A stretch of 64,000 nucleotides of DNA, taken from positions 489 through 64,488 of the IMG/VR virus record IMGVR_UViG_3300010401_000038; one strand, written 5' to 3'. Below, piece after piece: positions 1 through 64,000 of this stretch (its first letter is position 1; each line of letters begins with the position of its first letter). The notes beneath the pieces are model-generated. The model saw only the letters and a list, made by a program, of their open reading frames with translations, had not been told where the DNA came from and did not search any database. The position numbers and the translations under genes were made by a program. This DNA is from a virus (taxonomy: Duplodnaviria; Caudoviricetes).

Positions 1-47
1 GCCCTGCGTGTCCTCCGCGAAAGCAGGAACCCGCGTCGGAGGGCGAG

Positions 48-269
48 TTGGAGAGGCTCATCGAGCTGATCACGCTCGGGCGTCAGGCTCCGTCCAGCGA
101 GTGCAGGGCGTTACGTGACGCTATCAACAAGCAAATCGCTGCCGAGAGGACCGACGCCGCCCGACAGGAGCGCCGGAGGACGCTGGAGGAGGTGAAGCAG
201 CGGTGGGGCTATGTCGATTCGATCGGACGCTGGCTCAACGAGAGAATCCGGGAGGCGGGCGGAGAATGA
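48..269 (+). CDS. hypothetical protein
   Basis: GGAGG upstream of TTG; ATGA overlap with next ORF. Confidence 0.55.
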   Translation: MERLIELITLGRQAPSSECRALRDAINKQIAAERTDAARQERRRTLEEVKQRWGYVDSIGRWLNERIREAGGE

Positions 270-409
270 GCGCCAAGCGACGTACACCCAAGAAAGCAAG
301 GCGACGCAGCGTTGCCGCCGTGGTTCGTGAGGAACTGCTGTTGGATCGCCTGCGTCGGGAGTGCGCGCGAACGGAACGCGAGAATGAAGAACTCAGGAGG
401 CGGCGATGA
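266..409 (+). CDS. small basic hypothetical protein (MSAKRRTPKK...)
   Basis: GGAG RBS; ATGA overlaps at both ends. Confidence 0.55.
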   Translation: MSAKRRTPKKARRRSVAAVVREELLLDRLRRECARTERENEELRRRR

Positions 410-843
410 GTGAGCAGACGTTGGACAAGACACTGGCGGCGCTCAAGGAGCGGCTCGCCTGCCACGACATCGGCGAGGCCCGCGCGATTCTCTCCCGCGC
501 CCTGGCCGAGGCCGTCAGGGAGGCGGATCAGGCACGCCAAGACGCTGTGGAGGCATGGCATCGAATTACGCTCTGCGCCCAACATAACCGACTCGCTCAG
601 ACCAACACGCGCTGCATTGTGTGCGAGCGCGACGAGGCGAGGGACGAGAGGGATGTGCTTCGCGGCAGCGCCTATACGGCCGCTGAAGTGCGTGACCGGC
701 TGGTTCGCTCGCTGGAGCAGCGCGCCGAGAAGGCCGAGGCCGAGTGTGTCTACTTGCAGGAGCGCCTTGAGAGGCACCACGTCGTCGGCGAAGATAAGGA
801 CTGCCTCTGCTATCAGCCATCCAAGGAGCCGAGCCGTGATTGA
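406..843 (+). CDS. coiled-coil hypothetical protein with Cys/His motif (C-x2-H...C-x2-C)
   Basis: AGGAGG RBS; coupled to neighbours. Confidence 0.65.
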   Translation: MSEQTLDKTLAALKERLACHDIGEARAILSRALAEAVREADQARQDAVEAWHRITLCAQHNRLAQTNTRCIVCERDEARDERDVLRGSAYTAAEVRDRLVRSLEQRAEKAEAECVYLQERLERHHVVGEDKDCLCYQPSKEPSRD

Positions 844-1024
844 CCGGGAGGAGGCCGATCTGATTCGTCTGGCGCGCGACCGCGAGTGGTCGAACCGCCT
901 ACAATCACAAGACACCATGCACCCGGATTCACCAGATCTCGACGTGGCAATTGCGTGGTACGTAAGCGTCAAGCGTGCGGAGGCCCGCTGCTTCCAACAG
1001 TCGCCCGCGAAGGAGAGGAGATGA
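836..1024 (+). CDS. hypothetical protein (MIDREEADL...)
   Basis: AAGGAG then GTG at 836; ATGA overlap with next ORF. Confidence 0.55.
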   Translation: MIDREEADLIRLARDREWSNRLQSQDTMHPDSPDLDVAIAWYVSVKRAEARCFQQSPAKERR

Positions 1025-1230
1025 GCGAACTCACTGACCGCGCGAAACTTGATCTGATCGAGGAGGCCGCGTTCGATCCGAGTCTGAGCGACTTCAGCGT
1101 GCGCGTGGTGGTGCAGAACATGACGCGCCCGTTGCCGCTGACCAAGAAAGACATGGAGTGGGCGCAAACCATCGTCGCCGGCATCGACAAGTCGCCCGCG
1201 AAGGCGGGAGGGGAGGGGAACAATGGCTAG
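1021..1230 (+). CDS. hypothetical protein
   Basis: GAGGAG RBS; protein-like composition. Confidence 0.6.
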   Translation: MSELTDRAKLDLIEEAAFDPSLSDFSVRVVVQNMTRPLPLTKKDMEWAQTIVAGIDKSPAKAGGEGNNG

Positions 1231-1459
1231 CGCAGGAGTCATCTATCGCGAGGTTCGATTCAGGTTCGATGACGACCTAACGCAGGTTTATGTGCTGTGC
1301 GAGGCGACTGGCGATGCACCGATCGGCGTCCAGGGCTGGCATCACCGCGCATTTCCGCCGACGATGAACATGGAGCAGATCATCGACAAGACTTTCAAAT
1401 GGTCCGGCGACAGCAACGATCATCCGCTCGCTTGGGGTCAGGAAGCGCCTCGTCCATGA
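1223..1459 (+). CDS. hypothetical protein
   Basis: GGAGGG RBS; coupled. Confidence 0.6.
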   Translation: MASAGVIYREVRFRFDDDLTQVYVLCEATGDAPIGVQGWHHRAFPPTMNMEQIIDKTFKWSGDSNDHPLAWGQEAPRP

Positions 1460-1671
1460 CCCCCTGGCGCAGGCTCGTGTGCTTCGTGGGGCATCGGTGG
1501 TCATGGCATATTCCGACAAGCCGCTTCGAGGTGCGCACCAACAAGGCTCGCGGAGTGACGAGGATTTACTCTCCCCTCGGGAACGCTCCATTCGCACAGG
1601 ACGATCCGTGGGAGCTTGAGCTCGCCTTCTTCCAATGCTGGAAGTGCGGCAACAAGTGGCCCGCCCGATGA
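1456..1671 (+). CDS. small zinc-binding phage protein (C-x3-H-x-W ... C-x2-C)
   Basis: VCFVGHRW and CWKCG motifs; ATGA coupling. Confidence 0.55.
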   Translation: MTPWRRLVCFVGHRWSWHIPTSRFEVRTNKARGVTRIYSPLGNAPFAQDDPWELELAFFQCWKCGNKWPAR

Positions 1672-1868
1672 CCCGCCTCCGTCTCGCTCCAAATGGGTAT
1701 TGGGTCGAGTGTTATGCCTGCGGTGGCACAGGAGAAGGCGATCACGACTGCGGAGAGGACTCCTGTTGTTGTCTTGATCCGGAGCCGGAATCCTGTATGC
1801 AATGCGATGGCGACGGTGGCTGGTATCAAAAGGACGAGCCAGTGACCGACCAGGGTGACGAGCCATGA
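1668..1868 (+). CDS. DnaJ-type CxxCxGxG zinc-finger protein
   Basis: CYACGGTG and CMQCDGDG repeats. Confidence 0.6.
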   Translation: MTRLRLAPNGYWVECYACGGTGEGDHDCGEDSCCCLDPEPESCMQCDGDGGWYQKDEPVTDQGDEP

Positions 1869-2448
1869 TCCGTCTCGCTCTCTGCGCCGTGGGGATGGTG
1901 GAGTGAGCAGCACGAACCGCGGCTCGAAGCGCGCCAAGGGCGATGCCTACATGACGCGGCCCCAGGACATTGAGGCGCTGCTCCGGCACGTCAAGCCTTG
2001 GGGGCGCGTCCTCGAGCCCTGCGCGGGGACCGGGAATATCGTCGATGCCCTCCAGCGTGTCGCCTGCGAATACGCGATCGAGTGGATCGACACCTACGAG
2101 CTCGCCAAGGGCCGCGACTTCCTCCTCGTCGGAGAAGGCCACTCGCGCTACGACTGGATCGTCACGAACCCGCCGTTCTCCCTCGCCGTCCCGTTCATCG
2201 ACAAGGCGCTCAAACTGGCCGATCATGTCGCCATGCTCCTGCCGACCGGCTTCTACGCCAGCAAGGAGCGGTTCGAGTGGTGGCAGGACAAGCTGCCGAC
2301 CGCGCAGTACACGCTTCATCAGCGCCCCTGGTTCCTCGACTGGGACGGAAACCGCGTGCTCGGCAAGGACGGCAAGCCGGGGACCGACTCGGCGACCTAT
2401 GCCTGGCTGGTGTGGTCTAGGCTGTATTCGGGGATTCACGTGATATGA
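1855..2448 (+). CDS. DNA amino-methyltransferase (N6-adenine type); start may be GTG 1903
   Basis: Motif I VLEPCAGTG and motif IV VTNPPF. Confidence 0.85.
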   Translation: MTSHDPSRSLRRGDGGVSSTNRGSKRAKGDAYMTRPQDIEALLRHVKPWGRVLEPCAGTGNIVDALQRVACEYAIEWIDTYELAKGRDFLLVGEGHSRYDWIVTNPPFSLAVPFIDKALKLADHVAMLLPTGFYASKERFEWWQDKLPTAQYTLHQRPWFLDWDGNRVLGKDGKPGTDSATYAWLVWSRLYSGIHVI

Positions 2449-2789
2449 AGAAGAAGTACGTGCTGCACCCCGGACCTCTGTACAGCCGCACGGACGACGA
2501 TGAGCACTTCGTCGGCGCGGCGGATCTCGCCAGGCTGTACCGTGTCCGCATGAGCGAGTGCTATGTCTACAAGGGGGACACGACCCCGCATCTTCTCGAC
2601 CTTCCTGGGGTAACCCACCTCTATCCGGACCATTTCGGCAAGTACTCACCCGCCGGCGACGCCGGCAAGGAGGCACCGTGCAAAAGATCCTCACTGCCTG
2701 GGCTTGGACATCCACCGCCGCCACCCTGCTCGCTCTTACGCTCGCGCTCGCCGCGCCGAAGACGTCAGCCCCGCCACTCCCGGACATGA
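2445..2789 (+). CDS. hypothetical phage protein (KYVLHPG...LARLYRV)
   Basis: ATGA coupling; C-terminal tail overlaps next gene. Confidence 0.55.
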   Translation: MKKKYVLHPGPLYSRTDDDEHFVGAADLARLYRVRMSECYVYKGDTTPHLLDLPGVTHLYPDHFGKYSPAGDAGKEAPCKRSSLPGLGHPPPPPCSLLRSRSPRRRRQPRHSRT

Positions 2790-3169
2790 GCGGAGACCGG
2801 ACCTGCGTCTCCCTCTACGAGTTCGGGCCGGACGGGACCCTGGTTTTCGTCGGGGCCAGTGAGAGCCCGTCGTTCAAGGGACGCACCGAGGATCTCCCGA
2901 GCCTGATCGATGTCCACCTGCGGCACTCGTTCCAGTTCATCGGGCGCACCCACGGCAAGAGCGAGCGGTGGCTCGCGCAGCGGGACGCCGCGCCGATCAC
3001 CCTGACCGACGGCCTCAACTACAGCCCCGAGTACGTCAGGACGGTCGGAGGGGGCGAGGGCGGAGCGGTGTGCTGGTGCGCGACGCCGACCCGCGGCGCG
3101 GACGATAAGACGATCATCGGTTGCGACTTCCCGTGCGGGTCATGCGAGAAGTGCGTCGTCACGGGATGA
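2678..3169 (+). CDS. putative exported Cys-containing protein
   Basis: AGGAGG then GTG 2678; hydrophobic N-terminus (TLLALTLALAA); Cys cluster at C-terminus. Confidence 0.6.
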   Translation: MQKILTAWAWTSTAATLLALTLALAAPKTSAPPLPDMSGDRTCVSLYEFGPDGTLVFVGASESPSFKGRTEDLPSLIDVHLRHSFQFIGRTHGKSERWLAQRDAAPITLTDGLNYSPEYVRTVGGGEGGAVCWCATPTRGADDKTIIGCDFPCGSCEKCVVTG

Positions 3170-3627
3170 TCGTCCTCGCTGTCGATCCGGGGACGCGCTG
3201 CGGCTTCGCCATCGGAGGCGTTGGCGGAATATCGGGGACATGGGACCTCGCGCCGAAGCGTGGCGACTCGCCGGGGATGCGCTACATCTACCTGCGCACG
3301 AAACTCGAGTGGGTCCTGAACGCCTATTCCAACCTCGAGCTCGTGGCGTACGAGATGGCACACCACCGTGGCGGGGCCGCGACGGAGTACGCGATCGGTG
3401 TCGTGACCCACCTGCAGAGCTGGTGCGCCGAGCGCAATATCGAGCACGTCGCCGTTCACGCCGCCCAGGTCAAGCGGCACGCGACGGGACGCGGCAATGC
3501 GAAGAAGCCGGAGATGCTCGCGGCGGCCGAGAAGCGGTTCGGGTTCCGTCCGCAGTTCGATGACGAGGCGGACGCGCTGTGGATCCTGGACTACGCGATG
3601 AACGCGATCGCCAAGAGCGGCCAGTGA
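3166..3627 (+). CDS. ruvC: RuvC-like Holliday junction resolvase
   Basis: VLAVDPG, VAYE, VKRHATGRGNAKK, DDEADAL motifs. Confidence 0.9.
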   Translation: MIVLAVDPGTRCGFAIGGVGGISGTWDLAPKRGDSPGMRYIYLRTKLEWVLNAYSNLELVAYEMAHHRGGAATEYAIGVVTHLQSWCAERNIEHVAVHAAQVKRHATGRGNAKKPEMLAAAEKRFGFRPQFDDEADALWILDYAMNAIAKSGQ

Positions 3628-3788
3628 GGCGCCCGGTCATCGGCGCGGCAGTGTGGGGTTTCGTAGGAGCCGCCTTTGTGTTGAAATTCGGGGGCCGCGC
3701 GGACGCGCGCGCCGCGATCGCCGGCGGTGTCGGCTGCGCGGCGATCTACCTGATCGTCACCGTCATGCGGAGGATCGCCCGTGTCTGA
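3624..3788 (+). CDS. small two-TM membrane protein
   Basis: Two hydrophobic segments; GTGA coupling. Confidence 0.5.
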   Translation: MRRPVIGAAVWGFVGAAFVLKFGGRADARAAIAGGVGCAAIYLIVTVMRRIARV

Positions 3789-4026
3789 CCTCACGAACGC
3801 CCCGATCGCGCCCATCGGAATCCGCTGCCCTGGCTGTCCGGCCACCTTCGAGATCAGCATCCCGCGCAACCTTGCGGAGAGCACGGGGGGCATCAGCCCG
3901 GCTCACCCGATGTTCGCCGGCCTGCGCCAGCACCTCGCCACGACCGGTCACGCTGGGAGCCTCAACGGCGTCGTCAGCATCGACCAGCTCATCGAGGCGT
4001 TTCTGGCGACAGCGGCCGGGCAGTGA
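3781..4026 (+). CDS. zinc-binding hypothetical protein (CPGC...H..H)
   Basis: GGAGG RBS; coupled. Confidence 0.55.
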   Translation: MSDLTNAPIAPIGIRCPGCPATFEISIPRNLAESTGGISPAHPMFAGLRQHLATTGHAGSLNGVVSIDQLIEAFLATAAGQ

Positions 4027-4237
4027 CCTGGCTGTATCGAGGCGTCAGCCAAGCTCTCGCGCGACGCGGGCTCTACCTGTGCCACGGTTGCCCGACCGTA
4101 TTCACCGACGTTGTCGCAGCCACCTCGCAAGCGAGACCCTACAGGCCCGGTCGTGCCGCGCTGTGCCCCGCTGCGTCCACCGGATGCGGGTCGCGAAGTC
4201 CATCGCGCGCCACTGGCGGAAGGTCGCCCGCGCATAA
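4023..4237 (+). pseudogene. small zinc-binding protein apparently frameshifted near 4120
   Basis: MTWLY...CHGCPTVFTDVVA continues plausibly in another frame as HLASETLQARSCRAVPRC...KVARA* ending at the terminator. Confidence 0.35.
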
Positions 4238-4269
4238 AAAGGCCGGGGGTCAGAACTGCACCCCCGGCC
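4236..4269 (-). terminator. intrinsic terminator of the leftward cassette
   Basis: Minus strand GGCCGGGGG-loop-CCCCCGGCC followed by TTTTT, at the convergence of two transcription units. Confidence 0.8.
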
Positions 4270-4296
4270 GCGGGAACGAGCCCGGCTTGATCCGTA

Positions 4297-4503
4297 CTAC
4301 CGCAACGCCGGCCCCGCCACGTCGAGGCGCCCGCGCGCCCCATCGCCCCGTGGGTGATACGTTCGTGCCTGCCAGGTAGGAGCGCCCCATGACAGCGGGG
4401 GCGCCTTTGGGCTGTTAGGCGAGGAGGTTGGTGCGGTGTGGGGCGTGATCGTGGCGCCTGGGCCGGTTGCGCGCGGCCAGGAGCCCGATTTCGTCAGGGT
4501 CAC
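4297..4503 (-). CDS. hypothetical protein
   Basis: GTGA overlap with upstream ORF; composition weakly protein-like. Confidence 0.3.
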   Translation of the reverse strand: MTLTKSGSWPRATGPGATITPHTAPTSSPNSPKAPPLSWGAPTWQARTYHPRGDGARGRLDVAGPALR

Positions 4504-4574
4504 CGGACCCTCATGTAGACGAGCAGCAGCAGAGCCAGGAGGACGGCGCGCAGGACTGGCCAGGTCCGCCTCAC
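4500..4574 (-). CDS. 24-aa single-TM peptide
   Basis: GTGA coupling both ends; VLRAVLLALLLLVY. Confidence 0.4.
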   Translation of the reverse strand: MRRTWPVLRAVLLALLLLVYMRVR

Positions 4575-4927
4575 CACAGCCGGCCCCACGCCCCGATCAG
4601 CAGGATCAGGTCGGCAAGGCTCAGGGCTACGAGCCCGGCCAGGACGCCGGCCGCGAAGCACATGCCCGGGTTGTCCCTGGCGAACGCGACCCACCAGCGT
4701 TCCCGCTTCGCCGGGGGCGGGTTGGCGCGCAGGAAGCGGCCGTTCGAGAGCGCCTCGATCGGCATGTTCCAGAGCTGGATCGCCCTGTCGGTCCGTGCAT
4801 CCCACGGCCCGCGCGCGCCGCACGGGCACATGACCGACGCGCCGACGGTGGGGTGGAAGTGGTAGATCACGATGGGGATGTCGCCGCACCAGCCGCAGGG
4901 GCGCGGGTCCTTCTCAGATTTCAGCAC
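4571..4927 (-). CDS. Lar (restriction alleviation)-like zinc ribbon with C-terminal TM helix
   Basis: PCGWCG...CPCGARGP...AIQLWN pattern; AAGGAG RBS. Confidence 0.6.
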   Translation of the reverse strand: MLKSEKDPRPCGWCGDIPIVIYHFHPTVGASVMCPCGARGPWDARTDRAIQLWNMPIEALSNGRFLRANPPPAKRERWWVAFARDNPGMCFAAGVLAGLVALSLADLILLIGAWGRLW

Positions 4928-5235
4928 GTTACTCCTTTCCTCCGCGCCTCGTGGCGCAGCATGTGTCGATGCGCGGCTTCCGCGCCTATCAGGTTGTCGA
5001 CCTTCTCCTGGGCCTCGCGCTTCGTCTTGAACAGCGGGAACCCCGCCGAGAGGGCCTTGCTCACCGTCCAGCCCCGCCCGATGCGCTCCACGAACTGCGC
5101 CCCGAACGCATGGCGGTGAACCAGGGCGTTCCACTCTGATTCGCTCAGGCGCCCGAGGCTCGTCTCGTAGGCGGTGTTACAGGTGGCGCACGGCAGCTCG
5201 TCCTCCTCGTACATTGGCATAGGGCGCTCCGTCAC
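4921..5235 (-). CDS. hypothetical protein
   Basis: GTGA coupling; CATC motif. Confidence 0.55.
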   Translation of the reverse strand: MTERPMPMYEEDELPCATCNTAYETSLGRLSESEWNALVHRHAFGAQFVERIGRGWTVSKALSAGFPLFKTKREAQEKVDNLIGAEAAHRHMLRHEARRKGVTC

Positions 5236-5588
5236 GCCAGCCGTTTCAGGTTGCTCAAGAGAATCCGAACGCGCCCGATCGTGCTGTGCTGACAGTATTC
5301 GCCGTCGCATCCCTCCTCCTCACGGTGGCTGGCCACTTGGTAGACCTCGCCCCACTCGTCGAAGTCGTTGAGCAGCTCGCTCAAGAGAGCTAGCATCGTG
5401 GGCGCCGCGGCGGCGAAATGCGTGAAGTAGTCACAGTCGGTTGGATTGAAGTAGCCGCCCCCGCCGTTCTCTTTCGGCTTGAGGCACCGCTGAATCGTCA
5501 CGAACGGCACACCCTCCACCGCGATCAGCCGTCCGTCCTCGACCTTGTATCGGCCGCTCGGGATGCTGCGCCGGTATTCCTTCGGCAT
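5232..5588 (-). CDS. hypothetical protein (AAAP-L helix motif)
   Basis: GGAGGT RBS; protein-like. Confidence 0.65.
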   Translation of the reverse strand: MPKEYRRSIPSGRYKVEDGRLIAVEGVPFVTIQRCLKPKENGGGGYFNPTDCDYFTHFAAAAPTMLALLSELLNDFDEWGEVYQVASHREEEGCDGEYCQHSTIGRVRILLSNLKRLA

Positions 5589-5659
5589 GGCCTACCTCCA
5601 TCGTGCGGTAGCGCACGGCGGGCGGTCGCGTCCTCCACGGCGCGGCCGTCCTCTCTGCG

Positions 5660-5731
5660 TTACCTGCCGTGGAAGTGCTGGAAGAACTGCCAGGCCGTGC
5701 CACAGAAGTGCGCGAGCTGGTACCAGATCAT
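5660..5731 (-). CDS. 23-aa aromatic-rich peptide MIWYQLAHFCGTAWQFFQHFHGR
   Basis: GGAGGT RBS 9 nt upstream; high GC3 codons; below ORF-track size cutoff. Confidence 0.5.
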   Translation of the reverse strand: MIWYQLAHFCGTAWQFFQHFHGR

Positions 5732-5748
5732 CGGGCCATCACCTCCCT

Positions 5749-5967
5749 TCAAATAGAATCGTCCGCGAGCGGACAGTCACGGAAGTGGCCGGCGGTCGAG
5801 CCACATTCGGAGCACACCCCGTCGTACCCCGTCCCGCAGTCGCCCTGCTCGCCGCAGGACGAGCACGGCGCCGCGTCGGTGCAGACGTGCGGGCACGACT
5901 TGTCGTTGCAGCACATCCCCACGCCATCGCTCGAGGGTTCGGCCTCGCGGCCCCAGGTCAGGCTCAC
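5749..5967 (-). CDS. small Cys-rich metal-binding protein
   Basis: GTGA coupling; about 10 Cys in 72 aa. Confidence 0.55.
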   Translation of the reverse strand: MSLTWGREAEPSSDGVGMCCNDKSCPHVCTDAAPCSSCGEQGDCGTGYDGVCSECGSTAGHFRDCPLADDSI

Positions 5968-6284
5968 GACTGCACCGGCCAGATGAGGTCCATCGCCTCG
6001 TTGAGGTCCTCTGGCTCGATGTCGTCCCACCAATCCGCGAACCACGCGACCCCGTCGTCGTGCGGGCCGAAACCGCTCACCCACCCGCCGCTATAGGGGG
6101 CCGGCGATTCGCTTCGTGGGTGCAGCCCCATAGGACAGCGTGGTTCCCCGTCCGGGAATCCGCGCCACCGGAAGCTACTGCAAAAGTCGCCGACCCTCTC
6201 CCTGGTCGGCAGCGTTTGGGGGCGCGCGACGGTGGCGCGGATCTCTCGTACGACATCGCGTGCGGCGTCGGGTAGCGGATTCAT
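5964..6284 (-). CDS. hypothetical protein (CPMG...WFADWWD)
   Basis: GAGGAGG RBS. Confidence 0.65.
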   Translation of the reverse strand: MNPLPDAARDVVREIRATVARPQTLPTRERVGDFCSSFRWRGFPDGEPRCPMGLHPRSESPAPYSGGWVSGFGPHDDGVAWFADWWDDIEPEDLNEAMDLIWPVQS

Positions 6285-6512
6285 CTATTCCTCCTCTGGC
6301 CCGAACAGGCGGGCCCTTTCGGTTGGGTGGTCGGTGAGGGTCTGGCGCAGGGCCGCACACAGGATGCCGTAGGCGCGGCGCACGGCCTTGCGGTTCCCCT
6401 TGCCGGGGAACGCGGAGGCCAAGCGGTCAGGGAAATGAACGACCTGCCCTGCGGCGATGGAAAGCCCCTGGGCCTGCTCGACGGTGAGCGTGACGCGGAC
6501 GCGGGGTCTCAT
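6285..6512 (-). CDS. hypothetical protein, paralogue of 7311-7544
   Basis: TAATG coupling; shared LT.EQA..L motif. Confidence 0.6.
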   Translation of the reverse strand: MRPRVRVTLTVEQAQGLSIAAGQVVHFPDRLASAFPGKGNRKAVRRAYGILCAALRQTLTDHPTERARLFGPEEE

Positions 6513-6982
6513 TACACGCCGCCCATGTTCATGTGGCGCACCACGAACGCGCGCGCCGCCTCGTACGCGGCACGCTGGTCGAAGGCGTCGAGCACGCTCA
6601 ACAGCGCCTCCGGCATCGTGACGGTGAAGAAGTCGCTGCCCTGGTGGCCCAGGACGCTCCCGAGTTCATGCGCCGCCTCTTGGATCGCCTCGTCGCGCGC
6701 CTCCTCCAGCGCGTACAGCCTCCGCGTCCCTTCCACGCGCCCGATCCTGTTGCCCGTGGGCGCCTGATACTCTTTGGCGGCGACGCAGGCGCCACCCAGG
6801 ATCGCGTCGAGGTTCTTGACCAGCACGGAAAAGTTCTCGTCTTTGACCCGGACGCCGTAGCGATCGTTCGGTCGCGGCTCGACCTCGAAGGCGCGCGACT
6901 CCGCGATGAGCACCGCGGCCACGCTCCGTAGCGCACTCACTCCCTTCACATGCAGCGTCTTCCATCCTGCTCGGGCGTGCAT
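6512..6982 (-). CDS. hypothetical protein
   Basis: AAGGAGG RBS before ATG 6982. Confidence 0.65.
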   Translation of the reverse strand: MHARAGWKTLHVKGVSALRSVAAVLIAESRAFEVEPRPNDRYGVRVKDENFSVLVKNLDAILGGACVAAKEYQAPTGNRIGRVEGTRRLYALEEARDEAIQEAAHELGSVLGHQGSDFFTVTMPEALLSVLDAFDQRAAYEAARAFVVRHMNMGGV

Positions 6983-6984
6983 CG

Positions 6985-7314
6985 TCAGTCCTCCTTGCGT
7001 GGAAGTGGTGGGGTCACGGGTTCGGGTTTCACGAACAGCGGCGCCTCCTCGTGGGTGGCCGGGGCGACGCTGCGGAACTTCCGTTCGTACGCCTGTCGGT
7101 CCAACTCGCGGCGACGTGCGGCGAGGGCGCGTGCGGTCGCCCCCTCCTGCGCCTCGATCAGGCGGTCGCTCGTCGGTGGGGTACGGAAGCTCGATGACCC
7201 GCGCAGCGTCCGCCAGCACCCGCGACACAGCGGGCCCGCGTGTGCGTCCATCACCTCGCAGCCCGTCTTGATGCGGCGACCACACTGAGCGCAGCGCCAC
7301 ATGCTGCCGCTCAC
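6985..7314 (-). CDS. zinc-finger hypothetical protein (CAQC...CRGC)
   Basis: Paired CxxC; GTGA coupling. Confidence 0.6.
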   Translation of the reverse strand: MSGSMWRCAQCGRRIKTGCEVMDAHAGPLCRGCWRTLRGSSSFRTPPTSDRLIEAQEGATARALAARRRELDRQAYERKFRSVAPATHEEAPLFVKPEPVTPPLPRKED

Positions 7315-7544
7315 GGCTTCGCCCGCTTCTTCTCGTCGCGTGCGGCGAGGCGATCGATCTTCTCGTTGAAGTGCCGATCGATAGCGTCGGACATGGCGAA
7401 GTAGCCGCGCGTGGCGGCTGTTCTCGTTCCGCGATCAAACACCGCGAGCAGCGAGTCGCGACACTGAACGACTTCCCGGAGGACGCGATAGAGGGCGCGC
7501 GCCTGCTCCTCGGTCAGGAAGATGACGACATCGCGCCGCCTCAC
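7311..7544 (-). CDS. hypothetical protein, paralogue of 6285-6512
   Basis: GTG 7544; motif similarity to 6285-6512. Confidence 0.55.
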   Translation of the reverse strand: MRRRDVVIFLTEEQARALYRVLREVVQCRDSLLAVFDRGTRTAATRGYFAMSDAIDRHFNEKIDRLAARDEKKRAKP

Positions 7545-7590
7545 CGCTTGCCACCGTGATCGCTCACCCGATGGGGCTGCCCTGGATCGG

Positions 7591-7890
7591 TCAGGATCGA
7601 CAGCGCCGGGAGGCCAGCGCAGTCGCGAGCGCGAGAGCGGCGCGGGCCTTCTCACATGCTCCGTCAAGTCCACCATCCTCGAAATACACCCCGCGCTTAA
7701 TGGCGTCGAGCAACCCCGCCAGCGCCTCCCGCATGGCCGGCGCGGCGAGAATCAGCCGCACCGCGTCGGCCCCAGCGGTCGGCTGATCGCCACGATAGGA
7801 GACCGTAATCACCCGACTGTCACCGATGGTGATGTCAACGGCGATTGCCCCAGCGCCGCGCCGTGTGCAGATTTCTTCCCACGCCTTCAT
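7591..7890 (-). CDS. hypothetical phage protein (RLILAAPAM.EAL...ARAALA)
   Basis: GGAGG RBS; motif common in small phage proteins. Confidence 0.6.
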   Translation of the reverse strand: MKAWEEICTRRGAGAIAVDITIGDSRVITVSYRGDQPTAGADAVRLILAAPAMREALAGLLDAIKRGVYFEDGGLDGACEKARAALALATALASRRCRS

Positions 7891-8195
7891 CGCGCCCCTC
7901 CGTACCCCTTCGATGGGTCGAGCCAGCCCGCCCCGTTCTTGATGTGCTCCGCGTAGCGCGTCCCATCCTGGGCGTTGCGCGGGCCGATCGTTCCCTCCTC
8001 GTGGTCCTCGGTGACGTGGTCGAGCCCGCACACCTCGCACGGCCCATACACCGGGTCGGCGTCCGGCACGGGGTCGCAGTCGTGGTCATGCTTCTCGAAG
8101 TGCAGGAGCGCCTCCATCCTCGTGAGGCTCTGAGCGTCGGCGCACGGCGTCACCTGCGCGCCGCTCGTCCGTCCTGTGCACCTGTACGTCTGCAT
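7887..8195 (-). CDS. Cys/His-rich hypothetical protein
   Basis: AAGGAG upstream; ATGA coupling. Confidence 0.6.
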   Translation of the reverse strand: MQTYRCTGRTSGAQVTPCADAQSLTRMEALLHFEKHDHDCDPVPDADPVYGPCEVCGLDHVTEDHEEGTIGPRNAQDGTRYAEHIKNGAGWLDPSKGYGGAR

Positions 8196-8269
8196 CTCTC
8201 GGTCTCCTTGTGTCGGGCGCTGGCTTGACGGTCGCGGCTCCTCCTGCACCGCGGCCGTCCGTGTCAGCG

Positions 8270-8539
8270 TCAGACCTCCTCGACATCCCCTACGATGCAC
8301 CGCCGCCCCACGTCCACCGGCTCCATCTTCCCGCGCCCACCCACCTCCACGAACGCCCGCGCACCCACCACCGACCGCGCCGACACAGTGATGTAGAACT
8401 CGCGCGTCTCCTTCACCAGCATCCGATACTTCCTCACCGGCCGCGCCGCCACCTTCTGCTTGATGCTCGCAGGTAACCGCCCACCGTTCGCCAACACGAA
8501 CGCCACGCCCAGGTCCGGCGGCTTCCGGTCGGCGCTCAC
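8270..8539 (-). CDS. hypothetical protein
   Basis: GTGA coupling with upstream gene. Confidence 0.55.
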   Translation of the reverse strand: MSADRKPPDLGVAFVLANGGRLPASIKQKVAARPVRKYRMLVKETREFYITVSARSVVGARAFVEVGGRGKMEPVDVGRRCIVGDVEEV

Positions 8540-8781
8540 TGCCGCGCCTGCATCTTGATCGCGGCCTGGATGAGAAGCGCCTGCTCGGCCGCTGGCTGCC
8601 GAAGCGTGTAGTGCACCGCCGCCATCTGCATCGGGTCCGCTCCCTGCTGAATGTGGTCCAGCTCCAACCCGTACCCCGTCGCCACCCCTTCGAGACGCGC
8701 GGCCTCTACGTCCTCCGCGGTGAACTGCCGCTTCGGCTCGTCGGTCGTCCCCTGCGGACACGCCTTGTTGTCGAGTCGCAT
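8536..8781 (-). CDS. first gene of leftward cassette, hypothetical (alternative in-frame GTG at 8811)
   Basis: GGGAG RBS; directly downstream of promoter. Confidence 0.6.
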   Translation of the reverse strand: MRLDNKACPQGTTDEPKRQFTAEDVEAARLEGVATGYGLELDHIQQGADPMQMAAVHYTLRQPAAEQALLIQAAIKMQARQ

Positions 8782-8819
8782 CTCCCTGCCCTCCTGTGAT
8801 GAAACGTTCACCCGCGCGT

Positions 8820-8855
8820 AACCTACGCCCTCTTGCGACTCCGTGCAAGAGTTAT
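8820..8855 (-). promoter_or_regulatory. sigma70-like promoter TTGCAC-N17-TAGGTT within ACTCTTG operator-like motif
   Basis: Minus strand ATAACTCTTGCACGGAGTCGC closely matches ATAACTCTTGACAAGAGTCGC at 56671. Confidence 0.7.
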
Positions 8856-9147
8856 TTGCGGACAATGTTCGTGCCAAGCGTGCGAGTCGGCGAACAGGAA
8901 AGGCGCGTGCCATGACGAATGTGTGTGCGTATTGACACACTCGCACATGCTTCACATCGACCTACGTAGGCCGCCACAAAAGGTAACGCGAATCGACAGG
9001 TGTGTCAGTTTTGACACGGTCTGCGGCTCGGCGGTTGGTGGCGTCCCGCCTCGTTCGCGCCCCCAGCCGCTCTAGTTTCGCGCCCGATGCGCCCTGGTTT
9101 CTCCTGCCACTCCGCGCGTGAGTAGCTGCCAGTGACGCAGCGCCTCG

Positions 9148-9171
9148 ACTCTTGATGCGCGTCGCAAGAGT
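9148..9171. promoter_or_regulatory. operator-like site ACTCTTG-N10-CAAGAGT
   Basis: Same half-sites as the other copies; shares GTCGCAAGAG with the 8829-8852 site. Confidence 0.5.
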
Positions 9172-9400
9172 GCGTGACGTGTCGCCGGCCGGTCTCTGGT
9201 GGTGGTGCGGCGGGTCGTCCGGTCCTCGATGGAGTGGCGCGCGTGTCGGTGGTTGGTTGCTGGCCTGGGCTGCTCCATGCGTTCGGTCGGTGGACCGTGG
9301 GTGGGGGGGGATGGCGCGACGTGGGGTGGCCAGCAGGTGAGAGAGGGTACCCTACCTGTCGCTACGCCTACCACACAACTCGAACCGAAATTTTTTACAA

Positions 9401-9725
9401 CTCAGTAGGCCGTACTGAGGCCCATGTAGCGTAGGGTTCAGAACCCAACCAGAACTAGTTCTGAACCCTGCGGCAGAGTCGTGAGTAGGGCCAGCCGAAA
9501 ACGGGCATTTCAGAGCCCGTTTCGGTGGCTCTACGACTCTCTCGGTCGACTGTGGGTATTTGGGTCCAGAACTCCTATGGGGGGTACGGGGGGTTTTGGA
9601 CCCTGGACCCAAGGCTGTGGAAATCTAGCCATTGACCTCACGCTTCGAGGCTGCGGGTCGCGGAGCTAAAATCGTGTGGGTCGGTGGTGGTTGATGGGTC
9701 TGAAATGGAGGGTAGGGTCCAGAAC
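9401..9725. repeat. iteron-like GGGTYCAGAAC repeats and inverted repeats; candidate replication origin
   Basis: Copies at 9434(+), 9458(-), 9562(+), 9593(-), 9603(-, partial), 9696(+, degenerate), 9715(+); palindrome CAGAACTAGTTCTG 9450-9463; abuts primase-helicase stop. Confidence 0.6.
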
Positions 9726-11507
9726 TCAATCTGGTCTGGCGAGGTTCCAGGCGCGCTTGATGGTTGAGCGGGAGAATCCCTTGCCGGCTAGGGCGAAGGC
9801 GACCTTGGAAAACGGGACACCTGGTTCGGACTCGAGGATGGCGGCGACGGCTGTGATGGCGTCCTCGAGGATGGTGGGTGGGCGGCCGCCCTGGCGCCGG
9901 TCGCTGAACTGGGAGGCGTCGGCGACTGGCTCGAAGCGGAGCACCCCTTCCTGCCAGGTCGTACGCAGGTAGAACTCGAGGCCCTGTTCGGCGTCGCGCT
10001 GGGCGTCGACGATGAGCTTCATGGCGCGGTCGGAGCCCTTGCCGACCCGGGCGAGGGCGACGTGGGTGTCGACGACGTTCCGGAAGTCGCCCGCCCCGCG
10101 GACGGCCGAACTGGGGTCATCGCTCCCCATCATCGGCTTGCGGTGGTGGTGGAGGATGGTGATGCCGACCTTGGCCTCGTCCCGGAGCCGGAAGATCCGG
10201 TCGATGAAGAAGCGGCGCATCTCGCCGTTGTCATTCTCGTTCAGCGTGTGGATGCCGGTCAGGGAGTCGAGGACGAGCTCGGTCACATCGTTCGCCTGCA
10301 GCCACTCGAGGAGGGACCGGAAGTTGTCCTCCTGGTTCAGATACAGGCTCCGGGCGCTGATGTACTTGATGCGGCCCTTCCGGACCATGTCGATGCCGTC
10401 GACCTCGAGCCCCGCCGCCACCGCCTTGAGCCGGCGCGCCCAGACAGACATCCTGTTTTCCGCGTCGACGATCGCCCAGGAATGGCCGCCCGTCGACTTG
10501 AACTGGCCGGCGATCGTCGCGCCCGTCGCGCTCGAGATGGCCGCGGCGATGATAAAACTGGACTTGTAGGTTTTGCCTAATCCGGTGAGCAGCCGAACGC
10601 CGCCCGTCGTGAACAACGGCTCGAGAGTCCACGACAGCGGTTCGTTGCTGGCCGCCTCGATCTCGTCCGCCGTCGCGTGCACGAGAGCCGACGTCGCGCG
10701 CACCGGCGTCCCGTTCGAGTCCGGCACCGTCGGGTCCGTCAGGTCGACCGGCTTCATCGTCGCCTGCGCCGTGATCAGCTCGCGCAACCGCTCCGCCGTG
10801 CCGCCGGCGTCGAGCCAGTCGGAGACGTCGCCCTTCTCCTTCACCCCGGGAAGGTGCACGAGCCGAAGCGACGCGACGCCCGGGAGCACCGCGGCCGCGA
10901 TCTTCCGCATGTGCTTCTCGCCCGGCGGGTCGTTGTCGGGGATCAGGACGACGTGCCGGCCCTGCAACGACTCCGACCAGGCTCCGTCCCACCCCCGCGC
11001 GGCGCCGCCAACCGAGGTCGTGGTGACGAACCCCAGCGCCGCCAGGCGATCCGCGTCCTTCTCGCCCTCGGTGATCAGGACCGCCCGGTTCGGCGCCGCC
11101 TTCACGAGCTCAGGTAGCCGGTACAGAACCCGCGGCACGCCGTTGAGATCCCACTCCCACCCGCCCTTCCCGTCCGGATGACGCTGCCGGAAGTCCTTCG
11201 GGTCGTACCGGAGGACCTCGTAGAGCAGCGCCCCGTGCGGGTCGCGGTAGGCGTAGGTGGCGACGAGGCGGCGCCTGGGGGCCGGCGCCGGCTTCTCCGG
11301 CATCAGGTCGGCGACCTTGCAGTCCAGGGCGGCGACGATGTCGGCGATGACACAGCCGGTGTGGCACTTCGCGAGGATTCCCCCGTTGTCGCCGATTGTG
11401 ATCGAGAGGGACTGGTGGCCGTCGTCGTGCGCCGGACACTTCGCGACCGCACGGTCTCCCGTCCGCCTCACCCCTTGGAGGCGGGAGAGGAAGTCGTCGA
11501 GCGTCAT
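9726..11507 (-). CDS. primase-helicase: Zn-binding N-terminus, TOPRIM, RepA/AAA_25-type ATPase, C-terminal HTH
   Basis: CPAHDD, ITEGEKDAD, LIPDND, GLGKTYKS, LVLDSL, LHHHRK, RGAG; ATG 11507 ATGA-coupled. Confidence 0.9.
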   Translation of the reverse strand: MTLDDFLSRLQGVRRTGDRAVAKCPAHDDGHQSLSITIGDNGGILAKCHTGCVIADIVAALDCKVADLMPEKPAPAPRRRLVATYAYRDPHGALLYEVLRYDPKDFRQRHPDGKGGWEWDLNGVPRVLYRLPELVKAAPNRAVLITEGEKDADRLAALGFVTTTSVGGAARGWDGAWSESLQGRHVVLIPDNDPPGEKHMRKIAAAVLPGVASLRLVHLPGVKEKGDVSDWLDAGGTAERLRELITAQATMKPVDLTDPTVPDSNGTPVRATSALVHATADEIEAASNEPLSWTLEPLFTTGGVRLLTGLGKTYKSSFIIAAAISSATGATIAGQFKSTGGHSWAIVDAENRMSVWARRLKAVAAGLEVDGIDMVRKGRIKYISARSLYLNQEDNFRSLLEWLQANDVTELVLDSLTGIHTLNENDNGEMRRFFIDRIFRLRDEAKVGITILHHHRKPMMGSDDPSSAVRGAGDFRNVVDTHVALARVGKGSDRAMKLIVDAQRDAEQGLEFYLRTTWQEGVLRFEPVADASQFSDRRQGGRPPTILEDAITAVAAILESEPGVPFSKVAFALAGKGFSRSTIKRAWNLARPD

Positions 11508-12181
11508 GGGCGCGCCTTGAGGAAGCAGGCCGCCATGATCTGCCGGCCGACGAACTGCGTGTACGCCGGCGGGATCGCCTGGGTCAGCTCCCGCCAGGTC
11601 ATCCAGTCGATCCCCATCGCGTCCCCCGCGTCCTCGCGGTTCTTCGCCCGGATGAACGAGCCGCCCTTCTCGCGCGGCCGGAGAGATCCGGACCCCTGGT
11701 GACCGTAGACGCCGACGGACCTGCCCTGCGCGCCGTGTTGGTGGAGCGGCTGCAGCATCGACACGTTCGACTCGAACAGCCGGTGCCGGCGCACCCGCAA
11801 CCCGAACGACGACCCGCACAGCACGATCGCGTTCTCGAGCGGCGCCGACTCGACGTTCTCGATGACGTAGTAGAGGCCGGTCTTCTTGAGCGCCGCGCGC
11901 ACCGGCTCGATCAGACGCGGGTGGCTGGACGTCTTGCGATGCAGGGCGGTTAGGTAGCAGTACGCCTGGCAGGGCGGCGAGGCGTGGATCACGTCGTACT
12001 CGTGGGCGTAACGCGCCACCCAGTCGAGCGCGTCAGCCCGGACGAACGTGAAGGGGTAGTTGCGCTGGAACTTGTGGTCGACGCCCACCACCTCGAAACC
12101 GGCGCGCGCGTATCCCATCGCGGCACCGCCGGCGCCGCAGAACAGGTCGAGTAATTGTGGGCGTCCTGGAGCGACCGTCAC
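11504..12181 (-). CDS. DNA cytosine-C5 methyltransferase (short type)
   Basis: LDLFCGAGG, HASPPCQ, IENV, RHRLF motifs. Confidence 0.9.
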   Translation of the reverse strand: MTVAPGRPQLLDLFCGAGGAAMGYARAGFEVVGVDHKFQRNYPFTFVRADALDWVARYAHEYDVIHASPPCQAYCYLTALHRKTSSHPRLIEPVRAALKKTGLYYVIENVESAPLENAIVLCGSSFGLRVRRHRLFESNVSMLQPLHQHGAQGRSVGVYGHQGSGSLRPREKGGSFIRAKNREDAGDAMGIDWMTWRELTQAIPPAYTQFVGRQIMAACFLKARP

Positions 12182-12423
12182 CCGCGCGCCCGGCTCTTTC
12201 CGTAGGGGCTCACCGCCTGCATCGCGATCGAATCGAGCTGCAGGTTCGCCAACTCGAGCTCGGCGTCAATGACCGCCAGATGCGCCTCGGACAGGCGGGC
12301 GCGCGCCGCCTGGACGGTGGACTCCTTCCAGAAAATCCTGACGCGAAGGTAGGTGATGAAGGCGCGGTGGCGAAGGTACTGCAGGCGGGAACGGAGAGGT
12401 GACACCCGGGGACCCCCCTTCAC
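12178..12423 (-). CDS. hypothetical protein (start possibly GTG 12405)
   Basis: GTGA coupling with MTase; helical C-terminus. Confidence 0.5.
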   Translation of the reverse strand: MKGGPRVSPLRSRLQYLRHRAFITYLRVRIFWKESTVQAARARLSEAHLAVIDAELELANLQLDSIAMQAVSPYGKSRARG

Positions 12424-12510
12424 AATCCGGGCGGGCCCCTCTGCGACCCGGGGGGATCCGAGGATCGCCGGGGCCCGCCACGCACGCGACCGTCGCCGCG
12501 CGCCGTCACG

Positions 12511-12543
12511 CTTCTACTCCTCCGAAAAACTCTTGTCAAGAGT
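12511..12543 (-). promoter_or_regulatory. leftward promoter TTGACA-N17-TAGAAG with perfect palindrome ACTCTTGTCAAGAGT (12529-12543)
   Basis: Direct sequence; upstream of MTase/primase operon. Confidence 0.7.
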
Positions 12544-12547
12544 GGCC

Positions 12548-12576
12548 TTGACATTTGTCCGCGCGGAGTCTAGAGT
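12548..12576 (+). promoter_or_regulatory. rightward promoter TTGACA-N17-TAGAGT
   Basis: Consensus -35, 17-nt spacer; ATG 12585 lies 8 nt after -10 with no SD. Confidence 0.75.
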
Positions 12577-12584
12577 CCCGCGCC

Positions 12585-12857
12585 ATGAGGACAGCACTCC
12601 AGACCCCCGTCGCCAAGTTGACTTGCGCGGGCTGCGGGCGGCAGGCCGATTTCGACCTCCTGCTGGGGCGCGTCGCGTCGGTCTGGCAAATCAGGTTCAC
12701 GCCCGAAACCTTCTCCGGAGTCGAACACAGAGAGGACGGAGAGCATCGCATCGGAGTGCTCCCGGCGTACCTCACCGTTCAGTGTCTTGACTGCCACTGG
12801 ACGACGCGGTCCAAAACCTACGCCCAGCTTCTCACCGAGAGGACCCCGGAGGCATGA
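12585..12857 (+). CDS. zinc-binding hypothetical protein (CAGC...CLDC)
   Basis: ATG 12585 downstream of promoter; ATGA coupling. Confidence 0.6.
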   Translation: MRTALQTPVAKLTCAGCGRQADFDLLLGRVASVWQIRFTPETFSGVEHREDGEHRIGVLPAYLTVQCLDCHWTTRSKTYAQLLTERTPEA

Positions 12858-13117
12858 GACTCCGCGACCTGTTCTCCATCCCCGGCTACAAGGCGACGAT
12901 CTGGCGCTCGAAGGGCGGCGGTCCGATCCGCAGGGGCACGAACCGCCACCAGCTAACCAAGGCGCAGAAGAAGCGCGCGCGGCGCAACCGGACCCGGGCG
13001 GCGCTCCTGGCGAACGGACGACTCGTGGCGCGGCGGACAGCGAAGCGCGGCCGGCGGATGCAGCGGGCGCTGGGTAAGGTCTGGTCCGAGGGGGCGATGC
13101 CCGAGGTGTTCTGCTGA
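12854..13117 (+). CDS. highly basic hypothetical protein
   Basis: GGAGG RBS; coupled both sides. Confidence 0.5.
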   Translation: MRLRDLFSIPGYKATIWRSKGGGPIRRGTNRHQLTKAQKKRARRNRTRAALLANGRLVARRTAKRGRRMQRALGKVWSEGAMPEVFC

Positions 13118-13530
13118 TGGGCTACATCGTCCACCCTGACGGCCGCATTGAGGCCGCGACACCCGAGGAAGCCGTCGAGCTCGCGCGCCTGTTCGCCCGC
13201 GGGCCGACGCCGGGTGCGCGCGTCGTGTCCGACGCGCCGGCACCGCGCGTCAAGCCGAGGCCGGTCGCCGATCCCATCATTCGCGAGACCCTCGCCCAAC
13301 TCCCGCGCATGGGGCAGGCGCCGACTGTGGCTCCGCTCCGCTTGAAGGACATCGCCCCCAAGGCCGCTAACGGCGTCACGCTGCTCGGCAAGGACCTGCG
13401 GGAGTACCGCCAGCGCCACGGTCTCAACCAGACCAACGTCGCCCACCTGATGAAATACGGCGGCGCCGGGACGGTGAGCGTCGCGGAGACGAACCAGTTC
13501 GCGCCGCTCCCGGAGCGCATGGCGACCTGA
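13117..13530 (+). CDS. XRE/Cro-type HTH protein (HTH near C-terminus; TGA may be premature)
   Basis: GKDLREYRQRHGLNQTNVAHLM...TVSVAE; frame stays open and protein-like after the TGA. Confidence 0.65.
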   Translation: MGYIVHPDGRIEAATPEEAVELARLFARGPTPGARVVSDAPAPRVKPRPVADPIIRETLAQLPRMGQAPTVAPLRLKDIAPKAANGVTLLGKDLREYRQRHGLNQTNVAHLMKYGGAGTVSVAETNQFAPLPERMAT

Positions 13531-13555
13531 CTGACGGAGCGCCTGGCGATGGAAC

Positions 13556-13883
13556 GTGAGGATCGTGGTCCGAAGGAGGAGCGCGCAGGGCCCGCCACAA
13601 CCGCTCCATAAAAGCCGACCTGTACTGGGAGAGAAAGTGGGGACGCCTCCTCAAGCTCACCGACCACATCGCGCCGCGACTCACGTTCGACGGCGCCCAC
13701 GCGCACGCCGACCGCAGGGTGACCGACGCGGTGAGGGTGTACCAGACGTGGCTCAGAGGCGAGGACCTTATCGGAGGCTGTCGCGCGGAGATGGAGCGTC
13801 TCGCGACCGGAGGGTACGGGCGCAGGGACGTCAACGGATACAGCGTCAGGAGGAAGCGCGATGGATCTGAGAAGCCTGTGTGA
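13556..13883 (+). pseudogene. hypothetical gene with apparent one-base insertion in AAAA at about 13610
   Basis: MRIVVRRR...PLHK then ADLYWERKWGRLLKLTDH... in a shifted frame with high GC3. Confidence 0.45.
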
Positions 13884-14403
13884 CGCCCTCGAGAAGCCGT
13901 GGTCCGACATGATGAACCACCTTCTCGTCCTCTACTCGATCGCGCGCTACGCCCCCGGACGCAAGGTCGTCGAGATCGGCGTCGACGACGGGTCGTCGAC
14001 GGCGGCGCTGCTCCTGGGGGTCGCCGCGGCGAACGGTCACCTGACGAGCATCGACGTCGCGCCGTGCGACCGCACGCGCCAGGACATCTCGGGTTGCCCC
14101 TTCTACTCCCGCTGGACCTTCATCCAGGGAAAAAGCGCCGAGGTCGCCGGCCAGATCGACAACGACCTGGATGTCGTGTTCATCGACGGCGATCACTCCT
14201 ACGCCGGCACGAAAGCCGACTGGGAGGCGTACTCGAAGAAGGTGAAGATCGGGGGCCTCATCCTGTTCCACGACGCGCTCGCATACCCGGACGTGCAGCG
14301 CGTCGTCGACGAGATCCCCGTCGTCGCCGCCCCCGAGGGATGGTGGGAGAAGGTCACGCTGCCGTGGGGCTACGGCCTCACGATCGCGAAGCGTCTGCAG
14401 TGA
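13861..14403 (+). CDS. class I SAM-dependent methyltransferase (Methyltransf_24-like, small-molecule/sugar type)
   Basis: VEIGVDDGSS, VFIDGDHSY, GGLILFHD motifs. Confidence 0.85.
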   Translation: MDLRSLCDALEKPWSDMMNHLLVLYSIARYAPGRKVVEIGVDDGSSTAALLLGVAAANGHLTSIDVAPCDRTRQDISGCPFYSRWTFIQGKSAEVAGQIDNDLDVVFIDGDHSYAGTKADWEAYSKKVKIGGLILFHDALAYPDVQRVVDEIPVVAAPEGWWEKVTLPWGYGLTIAKRLQ

Positions 14404-14693
14404 GCGACGTCGTCGACCTGCAGGCCGAGCGCGAGAAGCGCCGGCCGCACTCCACGGGGCGCGCGCGCTGCCTCGACTGCAAACACGAGTGGCAGTCCGT
14501 TGCCCCGAGCGGTACGGTCTGGCTCGAGTGCCCGAAGTGCTCTCTCGTGCGCGGGCGATTCATCTTCCCGCACGAGCTTCCCGAAGGGACGGGGGTCTGG
14601 CACTGCAACTGCGGCAACACGCTGTTCGAGGTCCTCGTCGACGGGTTCTTCTGCCCGAACTGCGGCGTCAAGCACGAAGGATTGCCCGATTAA
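14400..14693 (+). CDS. double zinc-ribbon protein
   Basis: CLDC, CPKC, CNCG, CPNC; GTGA coupling. Confidence 0.7.
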   Translation: MSDVVDLQAEREKRRPHSTGRARCLDCKHEWQSVAPSGTVWLECPKCSLVRGRFIFPHELPEGTGVWHCNCGNTLFEVLVDGFFCPNCGVKHEGLPD

Positions 14694-14725
14694 CTCTTGA
14701 CAAGAGTCGCGGGGGAGAGTAGGGT
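14693..14725 (+). promoter_or_regulatory. promoter TTGACA-N17-TAGGGT inside palindrome ACTCTTGACAAGAGT
   Basis: Direct sequence; ATG 14734 is 8 nt after -10. Confidence 0.75.
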
Positions 14726-14733
14726 CTCGCGTC

Positions 14734-15192
14734 ATGGACCTCCTCGGGGAGTGGATCAGAACCATTCGGATCGCCAAGGACCGCAGCGCGATCGAGATGG
14801 AGGCGACGTCGGTATCCTCGGCCGGCCCGTTCCTCTATCGGTGCTCGAACGATTGCTGCAACGAGGTCTGGATCGAGCACGTCACTGGCGTCGACTCGAT
14901 CCTGTCGTCGTGCAATGAACCGGAGAAGCAGATCGTCGCGCTTGACCTGCACGTCGTCGACGACCTTGAGCCGCACCTCATCGCGAACCAGATCCAGCGC
15001 ACCGAGAGCAAGGATGGCGGAGACGCCGGCGTCGAGACGACGTACTACTTCCGCCTGCGCACGAAGAAGGGGACGTTCACGATCGAGCTGCGGAATAACC
15101 ACAATGGGTACTACGGCGGGAAGCTGGAGCGCGCGCTCCCGGGAGAGCTGCCGCGCGACCTGGAGTGGGTCGACGTGAAGGAGGACCTCTGA
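14734..15192 (+). CDS. conserved phage hypothetical protein (CCNEVW...RNNHNGYYGG)
   Basis: Recognisable NGYYGG motif family; high GC3. Confidence 0.7.
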   Translation: MDLLGEWIRTIRIAKDRSAIEMEATSVSSAGPFLYRCSNDCCNEVWIEHVTGVDSILSSCNEPEKQIVALDLHVVDDLEPHLIANQIQRTESKDGGDAGVETTYYFRLRTKKGTFTIELRNNHNGYYGGKLERALPGELPRDLEWVDVKEDL

Positions 15193-15428
15193 TGGACATC
15201 CAGACCTGCAGTGAGCCGACCTGCGGCAAGCAGTTCGTCTTCCTCAACAGCGTCCGCCAGCCCGGCAAGTTCGTCCCGGTCGACGTCGCGAGCGTGACCC
15301 AGGCGGAGATGGCCGGGGAAGGCGTCGACTTCGAGAGCGGGCGCCACGTCAGCCACTATTCCACCTGCACCAACCCGAAGGCGTTCAGCAAACAGCTCCA
15401 CTCGAAGGGAGGACCCAGTGCCGCCTGA
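15192..15428 (+). CDS. zinc-binding hypothetical protein (C..C...PVD...SHYSTC)
   Basis: GGAGG RBS; common phage motif. Confidence 0.65.
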   Translation: MDIQTCSEPTCGKQFVFLNSVRQPGKFVPVDVASVTQAEMAGEGVDFESGRHVSHYSTCTNPKAFSKQLHSKGGPSAA

Positions 15429-15636
15429 GTCAACGAACGACATCAACAATCGCTTCACCTACCACGCCCCCAAAGGCGACCAGGCGCAGACGTACGAGAC
15501 GATTCGGAGCGAGGCAAAGGGACTCGCCCTGCTCCTGCTCGAGAAGTGCCCGCCGAGCCGCGAGCTGTCGTTGGCACTGACGAACCTCGAACAGGCCGTG
15601 TTCTGGGCGAACGCCTCCATCGCGCGAAACGGGTGA
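15418..15636 (+). CDS. Acb2/Tad1-like helical-hairpin protein (putative cyclic-nucleotide sponge)
   Basis: NRFTYHAP...RELSLALTNLEQAVFWANASIAR signature. Confidence 0.7.
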   Translation: MPPESTNDINNRFTYHAPKGDQAQTYETIRSEAKGLALLLLEKCPPSRELSLALTNLEQAVFWANASIARNG

Positions 15637-15640
15637 TCCG

Positions 15641-16237
15641 GTGAGCCTGTACCGATTCGGCGTCGTCACCCCGACCGTTGCGGACCGCGGCGTGCTCCTG
15701 AAACGCTGCCGACGATCGATCGACTGGCAGTGGCGCAACGATGTCCGGCATATCGTCTACGGTGACGGATTCACGCCGGAGTCTCCGGTGGGTGCCGTCG
15801 CTTTCATCGACCGATCGGGGCGCGACCGAAAGGGGCACGATCCGCTCATCGGGAACGACATCCGAAACAAGGCCGTCCAGGAGTGGGCCGACAAGGTCGA
15901 CCTGTTCGTCTTCGTCGACGACGACAACATCCTCCTGCCTGGGGCGCTGAACCGCTTCGAGAAGGCCGCAGCCCCGGTCGTGCTATCGAGGATGCTCGAA
16001 ATCTCGACCGACGGACGCCAGAGGATTTATCCGAAGCCGGAGGACGCGAGACTCATCGAGGGCAACTTCGGATCGCTCCAAATCTGCGTGGCATCGGAGA
16101 TCGCCAAGGACTGCCGGTTCACGCCCGACAGGTACAACGGCGACTGGGACTTCATCCAGCAGGCCCTCGCGATCGCCGGCCGGGAGGCGAAGGCGATCGA
16201 GGACATCACCGGGATCTGGTGCCGGGAGGGAGTGTGA
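15641..16237 (+). CDS. glycosyltransferase family 2 (GT-A)
   Basis: VVTPT..DR, VYGDG, RNKA, FVDDDNIL, GDWDF motifs. Confidence 0.8.
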   Translation: MSLYRFGVVTPTVADRGVLLKRCRRSIDWQWRNDVRHIVYGDGFTPESPVGAVAFIDRSGRDRKGHDPLIGNDIRNKAVQEWADKVDLFVFVDDDNILLPGALNRFEKAAAPVVLSRMLEISTDGRQRIYPKPEDARLIEGNFGSLQICVASEIAKDCRFTPDRYNGDWDFIQQALAIAGREAKAIEDITGIWCREGV

Positions 16238-16553
16238 GGCAGCGGTGCGGAAAGTGTGGCCGACGCCGCAAGACTGCGCACGAACTGGACCGCGCGCGCT
16301 GGTGCCGGCAATCGGGATGGCGCCTGCGCCGGTTCACCGAACGCATGTTGCGGCTGACGGATCCGCAGAACGCGGGCGTCTCTGCTGCCTCTGCGGTTCC
16401 GAGTACGATCCCGAAGACGTAGCGGTCAGAGGCCACGCCCGACTGTGTCCCGCGTGTCGAAAGCGCGCGAGGGAGGAGGAAGCAGGTGCAAGGGACGGGA
16501 AGGTTCGCGTGTCTCGACCTAGGAAGCGGGGTCGAGGTATCGCTTCAAGTTGA
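16234..16553 (+). pseudogene. zinc-finger protein apparently frameshifted near 16381
   Basis: CGKC...NAGV joins LCCLCGSEY...LCPAC in another frame. Confidence 0.4.
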
Positions 16554-16995
16554 GAATCCAGGCGTGATGACGCTTCGCGTCGACACGCGCTCCTCCGGCA
16601 AGGGCGCAATGATGACCACGCTGGCCTGGATTCCGATCGAAGCTTGGCGCTGGCTGTTGTCCGAATCGGAGAGGCCGGCCACGGGAGATCCGCTCGATGA
16701 CATGGTGGCCAAAGCCTTCGCCGACAGCGCCGGTCGCGTGGAGAACCCGGAGACCGCGAGGCCGATGGACCCAATCCGGAAGTCCGACGTGCCATGCTGT
16801 CTGTACTTCGGCGCCGGCGCATTTCACTGCTCCAGGCACGGATCCATCGAGACCGAGATTCACGTCTTCTCTGATCCGAACACGTACATCTGTCATTGCC
16901 CGGAGTGTCACAAAGACAACTGGCGCGACCTGCAGAGCTACAGCGGCGCGCTCCCGGTTTTCTCGTACCTGGGGAGGGTAAAAGCCAGTGCCTGA
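16486..16995 (+). CDS. hypothetical protein with C-terminal Cys cluster
   Basis: GGAGGAGG RBS; CSRH...CHCPEC. Confidence 0.6.
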   Translation: MQGTGRFACLDLGSGVEVSLQVENPGVMTLRVDTRSSGKGAMMTTLAWIPIEAWRWLLSESERPATGDPLDDMVAKAFADSAGRVENPETARPMDPIRKSDVPCCLYFGAGAFHCSRHGSIETEIHVFSDPNTYICHCPECHKDNWRDLQSYSGALPVFSYLGRVKASA

Positions 16996-17224
16996 CGATC
17001 GCTTCGGTCTCCCTCTCCGTATCCGCCTGACCGCGGAGATGCGCGCGTGGCTGCTCCTCGAGGGGAGCCGCCGCGGGACGACGGCGAGCCAGGTGATGCG
17101 CGACCTCATCCGCGCGGCGATGGACAAGTCGCCGCGCCGCCCGGCCGCGGCGCGCGGTGAGCACGGCCTCCACGCGGTCACGTCGAAGCTGGCGCCGGAG
17201 CTGCCCGACGAAGACAATGTCTGA
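16988..17224 (+). CDS. ribbon-helix-helix (Arc/CopG-like) DNA-binding protein
   Basis: LRIRLTAEMRAWL...TASQVMRDLIRAAM pattern. Confidence 0.7.
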   Translation: MPDDRFGLPLRIRLTAEMRAWLLLEGSRRGTTASQVMRDLIRAAMDKSPRRPAAARGEHGLHAVTSKLAPELPDEDNV

Positions 17225-17462
17225 CCAGCCCCCGCAGGGGCACGGAAACCCAGTAGACGCCCTCCGGTTCGGGGACGATGACATCCTTCGAGCGAGCCTC
17301 GAGTTTCGGTGTTGGATCTGCACCGGCGTCCACAGCGCGACGGTCACCTTCTCTCGCGTCGCGGGAGGATCCGGTATGCGCATCACGGAGGACGCCATCT
17401 TCGAGTGCGGCCGCAAGAGCCGGATGGTCTTCGGCGTGACCGACGGAGCGTACGACGCATGA
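17217..17462 (+). CDS. hypothetical protein
   Basis: Overlap-coupled; high GC3. Confidence 0.55.
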   Translation: MSDQPPQGHGNPVDALRFGDDDILRASLEFRCWICTGVHSATVTFSRVAGGSGMRITEDAIFECGRKSRMVFGVTDGAYDA

Positions 17463-17680
17463 GGCTCGCCAACCAGGTCAACAACCTGTACCGAACGCGC
17501 GGTGGCCGGCAAAGCGCGAACCGCATGAAGCGATGCGGCTTCGAGCGCGGTGGCCGGCCGAGGACCGAGCGGCCCGTGGCCGTCGCCGAGTTCCGGTGCG
17601 TCGGATGCGGCGCCGCGATGGACGGGGCGGCTTCCTTCTGCGACGGGTGCGTCGCCGGCGCGCCCCGTGTCCAAGACTGA
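17459..17680 (+). CDS. zinc-ribbon hypothetical protein
   Basis: CVGC...FCDGC; ATGA coupling. Confidence 0.5.
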   Translation: MRLANQVNNLYRTRGGRQSANRMKRCGFERGGRPRTERPVAVAEFRCVGCGAAMDGAASFCDGCVAGAPRVQD

Positions 17681-18068
17681 CCCCTTCGCGCGCCTCGACG
17701 AGAGCGAAATCGCCGCGGCCGTCCGCTCCGAGGCGGCCGCCGGGGCGAGGACCAATCCTGGCCCCGACCACCTAGCCGCGCTGTTCCGCAAGGCCATCCG
17801 AGAAATCCTCAACGAGGACGAGATCAAGAAGGCGATCCGGGCGCGCCTGCTCAGGGAGCTCAAGGGCGAGGTCGCGGCCCGCTTCGGCCCCGTGCTGATG
17901 AAGATCGGCGGGGGCAGCAAGACGGGCACGAAGGGCTCGAGGAAGTACGAGGGTCGAAAGGCCGAGGAGTTCGTGGGCTGGACAGTCGCGGAGAAGATTC
18001 GCTACTCTGAGACCGGCGAGAGGCCAGCCAGGCTCACCGCACCGGCGAGCCCAAAGGAGACGACATGA
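17667..18068 (+). CDS. helical basic protein, candidate terminase small subunit
   Basis: Size, helical pattern and position upstream of TerL; no diagnostic motif. Confidence 0.4.
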   Translation: MSKTDPFARLDESEIAAAVRSEAAAGARTNPGPDHLAALFRKAIREILNEDEIKKAIRARLLRELKGEVAARFGPVLMKIGGGSKTGTKGSRKYEGRKAEEFVGWTVAEKIRYSETGERPARLTAPASPKETT

Positions 18069-18418
18069 AGCGCCTTCCGTGGTTCCTCGTATTCGTCTGC
18101 TCCGTTCTCTGCGTTGCTCTCATGGGGGCCAGCAAGGGAACCATCCGCGGCGGCGACCCCGCCGTCGTCCTGACGACCATAGCGGCCGGCCCGACCGAGA
18201 CCTGCTCGACGCTCTCGAGGGAAATCACGGGATTCATCATCCACAATCGAACGGCGCACGACACGAAGGTCTGCTTCGTCGCCGGCTGCACGGCCTCGAG
18301 CTACATGACGCTCCTGGCCAACACCTACTGGCAGGCGGACATGTACCTGAAAAACGGCGACGTCGTCTGCTTCAACGGCACGGCCGCGGACGTCGTCGAG
18401 ATGGTGACCCTCCAGTGA
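18065..18418 (+). CDS. signal-peptide-bearing small beta-rich protein
   Basis: MKRLPWFLVFVCSVLCVALMGA; AAGGAG RBS; 4 Cys in mature part. Confidence 0.7.
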   Translation: MKRLPWFLVFVCSVLCVALMGASKGTIRGGDPAVVLTTIAAGPTETCSTLSREITGFIIHNRTAHDTKVCFVAGCTASSYMTLLANTYWQADMYLKNGDVVCFNGTAADVVEMVTLQ

Positions 18419-20472
18419 AACGCCTGCTCGCCGCGGTCCTCGCCTTCCTCGTAGCGACACCGTCCTTCGCGGTGACGAGCTACTACTTCTCGAATTGCGA
18501 CGGGAGCTACAGCGGCCCCGACTACGGGCGCGGCGATGTCGCGAGGGTCGACTCGACGATCAGCGCGTGCAGTCACAGCGAGGATGGGATCCACCCCATC
18601 AACGCCTGCCGGTGCAATGGAACGCTGGCCAACTGCAACGACCTGGTCGCCCTCGCGGGCACGGACAAGAGGAACCCGTACTGCCTCGCCCCGGCGGGGT
18701 TCAACGAATCGACCGGCGGATACGACTACACATCGTTCGCCGCGGTTGCCTCCGCCGCCAACATCCACGCCGGCGACACGTTCTATCTCTGCGCCGGGCA
18801 GTGCGATGGGCTCGGCTCGGCGACCTACCACGTCGGTCCGACCATCACGTCGGGGACGGGGAACGGGTCGCTTCTGGTGCCCCGAGTCTCTGGCTCGAAC
18901 GGGAGCCCCATCCAGATCCTGCCCTACTGTGAAAACGGGACGTGCGAGACGGTGACGATCAGCGGGGACAGCAACGGGAACGGGTCTTTCGACGCGGGCG
19001 AGATCCAGCACTTCATGACCAATGCCGCGCAGTCGCCGCAGAGCGCGGGGTCCGGCGCGACGATTAGTTACTGGACCATCGACGGCGATCCGCTCGGAAC
19101 CGCGACGCACCACATCATCTTCGACAAGTGCGACGGGATCGGCATCGAGCTCGACTACACCGACCCAGGCGGCGGGGACCAGAATAACCACGATGGCGTG
19201 GCCAACGTCACGTTCAAGCACTTCGACGTCATGGAGACCGGGGCGAGGATCTGGGGAAAGGCCGATCTTGAGGCCGCGAATTGCGACTCGAACAGCGCCA
19301 ACAGCCAGTGGTTCGCGTTCAAGATCAACAACTCAGGTGGCCCAGTCGTCCTCCAGGACCTCCTCCTGAAACACATCTGCGGCGTCGGCGTGCGCTACAA
19401 CAATAACAACGACGCCTCCGCATCGCTCCTGGCGGACGGGATCCGATTCGAGGATGTCGTCTACCTGACGAACGACAACAACTTCAACGTGAACACCTCG
19501 AGTACGACCTCCTACCACGTCGCCCCGGCGGCCTCGATCACCTACCAGAACTGCGAGGCGCACGGGTTCATCTACGGCATCCAGGAGGAGGACAATATCC
19601 ACAATCTGACCGTCCAGGACAATCGCCTCTACTGCGACGGTCTCTACCGGACCGACCCCTACTGTTCGTACCCCGGCAACTACAGTTGCCTCACGGGAAT
19701 CTCGATGACGGACGGTGACACCCCGCCGTGCACGGGAGACTGCTGGAGCGACAACTACATCATCCGGCGCAACACGGTCATCGGGACCGGGAACAAGGGA
19801 AGCATCGGTGACCTCTGGACCGGCATCGCCTTCGGCGTCACGAATCGCGGCAACGGGGTGACGGCGCTCATCGAGAACAACACGGTGTCCGGTGCCAACG
19901 ACGGGTGCGACGGAACGGGACAGGCCGCGGGTCTGAGCATCAACACGGCGGAGGCCGGCGTCGTGGCCCGCAACAACTCCATCTCCAGCCCGACATCGAT
20001 CCCTGGCGGGACGGCGCACACGCTCTACATCAACGGACACGACATCTCGTTCACGAACAACATCGTCTCGGGCGGCGCGACGACCCCGTACGCCAACTTC
20101 ACGTCCTCGGCGGCCGGGTCGACCATCACGACGAACGACTTCTACGCCGGCGCTGGTCTGAACCTCCTGCGCGTCAACGCGACGAATTACACCTGCGCGA
20201 CCATCCCGACGCTGCAGACCGGGAACATCTGCTCGAAGCCCAGCTTCTCCGTTGACCCTTCCTCCACGGACGTGCCCGCCAGCCTGGCTCTGTGGGGATC
20301 CCAGGCGTGCGTCGACGCTGGCGCCTCCTGCTCGACGGACGACCTGCAGGGAACCACGAGACCGATCGGGTCGGCGTGCGACATCGGCGCCTTCGAGTAC
20401 CTGGCCCCCGTGTCGACGACGAAACCTTCCCCCGTCACCTACTGCCCGGGAGTCTTCGGGCCGTCCCAGTAG
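18415..20472 (+). CDS. signal-peptide-bearing, Cys-rich right-handed beta-helix protein with choice-of-anchor-Q-like C-terminus
   Basis: MKRLLAAVLAFLVATPSFA; IRRNTV/IENNTV/ARNNSI/FTNNIV repeats; DLQGTTRPIGSACDIGAFEY; about 26 Cys. Confidence 0.8.
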   Translation: MKRLLAAVLAFLVATPSFAVTSYYFSNCDGSYSGPDYGRGDVARVDSTISACSHSEDGIHPINACRCNGTLANCNDLVALAGTDKRNPYCLAPAGFNESTGGYDYTSFAAVASAANIHAGDTFYLCAGQCDGLGSATYHVGPTITSGTGNGSLLVPRVSGSNGSPIQILPYCENGTCETVTISGDSNGNGSFDAGEIQHFMTNAAQSPQSAGSGATISYWTIDGDPLGTATHHIIFDKCDGIGIELDYTDPGGGDQNNHDGVANVTFKHFDVMETGARIWGKADLEAANCDSNSANSQWFAFKINNSGGPVVLQDLLLKHICGVGVRYNNNNDASASLLADGIRFEDVVYLTNDNNFNVNTSSTTSYHVAPAASITYQNCEAHGFIYGIQEEDNIHNLTVQDNRLYCDGLYRTDPYCSYPGNYSCLTGISMTDGDTPPCTGDCWSDNYIIRRNTVIGTGNKGSIGDLWTGIAFGVTNRGNGVTALIENNTVSGANDGCDGTGQAAGLSINTAEAGVVARNNSISSPTSIPGGTAHTLYINGHDISFTNNIVSGGATTPYANFTSSAAGSTITTNDFYAGAGLNLLRVNATNYTCATIPTLQTGNICSKPSFSVDPSSTDVPASLALWGSQACVDAGASCSTDDLQGTTRPIGSACDIGAFEYLAPVSTTKPSPVTYCPGVFGPSQ

Positions 20473-20474
20473 AC

Positions 20475-22163
20475 GTGCCTCCACCATCCGCACGCGACCG
20501 CCAGGCGGCCCTCGAGTCGGCCGAGCGCGAGATGTTCGCCGCCGACCCCTGGTGGGCGATCGAGAAGGGCTACGTCTTCACCGAGGACGAGCACGCCGCC
20601 AAGGGAGAGTCCGCCCGCAAGCCGTTCCCGAAGTGCGACTACCTCAAGTTCATCGTGCGCATCTATCAGGAGCGCGACGTCGGGCTGATCATGAAGGCCC
20701 GCCAGCTCCGCATGACGTGGCTGTTCTGCTACCTCCTGCTCCACAAGGCGATCACGAAGCCCGGAGCTCTGTGCGTCGCGCAGGGGAAGCGCGAGGAGGA
20801 CATCCTCGCCAAGGGGACCAAGGGGCTCATGGGCCGCATCAAGTTCATGCGGCGCAACCTGCCGAAGCACCTGCAGCCCGTTCTCCTCGAGGAACCCTCC
20901 AAGGCGTCCGAGGTCTACGCCCACGAGAGCGGCATGAGCTCGACGATCATGGCGATCCCGCAGGGAGCCGACATCATCCGGTCCCTGACCGCGACCGACG
21001 TGTTCATGGACGAGCTCGCGTTCCATCCGAACGGCGAGGCGGCCTGGACCGCGGCGCTGCCGACGGTGCGCGGCGGCGGCAAGCTGTGGGGTGTAACCAC
21101 GCCGAACGGTCGCGAGTTCTGCTACCTCCAGGCCGACGCCCGCATGAAGTGGGAGAGCTGGCGCGAGTGGCCGTCGGTCATGGAGGGCCTCCACGGCTAC
21201 CAGACCGCGAACGGCGTCCAACTCATCGCCCTGCACTACACCGCCGACCCGGAGAAGCGGTCCTACGAATACCAGGACACGATCCGTCGCGGCTACACCA
21301 ACCCGAAATACTACCGCCGAGAGAACGAGCTCGATTTCTCCGTCGAGGAGGGCGAAGGGGTTTTCCAGAACGAGTTCAAGCGCGAGTCCCATGTCCTCAA
21401 GGCGCGCTACGTCCTCAATCCGATCGCGCCCCTCTACCGCGGCTGGGACTTCGGATACAACGGCCAGGCGTGCGTGTTCATGCAACACAACAGCCGCGGG
21501 CAACTGGTCTGGTTCGACACCGTGTTCGCGCAGGGCAAGGCGCTCTCCCTCGTGTGCGTTGAGGTGATTCGGCGCACGCTGATGCACGCCGGGATTGCCT
21601 CCGAGAAGGGGATCGTCCAGCACGTCCCGCTCCCGCTCAAGGATCTCGAGGGGAACGTGATCGACAACATGAAGCTGACGCAGCCGGTCATCGGCGGGAT
21701 CGGGCTCATGGTATTCGACTACGGCGACCCGGCGGCCGACGCCAAGAACCGCGAGGGCACGACCGACCGGGACACGCTCTCCAGGTTCGGTATGACGCTC
21801 CTGACGAAGCCGACCCAGAACCGGAAGCGTGACATCGTCGACCAGGTGCGCGACATGCTGCTGCTGCGCAGCGACGGGGCACCCGGGCTCATCGTGTGCG
21901 ACGGGCCGGCGCAGGAGCAGTCGTTCGTGATCGCCGGGTTCGAGGGCGGCTACCACTGGCCGGCGCGCAACAGCGGCCGCGCCGACAAGATGCTCCCCCA
22001 GAAAGACGGCTTCTTCGATCACATCTTCGACGCCTGCCAGTACCTCGTCGACCACGTCAAACCCATCCGCCCGGGACTGCTCGCAGACGATTCGGCGGAC
22101 ACGGACTGGCGCGCGCCGGAGTGGGCGGACAATCCGCTTCGAGGAGACTTCTCATCCGAATAA
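20475..22163 (+). CDS. terL: terminase large subunit
   Basis: KARQLRMTW, VFMDELAF, VTTPNG, GWDFG, YGDPA, DHIFDACQY. Confidence 0.93.
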   Translation: MPPPSARDRQAALESAEREMFAADPWWAIEKGYVFTEDEHAAKGESARKPFPKCDYLKFIVRIYQERDVGLIMKARQLRMTWLFCYLLLHKAITKPGALCVAQGKREEDILAKGTKGLMGRIKFMRRNLPKHLQPVLLEEPSKASEVYAHESGMSSTIMAIPQGADIIRSLTATDVFMDELAFHPNGEAAWTAALPTVRGGGKLWGVTTPNGREFCYLQADARMKWESWREWPSVMEGLHGYQTANGVQLIALHYTADPEKRSYEYQDTIRRGYTNPKYYRRENELDFSVEEGEGVFQNEFKRESHVLKARYVLNPIAPLYRGWDFGYNGQACVFMQHNSRGQLVWFDTVFAQGKALSLVCVEVIRRTLMHAGIASEKGIVQHVPLPLKDLEGNVIDNMKLTQPVIGGIGLMVFDYGDPAADAKNREGTTDRDTLSRFGMTLLTKPTQNRKRDIVDQVRDMLLLRSDGAPGLIVCDGPAQEQSFVIAGFEGGYHWPARNSGRADKMLPQKDGFFDHIFDACQYLVDHVKPIRPGLLADDSADTDWRAPEWADNPLRGDFSSE

Positions 22164-22546
22164 GGCGCTGGCCCGAACACCTACGCAAGAACCCCGAGCG
22201 GCGCCGGCGGCTGCGGCGGATGGCCCGTGGCCTGCGCGGCTACTACGGCGAGCCGGTCTACCTCTGCGGGTCCGCGCTCCTCGACTGCAACGCCGACCCG
22301 CGAGACTGGGACGTGAGGATCGGTCTGCGCGACGCGGACTTCAAGCGCAGGTACGGAAACCCGGACGAGTTCAGGAAGAACCAGAGCAGTGGAAATTGGA
22401 CGCGGGTCAACTGGCGATGGTCGTACGACTGCGTGAAGCAGTCCAAGGACAGCTACAACCGCACCCAGCTCAACGTCGACCTCCAGACGCAGACCTGGAG
22501 AACGTGGAGGGCGTACCGGCACATGCCGAGATTCCAGCTCGCATGA
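22121..22546 (+). CDS. minimal Pol-beta-type nucleotidyltransferase-like protein (start uncertain)
   Basis: VYLCGSA...RDWDVRI ... NVDLQ. Confidence 0.55.
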   Translation: MGGQSASRRLLIRIRRWPEHLRKNPERRRRLRRMARGLRGYYGEPVYLCGSALLDCNADPRDWDVRIGLRDADFKRRYGNPDEFRKNQSSGNWTRVNWRWSYDCVKQSKDSYNRTQLNVDLQTQTWRTWRAYRHMPRFQLA

Positions 22547-22863
22547 GCGGCGTCTTCCTGACCGTCTTCCGTCCCGGCCGGTCCTCGTGGCTCGTCGACC
22601 TCCTCGGGATCTCGCGATTCGCCATGCACGACATCATCAACGACACGACGGGAGAACTGCGGCGCCAGGCTCTCGGGCGGTACAAGACCGTCCTTCGTCT
22701 CGAGCGGCGCCAGCGCCGGCGTGAGCGCGTCGAGAAGTGGCTGTTCATCCGGGATCTGCGCCGCCTCTACAGAGAGAACCAAGCCTATCAGCGTGCCGCC
22801 GGAGACGCCCCTGGACTACCGGCGCTTGACAGACCGAAGAAGGGGGCCGATACTCCGCCGTGA
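22543..22863 (+). CDS. hypothetical protein
   Basis: ATGA coupling; high GC3. Confidence 0.55.
   Translation: MSGVFLTVFRPGRSSWLVDLLGISRFAMHDIINDTTGELRRQALGRYKTVLRLERRQRRRERVEKWLFIRDLRRLYRENQAYQRAAGDAPGLPALDRPKKGADTPP
22826..22854 (+). promoter_or_regulatory. promoter TTGACA-N17-GATACT upstream of head genes
   Basis: Consensus -35 with 17-nt spacer. Confidence 0.55.
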
Positions 22864-22891
22864 CGAAGTCCCCTGACGGGAGGACACGACG

Positions 22892-23146
22892 ATGATCGGA
22901 TCGAAGGTCGCGCAGGCGGAAAACCCGAACACCGGACCCTACGAGGCGTCGAGCGTCGAGGGGGCCGCGTCCGGAGACATGGGCGGATCGTCCGCGGGCC
23001 AGCCGTCCTTCCCGCAGAACGGCGCCTACGAGAACAAGGTCGCGAGCTTCGGGAACTACCCGCACGGCTCGCCCGACCCCGAGCTCGACGGCCCGCCCCT
23101 CGCGAGCCCGGCGACGCAGGCCACCGCCGCGCAGCAGCCGAAGTAA
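22892..23146 (+). CDS. low-complexity hypothetical protein
   Basis: GGAGGA RBS. Confidence 0.6.
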   Translation: MIGSKVAQAENPNTGPYEASSVEGAASGDMGGSSAGQPSFPQNGAYENKVASFGNYPHGSPDPELDGPPLASPATQATAAQQPK

Positions 23147-23152
23147 GGCGCC

Positions 23153-23476
23153 ATGAGCAAGGCCGCGGACGCGATCATCGGCGAGGAGCTCGCCGATCTC
23201 CAGAACGTGAAACGCGACTCCTTCGGCGTCATGACGCAGCCCACGTACGAAGACGCCTGTGAGGCGATGGGGAACGGCACGGTCAACGTCGAGAGCGGGA
23301 TGAACGACCCCGCCTACGACCCGCCGGTCAGCCAGGCGCAGAACGCCGCGATGCACGCCGCGGCGGCCGGCCACTCCACCCTGGGAATCCCGAGAAGCGT
23401 CGGCGAGGACTACGTCGCCGCCGCGCACGGCACGAAGGTCGGCAATCTGCCGAAGCACGTCCGCCACAAGTCCTGA
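23153..23476 (+). CDS. hypothetical phage protein (SQAQNAAMHAAAAGHSTLGIP motif)
   Basis: Motif seen in small head-region proteins. Confidence 0.6.
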   Translation: MSKAADAIIGEELADLQNVKRDSFGVMTQPTYEDACEAMGNGTVNVESGMNDPAYDPPVSQAQNAAMHAAAAGHSTLGIPRSVGEDYVAAAHGTKVGNLPKHVRHKS

Positions 23477-23489
23477 CCGGAGGCGCCGG

Positions 23490-24020
23490 ATGCCGCGCTA
23501 CAAAATCGAGTTCGTCTGCAACTGGGAGCCGCGCAAGCGCGGCATGGCCGAGGTCGCCATCCGGAAGTGGCTCGCGAACATGGGCGGCGTCAGCGAGCTC
23601 GACCGTCTCAGAATGGAGGAGGTCGGAGCGCCCGAGCAGCCGGCGCTCCGGATGCTCCGCCTCACCTGCGCGCAGCCGGCCGGGAAGGGAAAGGCGAAAT
23701 CGATCTGCGGGCAGACTTGGCAGAACCCGACGTTCACGCCCTGCCCGAAGTGCAACGGCCGCGCGTTCGTCACGAAGGTCGCCGAGGCGGACTACGAAAA
23801 GCACCCGCTCACCGACGCGCCGCCCGAGCCGGCCCCCGGGGATCCGAAGGCGCCGCCGGCGGAGCCTCCCAAGCCGCCGACCGTCGAGGTCGTCGAGCCC
23901 GAGAAGGACCTCCCGAAACCAGTCGAGGTCCCGCCGGGCACCCCCGAGACGCAGCTCCCCCCGGCCGTCGTCAGCCAACGCGCCCAGGAGGAGGAGAGTT
24001 ACCGCGCTCCTAACTGGTAA
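23490..24020 (+). CDS. zinc-ribbon protein with Pro-rich tail
   Basis: GGAGG RBS; C...CG...CPKC. Confidence 0.6.
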   Translation: MPRYKIEFVCNWEPRKRGMAEVAIRKWLANMGGVSELDRLRMEEVGAPEQPALRMLRLTCAQPAGKGKAKSICGQTWQNPTFTPCPKCNGRAFVTKVAEADYEKHPLTDAPPEPAPGDPKAPPAEPPKPPTVEVVEPEKDLPKPVEVPPGTPETQLPPAVVSQRAQEEESYRAPNW

Positions 24021-26146
24021 TGGCCCTCGAAGAAATCGGCCTCAGTCCACAGGTCGCGACCAGCAGCCTCCCGCAGTTCAGCCAGAGCCGTAGCTGGCAA
24101 CGCTTCCCGCTGACCGGCCCGCTCAACGAGCGTCTCGCGACCCTCATCTCGACCCGCGCCAAGGACTCGCTCAACTACTGCCAGGCGCGCTTCGAGCGGT
24201 TCGCCCGCTACGACAAGATCCTCCAGATGATGTCGAAGCGGAAGCCGTACGAGTGGAAGGCGAACGTCTACCTGCCGTACGCGCTGATGGCTGCGGAGCA
24301 GAGCGCCGCGATCAAGTTTCAGAAGATGGCCCAGCTCCGGCCGATGGTCGGGATCGAGCCCCTCAAGGGCGGAAGCCCGGAAGTCGCCGACCACCGCGAG
24401 GCGCTCCTGTCCTGGCACTTCTGCAACGACATGCCGATGGATTTCGTCCTGCCCGACGTGCTGCGCAACTGCGAGCGGTACGGCAAGGCCGTCGCCCTCA
24501 TCGCGCCGGACTGGGACCTCAAGACGATTCGCTTCCGCGAGAAGGTGAACATCCCGACATCGTACGGCCCGATCGCGCGCATGGAGTGGAAGACGACCAG
24601 CGAGCGCGCCTACCGTCTCCGGCTCCAGAACCTCGACCTCGTGACCCTGCGCCCGCAGCCCGGGAAGCAGAACATCAACGGCGTCGATGGCATGGACTAC
24701 TTCATCCGCGAGTACTTCATCCCGCTCGAGACGATCGAGGAGATGGAGCAGGATGGCCTGTGGGGTCCTCTCGTGGGCGGTCAGTCGTCCGCGATGATCG
24801 GGCACACGTCGGACTACCCGGTGAACGAGTGGGTGCAGCGGCGCCTGATGCTCCTCAACCGGACGACGATCGATTTCTCGTCGGACCAGTTCGATCGCTA
24901 CGTGAAGGTCCTCGAGTACCAGGGCCGCGTGCCGATGGAGTGTGTCGACGACCAGCTATCCCAGATGGAGCAGCAGGCCGGACTGGACCCGCGCTTCCGT
25001 CTGGTGACCTGCGTGAACGACCGCGTGATCGGCATCAACCAGGCGCTCCCGTGGGACCACGGGTTCAAGTCGTTCGTCGAGATGGACTGCATCCCGAACA
25101 CGGGCGACTTCTGGAGTGTCGGGAAGGTCGAGCCGATCGAGCACCTCGTCTACGCCGGCAACGAGATCCTCAACATGAGGATCGACAACGTGAAGGCCGC
25201 GATCAACAGCATGATCGGCGTCGACGGGACGCGGATGCCGCCCGGCTGGAAGCGCAAGCTCGTCAGCCAGCCCTTCGGTGTCCACGAGACCAACGGGCCC
25301 CCGAACGAGATCATCCAGCGCCTCCAGCTCGGCGACGTCACCGCGAGCTCGTCGGCCGAGCAGATGCAGATTTTCGGCCTGATCCAGGAGGCCGACTCGG
25401 TCAACGAGACAACCCTCGGGATTACCGGAGGATCGGTCCGCACCCTCGGGGAGCAACAGCTCAAGGCGGGCGCCGCCGGTACGCGCCTCAACTTCGAGCT
25501 CGCGCGCCAGTCGTTCCAGTTCCTCTCCGCGAGCAAGGACCGGCCCGGGCTCATCTACATGGCGCTGATGCTGGACCGTCAGTACATGCCGCTGGGTCAG
25601 GCGTTCAGCATCATGCAGCCTGGCGTTCCCGACTCCATGATGCAATTCACGCTCGAGCCGGCGGACCTGTCCGACGACCTCGACCGCTACGAGTTCATCT
25701 ACCCCGGCACGCCGCAGGCGCTCTTGATGCAGGACCGCCGCCTTGAGCTCACGGGCCTCCTGCAGACGCTCGCGCCCTACGTGCCGATCCTCCAGGCCGC
25801 CGGCGCCGACATGATCGACCTGTTCAAACAGGTCCTCCGCGCGTACAACGTCGACACGAGCCGGATGTTCCGCCTCCCGGTCGGCATCAACCCCGTGAAC
25901 CAGGGGATGCTCGCCGCCGCCGGCGGCCCCCCAGGCCCGGGCGGCCCGGGCGCGCCAATGGGGCCCGCCCCCGGAGCGCCGCCGCCGAACGTGGCGCCCA
26001 TGCGGCCGCGTGGCGTCGCGGGCGGCCCGATGCGCCCCGACCAGCGCGCGCGCCCGGGAACCCTGATCGCCCCGCCGTGGCACGGGACGGGCATGGGCGC
26101 GCCGGGATTCCAGCGCATCGCCAACAGGGGGCCGAATGTCGAGTAA
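24020..26146 (+). CDS. portal protein (podovirus P22/SU10-like)
   Basis: 708 aa between TerL and capsid; RYGKAV, FWSVGKVEPI, NEILNMRIDN; disordered Pro/Gly tail. Confidence 0.85.
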   Translation: MALEEIGLSPQVATSSLPQFSQSRSWQRFPLTGPLNERLATLISTRAKDSLNYCQARFERFARYDKILQMMSKRKPYEWKANVYLPYALMAAEQSAAIKFQKMAQLRPMVGIEPLKGGSPEVADHREALLSWHFCNDMPMDFVLPDVLRNCERYGKAVALIAPDWDLKTIRFREKVNIPTSYGPIARMEWKTTSERAYRLRLQNLDLVTLRPQPGKQNINGVDGMDYFIREYFIPLETIEEMEQDGLWGPLVGGQSSAMIGHTSDYPVNEWVQRRLMLLNRTTIDFSSDQFDRYVKVLEYQGRVPMECVDDQLSQMEQQAGLDPRFRLVTCVNDRVIGINQALPWDHGFKSFVEMDCIPNTGDFWSVGKVEPIEHLVYAGNEILNMRIDNVKAAINSMIGVDGTRMPPGWKRKLVSQPFGVHETNGPPNEIIQRLQLGDVTASSSAEQMQIFGLIQEADSVNETTLGITGGSVRTLGEQQLKAGAAGTRLNFELARQSFQFLSASKDRPGLIYMALMLDRQYMPLGQAFSIMQPGVPDSMMQFTLEPADLSDDLDRYEFIYPGTPQALLMQDRRLELTGLLQTLAPYVPILQAAGADMIDLFKQVLRAYNVDTSRMFRLPVGINPVNQGMLAAAGGPPGPGGPGAPMGPAPGAPPPNVAPMRPRGVAGGPMRPDQRARPGTLIAPPWHGTGMGAPGFQRIANRGPNVE

Positions 26147-26447
26147 CGACGACCTCGACGCGCTGCGCGAGGAGTACCAGACGATCCAGACCCTCGGGCA
26201 CCGCATCCGCGCCGAGCGGTACCACTCGCTATTCGACGGCTACGCGCGCCGCCTGGCCCTCGAGAAACTCAGCCCGGGCGATCCGGAGTTCGGGCGGCTG
26301 CAGGGGCGGTGCGAGATGCTCAAGGAGCTTCTCGAGTACGATGCGAAGGTCGTCGAGGAGTGGGAGCGGCACGTCGCGGGCGAGGAACGCGAGGAAGAAG
26401 TCATCGAGGGCGGCCCGGTGGCGCCCAATTACGAGGCGGCTCGCTAG
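26136..26447 (+). CDS. small helical protein following portal
   Basis: RLQGRCEML motif and position. Confidence 0.6.
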   Translation: MSSNDDLDALREEYQTIQTLGHRIRAERYHSLFDGYARRLALEKLSPGDPEFGRLQGRCEMLKELLEYDAKVVEEWERHVAGEEREEEVIEGGPVAPNYEAAR

Positions 26448-26456
26448 GAGGCCAGC

Positions 26457-26774
26457 ATGTCGACGCACATCACCGAGAGGCTCAAGGTCGGAAGGATGGG
26501 GGCGGAGATCCGCGAGATTGTCCACGGCTCCGTTACGATCGACATGCCGAGTATCAACGCCGGCGCCGTCGCGAGTGCGAGCGCCGCGGCCGGCGGTCTC
26601 CGCACGACGATGAAGGTGTTCGTGTCGGGAAGCAACTGGCAGCTCCCCGCGGCCCTCATGGGGGCACAGTGCCTCGCGGACGACGTGATCACCGTCTGGC
26701 TGGGGAACAACGCGACGGGTGCCGTCGACTCGGGATCCGCCGTCAACATCGACTACCTGGCCTTCCGGCCATGA
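26457..26774 (+). CDS. putative capsid decoration protein (paralogue 1 of 4)
   Basis: EIREIVHGSVTI..SINA...ASASAA...YLAFR shared with 29924-31084 genes. Confidence 0.6.
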   Translation: MSTHITERLKVGRMGAEIREIVHGSVTIDMPSINAGAVASASAAAGGLRTTMKVFVSGSNWQLPAALMGAQCLADDVITVWLGNNATGAVDSGSAVNIDYLAFRP

Positions 26775-26971
26775 ACGACGACGACATCACCTGCGCGCTG
26801 TGGCACGACGACCCTCCGGACCGCGTGTCGCTCGAGGAGGATCGCGAGCGCGGCGCCGCGGAAGACGCGCGCCGACAGCACGAGGAACGCCTGAGCCGCA
26901 TCATGTTCGAGAGGTTCGGGGGGCACTTCGATCGGGAGGGTCGCCTCATCGCTCCGATCAAGCTCTATTGA
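26771..26971 (+). CDS. hypothetical acidic protein
   Basis: ATGA coupling. Confidence 0.5.
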   Translation: MNDDDITCALWHDDPPDRVSLEEDRERGAAEDARRQHEERLSRIMFERFGGHFDREGRLIAPIKLY

Positions 26972-26996
26972 CAACGCGCAGAAGGGCTCCTATCTT
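26968..26996 (+). promoter_or_regulatory. promoter TTGACA-N17-TATCTT for scaffold/capsid genes
   Basis: Same CTCC-TATCTT -10 context as 56630 promoter. Confidence 0.7.
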
Positions 26997-27045
26997 CTGA
27001 CCGACCTGAGCCCCCGGCACCGCCGGACACGGCGAAGGAGTCGCA

Positions 27046-28245
27046 ATGGCACCAGGGCAGATTCGGGCCGCAACCTTCGACGAGCTCCCCGAGCTCGGTC
27101 AGGGTGAAATCGCGAAGCTGTCGACGGGAGCGCCGGGGGTCGACCTCGAGTCGGTCGTCGCCGCAGTCGCCGACGCCTTCAACATGGGCGGTTTCAAGCC
27201 GTCCGACAATCCGCTCTTTGCAGTCCCACCCGCTCCGGCCGCGCCCGCGCTCACCACGCCGCAGCCTGGAGCACCCGCCCCCGCGCTCGCCGCAGTGGCC
27301 CCGGTCCAGAGACCGGACACGCCTCCTGCCGCGGCGCTGCCGGGCGGCCTACCACTCAGCGTACCCTCCGCAGCCTCGGTCGGTCTGACCGAGGAACAGC
27401 TCGCGGAGAAGGTGCGGCGGGTCACCGAGAAGTTCGGCGGCGATCCCGCAGCGACGGCGCGAGCCTACGTCGAGGCGCAACGGAAGATCACATCACTGGG
27501 TCAGGACAACGCCGCCATCATGGCCGCGGTCGCCCCCGTGCTGGATCGCCAGAGTCGCATCGAGACGCAGCTCGCGCAGATGATGTCGATGCTCCAGCCG
27601 GGCGGCGGCTTCCGCCACCCCGGCGCAGCAGCGGCCCCTCCCGCCGATCCTTCCATGCCAGGCGCCACGGGCACGTCCGCGTCAGCGGACGAGTTCATGC
27701 GCGACCCGGAGGGGAGGACCCGCGAGGTCGTGACACAGGTGGTGCGACAGGAAATGGTGAGCTTCACGCAGGCACAGAGCCGCGCCGAAGCCGAGCGCAG
27801 GATGAACGAGGACTACTTCGCGGTGTTCAACGCCAACAAGGACGTCATCTCCATCCTCAAGCCGGTGATGGACGAGCTCTACGTGCAGCACGCGCAAGCC
27901 TACAACCAGCTCGCCCCGGCCGACCGCCTCCGGATGCTCATCGGACAGGCGCAGGACCGGGTCGAGGCGTGGAAGGGGCAGCAAATCTTCGAGCAGACCA
28001 GGGAGATCCTGGGACAGAACGGCGGCGCCCTCACGGCGCCTCCGGGCAACTCGGGGGCCGTCCCTTCGGGGGCGGCAGCGCGTGGCGTGCCAGGGGCGCA
28101 GGTACCGCGACCGGGAGACCTCTCCAACACACCCGCCATGCAGCGGATGTGGAGGGCGCCTTCCGGATCCCTTGAGGAGGAAATCGCAATCGCGAGCGTC
28201 CTCAAGGAGCGCGGGCACTACGCCGGACTCGCACCACGTTACTGA
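27046..28245 (+). CDS. capsid scaffolding protein (putative)
   Basis: Directly before MCP; disordered N-terminus then helical; ARAYVEAQRKITSLGQ motif. Confidence 0.7.
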   Translation: MAPGQIRAATFDELPELGQGEIAKLSTGAPGVDLESVVAAVADAFNMGGFKPSDNPLFAVPPAPAAPALTTPQPGAPAPALAAVAPVQRPDTPPAAALPGGLPLSVPSAASVGLTEEQLAEKVRRVTEKFGGDPAATARAYVEAQRKITSLGQDNAAIMAAVAPVLDRQSRIETQLAQMMSMLQPGGGFRHPGAAAAPPADPSMPGATGTSASADEFMRDPEGRTREVVTQVVRQEMVSFTQAQSRAEAERRMNEDYFAVFNANKDVISILKPVMDELYVQHAQAYNQLAPADRLRMLIGQAQDRVEAWKGQQIFEQTREILGQNGGALTAPPGNSGAVPSGAAARGVPGAQVPRPGDLSNTPAMQRMWRAPSGSLEEEIAIASVLKERGHYAGLAPRY

Positions 28246-28265
28246 CCCTCTGAGAGGTATTCAAC

Positions 28266-29261
28266 ATGGGTGCCGTAGCCGACACCTTCACGTTGGCCCA
28301 GTCGGGGTCCGCCTACATCGGCGCAGCCGTCCGCGAGGACCTGCTCGACGTGGTGACCCTCCTGTCGCCGACCGACACGCCGCTGTTCACCATGCTCCGC
28401 AAGACCAAGGTCAAGAACGTCGAGACGTCGTGGCTGGTCGACAACCTGCAGACGGCCGCGTCCAACGCGGTCATCGAGGGATCGACCGCGGCGTTCAACA
28501 CCATCCAGTCCCGTGGCCGGCTGACCAACTACGTGCAGACGTCCCGGCACGCCTACGAGGTCACCGACACGATGCGCGCCGTCGACCCGGCGGGCATCCA
28601 GGACGAGTTCCTGTACCAGATGGGAAAGGGCGCGAAGCAGTGGAAGCGCGACGTCGAGTTCGAGATCATCAACTCGAGCGCGTTCTCCGGCACGACCGCC
28701 TCGGCCCGCCGGGTGCAGGGGATGTACCAGTGGCTCGTCGTGACGTCCGGCTCGGGCAACTCGACCGGCGTCACCGGGTCCAACACCGCCAACCTGATGC
28801 AGGAGGCCGACTTCAACGCCCGCCTGCAGTCCCTCTGGGTGAACGGCGCCTCCTGCGACTACGTGATCGCGACCCCGAACAACAAGGGTCAGATCAGCTC
28901 CAACTACTCCGGGTCGGCGAACAGCCGCCGGAACATCCCCATGACGGAGAACACGGTGGTCAACGTGGTCGACTACTACTTCTCCGACTTCGGGAACGTC
29001 AAGGTCCTGCCGCATCGCTGGTTCTCGTCCGCATCCCCGACGACCGCGACCAACGTCCAGAAGGCGACGCTGTTCGTGCAGTCGGACATGTGGATGATCG
29101 GCATCCTGCGGCCGCCCAAGAACATCCCGCTCGCGAAGCTCGGTTCGTCCGAGCGGGCCATGATCGAGGGCGACTGGACCCTGATCGTCCGCCACCCGTC
29201 GGCGAACGCGGCCCTCACCGGCCACGCCTCCGGCACCGGCCCGAACTTCTCGACCTCGTAG
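28266..29261 (+). CDS. major capsid protein (DUF5309/SU10-like HK97 fold)
   Basis: REDLLDVV..LSPTDTP, W.VD.L, NYVQT, KRDVE, Y.SDFG, PLAK.G motifs. Confidence 0.9.
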   Translation: MGAVADTFTLAQSGSAYIGAAVREDLLDVVTLLSPTDTPLFTMLRKTKVKNVETSWLVDNLQTAASNAVIEGSTAAFNTIQSRGRLTNYVQTSRHAYEVTDTMRAVDPAGIQDEFLYQMGKGAKQWKRDVEFEIINSSAFSGTTASARRVQGMYQWLVVTSGSGNSTGVTGSNTANLMQEADFNARLQSLWVNGASCDYVIATPNNKGQISSNYSGSANSRRNIPMTENTVVNVVDYYFSDFGNVKVLPHRWFSSASPTTATNVQKATLFVQSDMWMIGILRPPKNIPLAKLGSSERAMIEGDWTLIVRHPSANAALTGHASGTGPNFSTS

Positions 29262-29266
29262 TACCC

Positions 29267-29298
29267 CCGCGGGCCCGGTCTATAGACCGGGCCCGCGG
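29267..29298. terminator. perfect 32-bp palindrome after capsid gene (hairpin without U-tract)
   Basis: CCGCGGGCCCGGTCTA|TAGACCGGGCCCGCGG. Confidence 0.6.
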
Positions 29299-29316
29299 CT
29301 CTACCCGGAGAGAGCG

Positions 29317-29916
29317 ATGGCGAGCAGCAACCGGAGCCCGTCCTACCTGGCCTGGCGCGACTTCGTCCGCAACTGGACCTCGACGACGCAGGCGGGAGAT
29401 TTCGCGCGCCACAACGCGCGCGAGTGGTCGGACGGGAACGACGCTTCGCACGTCTTCGACGACGACCAGTGGACCGACTTCGAGGAGTTCTACCGGGAGA
29501 ACCGGGACGCCGTCATCGTCGCGAAGAACAACCTCGAGATGCAGAACGCCTTCCAGCAGGGCCACGCCCTGCCGGGGACGCGCCTCCTGCGCTTCGCGCG
29601 CGTGCCGCTCGGCTACCACCTGCGGCGCATCGCCGAGACGGGGGAGCCGGACTACTGGAACGACATGCGCAACACGCTGCGCGAGGTGCTCGACAACCCG
29701 TGGTTCGCCACGGTGCCAGCCTGGTACCTGCGCGGCAAGCTCGAGACGCTCCTGCCGAAGGGCCAGAGCATCCTGATCTACGACGAGTTCGGAAAGCCCG
29801 TGAAGAAGGCGAAGACCGACGAGCAGCAGGCCGCCGACGAACCCGTCGCGGTCATCCCCGTGCCGATGGACCTGTCGGAGTTCGAGGCGAGCTCCGGCAT
29901 CCACTCGGCCGCGTGA
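29317..29916 (+). CDS. hypothetical protein following MCP
   Basis: GGAG RBS; high GC3. Confidence 0.7.
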   Translation: MASSNRSPSYLAWRDFVRNWTSTTQAGDFARHNAREWSDGNDASHVFDDDQWTDFEEFYRENRDAVIVAKNNLEMQNAFQQGHALPGTRLLRFARVPLGYHLRRIAETGEPDYWNDMRNTLREVLDNPWFATVPAWYLRGKLETLLPKGQSILIYDEFGKPVKKAKTDEQQAADEPVAVIPVPMDLSEFEASSGIHSAA

Positions 29917-29923
29917 GGGCGCC

Positions 29924-30289
29924 ATGCCGAACGTGACGGAAGGGCTCCACATCCAGCCGCCCGGAACGCTCACCGTGGGCGACCGCGACGAGTGCACGAA
30001 GATCCTCGAGATCGTCAAGGGCACTGTGACCCTCGAGTTCGCCACCACCGCGCCGCTCGGCGTGGCGAGCGCGAGCGCCGCGCTCGCCGCCATCGACACC
30101 GGGAAGCCTGGCACCTGGGAGGTCTTCATGTCCTGGGGCGGTGGCTACGCGGACGGGATGTTCACCGACATCGTCGCCTCGATCGCCATCGCCGGCGGCG
30201 TCCAGGCGACCGGGCTCAATCTCTCGACGTCGGTCACGGCGTCGGCCACCACCAGCAGGACCGCCAACGTCCTGGCGATCCGGCACTGA
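29924..30289 (+). CDS. putative capsid decoration protein (paralogue 2)
   Basis: KILEIVKGTVTL...ASASAA...VLAIR. Confidence 0.65.
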   Translation: MPNVTEGLHIQPPGTLTVGDRDECTKILEIVKGTVTLEFATTAPLGVASASAALAAIDTGKPGTWEVFMSWGGGYADGMFTDIVASIAIAGGVQATGLNLSTSVTASATTSRTANVLAIRH

Positions 30290-30298
30290 GGAGGCCCC

Positions 30299-30688
30299 AT
30301 GAGCCAGATCGACGAAGACGTCATCATCGAGCCGCCGGGATGCCTGCGCTTCTCCGAGGGAGAGCAGGGATTCGAGATCCACGAGATCCTCGCCGGCCAG
30401 GTCACGCTCACCTACGGATCGATCAACGCCAACCACGCCTCGGCGACGGCGACCGCGTCCTTGCCAGCGGCGACGCTGGCGGTACGTGACAAGCAGGCGG
30501 CGAACCTGGGCTGGTCGGTCATGCTCGCGCCGATCACCCAGGCCGACCAGGTGAGCATCGAGGCCGCGGAGATTTCGTCCGAGGGAGTCCTGATGGCGAC
30601 GGCCGTGAATCACAGCACGGCGGCCGTCAACACCGGCGCCCGCGTGTGCTCGTACCTGGCCATCCGCGGCAAGCGCGCGGCGGACTGA
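30299..30688 (+). CDS. putative capsid decoration protein (paralogue 3)
   Basis: EIHEILAGQVTL..SINA...YLAIR. Confidence 0.65.
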   Translation: MSQIDEDVIIEPPGCLRFSEGEQGFEIHEILAGQVTLTYGSINANHASATATASLPAATLAVRDKQAANLGWSVMLAPITQADQVSIEAAEISSEGVLMATAVNHSTAAVNTGARVCSYLAIRGKRAAD

Positions 30689-30697
30689 GGAGGCCAC

Positions 30698-31084
30698 ATG
30701 GCGACGATCATCCGCGAAAAGCTGGTCCTGGGAGTGCTCGGAGACAAGGTCAAGCTCCGCGTCGGTCCGCGCGACGAGGCCCACGACATCAGGGGCCTCA
30801 TGGTCAACAGGGAGATCAGCGGCGGAGCCCTGGCCCTGGCGAGCTACGCGACCAACGCGGGCGCCACCGGGGCCAGCGCCGTGGCCAACGGAGGACCGAA
30901 CTTCTCTAGCCTCCTGGCCTTCATCTACAGGCCGGCGAGGCAGACCCTCTACTTCGGGACGAACGGGGCCGTGCGGCCGCTCTCGATCGTCCCGAACGCG
31001 ACCGGCATCCAGTCGACTTCGTTCAACCCCAACACGGCGGCCAAGACGGTGGCCCTGAGTCTGCAGTCCCTCGCATTTCGCTGA
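30698..31084 (+). CDS. putative capsid decoration protein (paralogue 4, diverged)
   Basis: LRVGPRDEAHDIRGL...SLAFR. Confidence 0.55.
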   Translation: MATIIREKLVLGVLGDKVKLRVGPRDEAHDIRGLMVNREISGGALALASYATNAGATGASAVANGGPNFSSLLAFIYRPARQTLYFGTNGAVRPLSIVPNATGIQSTSFNPNTAAKTVALSLQSLAFR

Positions 31085-31095
31085 AAGGAGCCAGA

Positions 31096-33162
31096 GTGAA
31101 CGCAGGAGACAAGGTCTCGGTCGTCATCCCCACCCGCGGTCTGTCGGACATGCTGGCGAACTGCCTGCGCAGCCTGGCAGCTCAGTGGCCGTCGCTCGAG
31201 GTCATCGTCGTCGAGCACGAGACCCACGACGCCAAGGAGATCCTCGAGGAGACGTTCCCGCGTGGGATCTACATCGAGGCGTTCGACAAGGACGCTCCCG
31301 ATCGCGGGGAGGATGGACCGAAGGGCCATTCGTACTCGACGCTCAACAACCTGGGCGTGGCGAAGGCGACCCGGCCGTACATCCTCCTGCTCAACAACGA
31401 CGTGACCGCGCGCAAGGGTTCGATCGACGCGATGGTAGAGGTCCTCGAGAAGGACGAACAGACGGGGATCGTCGGCGCGAAACTCCTGACCCCCAAGAAC
31501 AAGATCCAGCACATCGGGGTCGTGTTCAACCACTACGGCATCCCGTCGCATCTCGGGTGGGGAGAGGAGCACGCCCGCACGTTCCTACCCGCTTGGCGGA
31601 GCGAATACTTCGACGCCGTGACCTTCGCCGCTGCGCTCATCCGACGCGACCTGTGGGAGAAGCTCGGCGGCCTGTCCGACGACTACTTCTTCAACTACGA
31701 GGATTCGGACTTCTGCCTGCGCGCGCGCGCCGAGGGCTTCCGCTGCTACGTCAACCAGGTGGCGATTTTCACCCACCTCGAGGGCGGCAGCGGCGACCTG
31801 CGCACGACCGAGCACCACTCCATCAAGCGAAACCTGACGGTCTTCCGCGACAAGTGGATCGAGACCGGGACGCTGGAGAACCTGACGGGGATCCGGCTCA
31901 CGACCGGACAGGGGCCGCTGGCGATGGAGCGGCTCAACGTGATCATGATGCCGAGCGGGCGCGGCGCCGGCGTGAGCTGGTGGCGGATGGACCTCATCGG
32001 CCAGAAGCTCGTCAAGAGGAAGCTCGCCAACGTCATGTTCTGCTTCCCGGACATGAAGCAGGACGCGCTGATGGAGGCGTTCGGGCGCGCCGACCTGGCC
32101 GTCATCCAGGGGCACCACGGCGGCGACCTGCTGCGCGCGTTGCGCGCGGATCGCCCGTTCAAGACGGTGTTCGAGCACGACGATCACCCGGTCTACCTGA
32201 GCCCCTACGCCGAGGTCTACCGGACACTCGGGACCCAGGAGATCCAACTCCTCGGGAGCGACGGCAGCGCAATCTGGCTGTGGCGCGACGGCGAGAGCGG
32301 GTTCGACCTCGACCGGAACCGCGCCGCCAAGGCGTCCCTGCTCGAGACGATGGGCGCCTGTGACGCAATGACGACGACGACCGTGCCGCTGGCCGAGTAC
32401 TTCTCGACCATCAGCAAGCACGTCTTCGTCCTGCCGAACTGCGTCGACTTCGACCATTACCCGCCCGTCTTCGACCGCTACCAGCGCGCGGGTGACGATG
32501 GCGTGCGTGTCGGCTGGTGGGGAGGCGACAACCACTGGCACGACATGACCGCGATCGGGCCTTGGCTCCGTGACTTCATCAACGCGCGCGAGGACGCGAA
32601 ACTCGTGCTCATCGGCGCGTTCTACCGCGGCCCGTTCCGCGGCATCGACATGGCGAAGGTCGAGGACCAGCAGTGGGTCCACGTCGAGGCGTGGCCGTAC
32701 AAGCTGGCGACGGCCGGGCTCGACGCCGCCATCATCCCGCTCGCCAGCCCCTCCCAGCCGTACATGCAGTTCAACCACTTCAAAAGCGACATCAAGTGGC
32801 TCGAGGCCGCCGCCTACAAGATCCCCTGCCTCGTGCAGGCCGGCGTGGCGCCCTACGAGAACTGCATCGACGGGGTGAACGCGCTGACGTTCGCCTCGCG
32901 CGAGGAGTTCCTCGAGAAGCTCGATCGCCTCACGAAGGACAGCGACCTGCGCCGCCGCCTCGGGCAGGCCGCCTACGACTACGCCAGGGAGTACCGTGAC
33001 CTGGAGAAGAACATCGAGAGCTGGCTGGACATCTACCAGCAGGTCGCGAAGGGCGAGTACATCTTCGAGAAGAAGGCCAAGGAGAGCGAGGAGGCGATTC
33101 CCGCTCTCGGACCCGCCCTGCCGGCGGTCGAGGCGAGAGGGGTCCGGGATGCGGCCTCGTGA
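31096..33162 (+). CDS. two-domain glycosyltransferase (GT2 GT-A plus GT-B)
   Basis: VSVVIPT, LLLNND, YEDSDFCLRA; then WWRM, EHDD, VLPNCVD, VGWWGG, FNHFKSDIKWLE. Confidence 0.9.
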   Translation: MNAGDKVSVVIPTRGLSDMLANCLRSLAAQWPSLEVIVVEHETHDAKEILEETFPRGIYIEAFDKDAPDRGEDGPKGHSYSTLNNLGVAKATRPYILLLNNDVTARKGSIDAMVEVLEKDEQTGIVGAKLLTPKNKIQHIGVVFNHYGIPSHLGWGEEHARTFLPAWRSEYFDAVTFAAALIRRDLWEKLGGLSDDYFFNYEDSDFCLRARAEGFRCYVNQVAIFTHLEGGSGDLRTTEHHSIKRNLTVFRDKWIETGTLENLTGIRLTTGQGPLAMERLNVIMMPSGRGAGVSWWRMDLIGQKLVKRKLANVMFCFPDMKQDALMEAFGRADLAVIQGHHGGDLLRALRADRPFKTVFEHDDHPVYLSPYAEVYRTLGTQEIQLLGSDGSAIWLWRDGESGFDLDRNRAAKASLLETMGACDAMTTTTVPLAEYFSTISKHVFVLPNCVDFDHYPPVFDRYQRAGDDGVRVGWWGGDNHWHDMTAIGPWLRDFINAREDAKLVLIGAFYRGPFRGIDMAKVEDQQWVHVEAWPYKLATAGLDAAIIPLASPSQPYMQFNHFKSDIKWLEAAAYKIPCLVQAGVAPYENCIDGVNALTFASREEFLEKLDRLTKDSDLRRRLGQAAYDYAREYRDLEKNIESWLDIYQQVAKGEYIFEKKAKESEEAIPALGPALPAVEARGVRDAAS

Positions 33163-33908
33163 GCCTCACGATCGTCGTCGCGACGGCAGGACCGACCCCC
33201 GCCGCCGGCGACGAAACCTTTGCGTCCATCAAGCAGCAGATCGCCGCGGTCGCCGGGCGCCACCGGGACTCCAAGGCGCTCACGCTCGCCGGCGCGTTCG
33301 TCCGTGACCGCATCGACGACCTGAACCGCCTCCAGACCTGGACGTTCAACCTCGTGACGTCGCCGACGATCACGACGTCGCCTGGCGTCTCGAGCTACGC
33401 GGTCCCGGCCGACTTCTGGAAGGTCTACAACGCGCGCAAGACGAGCGACCCGGACTACCAGCTCTCGACCATCCGGCAGAAGACATTCGACACCCTGTTC
33501 GCGAGTCAGCGCAGCATCGTCGGCTACCCGTACCTCCTGATCATCAAGAACACGTTCCGCGGCGCGACGGTGCAGTTCTTCCCGACGCCGTCGGCCGCGT
33601 TCGACCTGAGCATCAACTACTACAAGCTGATCCAGAAGCCGGCGAGCGACTCCGACTTCCTCGACCTGCCACTCCCGTACCAAGGGGTCGTGAAGTACCA
33701 CGCGATGATGCGCATGGCCGCGCTGGGCCGGGACAGTCAGCAGCAGCAGATGTACGGTGCGATGGCCGATCGCGCGTACGCCGAGATGATGCGGTCGGAC
33801 GACGACGTCCCGGACGAGAACCTTCGGTTCACGCACATCGAGGAGCTGTCCTACCGCAGCTCCTACATGGACCCGGCGATTCGTCCCCGCGCGTACGACC
33901 TGTGGTGA
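33159..33908 (+). CDS. head-tail adaptor / tail tubular protein A-like
   Basis: SYAVPADF, GYPY, QFFPTPS, LPLPYQGVV..A pattern and position. Confidence 0.7.
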   Translation: MSLTIVVATAGPTPAAGDETFASIKQQIAAVAGRHRDSKALTLAGAFVRDRIDDLNRLQTWTFNLVTSPTITTSPGVSSYAVPADFWKVYNARKTSDPDYQLSTIRQKTFDTLFASQRSIVGYPYLLIIKNTFRGATVQFFPTPSAAFDLSINYYKLIQKPASDSDFLDLPLPYQGVVKYHAMMRMAALGRDSQQQQMYGAMADRAYAEMMRSDDDVPDENLRFTHIEELSYRSSYMDPAIRPRAYDLW

Positions 33909-33916
33909 GGTGATAC

Positions 33917-35224
33917 ATGCCGCAACTCGGATGGTTCAACTTCCTCCTGCAGGACGCCGCCGGCAACGCCCTCGCGGGCGTCAACATCGAGGTCCGCAAG
34001 CAGGCCGCGATGGTCAACGGGGCCCAGTCCGTCACGAGCGGGCAGAACATCACGGTCTACCATCCTGGTGGGCTGACGACCGGCGACACCGTCCAGCTCA
34101 ACGCTGGCGCGACCGCCTACACCGCGACCGTCATCAACGCCACGACGATCCAGCTCTCCGGGTTCTCCGGATCGCTCGCCCTTGTCGACGGAGACCACAT
34201 CCACGCCTCGACCCCTCTCGTCACGGCGTACCAGAACCCGACGGCCACCGGGTCGGCCATCACATTCCCACTCCAGACGGACGCCTCCGGAAAGGCGCGC
34301 TGCTCGACGGTCTGTGCACCCTGCACGATCTACATGTCTGGCGGCGGGATGCCGGCGCCGGACATCCGCTACGACGAGGTCCCGACGGGCTTCGAGTCGG
34401 AGTCGAGCGAGGTCTTCACGACCGGGTCGGCCGTCGCCTACGACCGGAACACGCGCCGCGCGCTCGCCGCGGGGGACAAGCACACCCGCTTCCGCGTCGC
34501 GGGCGTCGAGGTCGCGAACGTCGGCTACGACGGGACGATCTCGTCCGCCGCGGGCGCCTCGTTCGGTGGCAGCGTCACCGCCGTCGGTGGCACGTTCTCG
34601 GGCAACATCAGCGCGGTCGACGGGACATTCTCCGGCACGTTGGCCGTCTCCGGGGCGTCGACCCTCGCGGCCCTGTCAGCGGCGGCTGGAGCGTTTTCCG
34701 GTCTCATTAGCGGATCGGCCGGGCTGACGATCTCGGCGGGGTCGATCAGCCTGCCGGCCGGCGCCGTAGCCGGCGCCGCGCTCGCGGCCAACGCTGTCAG
34801 CGCGACCTACATCTCGACCGGCACCACCGATCAGGACCTCACGAACAACGGCACCTACGTCGCCGTGGTTGGCGACGGCCCCGGGACGGTGGTCGCCGTG
34901 ACCATGACGCCAGCCTCGACGGCGAGCGAAATCATCGTCATGGCCGTCGGGGTCGGCACGCCTCCTGGCGGCGCGAGCATTGGGCTCCAGTTGAGGGTCA
35001 AGAACGGCTCGACGGTCATCCACGAGGCCCTGCAGTACAGCTCTGCCGGAGCGGCGACCCTCGGAATTACGGCAACCTGCTACGCCCGGCAGACCGGCCT
35101 GACGGGGGCCCAGACCTACAGCGTGGAGGCGGCCGGGTCCGCTTCCGCTGGCGGCCACACCCTGCTCAACAGCAGCTCTACCGACCACAAGGTCAAGCTG
35201 ATCGTCATCGAGCACAAGAAGTGA
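33917..35224 (+). CDS. tail fibre-like protein
   Basis: QDAAGNALAGV...PLQTDASG head-binding-like N-terminus; Gly/Ser/Thr/Ala-rich shaft. Confidence 0.7.
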   Translation: MPQLGWFNFLLQDAAGNALAGVNIEVRKQAAMVNGAQSVTSGQNITVYHPGGLTTGDTVQLNAGATAYTATVINATTIQLSGFSGSLALVDGDHIHASTPLVTAYQNPTATGSAITFPLQTDASGKARCSTVCAPCTIYMSGGGMPAPDIRYDEVPTGFESESSEVFTTGSAVAYDRNTRRALAAGDKHTRFRVAGVEVANVGYDGTISSAAGASFGGSVTAVGGTFSGNISAVDGTFSGTLAVSGASTLAALSAAAGAFSGLISGSAGLTISAGSISLPAGAVAGAALAANAVSATYISTGTTDQDLTNNGTYVAVVGDGPGTVVAVTMTPASTASEIIVMAVGVGTPPGGASIGLQLRVKNGSTVIHEALQYSSAGAATLGITATCYARQTGLTGAQTYSVEAAGSASAGGHTLLNSSSTDHKVKLIVIEHKK

Positions 35225-36249
35225 GCCACCACGTCGTCTCCCTCGGTACTCCGACGGCAGCGGACGAGGTAGCCGTCCACGGCGGGCTCCTCCTGTACTG
35301 CGCCGGCGATCGCCTGTGGCACGACTACCGCATCGCGCCGGACCCCGACGACACGTCAAGGTTCACGCTGCAGCGCGTCGGCCGATACGACACGGTGCCG
35401 GCCGGGGTCCCGATCCTCGATTCCCTGCGCGTGCCGAAGCTCTGGATGCGGACGAACTGGCACATCTACCGCCTGAGCCGGATCGGGATGTTCACGACGC
35501 CCGAGGGGGATCAGGAGCTCGGCGACGCCGAGGCGGCGTGGGTCCTCCCCCGCGGGATGCGCGAGTATCCGAACGGGCTGGCGCTCCGCGGTGGCCTCTA
35601 CCTGCTCGGAGAAGACAGCCTCAACCACCTGATCCTCCCGGTCCTGCAGAACCCTCCGTTCGTCGACCCCGGAGACTGGTCCTGGGTGACGGACGACGAC
35701 GACTCGGATCTCGTGGAGGCTGGTGGTCTACAGTCCAAGCGGATGATCTCGTCCGACGCGCCTGATAACTCGGGGACTTTCAGCTTCAACATCCCGGTCA
35801 ATTCCACGAAGGTGGCGTACTTCTTCTCCGATCCCGGAGAGCCTGGTAGCGAGCTGTGGTCGTCCCTGTCGACCGCGCTGGCCATCGTCAACGTCAGCAC
35901 GGCCAACAGCCGGATCGACCTGACGATCCAGCTCGGCCGGGTCTCCGACTCCGGGATGTTCCGCCAGTCCTACGCCTCGTTCGGCGGCACGATCAACCTC
36001 GCGAGCACTGGACCGAAGAACTTCCAGATGTCACCATCGCCACAGGTCGGAGCCCAGGACACTGATAGGATGCGGATGGCGCTGGTCTTCACGAGGGGGA
36101 CCACGCTCGGCACGGGGGTCGTCGGAATCAGCTTCGGCAACCCGGCGCACGACAGCCTGAGCGCCCCAGTGAGCAATCCAGATTCGTCCATCGTGCAGCT
36201 CGAGGACGTCGGCCAAGCCCCCTACTATCCGTTCGCGGGAACGCCATGA
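35221..36249 (+). CDS. putative virion structural protein
   Basis: Beta-rich C-terminal half; tail module position. Confidence 0.6.
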   Translation: MSHHVVSLGTPTAADEVAVHGGLLLYCAGDRLWHDYRIAPDPDDTSRFTLQRVGRYDTVPAGVPILDSLRVPKLWMRTNWHIYRLSRIGMFTTPEGDQELGDAEAAWVLPRGMREYPNGLALRGGLYLLGEDSLNHLILPVLQNPPFVDPGDWSWVTDDDDSDLVEAGGLQSKRMISSDAPDNSGTFSFNIPVNSTKVAYFFSDPGEPGSELWSSLSTALAIVNVSTANSRIDLTIQLGRVSDSGMFRQSYASFGGTINLASTGPKNFQMSPSPQVGAQDTDRMRMALVFTRGTTLGTGVVGISFGNPAHDSLSAPVSNPDSSIVQLEDVGQAPYYPFAGTP

Positions 36250-38564
36250 AGCGCGCCGGCTGGGCGATCGCGTGCCTCGCGGCTCTCGTGCTACTCGCCT
36301 TCGTTGCGAGCGGTGACGCGGCGGCGACGCTGTACGCCGCGCGCGACGTGGCGAACAAGTTCCTCAAGGAGCAGTGGTTCTCCCTCGGGATGAAAGTGAG
36401 CCAGATCGTCAGCGACGCCGCCGACGCTGGGCCGCACTACAACGCGGCGATCGACTTCGACAACTCGTTCTCTCCGTCGGCCTCGACGAACCTCGGGCAG
36501 GTCCGCGTGACCGGCGCGATCGCGAACCCGACGACGCCGCTCATCATCGGCGACCAGGCCGGCGGCTCACTCCCGAACGGGACGTACCACGTCACCTACG
36601 CCTGGATCGGCCGCTACTCGAACGGGCTCAACGGCTCGACCCAGGCTCTCGCGGCCGAGGCCATGACGCTGGCCGGAGGTCAGGGCGACCACGTCGTCTC
36701 CGGTACGAACAACACGATGATCTTCACGCTCCCGACCGCGTACCCGACGGGCGCGACGGGGGTCAACTTCTTCTGCGCGCGCGACGGGTTCCTCTCCGGA
36801 GCCCTGAGATTCTGCGGGACGATGAATTACCCGTCGACCTCGCTCTCGATCGTGTCGTACGTCGGCACTATCGTCCCGCCGACGACGAACAATACGACCG
36901 ACATCTATGCGTTCAGGGCGCTCGCCAACGGCTTCGTGTCCTTCCCGCAGCCGGTCGGGATCGGGTCGGGCCTCTCGTTCCGGATCGCCGGTCCGTCTAC
37001 GGTCACCGCGTACAAGGCTGGCCCCTCGTTCGATTACTCTCACGACGATGGCGCGACGTTCTACAGGCTGCGGGACCCGCTGTTCTACATCCCCGTGTGC
37101 GCAGCAGGAGGTCCGACAATCGCGAGCGTCTTCGCGGCGATGGACGGAACCACCCTGCCCGTCCCGACCGCCACCGGGACGATACAGCTCGTCCAGGTCG
37201 GGTCCTGTCAGCAGGAGACCGTCACCTGGAAAAGCTACGTCGACATGCTCGGAATGGGTCCGAACATGCCCCGCGGCTTCACGCCGGTGACGGTGGACTT
37301 CACCAACGTCGTTGACGTGGCGATCAGGGACTTCTCGAACCCACTGTTCATCACGGGGTCCGGAGCCGCGCGCATCCGTTTCGATCGGAGCGCCGTCAGC
37401 GGGTCGCTCACGAACAGCAATGGCATCCTGTTCCGGGCCATCCGGACGGGGTTCACATACCTGACCTCGAGCTACTGCGGCCAGCTCAACGTCAGCGGCG
37501 GGACGTACACGATCGCGGAGAGCGACTTCACCTGCCCCGACCTGGGGGTCGTGGATCCGGCGTCAGCCAACATCCCCCTCGCCATCGGCTCGGAGAGCGG
37601 CGCCGGCGTCGCCACGCCGCAGACGAGCGCCCAGATCGTCAACAACTTCATGCGCCCGAACACACGCACGGGGCCCGGATACGATGGCTGGCTGCGGGTC
37701 TTCGTTGACGCGACTCCGACGCCGAGCATCGTCACCCTGACGGGCAACGACATCCACCTGGACAACGGCGACGCGACGGCCTGCATCGCGGCGGCGCCCG
37801 GCCAGGGAAGCCTCATCGCGATCAACACGGGGGTCGTCGACAGCGCCGGCCTCGTGAAGGTGAAGGGCAGCGGCAACACCCTCTGGGAGAGGTCGTGCGA
37901 GAAGGCGATCATCTGGAGGACGGCGCAGCTCGACCCGGCCAGCGAACTCGAGGTCGTCGGCGGAACGATGTACGCCGAGACCACCGGCACCGGTACCAGC
38001 GGGGTCGACGAGGACGCGCACTGCTACGAGGGGGCGATAGGCGCGCCAGCGAAGCCCACGTTCAAGGGCGGCCAGTGTGTCGTCGTCAACAACAACGGAG
38101 AGGCGCGCCCCTTCTACATGCACGAGGGATGCTGCGGCGCCGGGGAACACCCGATCGTCTACGTCGAGGACTACGACATCCAGACATTGAGCGCGGCGGC
38201 TTCGGCAGGCCAGGGATTCGGGGTGGGTACGTCCTGTGGCTCGGGGACCGGCTGCGACATGTTCGTCTCGCGCACGAGGATCGCGGCCACGCATCCCGGC
38301 GCGACCGGGTGGGTGGGTGACGTCTACCTCGACCCGTTCAGCCCATCTACCTCGAATATCATCCTCACGGACGTCGAGTACGATCCGACGACGACAACGA
38401 CCTCTTTCAGGACGCGGCGTGGTCTCGTCCCGCAGGCCACGGCTCCGCCGACGTGCCAGGTCGGGGATCGATACGAGGACACGAGCGGCGGGGACTGCGT
38501 GTGCACGGCGAGCGGCACGCCGGGCACGTGGACGAACACGCACGGCGTCGGCAACTGCAGCTAG
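36246..38564 (+). CDS. tailspike-like beta-helix protein carrying an N-terminal Sec signal peptide
   Basis: MKRAGWAIACLAALVLLAFVASGDAAA; GGSLPNGTYHVTYAW; C-terminal PPTCQVGDRY...CVCTASGTPGTW; about 18 Cys in mature part. Confidence 0.7.
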   Translation: MKRAGWAIACLAALVLLAFVASGDAAATLYAARDVANKFLKEQWFSLGMKVSQIVSDAADAGPHYNAAIDFDNSFSPSASTNLGQVRVTGAIANPTTPLIIGDQAGGSLPNGTYHVTYAWIGRYSNGLNGSTQALAAEAMTLAGGQGDHVVSGTNNTMIFTLPTAYPTGATGVNFFCARDGFLSGALRFCGTMNYPSTSLSIVSYVGTIVPPTTNNTTDIYAFRALANGFVSFPQPVGIGSGLSFRIAGPSTVTAYKAGPSFDYSHDDGATFYRLRDPLFYIPVCAAGGPTIASVFAAMDGTTLPVPTATGTIQLVQVGSCQQETVTWKSYVDMLGMGPNMPRGFTPVTVDFTNVVDVAIRDFSNPLFITGSGAARIRFDRSAVSGSLTNSNGILFRAIRTGFTYLTSSYCGQLNVSGGTYTIAESDFTCPDLGVVDPASANIPLAIGSESGAGVATPQTSAQIVNNFMRPNTRTGPGYDGWLRVFVDATPTPSIVTLTGNDIHLDNGDATACIAAAPGQGSLIAINTGVVDSAGLVKVKGSGNTLWERSCEKAIIWRTAQLDPASELEVVGGTMYAETTGTGTSGVDEDAHCYEGAIGAPAKPTFKGGQCVVVNNNGEARPFYMHEGCCGAGEHPIVYVEDYDIQTLSAAASAGQGFGVGTSCGSGTGCDMFVSRTRIAATHPGATGWVGDVYLDPFSPSTSNIILTDVEYDPTTTTTSFRTRRGLVPQATAPPTCQVGDRYEDTSGGDCVCTASGTPGTWTNTHGVGNCS

Positions 38565-38576
38565 AAGGGAGGACAG

Positions 38577-38879
38577 GTGGAGATTCCGGATCAGCTTTGG
38601 AACGAGACCCTCATGGGCGCCGGCCAGATTGCCCTCGACCGCGAGCGGCAATTCATGGCCGTGAGGCACCTCACCTTGGAGCTCGAGAAAGAGAAGGAAA
38701 AGGTCGCGTTCCTGGAGGGCCTCCTCGCGCAGAGGGCAGAAGTCGAGATGGAGCTTCGGGATCAGATCAAGAAGGCGACGACCCACGCCTACGTCGTGAA
38801 AACCGGCAGCGAGCCAGCGGCCGTTGAGGGTAGCGCACCGCAGGCACCGGACGCCATCGAGGGCATCCCGGAGGGATAG
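38577..38879 (+). CDS. coiled-coil protein, possible fibre chaperone
   Basis: GGAGGA RBS; heptad pattern. Confidence 0.55.
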   Translation: MEIPDQLWNETLMGAGQIALDRERQFMAVRHLTLELEKEKEKVAFLEGLLAQRAEVEMELRDQIKKATTHAYVVKTGSEPAAVEGSAPQAPDAIEGIPEG

Positions 38880-40873
38880 ATGCGGCCGTTCCCGATTCCG
38901 GTCAGCGAAGGATGCGAGTTCGGCAAGCCACCCGACGCCATCACCAGGGGGGCCTGCCGCGTCGCGCGCAACTCCTTCTACGAGCCGGAGTCGGACACGC
39001 TGCATCAGCTCTGGTGGCGGTCCCAGTTCGGCACGCTGCAGTCGAACCAGACGCCGAAGGGCATCTCGGCCGTGCGCTTCCGGAACGGCAACCGCTTCAT
39101 CGTGGGAGCGGCCGGCAACAAGATCGTCCAGGCCCCGATGGGCGAGACCGGGACGTTCACCGTCCTCAAGACCCTGGCGTCCCAGCTCGGCGACGCGACC
39201 TTCCAGTACAACAACGACGACGACCACCTCTACATCATGGACGGCGTCAACGCGCCGCAGGTGTGGGACGGGGTCTCCGGAGCGACGCGGGATATGGGGC
39301 TCCGCGCGCCGACCTCACCGCTGGTCATCAGCCTCTTGAGCAACGCGCAGACGACCTACGCGATCGGGTCCACCTTCCAGTACCTCATCACGGAGTTCGA
39401 TTCCGTCAACGACGTCGAAAGCGGCCCGGGGCCAGTCGGGGTGACGGCCATCAGTGCGACCGGGCAGACAATCAAGATCGCGCTCCCCGCGAAGCTCAAC
39501 GCGAGCGCCGACACCTTCCGCCTCTACCGCACGCAGGCCGGCGGATCCGTGTGGTTCCGCATGGCTGAGTTCCCCGCGACGCTCTCGTTCTACTACGACG
39601 GCGCCAACACGGACGGCGGGACCCCGGCGCAGCAGAACACCGACCAGTACCCCTTCGTCACGCTCGACGATCTGTTCCTGTCGGCCCTCCCCGTCATGCC
39701 GATGGTCGGGGAGCCACTCCAGAACAACTACGTGACGGTGAACGGGTCCATCCCCATCGGCGACATCGCCCTGTTCTTCCAGGGATGCCTGCTCATCGCC
39801 GGCGTTGACGACTTCCCGCAGCACGTCTACTACAGCCTGCCTGGCCTGCCGGAGTGTTTCAGCCCGGTCTACTTCCTCAACGAGTCGAGCGCGGCGGCGA
39901 GCCGGTGACCGGCCTGGCGATCGCGAACGACAAGCTCGTGACGTTCAACCGCAACCGCATCTCGCGCTATGACCGCATCCCGTTCGTCACTGACCCCGGG
40001 TTCGGGACGGGAGCGACGACGCGCCAGAACGTCGCCGAGGACCACGGCTCGATCGCGAAGCGCGCCGTCGTGCCGTTCAGCGTTGGGTTGCCGAACAGCC
40101 GGTGCTTCTACCTGAGCAACCGCGGCCCGTTCGTGACGGACGCCTATCGCACCATCCCCATCGGCGCCGACCTCGACTGGGACAAGCTGTTCATCAACTA
40201 CGCCGCCATCAGCGGCGCGGTGGCGGTGAACTGGCCGAAGTATCGCGTCATCATCCTGTGCCTCCCCAGCGCCGGGTCGACGGTGAACGACTTCGCCCTC
40301 ATCTACCACTACGACCCGTCGCACGCGAAGCGCGGCGCCGAGATCGGGAAGTGGACCGGCCCCATCGACATCCGGATCGCCTGCGCCGCCGTGAGCCACG
40401 AGGCCGCGCTCGAGACGCGCCTGTTCCTCGGAGACTCGCGGGCCAACGGTCAGGTCTATCTCGAGGACAACGGCGCGACCGACGCTGGTCAGTTCACGAA
40501 CGCGAGCGGCGACGTCAACTGGGAAGTCGAGACGGGCGACGTCCCGATCGGTAGCCCCACCCGCCAGACCTTCCTCGGCAACGCCTTCGTGAGCCTTGAG
40601 GACACCGGCGACTACGACGGAACCTTCCTGACCGCTGTCGACCGATCAGATACGGAGCTCGAGCAGCCGCTCGAGAACCTCACCCCGAACGAGGATTCCA
40701 CGGAGATCGTCGGCACGACCAGCGTCACGCGCAAGAAGGGTCGCACCTACGTCGCCGGCATCTACGAGATGGCGTCGCACCTGCGCGTCCACCTCAAGGC
40801 CAGCGGTCACGGCACGCGCCGCCACGTCGTCAGCATCGAGACCGAGGGAGAGGACCGTGGTCCACGCCGATGA
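38880..40873 (+). CDS. tail nozzle / tail tubular protein B-like, split by an apparent frameshift at about 39884
   Basis: LYIMDGVNAPQVWDG, VYYSLPG.PE.F then GEPVTGLA, FYLSNRG in the -1 frame; beta-propeller-like repeats. Confidence 0.7.
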
Positions 40874-41436
40874 TCCAGCTCCCGCGACCCTACGCGCTCC
40901 CCGTGCACGGCCCTCAGAGCTTCGAGGAGCTGACCAGGCAGATGTCCGCCGTCGACAGCGCGATCATCGACATCCTCGAGAGCCTCAAGCAGATCGCGCA
41001 GTTCGTAAACCGGCAGCTCGCCCTAGCGAGTACTCCGCCGGCGATCGTTTTCGGGACGGTCGCCGGGACCGGGATCAGCCCGCAGTTCGTACGCTCCGAC
41101 GCGACGCTCGCCATCTTCACCACGAGCACACCGGCCGTGCTCGGGGCAGTCGGCGCGACCGGGTCGGCGGCGTTCGCCGCGCGCGTGGACCACGTCCACA
41201 AGTCGGAGACGCCCGGGGATTGGTACGCGAGCGCGAACGGCAAGGGCCTGGTCACGAAGGACGCGCAGGGGACTGCGCGCTACTGGCGGATCAGCGTGAC
41301 CAACGGAACGGGCAACCCGACAGGAGGCGCCACACTGACCGTCAGCTCGCTCGGGAACCTGAGCGCCAGCCGGGACGGTGGCGCAACGGGCAACCTGCTC
41401 ATCCGCATCGACGACGTGGGAACGACGCCTCCGTAG
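40870..41436 (+). CDS. virion protein with fibre-repeat motifs (FVRSD, ARVDHVH)
   Basis: G.S..FAR.DHVH motif; ATGA coupling. Confidence 0.6.
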   Translation: MIQLPRPYALPVHGPQSFEELTRQMSAVDSAIIDILESLKQIAQFVNRQLALASTPPAIVFGTVAGTGISPQFVRSDATLAIFTTSTPAVLGAVGATGSAAFAARVDHVHKSETPGDWYASANGKGLVTKDAQGTARYWRISVTNGTGNPTGGATLTVSSLGNLSASRDGGATGNLLIRIDDVGTTPP

Positions 41437-41444
41437 GCGTCGCC

Positions 41445-41473
41445 TTGCGGGAGAGAGGGCGTCCCGATATGAT
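41445..41473 (+). promoter_or_regulatory. promoter TTGCGG-N17-TATGAT upstream of ejection-protein genes
   Basis: Intergenic; near-consensus -10 with 17-nt spacer. Confidence 0.55.
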
Positions 41474-41512
41474 TCGCACGGACGCGCCGAACCGCGGCGC
41501 TGGGTGGCTCAC

Positions 41513-42790
41513 ATGAACGAGGACTGGGTCTACGATCCCTACTCGGGTCAGATGGTCTACGTCGGCCCCGGCGCACCTGGCGCGGGCGGTGGTGGCGGAG
41601 GCGGCGGTCTCGGATCGACCGGCAGCACTCCAGGCGACCCGGGCCTCGGCGGGATGCCGACCGCGAGCGGCGGGGCGTACTGGGATCCGTTCTCGAACCA
41701 GTGGATCACGCCCGCGCAGCCGTACCCGGCAGGCGTGCCCCAGGGATACCTGATCTGGAATCCATCCCTGAGCCAGTACGTCCTCAACCCGAACTTCACG
41801 GCTGGCGGTCAGCAGAGCGGTCAGGGGGACAGCGGACATCAGGGCGGCACGCAGCAGCCGCCCTTCTACAATCCTGGAGTTCCCGGGGGCACGCTCCCGG
41901 GTGGTGGCGGGGGTGCGACGCCGGGCGGCACGGGCGGTTCCCTAGCGGCGATGATGGGGCTCGTCCCGGCGAACCCGGGGTTCTCGAACACGATGTACTA
42001 CGACCCGAAGACAGGCTACCTCTACGACTCTCAGGGGAAGCCCTACCAGGGGAACGGCCAGTACCACATCTACGACCCGCGCACGCAGAAGTCGACCGCG
42101 ACGACCCAGCCGCCGGCGCCGCTGACCTCGAGCCCCGCGTCGTCCGCGCCAGGGTCGACCCCAACCGGCGGCGTGCCCGGGGCGACGCCCTCGAGCTCCA
42201 GCAGCCCGTGGTCGAAGTACGCGCCGTTCGTCTACGGCGGCCTCAACGCCATCACGGGATACCTCTCGGCGAACGAGGCGAAGAAGGCGAACCAGGCGGC
42301 CATCGACGCGGCGAACAAGAATCGCACCGCGGCGCTCGGATACTCGTCGCCGGCGGAGTACTCGAGCCTCGTCTCGGGGATGGTGCCGTTCTACCGCGGC
42401 CTCTACAAGCCGGCCCTGCTCGACTCGGGTGAGGCGATCGCGCTCTCTGAGCAGGGCAACGAGCAGGCGTTCTCGACCGACGTCGCGCGCCGCGGACTCA
42501 CCGGGTCTGGCATCGACATCGCCGGCCGCAACGCGATCCACGCCGGGCGCACGGCAGCGTACAGCGGCGCGGTGCGCGACTACGAGACGGCCAGCCTCAA
42601 CGCGGCCGACCAGGCGGCGAAGGACGTCTATCACACGCAGGTCACCGCGTCGTCCGGGAACCCCATCCCGTCGGGCTACGCTGGCCCGTCGACGGCCGTC
42701 AACATCGCGGGCGGGCTCATCGGCGGCGCCGGTGCGTACGCGCTCTCGAAGACGCTGCAGAACTACCCGTACCTGTATCCGGGTCAGTGA
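41513..42790 (+). CDS. putative ejection/pilot protein
   Basis: Gly/Pro/Tyr-rich N-terminus; ARRGLTGSGI motif; Gly-rich hydrophobic C-terminus. Confidence 0.7.
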   Translation: MNEDWVYDPYSGQMVYVGPGAPGAGGGGGGGGLGSTGSTPGDPGLGGMPTASGGAYWDPFSNQWITPAQPYPAGVPQGYLIWNPSLSQYVLNPNFTAGGQQSGQGDSGHQGGTQQPPFYNPGVPGGTLPGGGGGATPGGTGGSLAAMMGLVPANPGFSNTMYYDPKTGYLYDSQGKPYQGNGQYHIYDPRTQKSTATTQPPAPLTSSPASSAPGSTPTGGVPGATPSSSSSPWSKYAPFVYGGLNAITGYLSANEAKKANQAAIDAANKNRTAALGYSSPAEYSSLVSGMVPFYRGLYKPALLDSGEAIALSEQGNEQAFSTDVARRGLTGSGIDIAGRNAIHAGRTAAYSGAVRDYETASLNAADQAAKDVYHTQVTASSGNPIPSGYAGPSTAVNIAGGLIGGAGAYALSKTLQNYPYLYPGQ

Positions 42791-42799
42791 GGTAGGCGC

Positions 42800-43891
42800 A
42801 TGGCGCTCCTCCCTGTACAGCCGAACGACCCGCGCTACCCGCAGCCGATCCCGGGTATGCCGCCGATGCCCCCGCTCCCTCCCGCTCCGGTCGTGCCGGG
42901 GGTCGCCGGGCCTCCTGCGTGGGGTGCCATCCCTCCCGGCACTCCAGCCCCGGGGCCGGCCGTCGACTCGCTCCCGTTCGCGAATCCGACGCCCCCCGGG
43001 ATGGCCGCTTCTCCAGCGACGCCCGACCAGCCGCCCTTCGGTGGGACGGAGTACTGGTCGAACGTGATGCGCAAGTACCTCGACGAGATGACGCGCGTCC
43101 AGCCGCCCATCCAGCCGCAGCCGCTCGACAACAGCCAGGTCGCAGCGTTCATGCTCAATCCGTCGATGCGCCCGCAGCTCATGGAGATGTACCACGAGCC
43201 CATGCGCGCGGCGATCGCCAACTCGCGATCGCGCGACGAGATGCTCGGGCGCGCCGTGGGCGGCGCCGGACACATGCTGGCCGCCGCAGGCGAGTACGAG
43301 CAGCGCGCCGCGGAGGACCGCCGCCGCAAGGACGCGCAGGACTACCAGACCGCCCACAGCGCCGCCCTCAACGGCGACGTCAACTTCGATTTCAGCCGCT
43401 TCCCGGAGCTCGCGAGCCTGGCGCACACGAAGGCCGTCCAGTTCGGGACGATCCACGCGCCGGAGGACCGGGTCACGCGACAGGACCGCCTCCGCAAGGA
43501 GTGGGGTGGCCACCTCGACAAGTTGCGCGGCGACATCGACAAGGTGCGCGAGCAGCGCATCCAGCTCGGGCTCAATCCCAACTTCCAGAGCCTCTCGAGC
43601 CTCCTGGTCGGGCAGGACGAGGACGCGAAGAAGTACGCCAAGACGCAGATCGGCGACCTGGCCGACGCGCGCCAGAGTCTCGTCGAACAGGAGGGGCAGC
43701 TCAAGGGCGAGTACGAGTTCGTCGCCCACCTGAGCACGGCGATGGGACCGCACGGCGAGCCGTCGCCCTACGAGAACTTCATCAACCTGTCCGACCCGGA
43801 GCGCCGCAAGATCATGGACGAGTTCGCGCGGGCCCAGGCACGGAAATCCAGCCAAGGTGACGTGGTCCGTGGACCGCTCGCGAGCCCCTGA
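42800..43891 (+). CDS. putative internal virion/ejection protein
   Basis: GAGGT RBS; Pro-rich then helical; position. Confidence 0.65.
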   Translation: MALLPVQPNDPRYPQPIPGMPPMPPLPPAPVVPGVAGPPAWGAIPPGTPAPGPAVDSLPFANPTPPGMAASPATPDQPPFGGTEYWSNVMRKYLDEMTRVQPPIQPQPLDNSQVAAFMLNPSMRPQLMEMYHEPMRAAIANSRSRDEMLGRAVGGAGHMLAAAGEYEQRAAEDRRRKDAQDYQTAHSAALNGDVNFDFSRFPELASLAHTKAVQFGTIHAPEDRVTRQDRLRKEWGGHLDKLRGDIDKVREQRIQLGLNPNFQSLSSLLVGQDEDAKKYAKTQIGDLADARQSLVEQEGQLKGEYEFVAHLSTAMGPHGEPSPYENFINLSDPERRKIMDEFARAQARKSSQGDVVRGPLASP

Positions 43892-46800
43892 TGCCGCCGC
43901 GCGCCGCCGACCCGTTCGAGGCCCTTCGCGGCCAGCTCGGACTGACCGGGGACTCCACCTCCGCCCCGCCTGACGCCGCCCCATCGGGCGACGACCTCGA
44001 GCGCAACTTCGGCCTGCCCCCTGGACTTCTCGACGCCGTGATGGCGAAGGAGTCGGCCGGGGATCCCAACGCGGTGTCTCCGAAGGGCGCGGCCGGCGCC
44101 TACCAGTTCATGCCGGCGACGGCGCGCTCCTACGGGCTCCGGGTCGACCTCGGGAAGGACGAGCGCCTCGACCCGGTGAAAAGCCGGGCGGCCGCGGCCC
44201 GCTATCTCGGAGACCTGCACCGCAAGTACGGCCGTACGGACCTCGCGGTGGCCGCCTATAACGCCGGCGAGCCGGCCGTGGACTCGGCGCGCGGCATCCC
44301 AGACTACCCAGAGACGCAGCAGTACGTCCAGCGCGTGATGGGCCAGCTCGGCGCGCCCGGGGCTCCGGCGCCCGCGCAGACGGCCAGCGACGCGGCGACG
44401 CGGCTGCGCTCACAGCTCGGGCTCGACGCGCCACAGGAACAGCCTGGAACGGACTGGTGGACCCAGGTCGCGGCGGCGCAGCCCCAAGCTGCCAGGCCGG
44501 AGACCGCCGCGGCTCCCGCGCCGCCCGTGCCGGGGCCGGCGACCCCCGACACGGGCGGCTACCAGCCGCCACGCATCACGCCGGGCCCAGGCGGAGACCT
44601 GGCGATGCAGCTCCCCGATCACCCGCCGCAGGGCGAGGTCAACGTGCCGCCGAAGTCGGCCACCGACTACGAGCAGAAGCGCCGCGAGCTCGCGCAGTGG
44701 TGGGAGAGCGGCGGCAAGGCCCTCCCGCCGGACCAGATCCGCCGCCTTGGTCCGGAGTACGCGAAGTACGCCGACTACATCACGGGGAAGGGCGGCCCGA
44801 CGATCGGGCCTCCGCCGGCCGAGTACGACATGACGGGCGGCCAACTCGCGCGCGCCACCGGCGAGCAGGCCGCGGCTGGCGCGCTCGACGTCGTCGCCCC
44901 ATTCGCGCCCAACGCGCCGGATTTCGTGAAGTGGTACCGCCAGGCAGGCCCGACGGGGCCGATCGGCGTCGGCGCCGGGCTCGCCGGAACGCTCGCGGGT
45001 TACATGACCCCCGCCCCCCTGCCGCTCGCCTCGCAGAAGGTGGGGCGCGCTGCGGCGGACCTGATGATCGGGAGCGGCGCAATCAAGGCGGCCAACCAGG
45101 GAGGAAAGGCCCTGTTCGAGGACTCCCTCGACGCGCTGCTCAAGGGCTCCGACGGCCAGGAAGTGCTCGCCGCCGCCGACCGCGCGCGCAAGGCGGCGCA
45201 GGCCGCCGGCCTCAGTGCGGACGAGGCGGAGAGCGCCGCCTCCGTCGCCGCGACCGACCACATCCGCACCGTCGTATCCCCGAAGGCAGCGAAGTTCTCC
45301 GACTCGATGTCGGCCGAGCTGCTCAAGAAGATGTCCGGCCCGGCCCGCGTCTGGGCGGCGAGGAACCTGGTCGAGCCGTCGACCGCTGGCCTGACCGCCG
45401 CGTCCATCGAGTCGGCCGTCGGCGTCGCGCGCGGCGAGATGAAGCCCGACGAGGTCCCTGAGCACCTGGTCGGCACGTCGCTCGGCTTCCTGGTGGCGCA
45501 TCTGGGGTGGCAGGGCATCACGGCGGCCCTCCGTGAGGCCGGCGCCGTTCCGCGCGACTTCGTGGGCCGTGCCCGCCGCGGCCAGGACCTCACCGACGAC
45601 GAGAAAGCCATGCTCGAGCGCCTCATGCAGAGGATCCGTGAAGGGCGTCAGGAGCCGGCCTCCTACGACGTGCCGCCGCAGATGGTTGCAGGCACGCCTC
45701 CACAGGCGCCGACCGGCCCGGTCGCCCCTGGTGAGGCGCTCGAGCGCACCGGACAGGCCCAGGCCCTCGACGCCGTTCTGCGCCCGGTGCGCGAGGCCAA
45801 GGCGCGCGAGGACCTGCGCCAGAAGCTCCTCGCCGAGCGCGCCAGCGACAAGGCCGCCCGGGAAGCCTCCGTGGCCGCCGCGGCGCCGGAGGACGTGTCC
45901 GCCGCGATGGGCCCCCTGCAGGAGCGGGCAAAGTTCTACGTGGAACGTGGGCTCCTGTCCGATGGCGAGGTCCAGGCCGCCGACTCGCCGGACGCCATCG
46001 GGAAACTGCTCGAGACCGCGCAGGCGCGCCGGGCGGAGGAGGAATCGCGAAAGCTCGCCACGATGGCCCAGGACGCACGACTGGCCGGCCAAGGCATCGA
46101 GACGCCACTCCCGACCGCCCCCGAGGCGCCACCGCCCACGCCTGCTCCCACGGGCCCCGTTCCGCAGCCGCCTCCGGTCGAGGAGATGTACATGCCGAGC
46201 CAGAGGGAGCGGTTCTGGATCTCGAGCATCGTGGCGCGCGCCAAGACGGCCGACGAGGCGGTCCAGATGGCGAACGAGCGCCTGACCGCGAAGCCGGGAC
46301 TCGAGAAGTACGTTCGGGGCCGGTTCGCCCTCGGGGCGTCCGCGGCGGCGCGCGCCGGTGGTCTCAAGGAGACGATCGGCAAGGCCAACGCCTCCGAGCG
46401 GGCGCGGCTGGCGGCCGGGGAAAGTCGGACGAAGGTCGCGCGGGACATCGAGGCCCGGGTCGCCGCTGATGCCGCGCACGCCGAGCGCGAGAACCTCCGG
46501 CGCGCCGCGGGGGAGCAGCCGACGGCGATTGGCCGAGCCACGGACCTCGACATCGGGAGGAAGTTCTTCGGGCAGACCGCCGGCACGGTGTCGGCTCCCG
46601 GGGCGCCCCCGCCGGCGGAAACGACCGGAGTCGCACCTTCCCCTCCGCCGCCGGCGGTGGCGCCTCCCGCGCCCGCTCCACCCGCGCCGCTTTCACCGGA
46701 ACCGGCCGTTTCACCGTCCGGTGAAAGCCCCGCTCCGGGTGAAACTCCCGCGCCCGCGGCGCCGCCCGTGAAGGCGGCAAAGCGCACGAAGGAACAGCAG

Positions 46801-49800
46801 ACCTACGTCGAGGCCCTCTCGAGCGCCGTCGGCCAGGTTGGGAAGATGATCATCACGGAGACCGGCCCGATCCGGATCGACCGGCAGGTCGACATCAAGA
46901 AGCGCGGCCAGCGGGATTCGACGACGAGCGACCTCCACCCCGACACGATCAAGGTCCTCAACGACACCGGCCTCGGGATGCTCAAGGGCCTCCTGGTCAA
47001 CAGCGACGGCACGCCGATCGACGAGGCGGCGCAGTACATGTTCGACCGCGGTACGGGGCACTCGGTCGTCGACGCGCGTCGGATGATCCTCGACGAGCTG
47101 ATGAAGATCGCGAAGGACGCGAGCGCCGGGAAGTTCCTGCGCCTATCCGAGCAGCTCCAGTGGGGCAAGCCGATCGACGGTTCCGAGGGCGCGATCGTCA
47201 CGGTGACCGCCGGGACCCTCGTGAAGGGCGACGAGTTCCAGTCCCAGGATGGCGAAGGCTGGACGGTCACGAGCATCAAGCCCGGTATCATCACGATCGA
47301 AAACACCGTCTCACAGAAGATCCGGCGGGTCGACGAGTTCGACATCATCCCGACGCTCGGCGGCGTCTCGAAGGCCGGCGACATGAAGGGGTGGCCGGGA
47401 ACGAGCGAGCCGTACCACGCCTACCGCGCCGGCGGTCGGACGAGCTTCTTCCGCGAGCGGTCGATGCTGGTGCGCGAGGCGCCGGCTGACTGGAAGGCTG
47501 TCCCGAACGACGTCAAGGCGGCGGTGATCCGGACGGGCGCCTGGCACATGCGCCGCGGCGCGCGCGACGTCGAGAAGTTGACCGCGGCGATGGTGGGCGA
47601 CTTCGGCGACCGGGTGCGCCCTTTCGTCCAGAATGTCTTTGCGCTACTCTCAAGGACGCCGGAGTTCGCGTCTCCGGCAGCGCAACCGGCGGGCGCCGCG
47701 GGTCCGACACCAACCACTCCGGTCCCTGTTGGGTCGCCGGGCGTCGCGCCACCGAAGGCACCGGAGGCCCCGGTCGCAAAGCCGGCAACTCCGGCGCCCG
47801 CCGGCGGGGCAGGAGGAGCCAATGTCAGGCCCGAACCTCGACGAACTCAGCCAGCCCTCGGACAGCCCGTTGGAGCAGGAGGAGGGGCGCGTCTACCCGC
47901 CGCCCAGCCCGGAGGACGAGCGCGGCCTGTCCCTGGCGTTGAAGCAGGTCCGGCAGCGCCTCCTCCTGAAAAAGCGGCAAAGGCACCCAAGCCCGAGAAA
48001 GTCGAGCCGACCAGGACCCTCCGACCCGGCGGCATAGCGACCATCAGTCAGGAGCTCCTGCCGCCCCTCGAGCCGGAGTGGAAGTCCATCCTCGATCGCC
48101 TGACCCAGCCCGCCGGACTCGACAAGCTCGGGTCGATGTTCGGGACGCGCCCGCTCGAGCACCAGGTCGAGAACATGGTGCGCATCCTGCGCGCGTTCAA
48201 GCTCGGGCGCGCGCCGGTCCTAGCGGATGGCGGCGGGACCGGCAAGACGCTGTCGGCGATCATGGTGATCAACGAGCACCTGCTCAACAACCCGAACAGC
48301 CGCACCCTCGTCGTCCTGCCGAACCAGGAGATCAAGAAGCAGTGGGAGCGCACGCTCAAGCGCGCCGGCATCGCCGCGCACTACGTCGAGGGCGCGCTGT
48401 CGCCCAAGCCGATGACGGTCAACTTTATGACCTACAAGCGGCTGGAAATCTGGGGGCGCGAGAAGAACCTCGGCCTGATCGAGGGGTTCGCCCCGGACCT
48501 GCTCATCTTCGACGAGAGCCACCGGCTGCGCAATTTCTACACGGGGGACACCGAGACGGCGAAGCTCGGCGTCGCGATCACCGGGAAGACGGATTCCGGC
48601 GAGAACGTCGCGAAGAACGTCCTGTTCATGTCGGGGACGCCGTTCGAGTCGTTCCTGCACACCGCCTACCTCGGCCGTACGGGCCTGTGGGAGCCGAAGA
48701 AGAAGTGGGAGGACTGGATCTTCGACCTGACCGGCATCTACAAGGACCGGGACGGTGGGTGGGTCGGCGCGAGCCCGAAGACGCTGCGCAAGGTGCACGA
48801 GGCGATGTACCGCGGCGGCGTGATGATGAAGCACGAGCTCGACTTCAACGGCATCAAGAACTCGAAGGGCGAGAAGATCACCGTCACCGCAGAGCACCGG
48901 ATGGCGAAAGCGAGCCCGGAGCACGCCGCCGAGCAGCACCGGATGGATGGCGTCTTCGGGTCAGTCCTCGAGGAACTGCAGCAGGACGCCTTCCGCAACC
49001 GGAACCGGATCCGCCTGGTCGCTGGCGTGCAGCACCTTTTCAACCGCTCGATGGACGAGACGGAGAAGGTGCGCCAGGTGATCGAGCACGCCCGCGCGCG
49101 CGCCGCCGAAGGTAAGAGCGTGATCTTCATGCTCCTGCGGAAGAACGAGACGTCCGCGGAGCGGTGGCTGGCCGACTTCGAGGCCGGGAAGCGCGAGTAC
49201 AACCCGAAGTCGTTCATGCCTGAGCTCATCAACATCCTCAAGGACCACGGCATCAAGACGCCATCGCCGGTCGCGACTCTGCGCCGCGCGTTCCCGGACG
49301 CCGTGATGATCACGGGCGACGAGCCGAGCGGCGGCGGCAAGCGTGCCAGCGCGATCGAGCACTTCCAGGCCGGAAAGGCGAAGGTCGCGATCGTGACGAT
49401 GGCGTCTGGCGCCGAGGGGCTCGACCTGCAGGACACGACCGGCGATCACCCGCGCATCATGTACGTCGCCAGCGTCCCGTACACCGCCGGCCAGGCGTCA
49501 CAGGTGGCCTGGCGGCCGTTCCGTCTCGGGAGCGAATCGAACGCCGAGATCGTCTGGCTGTTCACCGACTCGGCCCAGGACTTCCGGCAGGCGCGCCTCG
49601 TCGCCGCGCGTGATCGTGAGATGGGCGCCCTCGTCCGCGGCGAGGTCGAGAGCCCGACGGCTGACGAGCGCGAGCGATTCAATTTCCCGGAGCTCAACAA
49701 GAAGCCGGTCGAGATGCCCGGCCTTGAGGCGTCCCTCGGCCCGGCGGGAACGACGGTGCAGCTCGAGGACTACATGTACGCCGACCTCGTCCCCGACGCC

Positions 49801-52800
49801 GACTACAACGTCAGCGAGCAGCGCCACAAGTACCGCCCGTCCGAATCGGAACAGCCGGAGCTGTTCGGGTCGGTCTCGGGCGTGCGCTACGCGAGCAACG
49901 CGAAGAAGCGTGGCGGGGCCATCCTCTCGGAGGACAGCGCCCTCTGGCACAAGCTCGAGCAGACCGGCGCTGGCGTGAACATCTACCGGGAGCGCATCGA
50001 CGGGCCGGCCGACATCGCGGCGATGTTCGGGTTCCTCAAGGACCGCGCGCGCGAGCACATGTATTTCGTTGGGATGAAGGGCGACAAGCCGCTCGGCGTC
50101 GTGCTGCACGCGATCGGTGGGGTCAACTCCGCGAGGATGGACCCGCACCGCGCCGTGCCGGAGCTCGTAGCCCTCGGAGCGGACGGTGTCTACGTCGTCC
50201 ACAACCATCCGTCCCAGAGCCCGGAGTTGAGCCACGACGACGTGATGATGGCCGCGAGCCTGCGCGACCTACTCGAGCCGCACGGCGTCGCCATGCACGG
50301 CATCCTCGCCACCGACATCGATCGCTTCGGGTTCTCCACTGGGCCGTCACACCCCGGCCCGTTCATCCAGAAGGTCGGAGCGATGGGGAGTCCGATCGGC
50401 CGGCTCAACGAGGTTGCGCTCGCCTACAAGAGGGAGCGCCCTGTCGTCGGCGACATCGCGAGCGGCCCGCTCGACGCGGCGATGGCGTATCACGCCATGA
50501 CGGTCGGCAACGATGTTCGCCAGACGATGTTCATGGCGCGCGACAACAAGGGGCGGATCACTGGCCACATCGCCGTGCCGGCAGAGCCGCGCGAGCTCGT
50601 CGAGCGTCCGGAACACGCCGAGAGCCTCGCGGCCGTGCGCCGCTTCCTGGCGCGCGCCGAACACACGGAGGTCCTCGTCGCGACCAACCGTATCGGCGGG
50701 TCGGTCATAGGGGCCGACGAGGACTGGTTCGCGAACTATCGGACGAAGATGGACTCGACGCTGGCCGTGATGAAGGCCGCCCTCGGCGATTCGGTCAAGG
50801 TCATAGACCTGATCGGCGTTCCCCCTGGCGGGTTCACCGGCGTCGCTCACACGACTTACGGCGGCCGAAGGGAATGGGACCAGGCTGGGGCGAAGAAGAA
50901 GTTCCAGGTCTCGGAGCCGAAGGTCGGCCGCGGGCTCGGTGGCCTGCCGGCGCGCAGCGAGATCATCCGGAAGGCAGAGGAAGCCGTCGGGACGGCGATC
51001 CGCGTCGGTCGCATGGGGCGCACGAGCAGGAGCGTGCTCGGCTTCTACAAGCGCCCCGGCGGCCAGATTCGCCTGCGCACGCCGAACGACATGCGCGTTG
51101 TGCTCCATGAGATCGGCCACCGGCTCGACGACCTCATCTTCAAATCGCACGCTGTCGGTCACGACCTCGGCAGCGTGCGCGCGCTAGCGCGCTTCCGGGC
51201 GGAGCTGCTCCCGCTCGCGACGATCCCGGGCCGCGGTCAGGACCCCCTCCCGGAGGGCTTCGCCGAGTTCATGTACCACTACGTCAACGACCCGGCGAAG
51301 GCGGCGCGCGTCGCTCCGACGTTCTACCCGTGGTTCGAGAGCTACATGTCGAGCGCGAAGGACCTGCGCGTGCTGCACGAGGGCTTCCTCGGCCTCCGGG
51401 ACCTGATGAAGGAGTGGAACCAGGCGGACCCGTGGGAGCGCCTCGGGAGCACCATCGTCAGCGGCGAGATGCCGTGGCACCAGTTCCGCCACGACATGAC
51501 CTGGCGCCACCTCTACTCGTACACGTTCGACCAGATGCACTTCCTCCGGTGGGCGCAGGGCAAGCTCGAGGCGATGGCCGATGGCCAGCCGCTCCGCCAG
51601 GACCAGAACCTCAAGGTCCTCGCGACGACGATCATGGGGCGCATGGGGATCCGCGACATCATGATCGAGCACGGCATGGTCCGCTTCGAGACCCCCGGCG
51701 TGCGCGTCGGGCCCGGGTTGCGCGAGATCGCCGACTCGATCGGCGGGAAGTGGCGCCGCTACGAGACCTGGGTCAAGGCTCTGCGCACGCAGTACCTCAT
51801 GGGCCGGGACCGCATGGGCGCCAAGGAGTTCATCGGAGACGCCGTCAAGGACGCCGAGATCCGCCAGATCGTCGACGACGGGAAGAAGGAGTTCCTGCAC
51901 GTCTTCTCGATGCAGCAGGGCTACTCTCAGGGCCTCCTGCGCTACCTGGTGGGCGCGGGGATGCTGAAAGAGGAGCAGTTCTACGACGTCCACTCGAAGA
52001 ACCTGATCTACTCGCCCTTCTGGCGCCTGATGGACGCGGAGCAGTTCACCCGCCCCGGTGGCCAGCCCGGAGGCGCCGCCGGCGGCCGCATGGCGAGCCT
52101 CTACAGGGGCGTCCTGTACACCCTGCGCGGCAGTTCGCGGGAGACGTTCCCGGCGCTCGAGTCGCTCCTCCGGATGACGAACGTCGTCGTCGACCGGGCG
52201 GAGCGCAACGCGGTCGTCGCGGCGCTCCTGCAGGCATCGAAGCACCTCAAGGACGCTGGCGTCCACATCGCCGAGATCGTTCCGGAGGAGCGCGTTCCAG
52301 TGGAGTTCCGCGTCGGGAGCGTGCTCGCGGCGCTCAAGAACGAGATGGGGATCAGCGCCAAGGGCGTCGACGAGGAGGACCTCGACAAGTACCTGACGGT
52401 ATTCATGCCGTCGACGAGGATGCCGAAGGCGCCGTACGTCTGGGCCTGGATCAACGGCGAGCGGAAGTACGCCTGGATTCACCCGGACGTCTACGACACG
52501 CTGATGAACCTTGAGCGCGAGCAACTCCCCTGGTTTATCTCGTGGATGCGGGCCGGCCCGACCATCGTGCGCGGGGGCGCCGTCGTTCTGAACCCCGGAT
52601 TCTGGGGCTGGAACGAAATCCGCAAGGTCGCGACGACGATTATCCAGAGTCAGGCGCCCTGGCAGAACCTCAAGTTCATGCCGCGCGCCTTCATCGACGG
52701 GCTGCTCAAGACGGACAGGTACTACAAGTACATGGCGACCGGCGCCGCCTACGCGACGTTCGTCAGGCAGAGCGAGGATGCCGTCGCCACAGCCATCCGT

Positions 52801-54054
52801 CACATGCTCGATCGGAAGGAGGGCGCTATCTCCTTCTACGCGAACCCGGTGAACGTGATGCGTGGCGTCTTCACTGTGGCGCAGCGCATCCTGTCGGCGA
52901 CGGACATGGCCCCGCGTATCGCGGAGGCACGCGCCCTCGGGCTCGATCGCGCCACGACTCGCGCGCAGCTCCTTCCGCTCGGCGCCGCGGCCTCCGACGT
53001 CACGCTCGACTACCGCCGCATCGGAACGAAGCTCAAGCTCCTGTCGGGGGTCACGGCGTTCCTGACGGCGCACATGCAGGCGATCGACCGACCCGTGAGG
53101 TTCGCCAAGGACCGTCCGGGGAAGGCGGCGGCGGTCGCCGTGACGGGTTTCCTGCTCGGCCTCATGTACTACCTGCTCAACCGAGACGACAAGCGATACC
53201 AGAACGAGGCGCAGGAGAACAAGGACACGTACTTCTACTTCTATCCGACCGACGATCCGACCGACCCCGGGATCCGGATGCCGAAGCCCTACGCCTACGG
53301 GTGGTACGTGACGGCCGGCGAGCGCACGGCCGAGATGATGGGGAAGCACGACCCGGAGATGCTCAATCAGTTCGCCTGGGACTTCGGTCGCGGGATGACG
53401 CCCAACTTCTTCCCGACCGTCCTGCAGCCGATCTTCGAGGTCGGCATGAACCGGAAGTTCAACACCTGGCGGAAGGTCGAGCCCGACTCCGGGTTGCCGC
53501 AGGAGCGGTCGTTCCCGTGGACGACGGAGACGGCCAAGGACATCGCGCGTGCCCTCTCGAGCGAGGAACGCGGCGTCAGCGGACCCGTCGTCGAGCATCT
53601 GGCCTCCGGGTTCACCGGCGGCCTGGGACTGGACCTCCTCGAGGCGTCCGACAAGTACGTACTCGGTATCCCACCGAAGCAGCGCACGAGCCTCGCGGAT
53701 GAGCCGGTCATCGGGCGGTTTTTCAGCCGGCAGCCTGAGTTCTCGACGAACGCCGTGCGCCGGTTCTACGAGCAGTGGACCCCGGCGGAGAACGCCTACC
53801 AGTCGCTCCTGCAGGCGCGCGCGACCTCGCCGATGGACGAGATGAAGTTCAGGGAGCGGTACAGCGACCTCCTGCGGCGCCGGACGGCGATGCAGGGCGC
53901 GCACACGACCATCAGTCAGGGCTGGAAGGATCTCGACCGGCTCCAGAACGTCCCGATGGACGACGCGGCACGGCAGCGCGCCGAGAACGCCATCGCGCAG
54001 CGCCTCACCTGGGCGGCGAAAATGGGGCTTGCGGCAGCGGACGCCGTAAAGTGA
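43891..54054 (+). CDS. giant polyvalent ejection protein: lytic transglycosylase, SF2 (strawberry-notch-like) helicase, JAB/RadC, HExxH zincin-like, LPD38-like C-terminus
   Basis: KESAG..GAAGAYQFMPATA..AAYNAG; LADGGGTGKT, FDESH, MSGTP, GAEGLDLQD; HNHPS...SHDD; LHEIGH...EGFAEF; RMPKPY...QPIFEVGMN. Confidence 0.9.
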   Translation: MPPRAADPFEALRGQLGLTGDSTSAPPDAAPSGDDLERNFGLPPGLLDAVMAKESAGDPNAVSPKGAAGAYQFMPATARSYGLRVDLGKDERLDPVKSRAAAARYLGDLHRKYGRTDLAVAAYNAGEPAVDSARGIPDYPETQQYVQRVMGQLGAPGAPAPAQTASDAATRLRSQLGLDAPQEQPGTDWWTQVAAAQPQAARPETAAAPAPPVPGPATPDTGGYQPPRITPGPGGDLAMQLPDHPPQGEVNVPPKSATDYEQKRRELAQWWESGGKALPPDQIRRLGPEYAKYADYITGKGGPTIGPPPAEYDMTGGQLARATGEQAAAGALDVVAPFAPNAPDFVKWYRQAGPTGPIGVGAGLAGTLAGYMTPAPLPLASQKVGRAAADLMIGSGAIKAANQGGKALFEDSLDALLKGSDGQEVLAAADRARKAAQAAGLSADEAESAASVAATDHIRTVVSPKAAKFSDSMSAELLKKMSGPARVWAARNLVEPSTAGLTAASIESAVGVARGEMKPDEVPEHLVGTSLGFLVAHLGWQGITAALREAGAVPRDFVGRARRGQDLTDDEKAMLERLMQRIREGRQEPASYDVPPQMVAGTPPQAPTGPVAPGEALERTGQAQALDAVLRPVREAKAREDLRQKLLAERASDKAAREASVAAAAPEDVSAAMGPLQERAKFYVERGLLSDGEVQAADSPDAIGKLLETAQARRAEEESRKLATMAQDARLAGQGIETPLPTAPEAPPPTPAPTGPVPQPPPVEEMYMPSQRERFWISSIVARAKTADEAVQMANERLTAKPGLEKYVRGRFALGASAAARAGGLKETIGKANASERARLAAGESRTKVARDIEARVAADAAHAERENLRRAAGEQPTAIGRATDLDIGRKFFGQTAGTVSAPGAPPPAETTGVAPSPPPPAVAPPAPAPPAPLSPEPAVSPSGESPAPGETPAPAAPPVKAAKRTKEQQTYVEALSSAVGQVGKMIITETGPIRIDRQVDIKKRGQRDSTTSDLHPDTIKVLNDTGLGMLKGLLVNSDGTPIDEAAQYMFDRGTGHSVVDARRMILDELMKIAKDASAGKFLRLSEQLQWGKPIDGSEGAIVTVTAGTLVKGDEFQSQDGEGWTVTSIKPGIITIENTVSQKIRRVDEFDIIPTLGGVSKAGDMKGWPGTSEPYHAYRAGGRTSFFRERSMLVREAPADWKAVPNDVKAAVIRTGAWHMRRGARDVEKLTAAMVGDFGDRVRPFVQNVFALLSRTPEFASPAAQPAGAAGPTPTTPVPVGSPGVAPPKAPEAPVAKPATPAPAGGAGGANVRPEPRRTQPALGQPVGAGGGARLPAAQPGGRARPVPGVEAGPAAPPPEKAAKAPKPEKVEPTRTLRPGGIATISQELLPPLEPEWKSILDRLTQPAGLDKLGSMFGTRPLEHQVENMVRILRAFKLGRAPVLADGGGTGKTLSAIMVINEHLLNNPNSRTLVVLPNQEIKKQWERTLKRAGIAAHYVEGALSPKPMTVNFMTYKRLEIWGREKNLGLIEGFAPDLLIFDESHRLRNFYTGDTETAKLGVAITGKTDSGENVAKNVLFMSGTPFESFLHTAYLGRTGLWEPKKKWEDWIFDLTGIYKDRDGGWVGASPKTLRKVHEAMYRGGVMMKHELDFNGIKNSKGEKITVTAEHRMAKASPEHAAEQHRMDGVFGSVLEELQQDAFRNRNRIRLVAGVQHLFNRSMDETEKVRQVIEHARARAAEGKSVIFMLLRKNETSAERWLADFEAGKREYNPKSFMPELINILKDHGIKTPSPVATLRRAFPDAVMITGDEPSGGGKRASAIEHFQAGKAKVAIVTMASGAEGLDLQDTTGDHPRIMYVASVPYTAGQASQVAWRPFRLGSESNAEIVWLFTDSAQDFRQARLVAARDREMGALVRGEVESPTADERERFNFPELNKKPVEMPGLEASLGPAGTTVQLEDYMYADLVPDADYNVSEQRHKYRPSESEQPELFGSVSGVRYASNAKKRGGAILSEDSALWHKLEQTGAGVNIYRERIDGPADIAAMFGFLKDRAREHMYFVGMKGDKPLGVVLHAIGGVNSARMDPHRAVPELVALGADGVYVVHNHPSQSPELSHDDVMMAASLRDLLEPHGVAMHGILATDIDRFGFSTGPSHPGPFIQKVGAMGSPIGRLNEVALAYKRERPVVGDIASGPLDAAMAYHAMTVGNDVRQTMFMARDNKGRITGHIAVPAEPRELVERPEHAESLAAVRRFLARAEHTEVLVATNRIGGSVIGADEDWFANYRTKMDSTLAVMKAALGDSVKVIDLIGVPPGGFTGVAHTTYGGRREWDQAGAKKKFQVSEPKVGRGLGGLPARSEIIRKAEEAVGTAIRVGRMGRTSRSVLGFYKRPGGQIRLRTPNDMRVVLHEIGHRLDDLIFKSHAVGHDLGSVRALARFRAELLPLATIPGRGQDPLPEGFAEFMYHYVNDPAKAARVAPTFYPWFESYMSSAKDLRVLHEGFLGLRDLMKEWNQADPWERLGSTIVSGEMPWHQFRHDMTWRHLYSYTFDQMHFLRWAQGKLEAMADGQPLRQDQNLKVLATTIMGRMGIRDIMIEHGMVRFETPGVRVGPGLREIADSIGGKWRRYETWVKALRTQYLMGRDRMGAKEFIGDAVKDAEIRQIVDDGKKEFLHVFSMQQGYSQGLLRYLVGAGMLKEEQFYDVHSKNLIYSPFWRLMDAEQFTRPGGQPGGAAGGRMASLYRGVLYTLRGSSRETFPALESLLRMTNVVVDRAERNAVVAALLQASKHLKDAGVHIAEIVPEERVPVEFRVGSVLAALKNEMGISAKGVDEEDLDKYLTVFMPSTRMPKAPYVWAWINGERKYAWIHPDVYDTLMNLEREQLPWFISWMRAGPTIVRGGAVVLNPGFWGWNEIRKVATTIIQSQAPWQNLKFMPRAFIDGLLKTDRYYKYMATGAAYATFVRQSEDAVATAIRHMLDRKEGAISFYANPVNVMRGVFTVAQRILSATDMAPRIAEARALGLDRATTRAQLLPLGAAASDVTLDYRRIGTKLKLLSGVTAFLTAHMQAIDRPVRFAKDRPGKAAAVAVTGFLLGLMYYLLNRDDKRYQNEAQENKDTYFYFYPTDDPTDPGIRMPKPYAYGWYVTAGERTAEMMGKHDPEMLNQFAWDFGRGMTPNFFPTVLQPIFEVGMNRKFNTWRKVEPDSGLPQERSFPWTTETAKDIARALSSEERGVSGPVVEHLASGFTGGLGLDLLEASDKYVLGIPPKQRTSLADEPVIGRFFSRQPEFSTNAVRRFYEQWTPAENAYQSLLQARATSPMDEMKFRERYSDLLRRRTAMQGAHTTISQGWKDLDRLQNVPMDDAARQRAENAIAQRLTWAAKMGLAAADAVK
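47822..48037 (+). CDS. overprinted 71-aa ORF nested in the +1 frame of the giant gene
   Basis: AGGAGGAG RBS at 47811-47818; GC3 bias switches to this frame. Confidence 0.6.
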   Translation: MSGPNLDELSQPSDSPLEQEEGRVYPPPSPEDERGLSLALKQVRQRLLLKKRQRHPSPRKSSRPGPSDPAA

Positions 54055-54083
54055 TACTGCGGGTGTGACGGGGGGACCAGACC

Positions 54084-54590
54084 ATGCCGACGGAAGACCT
54101 GGCCGGGAATCTCACCGCAGCGATCGCGCGGTACGCTCCGGACCTGCACGTTCCGGAGGGCATCAACGCGATCGCCCTCCTGCGCGCGCTCGCATCCCAG
54201 GAGACGAGCGACCCGTCACGCACGAGGTCCTCGAAGCACGAGAATAGCTACTGCTACGGCGGCCGCTACCACACCTCGGCCCTGCGGCAGGTGGAGTGGA
54301 AGTACGGCTGCGCGGTACACTCAAGCTGGTCACCCTGGCAGATCATGTACGCCACCGCCGCGCTGCGCGGATTCGAGGGTGATCCGGTTGAGCTGCGCGA
54401 TCCGATGGTCGCCGGCCAATACGTCGTGGCCGAGCTCAACGAGCGCGTCTTCGATCTTCTGCAGGACGTGAAGCTCCAGGACATCTTCGACGAGTGGAAC
54501 AGCGGCACGGCACGCGACAACCTCATGCCGGCGAAATACATCTCCGAGGCGACGGACCTGTACAACCACTTCGCGGGGCTCACGACATGA
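54084..54590 (+). CDS. endolysin, lysozyme-like/transglycosylase fold
   Basis: ASQETS, KHE, SSWSPWQIMYATA..RGF, WNSG; first gene after structural module. Confidence 0.75.
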   Translation: MPTEDLAGNLTAAIARYAPDLHVPEGINAIALLRALASQETSDPSRTRSSKHENSYCYGGRYHTSALRQVEWKYGCAVHSSWSPWQIMYATAALRGFEGDPVELRDPMVAGQYVVAELNERVFDLLQDVKLQDIFDEWNSGTARDNLMPAKYISEATDLYNHFAGLTT

Positions 54591-54988
54591 GACGCGAGGT
54601 GGCCCTGACCCTGTCCGTGCAGACGCTCGTCCAGGTCCTCGTGGCGCTCGGCGCCTTGGGTGGCTGGTGGATGCTCCGGGAGCGGGACGCGCAGCACGAC
54701 CACGATCGAATCGGCGTCCTCGAGATTCACGACAAGGACATCGACAAGCGGAGCGTGGCCTACGACGTACGCATGGACAACGCCGAGAAGATCGATAGCC
54801 ACCTGCTCATCGTGGCGAACCAAATCGCCCGCAAGGTCGGGATCCGGGACGCTGATCTTCCGCCGATGCCGACCTTGGAGCAGGTGCCGCGGGTCAGCCC
54901 GTCCGGACTCCAGGACTCGCCGCCCTGGAACCTGGCGATCGACACTGCGATCTCCAGAGCGAACCTGCCGTATTCGGCTGTCCCATAG
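54587..54988 (+). CDS. single-TM protein with coiled coil (lysis region)
   Basis: N-terminal TM LVQVLVALGALGGWW. Confidence 0.6.
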   Translation: MRREVALTLSVQTLVQVLVALGALGGWWMLRERDAQHDHDRIGVLEIHDKDIDKRSVAYDVRMDNAEKIDSHLLIVANQIARKVGIRDADLPPMPTLEQVPRVSPSGLQDSPPWNLAIDTAISRANLPYSAVP

Positions 54989-54998
54989 GAGGGATTCC

Positions 54999-55208
54999 AT
55001 GTTCATCGCCGTGATGTGGTGGCTCGCGCAGGTCGTCGGCATGGGGCTGATCGCCTACCTCATCCTCTGGGCGATCGATTTCAGCGGCCTGCCGGCTCCC
55101 TTCCGCGCCGTTGCGAGAGTGGGTGTCGGCCTCGTCGCCGTCATCTTCCTGATCTGCATGGTCCTGCGGTTGTTCGTCATCCTCGGGCACCCGCTCGTCG
55201 GCCCATGA
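54999..55208 (+). CDS. two-TM membrane protein, holin candidate
   Basis: GGAGGG RBS; two long hydrophobic helices around LPAPF. Confidence 0.65.
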   Translation: MFIAVMWWLAQVVGMGLIAYLILWAIDFSGLPAPFRAVARVGVGLVAVIFLICMVLRLFVILGHPLVGP

Positions 55209-55423
55209 AGCGCCGCCACAAGCAGGTTGCCGGCGGCGCCGCCATCTTGGTCACGGCCCTCGCGGGCTTCCTGGCCACGGTCGACAAGTTCATCACCCAC
55301 CGCCACGAGGACGCGACCATCCTGAGCCGGGCAAACAGCCGCATCCAGGAACTTGAGCGCGAGGTATGCGCCCTCCGCGGTGGCCGCTGGTACAGGGGCG
55401 ATTGCCTCGAGAACCTTCCCTGA
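55205..55423 (+). CDS. single-TM protein with coiled coil and Cys pair (lysis region)
   Basis: Basic N-terminus, TM, heptads. Confidence 0.6.
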   Translation: MKRRHKQVAGGAAILVTALAGFLATVDKFITHRHEDATILSRANSRIQELEREVCALRGGRWYRGDCLENLP

Positions 55424-55506
55424 CGTATAAGACCCCCGTGAGATTCTTCGCACGCATCCGGACACTGCTCGGAATCGCCGAGCTCACCCTCTTGGAGGTC
55501 AGGCGC

Positions 55507-55704
55507 ATGTCACAGAAACTCGACGAGCTCAAGCTGCAGGTGGACCGCGTGGACAGCGGCGTGGACCTGCTCATCAGCAAGACGCAGCCGGCGACAGGCG
55601 TCACGACCGACGAGGAGATGCAGCCCGTCATCGACCGCGTGAAGGGGATCGCCGACAAGATCGACGCGGCCAACCAGCCGCCGGCGCCTCCGCCCGCTCA
55701 GTAA
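55507..55704 (+). CDS. small coiled-coil protein (alternative GTG 55438)
   Basis: GGAGGT RBS. Confidence 0.6.
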   Translation: MSQKLDELKLQVDRVDSGVDLLISKTQPATGVTTDEEMQPVIDRVKGIADKIDAANQPPAPPPAQ

Positions 55705-55760
55705 AGGTGAATCTGCGCGAGCTTTTTTTCCTTCGGCGTCTCGAACGAAAGGAGCTTCCC

Positions 55761-55976
55761 ATGTTGAAAACGCTGTTCGCCGGCGGTCAGTGGTTGAACG
55801 CCATCGTCCTGGGGATGAACATCCTCAACCAGGCAACGGACGCTTTCCCCGCCCTCAAGGCGAATCCGTGGGTGCTCGCGCTCCAGGCTGCCGTCGGCAT
55901 CCTGCTCCCGAGCCTCGGAGGGTTCGCCCACAAGGCCGCCTTCGGAGAGGCCCAGAACCCGGACGCGCGCAAGTAG
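55761..55976 (+). CDS. small membrane protein, holin candidate (alternative GTG 55707)
   Basis: AAGGAG RBS; two hydrophobic segments. Confidence 0.55.
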   Translation: MLKTLFAGGQWLNAIVLGMNILNQATDAFPALKANPWVLALQAAVGILLPSLGGFAHKAAFGEAQNPDARK

Positions 55977-56010
55977 TTCTCGTAGTCCACTTCACTCGAA
56001 AGGGGGACCG

Positions 56011-56547
56011 ATGACCCATCCCGAGAGCCGTACCCGTACAAGGTTCGTCAGCATCCTCGCGCTCGCCCTGCTCGCGATCTTCCTGTCCGTGCCGGGGGTC
56101 GCGGACGCAGCGCCCACTGCCCCGCAGAAGGCGCTGACCGAGATGTACGGGTCGGTCGCCTTCTCCCAGAACAGCGACATCTCGGCCATCAGCGCCTCGA
56201 TCGACGTCGAGTTCCCGCTCGGCACCCACTTCGCCATCGGCCCGCTCGCCACCTACGACAGCGTGCGGCCCAAGGGCGAATCGTGGACCTCCGATACTGC
56301 GGTGGGCGGAGTCTTCGTTCTCAACTTCGCGAACGATCACCTCGGTCCCTATTGCAGCGCGGGGGCGACCGCCCTGACATCCGACTTCCACGGGTGGACG
56401 TTGCTGCCGGAGTGCGGCTTCAAGTTCGGCACCGACCATATTGCGTTCCGTGTCGGAGCCCAGCATCCCATCCATTACGACGTCGGCGAGAGCCCCGTCG
56501 ACCTGGAGGGAACCAGAGTCGCCGGGTTCTTCGGCGGCCGCTGGTGA
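56011..56547 (+). CDS. putative outer-membrane beta-barrel protein
   Basis: Signal peptide, about 8 amphipathic strands, terminal aromatic (FFGGRW). Confidence 0.7.
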   Translation: MTHPESRTRTRFVSILALALLAIFLSVPGVADAAPTAPQKALTEMYGSVAFSQNSDISAISASIDVEFPLGTHFAIGPLATYDSVRPKGESWTSDTAVGGVFVLNFANDHLGPYCSAGATALTSDFHGWTLLPECGFKFGTDHIAFRVGAQHPIHYDVGESPVDLEGTRVAGFFGGRW

Positions 56548-56588
56548 CGTAGCTCCCACCGCGCGGGCCCTTCCTGCCCCGTGCGTTC

Positions 56589-56628
56589 AAGCCCGGTCGT
56601 CGTCTCCATGCGACGGCCGGGCTTTTTT
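56589..56628 (+). terminator. intrinsic terminator ending the late operon
   Basis: AAGCCCGGTCGTCG-loop-CGACGGCCGGGCTT plus T run. Confidence 0.85.
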
Positions 56629-56629
56629 C

Positions 56630-56658
56630 TTGACATCCCGCCACCATCCTCCTATCTT
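56630..56658 (+). promoter_or_regulatory. promoter TTGACA-N17-TATCTT
   Basis: Consensus -35, 17-nt spacer. Confidence 0.7.
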
Positions 56659-56670
56659 GTCTTGCGCGGA

Positions 56671-56706
56671 ATAACTCTTGACAAGAGTCGCGGAGTGAGG
56701 TATACA
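56671..56706 (+). promoter_or_regulatory. operator palindrome ACTCTTGACAAGAGT (56674-56688) with promoter TTGACA-N17-TATACA
   Basis: Identical core to 14693 site. Confidence 0.75.
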
Positions 56707-56966
56707 TGCCGGACATGAAAGAAGTCGACGAATGGAAAAAGGGCAACCGCTCCTACATCCGGGCCTACGACCGTCACTATCGCAAGGTGCAGCGGCTCGA
56801 GACGCTGGAGGCGCTCCTGACCATCGCGAAGATGGACCGTCCGTCGAAGGAACGCAACGTGAAGGTGTCGGAGCTGGAGTCGAAGATCCGGGTGCTCCGG
56901 AACAAGATGCGGGCCGAGGGGTTCAAGCCGCGGCGCGCATCGTCGAACGGCAAGGAGGGGTCGTGA
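56706..56966 (+). CDS. basic coiled-coil hypothetical protein (alternative ATG 56715)
   Basis: First ORF after tandem promoters. Confidence 0.6.
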   Translation: MPDMKEVDEWKKGNRSYIRAYDRHYRKVQRLETLEALLTIAKMDRPSKERNVKVSELESKIRVLRNKMRAEGFKPRRASSNGKEGS

Positions 56967-57184
56967 CCGCCGAGACCCTTGGATTGCGCTCGCGCCGCCC
57001 TCGTCGTGGCGCTCTTACCGTGTCGCAATCGGCGGGTGCGCCGACGGGGCCCGGGGAGGATGCGGGGACGTGCGAAAACCCCGAGGATTCCCCGGGCGGT
57101 CGGTTCTCGTTCGTGGAGGATGATGCACCGACCTTCGTGAGGACGCGGCCCCCGGTCGCGTATCCCGAGAGGAGACGACGTTGA
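56963..57184 (+). CDS. hypothetical protein
   Basis: AAGGAGG RBS; 4-nt overlaps on both sides. Confidence 0.4.
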   Translation: MTAETLGLRSRRPRRGALTVSQSAGAPTGPGEDAGTCENPEDSPGGRFSFVEDDAPTFVRTRPPVAYPERRRR

Positions 57185-58473
57185 TCGAGGGATTCGTGAA
57201 GCAGAACGGGCTACCGCCGCGCATCGCGAAGATCCGGCTCGGCGTCAAGGGGAAGACGCAGGCTGGCAAGGAGTACCCGAAGGACACCGATCACTTCGTC
57301 CTGGCGGACTGCCCGGAGGTCGCGGTGCGCTACGGCGATCGCCCCAAGGCGCTCGTCGTCATGTTCGCATCCGACCAGATCGAATACAACTTCCCGCAGC
57401 GCCTCGAAGCGTGGAGCGGGAAGCCGCCCACGGATGGTCAGCCGAGCAAGTCGACCCTGTTCTGCTCGAGCGATGGCGTCACCGCGCACCGCATCTACAA
57501 GCCCGAGAAGGACCCGAGCGGCAAGGCGTACGTCCAGAGCCTCGACGCCGACGACCAGCCCGAGGAAGGCGAGATGTTCGAGATGCCCTGCCCCTACCAC
57601 GACTGCCCGTACTTCGAGGGGCGCGGCTGCAAGGAGGTCGGGCGCCTGAACGTCGTGCTCCCCGAGATCACCCTGAGCGGCACGTATCAGGTCGAGACGT
57701 CGTCCGCCTACGGCGCGAGCAACATCTTCCAGATGATCGACTCGCGTCTCGACGAGACGGGCGAGCCGCGCGGCTGGGCGATGAGGATGACGCGCAGCGA
57801 GCGTCACCCCGGCGGTCACATCGCGTGGACGGTGCCGTTCGTGCTCGAGCGCGTGCCGCAGACCGTGGTGTTCGAGGGGAAGGGGACGATCAAGCATATC
57901 CTCCGCCTGCGCGCCCTCGACGACGCCGAGAAGCTGCGCAACCTCCAGATCAGCGTGCCAGCGTGGATGAGCGGGCGTACCGTGTTCGCCTCCTACGGGC
58001 CGCCGCAGATCGACCGGCCGGAGGACCTGTTCCCGGGGGTCGCGACCGACCAGGTGCCAGCCATCGAAGCGCCGGCCGCGCAGCGTGCTCTGCCGCCGGC
58101 GTTGGAAGCCACATCCCAGCAGACGAGCACGGCCCCCGCGGCGGCGAGCGGACGAGAAACCGCTCCGAAACCCGCCGCGGCGGTCGTGCCGGACGCGATC
58201 GTCGAGTGGGCGAAGAAGGCCGGCGTCACGGCGGCCCAGCTCGAGAACCTGAAAATCTCCATGCGCGGCGACGAGGACCGTATCGTCGCCGAGCTCAAGG
58301 CGCGGGTGGCGCGCAAGGCTGACAAGAGGGCCGCCTCGCCTGCTCCGCCGCAACCGGCAGCACAGAGGCCGGCCGCACCGCCCCCGACCGCTCCCAGCCC
58401 CGCGCGGACGCAGCAAGGGTCGCCGGAGCCGCCCGAGTCGGGGCCTGGCGACCAGACGATTCTGGATTTCTGA
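57181..58473 (+). CDS. Gp3-like / recombination-directionality-factor-like protein
   Basis: PRIAKIRLG.K...YPKDTDHF, FCSSDG, CKEVGRLNVVLP, YQVETSS. Confidence 0.75.
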   Translation: MIEGFVKQNGLPPRIAKIRLGVKGKTQAGKEYPKDTDHFVLADCPEVAVRYGDRPKALVVMFASDQIEYNFPQRLEAWSGKPPTDGQPSKSTLFCSSDGVTAHRIYKPEKDPSGKAYVQSLDADDQPEEGEMFEMPCPYHDCPYFEGRGCKEVGRLNVVLPEITLSGTYQVETSSAYGASNIFQMIDSRLDETGEPRGWAMRMTRSERHPGGHIAWTVPFVLERVPQTVVFEGKGTIKHILRLRALDDAEKLRNLQISVPAWMSGRTVFASYGPPQIDRPEDLFPGVATDQVPAIEAPAAQRALPPALEATSQQTSTAPAAASGRETAPKPAAAVVPDAIVEWAKKAGVTAAQLENLKISMRGDEDRIVAELKARVARKADKRAASPAPPQPAAQRPAAPPPTAPSPARTQQGSPEPPESGPGDQTILDF

Positions 58474-58482
58474 GGAGAACCG

Positions 58483-59652
58483 ATGCGCACCGCGTTGTCG
58501 CACAGCCGAATCGAGCTGCTCGAAGACTGCCCCCTCAAGTTCAAGGCGATCGTGCTCGACAAAACGCCCTGGAAGAAGGGCCTGCCGCTCTACAACGGCG
58601 GGTTCCTGCACGACCTCGCCGAGGCGTACATCAACTACCTGACCGAGATCGGCATCCAGAGCGATATCAAGGGCGGCCTGGAGCTGTTCGAGGAGAAGTG
58701 GATGGCGCGCCACGAGGACAAGGAGTTCAAGGCGATCCCGGAGGCGGAGCACGACCAGCTCCTCGAGGCGTGGACATCGTTCATCGAGGACCGCGTTTTC
58801 GAGCCGGACAACATCGTCGGGTCCGAGATGGAGATCGCGCTCGATGGGAAGTGGGAGCAGGTCGACTGGTTCGATAAGGAGCGGGCCTTCTTTCGCGCCA
58901 AGATGGATCTCGTGACGCTCACGAACCAGGACCCGCCCACCGTGACCGACTTCAAGAGCAGTTACAACGCCTCATCGAAGGACGAGGCCGAGAGGAACCC
59001 GCAGGGGCGCCGATACATCATGGCGCTCCTGAGCACGAAGGGACGCCTGGGGTCGGCCGACGAGTACCGCGTCATCTACGACTTCATGCGCAGCAACGTG
59101 CAGCGCGAGGTCATTCTGACCCGCGGGCACGGTCTCGAGGAGCGTGACCGGACGTTCGCCATCAGCGAAAAGCTGGAGAAGCGGATCAAGAAGAACGAAT
59201 GGGACGCGACCCCCGGAAACGGTTGCCACGATTGTCCGCTATTCGAGAGCGCCTGCCCGGCGAAGGGGCTCGCGGCGCCCGAGCGTGGCATCCAGGACCC
59301 GGAAACGGCCAAGCAGATGCTCGCGCACCTGATCATGCTCAACGAGCAGGCGAAGCGCATCCGCGGGGCTCTTGAGGGCTACACGGCAACCGCTGGCATC
59401 GTCGAGAGTGGTGGCCAGGTATTCGGGCCACGGCCGATGCAGGACTACGCCTGGGACATCCTGACGCTGCGGGAGTGGGCGAACCGGAACGGTATCAGCA
59501 TCGAGGACATCGTGCGGCCCCGTTCGCGCACCGAGCTCGAGAAGCTGGCGCGGAAGACGGCGGACAAGAAGAAGGCGATCGACGAGCTGCTCGGCATCGC
59601 GACGATCGAGAATGGGACGGAGTACCGCATCCGGAAGGCGACCGGGGAATGA
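58483..59652 (+). CDS. PD-(D/E)XK exonuclease (RecB/Cas4-like)
   Basis: LSHSRI...CP, E.EI, AKMDLV, TDFKS, Q..RY, CHDCP..SAC. Confidence 0.85.
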   Translation: MRTALSHSRIELLEDCPLKFKAIVLDKTPWKKGLPLYNGGFLHDLAEAYINYLTEIGIQSDIKGGLELFEEKWMARHEDKEFKAIPEAEHDQLLEAWTSFIEDRVFEPDNIVGSEMEIALDGKWEQVDWFDKERAFFRAKMDLVTLTNQDPPTVTDFKSSYNASSKDEAERNPQGRRYIMALLSTKGRLGSADEYRVIYDFMRSNVQREVILTRGHGLEERDRTFAISEKLEKRIKKNEWDATPGNGCHDCPLFESACPAKGLAAPERGIQDPETAKQMLAHLIMLNEQAKRIRGALEGYTATAGIVESGGQVFGPRPMQDYAWDILTLREWANRNGISIEDIVRPRSRTELEKLARKTADKKKAIDELLGIATIENGTEYRIRKATGE

Positions 59653-59828
59653 GCTGGTCGAGGTTTCTGTCCGGGGTCGCCATTGCGCTCACCTGCCTTG
59701 TGGCGTCGGCCGTGAACTACCAGAAGGGTCATCTATTTTTGGCTCTTTTGGAATTCGGCCTCAGTTCGATCATCGCCTTCCTGTGCGGGGTCTACTTCCC
59801 GCCCGACAAGAAAGGACGCCGCCTGTGA
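59649..59828 (+). CDS. small two-TM membrane protein
   Basis: Hydrophobic pair; coupled both sides. Confidence 0.55.
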   Translation: MSWSRFLSGVAIALTCLVASAVNYQKGHLFLALLEFGLSSIIAFLCGVYFPPDKKGRRL

Positions 59829-61684
59829 AGATCAACAGCATCGCGATCGACAACCTGCGCAGCCACCACCACACCGAGATCAAGGACCTGGCGGAGGTCG
59901 TGTTCTTCGTCGGCCAGAACCGCGTCGGCAAGAGCACGATCATCGACGCCATCTCCTACACGCTGCGCGGGACGTGCCGGGGCGTCGACGACGGTGGCCG
60001 GGGCGTCGCCTACCTCCCCACCCGGGACGGTAAGGTGCTCGCAGAGCAGTTCCGCGTCAGCCTCGCGACCGACATGGGCCTGATCTCGCGCGCCGGCCCG
60101 GGCGAGGGCGTTCGCAGCCCCGTCCAGGCGCAGGTCGACGGCCTGTTCAACAAGGACGGGGGCCAGCCTCTCGACCTGCGCGTGCTCGTCGAGACGCCGC
60201 GCTTCCTCGACTTCAACCCGAAGGATCAGCTCGCGTGGATGCACCGCGTCCTGACCCCGCGGATCCCGACCGGGTGGGTGGCGCAGGAGCTCGGCGAGGA
60301 TTTCGCCTACCTCGAGCCGCTCCGGATGGACTGGTCGGAGCCACTGAGCCTCGACCGGGCGGAGAAGTACGTCCGCGAGCGCCGTCACCATCTCAAAAAG
60401 TCCATCGACGAAGTGAAGTCGATCGACCTGAGCACCTTCCCGGACACCTGGAAGAAGCTCACGCCGGAGGAGGCCGCGTCGCACCTGACCCGGTCGGAGG
60501 CAACCCTCATGGACCTGCGCGAGCAGCTCCAGCGCGGGACACCAGACCTCAAGGGGCTGCAGGCGGTGTGCGAGCAGGCGGCGGCGGCCCAGGGACGGGC
60601 GGCGGCGCGCATCACCGAGCTTGAGGCCGACCCGGCTGCGGCCAGAGACGTCAAGGTGCTCCGGAAGAACCTCAAGGGGGTCGAGACGAAGATCGCCCTC
60701 CTGCAGACGCAGCGTGCCGAGCGGCTGGCGGACACGAAGGCGCTCGGCGCCGCGCAGGGCGAGCTGGAACTGTGGGAGCGCGCCGAGATCCCACACTGCC
60801 CGACCTGCAAGCGCGCCTACGACGAGAACATGCGGGCCGAGCGGCGTGCGGCCCTCACGAAGGCGGTCTCGATCGGCAAGGCCGCGGAGCGGGCCGTCAA
60901 GGACATCGAGGCCGAGCTGGTGACCCTCCAGGCCGACGCGGAGAAGCTCAGAGGCCCGATCTCGGACGCCTCGAACCATCCCGCCCGGCTGCAGAAGGCG
61001 AAGGACGAGGCCGGCCTGGCGCGCGTGCACGCCGAGGAGGCCAGCCGCATCTACGAGACGGCGAAGTCAGAGGCCCTCGACGAAGAGACCCTCGCGGCCG
61101 TCAAGGCACGCATCACCCGCGGCGACGCGCTCGTGTCCCACCTGCGGTCCTACATGTCGTCCCGCCAGGCGCAGGAGAAGATCGACCGGACGCTGACTGT
61201 GGCGCGCGCCGAGCTCGCGAGCATGGAGCGGCTCGTGAAGAAGCTGTCGACCGACGGCATCCGCAACGCCATCCCGGGGATCGGCCTGCCGGCGTTCGCG
61301 GCGGAGTTCGCGCAGATCGCCGAGCAGTTCGGGATGCGCCTGGAGTTGAGCCTCGACCCGTTCGTCTTCACGGTGGACGGGCGGCCGACGGACCTCCTCT
61401 CGAGCAGCGAACGGCTCATGGTGGGGCTGGCGTTCCAGGTCGCCGCGGCGCGCGTCACGGGGGTGCGCTGGATCGCGTTCGACGACGCCGACCGGCTCGA
61501 CGACGCGCACCGGCGCGTCCTGCACACCGTCCTCGCGGCGAAGCTCGTAGACCAGGTCATCGTGTGCGCGACGCTCAAGATGCCGGACGCGCAGTTCCAG
61601 CCGAAGCAGATCCCGCCGGGCTGGCAGTTCTTCCTCGTGCAGAGCACGGGGGCCGGCACGGCGGTGACACAGGTGGGGGCGTGA
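59825..61684 (+). CDS. Rad50/SbcC-like ABC ATPase
   Basis: GQNRVGKST, coiled coils, CPTC zinc hook, LSSSE, IAFDDAD. Confidence 0.85.
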   Translation: MKINSIAIDNLRSHHHTEIKDLAEVVFFVGQNRVGKSTIIDAISYTLRGTCRGVDDGGRGVAYLPTRDGKVLAEQFRVSLATDMGLISRAGPGEGVRSPVQAQVDGLFNKDGGQPLDLRVLVETPRFLDFNPKDQLAWMHRVLTPRIPTGWVAQELGEDFAYLEPLRMDWSEPLSLDRAEKYVRERRHHLKKSIDEVKSIDLSTFPDTWKKLTPEEAASHLTRSEATLMDLREQLQRGTPDLKGLQAVCEQAAAAQGRAAARITELEADPAAARDVKVLRKNLKGVETKIALLQTQRAERLADTKALGAAQGELELWERAEIPHCPTCKRAYDENMRAERRAALTKAVSIGKAAERAVKDIEAELVTLQADAEKLRGPISDASNHPARLQKAKDEAGLARVHAEEASRIYETAKSEALDEETLAAVKARITRGDALVSHLRSYMSSRQAQEKIDRTLTVARAELASMERLVKKLSTDGIRNAIPGIGLPAFAAEFAQIAEQFGMRLELSLDPFVFTVDGRPTDLLSSSERLMVGLAFQVAAARVTGVRWIAFDDADRLDDAHRRVLHTVLAAKLVDQVIVCATLKMPDAQFQPKQIPPGWQFFLVQSTGAGTAVTQVGA

Positions 61685-62034
61685 AGGACGAAGATACCGG
61701 GGTGGAGCAGCGGCCAGCTCATTCGGTTCATACCCGAAAGGTCGAGGGTTCAAATCCCTCCCCCGGCACCACCGTCACCTACGAGCAGGCGGTCATCGTC
61801 CAGGAGCAGTGCTGCTACGCCGGTCCGTCGACCTTCGAGTGCCGGCTCCACGGACAGATAAGCAACCTAATCGTGGGCAGCGCCCTCCACTGCAACCAGT
61901 GTCACCGAGAACTGCCACTGGCCCGCGCCGTTTACCGGGCCATGCGCTCTATCCACGACGAGATGATCGGCGACATCCGATCGATCCTGAAAGGAGACCC
62001 GTGCCCACCCGAGAAACCGAAGTCCGAGACCTGA
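61681..62034 (+). CDS. Cys/His-rich hypothetical protein whose 5' part overlaps the tRNA
   Basis: GTGA coupling with Rad50-like gene; open through tRNA; CRLH...HCNQCH. Confidence 0.5.
   Translation: MKDEDTGVEQRPAHSVHTRKVEGSNPSPGTTVTYEQAVIVQEQCCYAGPSTFECRLHGQISNLIVGSALHCNQCHRELPLARAVYRAMRSIHDEMIGDIRSILKGDPCPPEKPKSET
61696..61771 (+). tRNA. tRNA-Met(CAT), initiator-like
   Basis: Cloverleaf ACCGGGG/CCCCGGC, GAGC/GCTC, TTCGG-TTCATAC-CCGAA, GAGGG-TTCAAAT-CCCTC, encoded ACCA; 1:72 mismatch and A11:U24. Confidence 0.9.
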
Positions 62035-62438
62035 AAGTCATCCTCACCCGGGACGAGAAGCTCGAGTACGGGGAGAAGATGGCGAAGGAGTGCAACATCC
62101 TCAAGCGCGCCGAGAATGAGAAGGCCGAGACGAGCGCCGAGATCAACGGCCGCATCAAAGGCCACAAGGCCGAGATCGACAAGGTCGCGGAGGTCCTCGC
62201 GCAGGGCTACGAGTACCGCCCGGTGAAGTGTGAGCGCGTCCTCGACTACGACCGCGGCGTGCTGCGGGTCATCCGGCTCGACACCGGCGAGATCGTCCAG
62301 GAGCGCGAGCTCACGGAGCGCGAGCGGCAGATGTCCCTGCACATCGCGCCGCCGCCGACGATGGGGGCGACTCCAGGCGCGACCCTGGACGATGGCGTCC
62401 CCGCCGTGCCGGACATCAACCCGGAGACGGAGTTCTAG
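62001..62438 (+). CDS. conserved phage hypothetical protein (L.V.LT..E...IRLDTGEIV..R.LT..ERQ)
   Basis: AAGGAG RBS; recognisable motif. Confidence 0.75.
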   Translation: MPTRETEVRDLKVILTRDEKLEYGEKMAKECNILKRAENEKAETSAEINGRIKGHKAEIDKVAEVLAQGYEYRPVKCERVLDYDRGVLRVIRLDTGEIVQERELTERERQMSLHIAPPPTMGATPGATLDDGVPAVPDINPETEF

Positions 62439-62651
62439 ATGGACCTGACATCGTTTCCGAGTTGGCAGGCGTACGAGGACCACACCGATGTCGAGCACGG
62501 ATGCGGTCCTGAATGCGAAGCCCTCGTCGCACTCGTCGAGTCCCATCGCCGAGACGTCGCCGACTTAGCACGCGCCGAACTTTGCCCGCCTGACTGTATC
62601 CGCCAAGGGTGCCCTTGCGACGACGTGCGTCGCGCCCTGAAAGGAGTCTAG
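62439..62651 (+). CDS. hypothetical protein
   Basis: GGAG RBS; adjacent start/stop. Confidence 0.5.
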   Translation: MDLTSFPSWQAYEDHTDVEHGCGPECEALVALVESHRRDVADLARAELCPPDCIRQGCPCDDVRRALKGV

Positions 62652-62936
62652 ATGCCGAGCCTCGCGCAGAAGTGGTTCGAGCAGCGCAAGGACCGAGAGG
62701 TCTACGCCGCGAAGGCCAAGGAGTCGGTCGACGAGGGTCAGCCAATGCTCTACAGCGCGCACGACGAGAAGTTGCTGCTCGCCTACGTGAGCACATTCAA
62801 CGGGCACGTCCGCATATTCGAGCGCGACCTATCGGCGGTCGACGCGGAGGCCCTCGCGAAGTGGCTGCTCGTCGTCACGGCCGGCCACGAGTACAACGTC
62901 CTCGCCGAGAAGGCGTCCGTCGAGCCGCCCTTCTGA
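62652..62936 (+). CDS. hypothetical protein
   Basis: AAGGAG RBS. Confidence 0.6.
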   Translation: MPSLAQKWFEQRKDREVYAAKAKESVDEGQPMLYSAHDEKLLLAYVSTFNGHVRIFERDLSAVDAEALAKWLLVVTAGHEYNVLAEKASVEPPF

Positions 62937-63112
62937 TGTCGTGGGTGAAGCGCGACGCGCGCGCGGCGACGGTCGCCTCCGCTCTCCCGAGCGGGCCGGC
63001 GTTCCCGGGCCTGCCGCGCGTCCGTGAATCGTCCGAAGACTACGTGCCGCGCCTGCCGGAGCGCCTCCGGCGTATCGCCTGGGCCTTCCTTGGATGGCTC
63101 AAGGAGTTCTGA
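62936..63112 (+). CDS. hypothetical protein
   Basis: TGATG coupling. Confidence 0.45.
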   Translation: MSWVKRDARAATVASALPSGPAFPGLPRVRESSEDYVPRLPERLRRIAWAFLGWLKEF

Positions 63113-63114
63113 CG

Positions 63115-63342
63115 GTGAGCGAAACTGGCATCAAGTACGGTCCACTGGTCGCCCCTCCAGATGTCATCCCATCCCTCTGCATCTTCCTGGTGAGCGGACG
63201 GACCTTCACGTTCCGCAGCGTGACGATCGAGCACGATAACGAGTCGGCGATCACCTTCACCTACGAGGCGATGAGCGACGGACGACGGAAGCGGGCGACA
63301 TTCATCAAGCTCCACGTCGCGGGCGTCTCGAGGACGACGTGA
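63115..63342 (+). CDS. small beta-rich hypothetical protein
   Basis: AAGGAG RBS; CIFLVSGRTFTFRSV. Confidence 0.6.
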   Translation: MSETGIKYGPLVAPPDVIPSLCIFLVSGRTFTFRSVTIEHDNESAITFTYEAMSDGRRKRATFIKLHVAGVSRTT

Positions 63343-64000
63343 AAGCCTTCCTCGGGGACGGCGTCCTGCTCGATGTCCAGATATTCACCGACACGCGCGC
63401 CCTGATCCAGGCCAACAGCGGCGGCGGGAAGTCCTGGGTCCTGCGGCGCATCCTCGAGCAGACGCATGGTAAGGTCCAGCATCTCGTCATCGATCCGGAG
63501 GGCGAGTTCTCCAGCCTGCGGGAGAAGTTCGACTACGTCCTGGCCGCGAGCCACGGCGGGGACACCGCGGCCGAACCGCGCACCGCGGCGCTGCTCGCCG
63601 AACGCCTGCTCGAGCTTGGCGTGTCGGCGATACTCGACCTGTACGAGCTCAAGGTGCCCGAGCGCGTCTCGTTCGTTCGCCTGTTCCTGGAGGCCCTCGT
63701 CGACGCCCCGAAGAAGCTGTGGCACCCGGCCCTCGTCATCATCGACGAGGCACACACCTTCTGTCCTCAGAGTAGCGGCCCTCAGAGTCGCGAGGTCGGG
63801 TCGGCGGCGGCGGTCATCGACCTGGCGGCGCGCGGCCGGAAGCGCGGCTTCTGCGCCATCCTGGCGACACAGCGCCTCTCGAAGCTCCACAAGGACGCCG
63901 CAGCGGAGTGCAACAACAAGCTGATCGGGCGGACGGGTCTCGACGTCGACGTCAAGCGCGCCGCCGATGAGCTGGGGTTCGGCAAGGAGCGGTGGCGCGA
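63339..64000 (+). CDS. HerA/FtsK-like ATPase (DUF87/DUF853 type), truncated by window end
   Basis: Manual translation: IQANSGGGKS, VIDPEGEF, VIIDEAH, RGRKRG, LATQR; absent from ORF track because no stop. Confidence 0.85.
   Translation, partial: MKAFLGDGVLLDVQIFTDTRALIQANSGGGKSWVLRRILEQTHGKVQHLVIDPEGEFSSLREKFDYVLAASHGGDTAAEPRTAALLAERLLELGVSAILDLYELKVPERVSFVRLFLEALVDAPKKLWHPALVIIDEAHTFCPQSSGPQSREVGSAAAVIDLAARGRKRGFCAILATQRLSKLHKDAAAECNNKLIGRTGLDVDVKRAADELGFGKERWR

What the first reader, a model, noticed from the sequence alone, without database searches (positions are those of the whole stretch)
36246..38564. Tailspike-like protein with a classical Sec signal peptide inside the tail operon
Seen: the 772-aa ORF is ATGA-coupled within the adaptor-fibre-nozzle block, yet begins MKR + hydrophobic core + small-residue cleavage region (MKRAGWAIACLAALVLLAFVASGDAAA). 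Its mature part has about 18 Cys, often closely paired, plus tail-fibre-type motifs. Established: tailed-phage virions assemble in the reducing cytoplasm and their fibres normally lack signal peptides; Sec-exported proteins gain disulfides in the periplasm. Inference: a receptor-binding/spike subunit is exported, folded oxidatively and joins particles only at or after lysis, or acts as a free depolymerase. With 18065-20472 this suggests an extracytoplasmic virion-maturation pathway.
Basis: partly seen in the sequence, partly recalled or inferred. Interest (0 to 1): 0.8.

Follow-up and report, generated by a model that had tools for sequence, protein, structure and literature searches.

The report
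Exported, cysteine-rich tailspike-like phage protein
A phage tail operon encodes a tailspike-shaped protein that carries a genuine export signal and many conserved cysteines, so it is most likely sent out of the cytoplasm to fold and act as a free sugar-binding or sugar-cutting enzyme, not built into the virus tail.

Summary
ORF 36246-38564 (772 aa) is coding (GC3 0.90). It starts at an ATGA overlap with the upstream gene. It opens with a Sec-type signal peptide: MKR, an 18-residue hydrophobic core, then AAA|T. All 5 distant homologues also begin with a signal-like segment.

The body is a right-handed beta-helix (VIA Z 24 to the Sf6 tailspike) and is modelled as a homotrimer (score 0.88, best control 0.00). 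It ends in a 48-residue module with four invariant Cys. That module occurs almost only on signal-bearing proteins of phage contigs.

Signal-bearing ORFs of the window hold 3.0% Cys; the other late ORFs hold 0.48%.

The "joins the virion" reading is weakened:
- A close relative (MCP 82% identical) has the same adaptor, fibre and nozzle genes but lacks this gene, as a clean gene-sized gap.
- The family sits in unrelated tail backgrounds.
- Paralogous exported beta-helices lie outside the tail module.

Best reading (0.55): the protein is exported by Sec, folds with disulfides, forms a trimer, and acts as a free glycan-binding or glycan-cutting enzyme released at lysis. Attachment to virions after lysis stays possible (about 0.15). 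I rate it a new variant of a known kind.

The parts
36246..36326 (+). Signal peptide, residues 1-27: n-region MKR, h-region A4-A21, c-region SGDAAA, predicted cleavage A27|T28
   Evidence: Read from the sequence. Hydrophobic maximum 3.03. GC3 of the first 30 codons 0.87. Equivalent segments in 5 of 5 homologues.
36327..37085 (+). Mature N-terminal region, residues 28-280: a short conserved segment, then a fibronectin-III-like stretch (named by eye). Poorly modelled.
   Evidence: Conserved columns in A1. pLDDT mostly below 50. No family hit.
37086..38285 (+). Right-handed parallel beta-helix, residues about 281-680
   Evidence: AF2 pLDDT 70-95. VIA Z 24.0 to the Sf6 tailspike and Z 22 to CBA120 TSP3, RbmB and AlgE6. 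Foldseek hits to tailspikes and lyases. Periodic trimer contacts.
38418..38561 (+). C-terminal 48-residue Cys module, residues 725-772, with four invariant Cys (737, 751, 753, 771). It forms part of the modelled trimer interface.
   Evidence: Alignment A2 of 18 sequences. Matches in representatives P0007-P0025. Found in 5 viral loci and 1 genome locus. Interface residues 724-769.
35221..36249 (+). Upstream 342-aa tail-module protein without a signal peptide, ATGA-coupled to the target. Its C-terminal half is a jelly-roll beta-sandwich.
   Evidence: 55% identical homologue in L008. Its C-terminal domain recurs in L003, L005, L006 and L007. VIA Z 8-11 to beta-sandwich and CBM-type domains, from a weak model with mean pLDDT 49.
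38577..38879 (+). Downstream 100-aa ORF. In the relative L008 its homologue follows the 342-aa gene after only a 25-nt spacer.
18065..18418 (+). Second exported ORF: 117 aa, signal-like N-terminus, 6 Cys
   Evidence: Homologue in G001 at L009 857-1228.
18415..20472 (+). Third exported ORF: 685 aa from an internal GTG that overlaps the previous stop. Signal-like N-terminus, 26 Cys, and a choice-of-anchor Q domain near the C-terminus.
   Evidence: NCBIfam NF041518, E 1.7e-08. Signal-bearing homologues in L003, L007 and L009.
33159..33908 (+). SU10-type adaptor, which fixes the tail-module context
   Evidence: PF24175, E 1.1e-19. 67% identical in L008.

Best explanation
The gene encodes a tailspike-type protein in which an export signal precedes the mature chain. 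It is made late, as part of the tail operon.

Proposed pathway:
1. The unfolded chain crosses the inner membrane through Sec and the signal is cut, probably after A27.
2. The mature chain folds in the oxidising periplasm, where its conserved cysteines form disulfides.
3. It assembles into a homotrimer of right-handed beta-helices, capped by the C-terminal four-Cys module.
4. The trimer acts as a free glycan-binding or glycan-cutting enzyme, not as a built-in tail part. It can work on the infected cell's own surface polysaccharide before lysis. After lysis it is released as a disulfide-stabilised soluble enzyme that strips polysaccharide from debris and neighbouring cells.

What is shown here: the ORF, the signal-type N-terminus and its conservation, the fold, the Cys enrichment and conservation, the gene's absence from a close relative, and the family's spread across phage contigs. 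The trimer is modelled, not shown.

What is inferred: actual export, cleavage, disulfides, enzymatic activity and the substrate.
For: Signal.
- The n/h/c anatomy is in the sequence.
- It is one of only three such N-termini among 54 ORFs.
- All five full-length or partial homologues found among 1.84 billion representatives (P0002-P0006, 33-46% identity) begin with basic residues and a hydrophobic core, although that segment is not conserved in sequence.

Extracytoplasmic chemistry.
- Signal-bearing ORFs hold 53 Cys in 1752 residues (3.0%). The 25 other late ORFs hold 49 in 10284 (0.48%); Fisher p = 5e-19. The target alone against the non-signal ORFs without the 3387-aa protein gives p = 2.6e-05.
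- Ten Cys are invariant in alignment A1.

Fold.
- VIA Z 24.0, rmsd 3.0-3.9 over 340-374 residues, to the Sf6 tailspike.
- Z 19-22 to the CBA120 TSP3 and HK620 tailspikes, the RbmB lyase and AlgE4/AlgE6.
- Foldseek gives E 3.6e-04 to CBA120 TSP3 and E 3e-06 to phage pectate-lyase-type proteins.
- The nearest Atlas cluster is viral and carries PF12708, score 0.92.

Trimer.
- Three copies of residues 440-772 gave a median score of 0.88, best of 3 controls 0.00.
- In the tool's calibration this mark was reached by 20 of 30 solved homomers and 1 of 23 single chains.
- The runs share at least 81% of contacts, and pLDDT is at least 79.

Not a core tail part.
- The relative L008/G001 (MCP 82%, portal 76%, adaptor 67% identical) keeps the fibre, the 342-aa gene (55% identical), the 100-aa gene and the nozzle.
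- It has a 25-nt spacer where the 2.3-kb gene lies here, and no match in its 65 kb.

Not tied to one virion type.
- P0004 lies behind unrelated tail genes.
- The C-terminal module ends signal-bearing ORFs in 5 of 5 viral loci and in 1 genome locus. These include contigs with a tail tube or tape-measure-like gene.
- 19 of 21 module-bearing representatives have a signal-like N-terminus.

Paralogous exported beta-helices outside the tail module.
- 18415-20472 lies next to the terminase gene and carries choice-of-anchor Q.
- Its homologue in G001 lies beside the replication genes.

Precedent. WceF of Pantoea is a bacterial, exported (Tat), trimeric, tailspike-like glycanase (PMC7949094, passages read).
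Against: - The gene sits in the slot where SU10 has its fibre genes (adaptor gp11, fibres gp12, gp13 and gp16, nozzle gp17; PMC9509320 passages).
- It is translationally coupled to a tail gene.
- It has no promoter-like or terminator-like site of its own on the + strand. All three points are what a structural gene would show.
- In six other phage-like loci the signal-bearing relatives occupy the far end of the tail module, the usual place of receptor-binding proteins.
- No catalytic residues were identified, and beta-helices also serve as pure adhesins (PfbA and pertactin-like hits).
- SignalP was not available, and neither cleavage nor export was shown.
- Several homologues carry twin arginines, so Tat export of some members is not excluded.
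- G001 is only 66% complete, so a copy elsewhere in that phage cannot be ruled out.
- The structure and trimer models rest on a 5-row alignment with mean pLDDT 61. The trimer pass may partly reflect the model's memory of solved tailspike trimers.
- The host is unknown. That it has two membranes is inferred only from MCP relatives at about 30% identity, which infect Proteobacteria.
Confidence: 0.55

Rival explanations
1. Extracytoplasmic virion maturation. The exported, disulfide-locked trimer is a true tail spike or receptor-binding protein. It docks onto otherwise complete particles only when lysis mixes periplasm and cytoplasm.
For: - Position between adaptor/fibre and nozzle, with ATGA coupling.
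- Tailspike fold and modelled trimer.
- Signal-bearing relatives lie at the receptor-binding-protein slot of six other phage-like loci.
- From my own knowledge, not from a call: P22 tailspikes attach to heads in vitro, so docking after lysis is physically possible.
Against: - The gene is absent from the same site in a close relative that has the same adaptor, fibre and nozzle.
- The mature N-terminal region is shared with P0004, which sits behind unrelated tail genes, so it does not behave like a lineage-specific anchor.
- Paralogous exported beta-helices lie outside tail modules.
- Non-signal tail proteins with lectin-type or beta-sandwich family or fold matches lie just upstream and could serve as the receptor binders.
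- Five literature searches turned up no report of a signal-bearing tail fibre or spike of a tailed phage.
Confidence: 0.15
2. The segment is an uncleaved signal-anchor. It holds the trimer on the outer face of the inner membrane, where it masks or destroys the phage's own receptor precursor. The function would be superinfection exclusion or protection of progeny, with no soluble role.
For: - The hydrophobic core is long, 18 residues.
- Some relatives have weak -3/-1 sites or Pro at +1.
- The gene is dispensable in a relative, as accessory exclusion genes often are.
Against: - The target has a well-formed A-A-A|T site six residues after the core.
- Heavy investment in conserved disulfide-type Cys and a trimer cap suits a stable released protein.
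- Nothing here tests topology.
Confidence: 0.1
3. An exported non-enzymatic adhesin or lysis helper. The beta-helix binds an envelope or matrix component without cutting it.
For: - The beta-helix hits include adhesins and binding proteins (PfbA, pertactin-type, NosD) at Z about 20.
- No catalytic motif or glycosidase/lyase family was matched.
- In L003, L005, L006 and L007 the relatives lie next to lysis-type genes.
Against: The top structural neighbours are enzymatically active tailspikes and polysaccharide lyases or epimerases. The nearest viral clusters carry pectate-lyase-type families.
Confidence: 0.1
4. Annotation artefact. The true start lies downstream of the hydrophobic segment and the protein is an ordinary cytoplasmic tailspike.
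For: In-frame GTG/ATG codons exist at positions 15, 35, 49 and 51.
Against: - Coding-type GC3 already over codons 1-30.
- ATGA coupling at codon 1.
- Signal-like N-termini in 5 of 5 homologues and in 19 of 21 module-bearing proteins.
- Cys enrichment unlike the other virion proteins.
Confidence: 0.03

Closest known systems
Podovirus tailspike proteins (Sf6, HK620, P22, CBA120 TSP3)
   Same: Right-handed parallel beta-helix body of similar length, modelled homotrimer with contacts along the helix and in a C-terminal cap, and location in a tail operon.
   Different: Those proteins have an N-terminal particle-binding domain and no export signal, and they fold in the cytoplasm (my knowledge). Here a Sec-type signal precedes the mature chain, the mature part holds 18 Cys of which 10 are invariant, and no sequence similarity to any phage record was found.
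WceF of Pantoea stewartii (bacterial exported tailspike-like glycanase)
   Same: Exported with a cleavable N-terminal signal; native trimer of right-handed beta-helices with a tailspike-like fold; acts on exopolysaccharide as a free enzyme (PMC7949094, passages read).
   Different: WceF is chromosomal, sits in an EPS synthesis cluster, and uses a Tat signal for folded export. The present protein is phage-encoded, has a KR (not RR) n-region with a strongly hydrophobic core typical of Sec, and is Cys-rich. Sequence relatedness was not tested, because WceF was not fetched.
Secreted or periplasmic beta-helix polysaccharide lyases and epimerases (RbmB, AlgG, AlgE4/6, PL6 lyases)
   Same: Same fold at Z 19-22, and an extracytoplasmic site of action.
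   Different: They are cellular genes. The C-terminal four-Cys module was not seen in them here, and no family-level sequence match was found.
Phage endolysins with Sec signal peptides or SAR domains (fOg44 Lys44, P1 Lyz)
   Same: A phage late protein that uses the host Sec system to reach the envelope before lysis (review PMC6116005, passages read).
   Different: Those are peptidoglycan hydrolases of the lysis cassette. This one is a 772-aa tailspike-type trimer inside the tail operon.
Morons with signal peptides in tail regions (lambda lom)
   Same: Exported accessory protein encoded among tail genes; present or absent between close relatives. The lom comparison is recalled, not from a call.
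   Different: There is no promoter or terminator of its own. The gene is translationally coupled to the tail gene before it, is much larger, and has a tailspike fold.

Membership tests
Sec-type (signal peptidase I) signal peptide | Positively charged n-region | tested here: met
   M-K-R at residues 1-3. Homologues carry 1-6 K/R before the hydrophobic core.
Sec-type (signal peptidase I) signal peptide | Uninterrupted hydrophobic h-region | tested here: met
   A4-A21 has no charged residue. The 12-residue Kyte-Doolittle mean is 3.03, against 1.98 or less for the ORFs of the window that lack a signal.
Sec-type (signal peptidase I) signal peptide | Polar c-region with small residues at -3 and -1 | tested here: met
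   S-G-D-A-A-A|T, with Ala at -3 and -1. The sites in some homologues are less clear.
Sec-type (signal peptidase I) signal peptide | Call by a trained predictor; cleavage and export in cells | not testable with these tools
   No SignalP or similar predictor is available here, and no experiment was possible.
Tat signal peptide | Twin-arginine motif (S/T-R-R-x-F-L-K) with a moderately hydrophobic core | tested here: not met
   The target has K-R and a strongly hydrophobic core. Some homologues and module-bearing relatives do carry R-R, so Tat is not excluded for them.
Lipoprotein (signal peptidase II) signal | Lipobox with an invariant Cys after a hydrophobic core, about 15-35 residues from the start | tested here: not met
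   The only early Cys is C10, inside the core. It is not conserved in the homologues.
Phage tailspike proteins | Right-handed parallel beta-helix | tested here: met
   VIA Z 24.0, rmsd 3.0, 349 residues aligned to Sf6 tailspike 2vbk. Foldseek hits.
Phage tailspike proteins | Homotrimer | tested here: met
   Model only: score 0.88, best of 3 controls 0.00. The mark was reached by 20 of 30 solved homomers and 1 of 23 single chains. The runs share at least 81% of contacts; pLDDT at least 79. The pass may reflect likeness to solved tailspike trimers.
Phage tailspike proteins | N-terminal particle-binding domain and presence in the virion | tested here: inconclusive
   Residues 28-280 are poorly modelled and match no family. 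The gene is absent from a close relative with the same tail genes.
Pfam beta-helix / pectate-lyase families (PF13229, PF12708) | Sequence match at the curated threshold | tested here: not met
   No Pfam, PHROG or NCBIfam family at E of 0.01 or below. The likeness is at fold level only.
Moron | Presence/absence between close relatives | tested here: met
   L008 has a 25-nt spacer at the site. G001 has no match.
Moron | Own promoter and terminator | tested here: not met
   No promoter-like site and no + strand terminator-like site in 33000-41500. ATGA overlap upstream and a 12-nt gap downstream.
WceF-like exported tailspike-like glycanases | Sequence homology to WceF and location in an EPS gene cluster | not tested
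   WceF was not fetched. The gene here lies in a phage tail operon, not an EPS cluster.

The most novel reading that the evidence does not exclude
A group of uncultivated tailed phages finishes its virions outside the cytoplasm. Their spikes are exported by Sec, locked by disulfides in the periplasm, and dock onto particles only when lysis brings the two compartments together. This would explain why signal-bearing, Cys-rich spike homologues fill the receptor-binding slot of tail modules in several unrelated phage types.
Probability: 0.13. Interest if true: 0.9.

Novelty: new variant of a known kind. Interest (0 to 1): 0.6.

Why it matters
Tailspikes are the textbook case of a large beta-helix trimer that folds in the cytoplasm and is built into the particle. 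Here a conserved phage family has the same fold and an export signal at the N-terminus. It also has disulfide-type cysteines and its own C-terminal cap.

If the best reading is right, these phages use the host periplasm as an oxidative folding room for a durable free enzyme. They would split "bind" (virion lectin-type proteins) from "cut" (exported enzyme). That bears on how phages escape debris and matrix, and it would be a source of stable depolymerases.

If the bolder reading is right, virion assembly of tailed phages is not strictly cytoplasmic.

Either way, gene callers and tools that predict receptor-binding proteins would mislabel these genes as ordinary tail spikes.

Tried and rejected
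Searches that found nothing.
- Pfam, PHROGs and NCBIfam gave no family for the target.
- tblastn against 50,697 phage records gave no match for the target or for 18415-20472.
- The word-indexed protein search found only the query itself, both with the single protein and with alignment A1.
- Scans with the target or with A1 found nothing in viral contigs or in species genomes. They found one locus in metagenome contigs (L002).
- The scan with the nozzle-half protein found nothing.
- Earlier findings of this scan: nothing on record.

Host assignment failed. The putative outer-membrane protein had no relative in genomes. The 168-aa protein gave one weak hit in an Omnitrophota MAG. The one genome locus that carries the module is a phage-like contig in a MAG labelled Krumholzibacteriia. 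That is too little to name a host.

The A2 scan of genomes failed for lack of a conserved stretch. I repeated it with the narrower alignment A5.

The structure of the upstream 342-aa protein came out weak (mean pLDDT 49). Its C-terminal domain matched beta-sandwich and CBM-type domains at only Z 8-11, so I do not call it a lectin.

Readings rejected for the target: a lipoprotein signal (only C10, not conserved) and a Tat signal (KR, very hydrophobic core).

Literature. Five searches and passages of one review turned up no report of a Sec-signal-bearing tailspike or tail fibre in a tailed phage.

The junction alignment hints that the L008 spacer keeps the last roughly 13 nt of the gene, which would point to deletion in L008 rather than insertion here. 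The stretch is too short to rely on.


Full report
Setting. The window is a virus record of 64,488 bases, rated 87% complete, with about 67% G+C. It is a distant SU10-type podovirus.
- Major capsid protein: 28266-29261 matches PF17236, E 1.1e-68.
- Adaptor: 33159-33908 matches PF24175, E 1.1e-19.
- Large terminase subunit: 20292-22163. The weak PHROG hit of 24020-26146 and its place in the gene order suggest that it is the portal.
- The capsid protein is only about 30% identical to those of isolated phages. Nearly all of those infect Proteobacteria (303 records).
- In SU10 the gene order is adaptor gp11, long-fibre proteins gp12 and gp13, short fibre gp16, nozzle gp17, needle gp18 (PMC9509320, passages read). 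The ORF in question lies in the corresponding slot.

The observation.
- ORF 36246-38564 encodes 772 residues.
- Its ATG overlaps the stop of ORF 35221-36249 as ATGA. It is the first start codon of an 831-codon open frame.
- GC3 is 0.90 overall. Over the first 30 codons it is 0.87, against 0.73 and 0.60 in the other frames.
- The N-terminus has M-K-R, an uncharged core A4-A21, and S-G-D-A-A-A before T28. That is a standard Sec/signal-peptidase-I layout.
- Among 54 GC3-supported ORFs only three N-termini reach a 12-residue hydropathy of 2.9 or more; the next is 1.98.
- A fourth signal-like segment starts at the GTG at 18415, inside the long 18079-20472 frame.
- The target has 19 Cys, one of them in the signal.

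Homologues keep the signal.
- HMMER against 1.84 billion representatives found 25 proteins at E of 0.001 or less. Five match over the body: P0002-P0005 full length at 35-46% identity, and P0006 partial.
- All five begin with basic residues and a hydrophobic core. The segment is not conserved in sequence in alignment A1, as expected of signal peptides.
- Ten Cys are invariant in A1.
- The remaining hits share only the last 45-50 residues. This module has four invariant Cys, and the protein ends one residue after the last of them (A2, 18 sequences).
- Of 21 representatives that carry the module, 19 have a signal-like N-terminus. One of the two exceptions starts with a non-start residue and is a fragment.
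- Two further hits (P0011, P0015) carry a related motif as internal repeats, without a signal. One hit (P0023) is a low-complexity repeat that I set aside.

Cysteine content. Signal-bearing ORFs of the window hold 53 Cys in 1752 residues. Twenty-five other late ORFs hold 49 in 10,284 (p = 5e-19). Without the Cys-free 3387-aa protein the figure is 49 in 6897 (p = 9e-13). This split is what one expects if only the signal-bearing set folds in an oxidising compartment. That is an inference.

Fold and oligomer.
- AlphaFold2 on the 5-row alignment gave mean pLDDT 61. Residues about 280-680 are confident and all-beta; residues 1-280 are poor.
- Foldseek placed the model among tailspikes and polysaccharide lyases: CBA120 TSP3 at E 3.6e-04 and phage pectate-lyase-type proteins at E 3e-06.
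- VIA-align gave Z 24.0 to the Sf6 tailspike (rmsd 3.0, 349 residues aligned). It gave Z 19-22 to CBA120 TSP3, HK620, RbmB, AlgE4/6 and NosD.
- The ESM Atlas neighbours are viral clusters carrying PF12708 (score 0.92).
- Three copies of residues 440-772 were modelled as a trimer with score 0.88, best of 3 controls 0.00. In the calibration the mark was reached by 20 of 30 solved homomers and 1 of 23 single chains. The runs share at least 81% of contacts and pLDDT is at least 79.
- The contacts recur about every 35 residues along the helix and continue through the C-terminal module. The pass may owe something to solved tailspike trimers.

Is it part of the virion? Three lines argue that it is not a core part.

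First, a close relative lacks the gene.
- L008, in record G001 (65,152 bases, 66% complete), shares the portal (76% identical), capsid (82%), glycosyltransferase (75%), adaptor (67%), fibre (N-terminal 300 residues, 56%), the 342-aa protein (55%), the 100-aa protein and the nozzle-like protein.
- In L008 the 342-aa gene and the 100-aa gene are 25 nt apart. In the window the 2.3-kb gene fills exactly that gap.
- G001 has no match to the target.

Second, the family is not tied to one tail type.
- P0004 lies on a short contig behind a PHROG tail-fibre protein and a second ORF, neither of which resembles the window's neighbours.
- The module ends signal-bearing ORFs in five viral contigs. Three of them (L003, L005, L006) have a long Cys-free tape-measure-like gene, and L003 also has a tail tube gene (PF18906).
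- It also ends a signal-bearing ORF in one phage-like contig of a MAG, the only hit among 185,579 species genomes.

Third, exported beta-helix genes of a second family lie outside tail modules.
- 18415-20472 stands before the terminase gene and carries a choice-of-anchor Q domain.
- Its signal-bearing homologues follow the module protein directly in L003 and L007.
- In G001 the homologue lies with two more signal-bearing Cys-rich ORFs beside the replication genes.

In favour of a structural role.
- The gene has no promoter-like or terminator-like site of its own and is coupled to the tail gene before it.
- In the other loci the signal-bearing protein sits where receptor-binding proteins usually lie.
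- Those loci do, however, have non-signal tail proteins with lectin-type or beta-sandwich matches just upstream: a weak SPRY hit; SO2946-like_C and Laminin_G_3; and a beta-sandwich domain in the window's 342-aa protein at Z 8-11, from a weak model.

Mechanism. I conclude that this is a tailspike-type trimer with an export signal at its N-terminus. It is made late, exported unfolded by Sec, cut after A27, oxidised and trimerised in the periplasm, and released at lysis as a stable free enzyme or binder for surface polysaccharide. Action on the infected cell's own polymer before lysis is possible.
- Shown: the sequence features, their conservation, the fold, the Cys statistics, the gene-sized gap in the relative, and the family's distribution.
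- Modelled: the trimer.
- Inferred: export, cleavage, disulfides, activity and substrate.
- Tat export is unlikely for the target (K-R, very hydrophobic core) but open for relatives with R-R.

Comparison with known systems.
- The nearest functional analogue is WceF of Pantoea, a chromosomal, Tat-exported, trimeric tailspike-like glycanase (PMC7949094, passages read).
- Phage proteins known to use Sec before lysis are endolysins (PMC6116005, passages read).
- Five full-text searches turned up no report of a signal-bearing tailspike or tail fibre of a tailed phage. The library is incomplete and supplements were closed.
- I therefore rate this a new variant of a known kind.

Limits. There was no trained signal predictor, the alignments are shallow, the host is unknown, the relative's record is incomplete, and nothing was tested by experiment.

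Noticed in passing
window 38880-39908 and 39854-40873: These two overlapping ORFs (342 and 339 aa, different frames) together match a single 706-aa protein of the relative L008 (61-63% identity), probably the nozzle. The frame changes near 39891-39896, with no obvious slippery site. It may be a sequencing or assembly indel, a real split, or a frameshift.
   Followed up: partly
window 31096-33162: A 688-aa fusion of GT2-type and GT1-type glycosyltransferase domains sits between the head genes and the adaptor. It is 75% identical in L008. Possibly it glycosylates virion proteins.
   Followed up: no
window 43891-54054: A 3387-aa ORF without a single Cys. It combines an SLT transglycosylase, an SNF2/Strawberry-notch-type helicase, a RadC-like JAB domain and LPD38, which marks it as a large polyvalent protein, presumably ejected with the DNA.
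   Followed up: partly
window 56011-56547: A 178-aa ORF with a signal-like N-terminus that ends in an aromatic residue. By eye it could be a small outer-membrane beta-barrel. It lies after the putative lysis genes. No Pfam, PHROG or NCBIfam hit, and no relative in genomes.
   Followed up: partly
window 18065-18418; L009 857-1228: A small (117-123 aa) signal-bearing, Cys-rich protein precedes the exported beta-helix gene in both related phages. No family match; function unknown.
   Followed up: partly
L011 167-2875 (record G001): A third signal-bearing, Cys-rich ORF of about 902 aa follows the beta-helix gene in the relative. By eye it ends in Asp-rich repeats that look calcium-binding. No Pfam hit and no similarity to the target.
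   Followed up: partly
window 35680-36210 (residues 153-330 of the 342-aa protein); L003 4405-5505, L005 4483-5586, L006 4299-5555, L007 10042-12516: The C-terminal domain of the 342-aa protein recurs at the N-terminus of the protein encoded shortly downstream of the tape-measure-like gene in three contigs. It is also fused to the C-terminus of a signal-bearing beta-helix protein in L007.
   Followed up: partly
window 54084-54590; L006 11085-11741: A 168-aa protein just after the giant ORF is 52% identical to a protein that lies close behind the signal-bearing module protein in L006. It may be the endolysin, but it has no family match.
   Followed up: no
proteins P0011 and P0015 (representative search): Two proteins without signals carry five or six internal repeats related to the C-terminal Cys module, each repeat with one Cys. 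The module may therefore derive from a fibre-type repeat.
   Followed up: no

Follow-up and report, generated by a model that had tools for sequence, protein, structure and literature searches.

A probable small gene nested in the +1 frame of a disordered linker in a giant phage polyvalent-protein gene

Introduction

Can the linker between two domains of a giant phage protein carry a second protein in another reading frame, and by what marks in the DNA would such a gene be recognized? The question is raised by a viral contig, IMG/VR record IMGVR_UViG_3300010401_000038, of which positions 489 to 64,488 (64,000 nucleotides, hereafter the window) were analyzed, and in which a sequence-only reading had proposed a 71-residue frame nested in the +1 frame of a giant gene. 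Phage-type polyvalent proteins have been described by Iyer, Burroughs, Anand, de Souza, and Aravind (2017, PMC5512222), and the main text of that paper, in which the terms "overlapping", "frameshift", and "alternative frame" have 0 occurrences, does not describe a gene nested in the linker of such a protein. Our analysis of the locus and of its single known relative indicates that 47822-48037 is probably a real protein-coding gene, which lies +1 within the linker, predicted to be disordered, that separates the helicase module of its host protein from the N-terminal part.

Results

Layout of the locus

The surrounding open reading frame (43891..54054, plus strand; hereafter the host gene) encodes a phage polyvalent protein of 3387 residues that joins several unrelated enzymatic and binding domains, including an LPD domain, in one polypeptide. 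The Pfam domains found comprise an SLT lysin domain (residues 38-135), a Strawberry-notch/SNF2-like helicase module (ResIII/AAA_34/DEAD/Helicase_C_4, residues 1422-1932), a RadC-like JAB domain (RadC, residues 2039-2136), and LPD38 (residues 3100-3257). The phage nature of the genome is indicated by a major head protein encoded at 28266-29261 of the window, and the source record is a virus contig. Upstream of the helicase module lies a G/A/P/R-rich inter-domain linker (47668..48072, plus strand; residues 1260-1394), for which an AlphaFold2 model of host residues 1200-1450, built on a 2-row alignment, predicts disorder, with no secondary structure and a pLDDT of 35-54 over fragment residues 61-195. 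The host frame stays open through this linker, as had been read from the letters alone, and the nested frame lies entirely within it. Its earlier placement just upstream of the helicase domain is also correct, since the helicase matches, from residue 1422, begin about 117 nt past the nested stop.

The nested frame itself agrees with its first description, comprising 71 codons plus TAG (47822..48037, plus strand; ATG at 47822-47824, TAG at 48035-48037) and opening on a peptide that starts MSGPNLDELSQ. It is preceded by the Shine-Dalgarno sequence AGGAGGAG (47811..47818, plus strand), whose AGGAGG ends 5 nt before the ATG. This signal is stronger than that of most clear genes of the same phage and is partly composed of GGA glycine codons, which are rare in the host gene (22 GGA vs 160 GGC outside the region). 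A longer frame, 47633..48037, appears in the program-made listing because an upstream ATG shares the same open frame. By codon usage and predicted helix, the nested frame divides into a core of codons 1-51 (47822..47974, plus strand), over which it appears to be the only frame that shapes the sequence, with an acidic Pro-rich head and a predicted helix at residues 30-52, and a tail (47975..48037, plus strand), of which codons 52-60 (RQRxPSPRK) are conserved and codons 61-71 are missing in the homologue described below. In both genomes the frame lies entirely inside another open reading frame, on the same strand and in a different frame, and, at the level of sequence, it has its own start and ribosome-binding site. 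A scan of 47300-48300, limited to promoters of the sigma-70-like type and to intrinsic terminators, found neither. An antisense reading was rejected: the minus-strand frames contain stops and reach BLOSUM62 sums of 90-103, and the order of G+C at codon positions 1 and 2 fits the plus strand.

Codon-position composition

An improbable alternative is that a frame stands open by chance in a G+C-rich linker, that the codon oddity comes from low-complexity Gly/Ala/Pro/Arg coding, and that no second protein exists. Several properties of the locus are compatible with it. Synonymous recodings leave the +1 frame without stops in 92% (window) and 88% (homologue) of cases, so that its openness does not go beyond chance; nor does the start signal, given that the window, both strands counted, contains 13 instances of AGGAGG with an ATG 3-9 nt behind it. 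Alternate frames of more than 100 aa are plentiful in this sequence of 67% G+C, and the length of the frame was therefore rejected as an argument for a nested gene.

Composition by codon position argues against this alternative. Sliding-window GC3 computed per frame bears out the proposal that the G/C bias at third positions moves to the +1 frame, which it does over about 47790-47975. In 90-nt windows, host-frame GC3 is 0.43-0.53 across 47818-47997 and 0.93-1.00 on both flanks, while G+C at host position 1, which is nested position 3, climbs to 0.90-1.00 over the same span. The value at the site, 0.40, is the lowest among 668 windows of the giant gene, whose median is 0.92. In 20,000 synonymous recodings that preserved both the host protein and the codon usage of the gene itself, GC3 averaged 0.89 with a minimum of 0.69, as compared to 0.41 observed. 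None of the 20,000 fell as low, and the same test in the homologue (0.35 observed) likewise gave 0/20,000; amino-acid composition is thus not the cause of the low GC3.

This observation is further supported by codon usage. Across the giant gene, the +1 frame scores best over 47789-47974 (54.5 nats, as against 17.9 for the runner-up), and the best +1 segment of the homologue also falls at the nested site (67.1 nats; next best, 7.5), where the cumulative +1 score is flat ahead of the ATG and climbs from the ATG onward. Per codon, the log-likelihood is 0.26 (window) and 0.37 (homologue) in the nested frame, corresponding to the 18th and 41st percentiles of true in-frame windows, as opposed to -0.63 and -0.82 in the host frame, which resemble off-frame readings. 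Over codons 1-51 of both genomes, then, the nested frame is composed like a normal gene and the host frame like an off-frame reading. Speaking for a low-complexity effect, the other Pro/Ala linker of the giant gene also loses GC3, and both alternate frames outscore the host frame in it; GC3 there drops to 0.62 only, however, whereas at the nested site a single alternate frame gains, and with a normal gene-like score. A frame scan of the whole window flagged four places, the nested site among them; 13593-13840 proved to be an ordinary separate gene (13556..13870), and the two others were short antisense blips without a host-frame drop.

Conservation in a distant relative

A blastn search of 46800-49000 against phage and plasmid records returned no match. 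Pattern scans built on the helicase-side and peptide alignments, run over contigs of viruses, metagenomes, and genomes, yielded one homologous contig (L002 = L003 = L005). Two further candidates were set aside, namely an unrelated stand-alone 461-aa helicase at 29% identity (L004) and a 199-aa bacterial protein containing EEGRVYPPP (L006), a pattern-driven chance match. A protein search with host residues 1100-1700 gave three proteins, of which one was the query, one the homologue (P0003), and one a distantly related helicase of 1893 aa. The sole relative found is accordingly a protein of 3355 aa, 60% identical to the host protein and encoded on another viral contig at 67.5% nucleotide identity.

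This relative carries an ATG at the homologous base, AGGAGG (L002 13849-13854) at the same 5-nt spacing, and the same phase shift; its nested frame (L002 13860-14042) has 60 codons and stops 11 codons earlier than that of the window. The nested-frame alignment is gapless over these 60 codons, with 34/60 residues identical vs 27/59 in the host frame, and the BLOSUM62 sum of 167 for the nested frame exceeds the 116 of the host frame and the 65-103 of the remaining four, which contain stops. Nested and host frames alone among the six are open in both genomes. The pattern of charges recurs as well: residues 1-33 hold nine acidic and one or two basic residues, and the remainder holds one acidic and 11 basic. 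In the two sequences, therefore, phages at 60% protein identity are seen to retain the ATG, the AGGAGG 5 nt upstream, an uninterrupted frame, and both the sequence and the charges of the peptide.

Conservation also weighs against a chance frame. Of 436 sliding windows placed along the gene pair, only six show higher conservation in the +1 than in the host frame, and all six fall at 47812-47887. Start codon, spacing, peptide, and charges have survived a host-frame synonymous divergence that is near saturation across the gene (median pS 0.455). Substitution rates are less telling and leave the chance reading some room: at 47812, pN/pS (Nei-Gojobori) is 0.64 for the nested vs 1.00 for the host frame, the fourth lowest +1 ratio of 221 windows, but with synonymous sites near saturation this is not decisive. 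Nucleotide identity in the core (98/153) is not above the gene-wide 0.675, and differences by nested codon position (17/19/23) show a slight, not strong, third-position excess. The proposal of a hidden acidic-then-basic peptide under selection is nevertheless supported, in that frame, ATG, Shine-Dalgarno, phase shift, and charges all recur despite near-saturated synonymous sites; its stated refutation, absence of the start signal and alternate frame from the linkers of homologues, fails on the relative, where both are present. The two genomes thus point to selection on the nested-frame product, with the argument being one comparison because only these two carry the frame.

Improbable alternatives: frameshifting, relic, and artifact

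Another improbable alternative is that programmed frameshifting reaches or leaves the nested frame, which would then not be a free-standing gene. Ribosomes starting at ATG 47822 could slip -1 at G AAA AAG (47968-47974) and yield a helicase-bearing isoform whose first 51 residues are unique to it, or host-frame ribosomes could slip +1 behind the internal Shine-Dalgarno and terminate at 48037. Internal Shine-Dalgarno sequences stimulate frameshifting in prfB and dnaX, which counts for this alternative, as does the fact that the nested codon signal stops at 47974, exactly at AAA AAG, and that an A AAG tetramer stands at the homologous place in the relative (CGA AAG). The coincidence is a cheap one, since Lys codons are common in the host frame there. 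The heptamer, moreover, is not conserved (CTG AAA AAG vs CAG CGA AAG), so that a -1 cassette of the dnaX or tail chaperone G/GT type, with a conserved X XXY YYZ, is lacking: the relative has G CGA AAG for G AAA AAG, and A AAG alone is common. For the +1 form, no slippery codon follows the Shine-Dalgarno in either genome (GCC AAT GTC / ACC GAT GTC), and ahead of the ATG the +1 frame shows neither conservation nor a codon signal.

Past 47974, the nested frame is conserved at least as well as the host frame (9/11 vs 7/12 identical), which also argues against departure at the heptamer. Nucleotide identity over 47975-48001 reaches 23/27, and tail codons 52-60 overlap a Lys-rich host-frame sequence that is conserved too. 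Within this tail, the A-ending nested codons CAA and CCA are retained where the host frame reads AAG for Lys, and, as read from the alignment, three of the four single-base changes leave the nested-frame residue as it was and replace the host-frame one.

A further alternative, very improbable, is a relic: two compensating real indels in a common ancestor would have left the +1 signal as the fossil codon bias of a segment once in frame. A disordered linker would tolerate such a frame-shifted stretch, and the frame layout is common to both genomes. The G/C bias in the nested frame is at full strength in both, however, whereas a fossil bias should by now have been lost there and restored in the host frame, independently in each lineage, because host synonymous differences are near saturation. 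A start codon and Shine-Dalgarno would have no reason to persist, and a peptide profile searched against 1.84 billion representatives found no protein, long or short, with the segment in frame. Finally, although the window is a metagenome-assembled viral contig, the two compensating sequencing indels that the sequence-only reading had named as a possible refutation are hardly conceivable and are excluded by the identical sequence of an independent soil run from another study (contig X2, covering 47300-48182 with 0 differences and 0 gaps), by a third run (X3, 47869-48019, 0 differences), and by the same frame layout in the separately assembled homologue.

The predicted peptide and a possible partner

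The peptide is predicted to form one confident helix (residues 30-52, pLDDT 93-96) between its acidic head and basic tail; in the homologous peptide, helix position 45 is occupied by Pro. Searches of Pfam, PHROGs, the ESM Atlas, and proteins of 33-125 aa, as well as tblastn against phages, gave no match to the peptide, and neither of the two peptides occurs in a collection of 5.8 billion protein clusters. The nested stretch was not found in the listed RNA runs, which has no bearing on its expression.

A chaperone or inhibitor of the adjacent helicase domain during particle assembly had been suggested at the outset, which remains a guess, and complex prediction against the helicase gave it weak support. 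Peptide and helicase module scored an ipSAE of 0.55 in three runs, with 0.00 for the best of three controls and 0.00 when the helicase chain was replaced, but the tool grades this score as weak support, and within the passing class scores of 0.60 or below (7/80 solved complexes and both passing mismatches) are more often wrong than right. The passing mark itself is reached by 58/80 solved complexes and 2/110 mismatched pairs, in a calibration from which our job differed by having three chains with their own 2-row alignments. The runs share at least 52% of contacts, with a partner pLDDT of at least 51.

Discussion

Taken together, the nested frame is very probably a real, unannotated gene because a distantly related phage keeps it. 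Ribosomes would initiate independently at the internal Shine-Dalgarno and ATG, on the giant gene's own late mRNA, and the product, a protein of 60-71 residues, would consist of an acidic head without fixed structure, a single amphipathic helix (30-52), and a basic tail. Read-through in the host frame would persist and, at the linker, would demand no more than an open, flexible sequence; the nested frame may thus dictate the sequence because the host-frame linker is free of other demands. We tentatively propose that the helix may dock on a partner, for which the adjacent helicase module is the best candidate, and that the small protein may serve as a co-expressed regulator or escort.

The arrangement has a parallel in phage lambda, where the gene of the Rz1 o-spanin is embedded in the +1 frame of the Rz i-spanin gene and the two products bind each other. 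As there, a larger phage gene fully contains, in its +1 frame, a small frame of about 60 codons with its own start, and one late mRNA would serve both. Rz1, a lipoprotein, bears a signal sequence and a lipobox Cys; our peptide, in either genome, has neither a signal peptide with such a Cys nor any Cys at all, and its N-terminus is acidic, not hydrophobic. Unlike Rz, the host is a 3387-aa polyvalent protein rather than a lysis protein, and sequence similarity is absent (no match in PHROGs or Pfam). Out-of-frame genes inside or across other phage genes are also represented by phiX174 E in D, B in A, and K, and by the L gene of MS2. The present case resembles these in being an out-of-frame small protein without homologues elsewhere; it differs in that those genomes are tiny and under size pressure, whereas here the overlap sits in a dsDNA phage of about 64 kb, in a linker seemingly free of host-frame constraint.

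The overlapping genes of phiX174 are among those cited in the review PMC8227390, whose sections on hepatitis B virus describe a disordered spacer, lying between domains of the large multidomain polymerase as the linker does in our host protein, that overlaps the preS/S gene in another frame. According to the same sections, sliding-window codon usage in that virus suggested a short gene originally lying between two genes that later merged into the polymerase. On that account, the two cases share a small gene with genome-like codon usage and a linker with off-type usage, while virus, host, and proteins are unrelated, the overlap in hepatitis B virus is far longer, and here both frames are known from the same two genomes. 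A similar history is conceivable, if rather unlikely, for our locus: the small gene would be the older reading, the giant protein would have arisen by fusion of two neighbors through it, and the helix would dock on the helicase module and control its action, for instance by holding it inactive until the giant protein is delivered. The linker would then be an overprinted, de novo frame, the small protein would continue to be translated from its own start, and read-through would stay open almost automatically because the third positions of the small gene, nearly all G/C, give no T-initial stops in the host frame. No split form of the host protein was found, since residues 962-1258, searched among shorter proteins, matched none. 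If true, this fusion would give the polymerase-spacer/S arrangement an equivalent among phages and would be one of the ways in which polyvalent proteins are enlarged.

A nested gene that would be translated from its own start, the reading we favor, was missed by gene callers in both contigs, as the absence of both peptides from the 5.8-billion-cluster collection shows, and the locus is therefore a concrete and well-supported case of a probable hidden gene in the genome of a dsDNA phage. Such genes could hide in the disordered linkers of giant multidomain proteins, where the host frame is under almost no constraint, and a simple codon-phase scan finds them at high contrast in G+C-rich phages; the scan is applicable to every polyvalent or other giant phage protein. 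Should the small protein act on the helicase module, an injected conflict protein would have its regulator built in, and if the linker is the younger frame, the locus would exemplify polyvalent proteins built by fusion across intervening genes.

Composition and codon usage of the nested frame

The window covers nearly the entire 64,488-base viral contig and has a G+C content of 67%; judging from its major head protein (28266-29261), the contig is that of a phage, and exonuclease and SbcC-like genes are found near 58-62 kb. The polyvalent protein of 3387 residues is encoded by the ORF at 43891-54054 (+), and Pfam assigns to it an N-terminal SLT transglycosylase domain, a Strawberry-notch/SNF2-like helicase (residues 1422-1932), a RadC-like JAB domain and LPD38. 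Because its ATG (43891) overlaps the end of the ORF in front (42800-43891), and inspection of this start revealed no recognisable Shine-Dalgarno (SD) sequence, translational coupling of the two ORFs is suggested.

The sequence-only reading had described a ribosome-binding site, an ATG at 47822 and a 71-aa +1-frame ORF to which the third-position G+C (GC3) bias moves, all of which were confirmed from the sequence and by sliding-window GC3. The SD AGGAGGAG (47811-47818) is followed by CCA and by the ATG at 47822, and the 71-codon ORF ends at TAG 48035-48037 (+). Across the whole giant gene, host-frame G+C is 0.69/0.49/0.90 at codon positions 1/2/3, and within 47818-47997 it is about 0.9-1.0/0.7-0.8/0.43-0.53, which is the normal gene pattern once moved one base. 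GC3 at the nested site (0.40) is the minimum among 668 giant-gene windows (median, 0.92), and a second Pro/Ala-rich linker (46591-46770) reaches a minimum of only 0.62.

A chance open frame combined with linker composition draws some support from these data, as the +1 frame stayed open in 92% of 20,000 recodings in which the host protein was held constant and synonymous codons were sampled from the giant gene's usage, SD+ATG pairs occur often (13 in the window) and long alternate-frame ORFs are plentiful there; by themselves, the open frame, the SD+ATG pair and the ORF length prove nothing. However, GC3 in the same recodings averaged 0.89 and never fell below 0.69, against an observed 0.41, and the amino-acid composition of the linker is therefore not the cause of the phase shift. 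The SD is the strongest among 12 starts inspected, exceeds those of most clear genes in the phage, and is partly made of GGA codons, which are used sparingly elsewhere in the gene (22 GGA vs 160 GGC).

Using codon tables trained on the remainder of each giant gene, we compared the window with L002, a viral contig encoding a relative of the giant protein. Per codon, the log-likelihood of the nested frame is 0.26 units in the window and 0.37 in L002, placing it at the 18th and 41st percentiles of true in-frame windows, while the host frame at the site scores −0.63 and −0.82, in line with off-frame readings generally (means −0.82 and −0.62). The top-scoring +1 segment of the whole giant gene is 47789-47974 (54.5 nats; second 17.9, at the Pro/Ala linker), and that of L002 is 13776-14006 (67.1; second 7.5). 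Along L002, the cumulative score stays level through the 28 codons that precede the ATG and then, beginning at that ATG, rises steadily until about codon 50; the coding signal thus starts at the start codon and not upstream.

Scanned in six frames for codon usage, the whole window showed no further frame switch within a continuous ORF; the segment flagged at 13556-13870 is an ordinary 104-codon gene between two same-frame genes and was rejected as a nested case. At the Pro/Ala-rich linker (46576-46770), GC3 falls to 0.62, the host frame is outscored in codon usage by both alternate frames with no one frame gaining, and the region is mostly deleted in the homologue (21-residue gap), which looks like a low-complexity effect rather than a second nested gene.

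Conservation in a homologous phage

A protein search with giant-protein residues 1100-1700 returned three proteins, namely the query, a distant 1893-aa helicase and the full-length relative P0003 (3355 aa, on the 65-kb contig L002), which shares 58% identity across the queried region and 60% across the full length. The sequence-only reading had counted homologues lacking the nested ORF or its ribosome-binding site against itself, and L002 carries both: the ATG of its 60-codon +1 ORF aligns exactly with the one at 47822, both genomes have AGGAGG 5 nt upstream, and host-frame GC3 at the corresponding place drops to 0.36, the lowest among 661 windows.

The nested peptides align without gaps across 60 residues, with 34 identical and a BLOSUM62 sum of 167, compared with 27/59 identical and 116 for the host frame on the same bases; the remaining four frames give 65-103 and contain stops in at least one genome. 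In an empirical null sliding a 50-codon window over all gapless blocks of both giant genes, 6 of 436 windows, all at 47812-47887, gave the +1 translation a higher score than that of the host frame, and none did so for the +2 translation. The retention of the ATG, the AGGAGG spacing and the peptide, with a +1 advantage confined to this site, further argues against a chance frame, which we consider very improbable.

The pN/pS ratio at the site is 0.64 in the nested frame vs 1.00 in the host frame, with synonymous sites near saturation (host-frame median pS 0.455, Nei-Gojobori), and the former fits a nested gene but is only the fourth lowest +1 ratio among 221 windows. Differences fall 17/19/23 by nested codon position. 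Nucleotide identity of the core (47822-47974) is 98/153 and so no higher than gene-wide (0.675), as expected if a single frame is constrained there. In the tail, 23 of 27 nucleotides are identical (47975-48001), A-ending nested codons (CAA, CCA) fall on conserved host-frame AAG Lys codons, and three of four single-base changes leave the nested peptide unaltered; the tail thus reads as a stretch under true double constraint. A hidden peptide under selection, as originally interpreted, is supported by this conservation (one comparison of two known genomes), by codon usage and by GC3 phase.

Elsewhere, 50-codon windows at 49891-49936 show 28-29 identities of 50 in the +1 frame vs 24-28 in the host frame, and +1 pN/pS is the lowest in the giant gene (0.58-0.59, 49891-49921); the host frame is still ahead by BLOSUM, GC3 is not shifted, and the excess is probably noise.

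Expression and sequence integrity

Expression of the nested frame by frameshifting is very improbable: the near-classical −1 slippery heptamer G AAA AAG (47968-47974) lies precisely where the nested codon signal ends and the host signal resumes, but L002 has G CGA AAG there, with only A AAG kept, the nested frame is still conserved beyond the site, and neither genome has a slippery sequence after the SD. A fossil of compensated indels is more improbable still, as its codon bias ought to have decayed at the window-L002 divergence, its start signals would not last, and no protein holding the peptide segment in frame turned up when 1.84 billion representatives were searched by profile. Two compensating sequencing indels are excluded, leaving sequencing error a negligible prospect, since Logan contigs compared over 47300-48500 show no difference in the parts covered by three soil runs, namely the likely source (entire interval), one of another study (47300-48182, no differences or gaps) and a third (47869-48019, no differences).

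Under the simplest reading, independent initiation, ribosomes translating the nested frame would start from the SD-ATG inside the giant gene's mRNA, and the host frame would be translated across this stretch as a flexible spacer. Keeping the host frame open costs nothing, since T is never the last base of a nested codon in the window and host position 1 thus never supplies the first base of a stop.

The two predicted products

AlphaFold2 modelling of residues 1200-1450 (two-row alignment, modest model) predicted the G/A/P/R-rich host-frame linker (1260-1394) to be without secondary structure (pLDDT 35-54) and flanked by helices. The nested peptide is predicted as a single long helix (residues 30-52, pLDDT 93-96) with the remainder at low confidence; a proline occupies helix position 45 in the L002 version. 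Both versions lack cysteine and carry 9 acidic and 1-2 basic residues within residues 1-33, followed by 1 acidic and 11 basic. No match was found in Pfam or PHROGs, and no homologue among proteins of 33-125 aa, by profile search against the 1.84 billion representatives (long proteins included), by tblastn against phages or in the ESM Atlas. A Vulcanimicrobiota MAG (contig L006, 3935-4534) encodes a 199-aa protein containing FEEGRVYPPP, which was rejected as a chance pattern match, with 43% identity across 28 residues, nothing otherwise in common and no giant ORF nearby.

The peptide had also been proposed as a chaperone or inhibitor of the adjacent helicase domain during particle assembly. Complex prediction with three chains (peptide, helicase module 1377-1960 and upstream domain 962-1258, each with a two-row alignment) gave ipSAE values of 0.56/0.55/0.55 over three runs, in a job set up differently from the tool's calibration, where 58 of 80 solved complexes and 2 of 110 mismatches attain the mark, only 7 of the 80 and both passing mismatches doing so at 0.60 or under. 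The best of three controls scored 0.00, as did the control with a replaced helicase chain, the runs share at least 52% of contacts, and partner pLDDT is at least 51. The tool's verdict was 'weak support'; binding to the helicase module is a doubtful lead, and the proposed helicase-directed function is unproven.

Relation to known overlapping genes

Genes nested out of frame are a classical feature of phages, as in phiX174, MS2 L and lambda Rz/Rz1, and the present ORF belongs to the same architecture class. Two specific types were rejected: an Rz1-type spanin, the peptide having no lipobox Cys, and a dnaX or G/GT-type frameshift cassette, the heptamer not being conserved at the locus. Our literature searches turned up no description of a polyvalent-protein gene with another gene nested in it, and 'overlapping', 'frameshift' and 'alternative frame' are absent from the main text of the founding polyvalent-protein paper (PMC5512222).

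The nearest analogy in layout is the HBV polymerase spacer over preS/S, where codon usage in sliding windows prompted the suggestion that a short gene had once separated two later-fused genes (PMC8227390, a review that also cites phiX174). By this codon-usage criterion, and by analogy, the nested frame would be ancestral and the linker de novo; at the window-L002 divergence, composition mirrors present constraint as much as history. The known distribution of the two frames is identical, and a search among shorter proteins did not reveal the giant protein in split form. From its sequence features, the nested ORF is quite probably a real nested gene.
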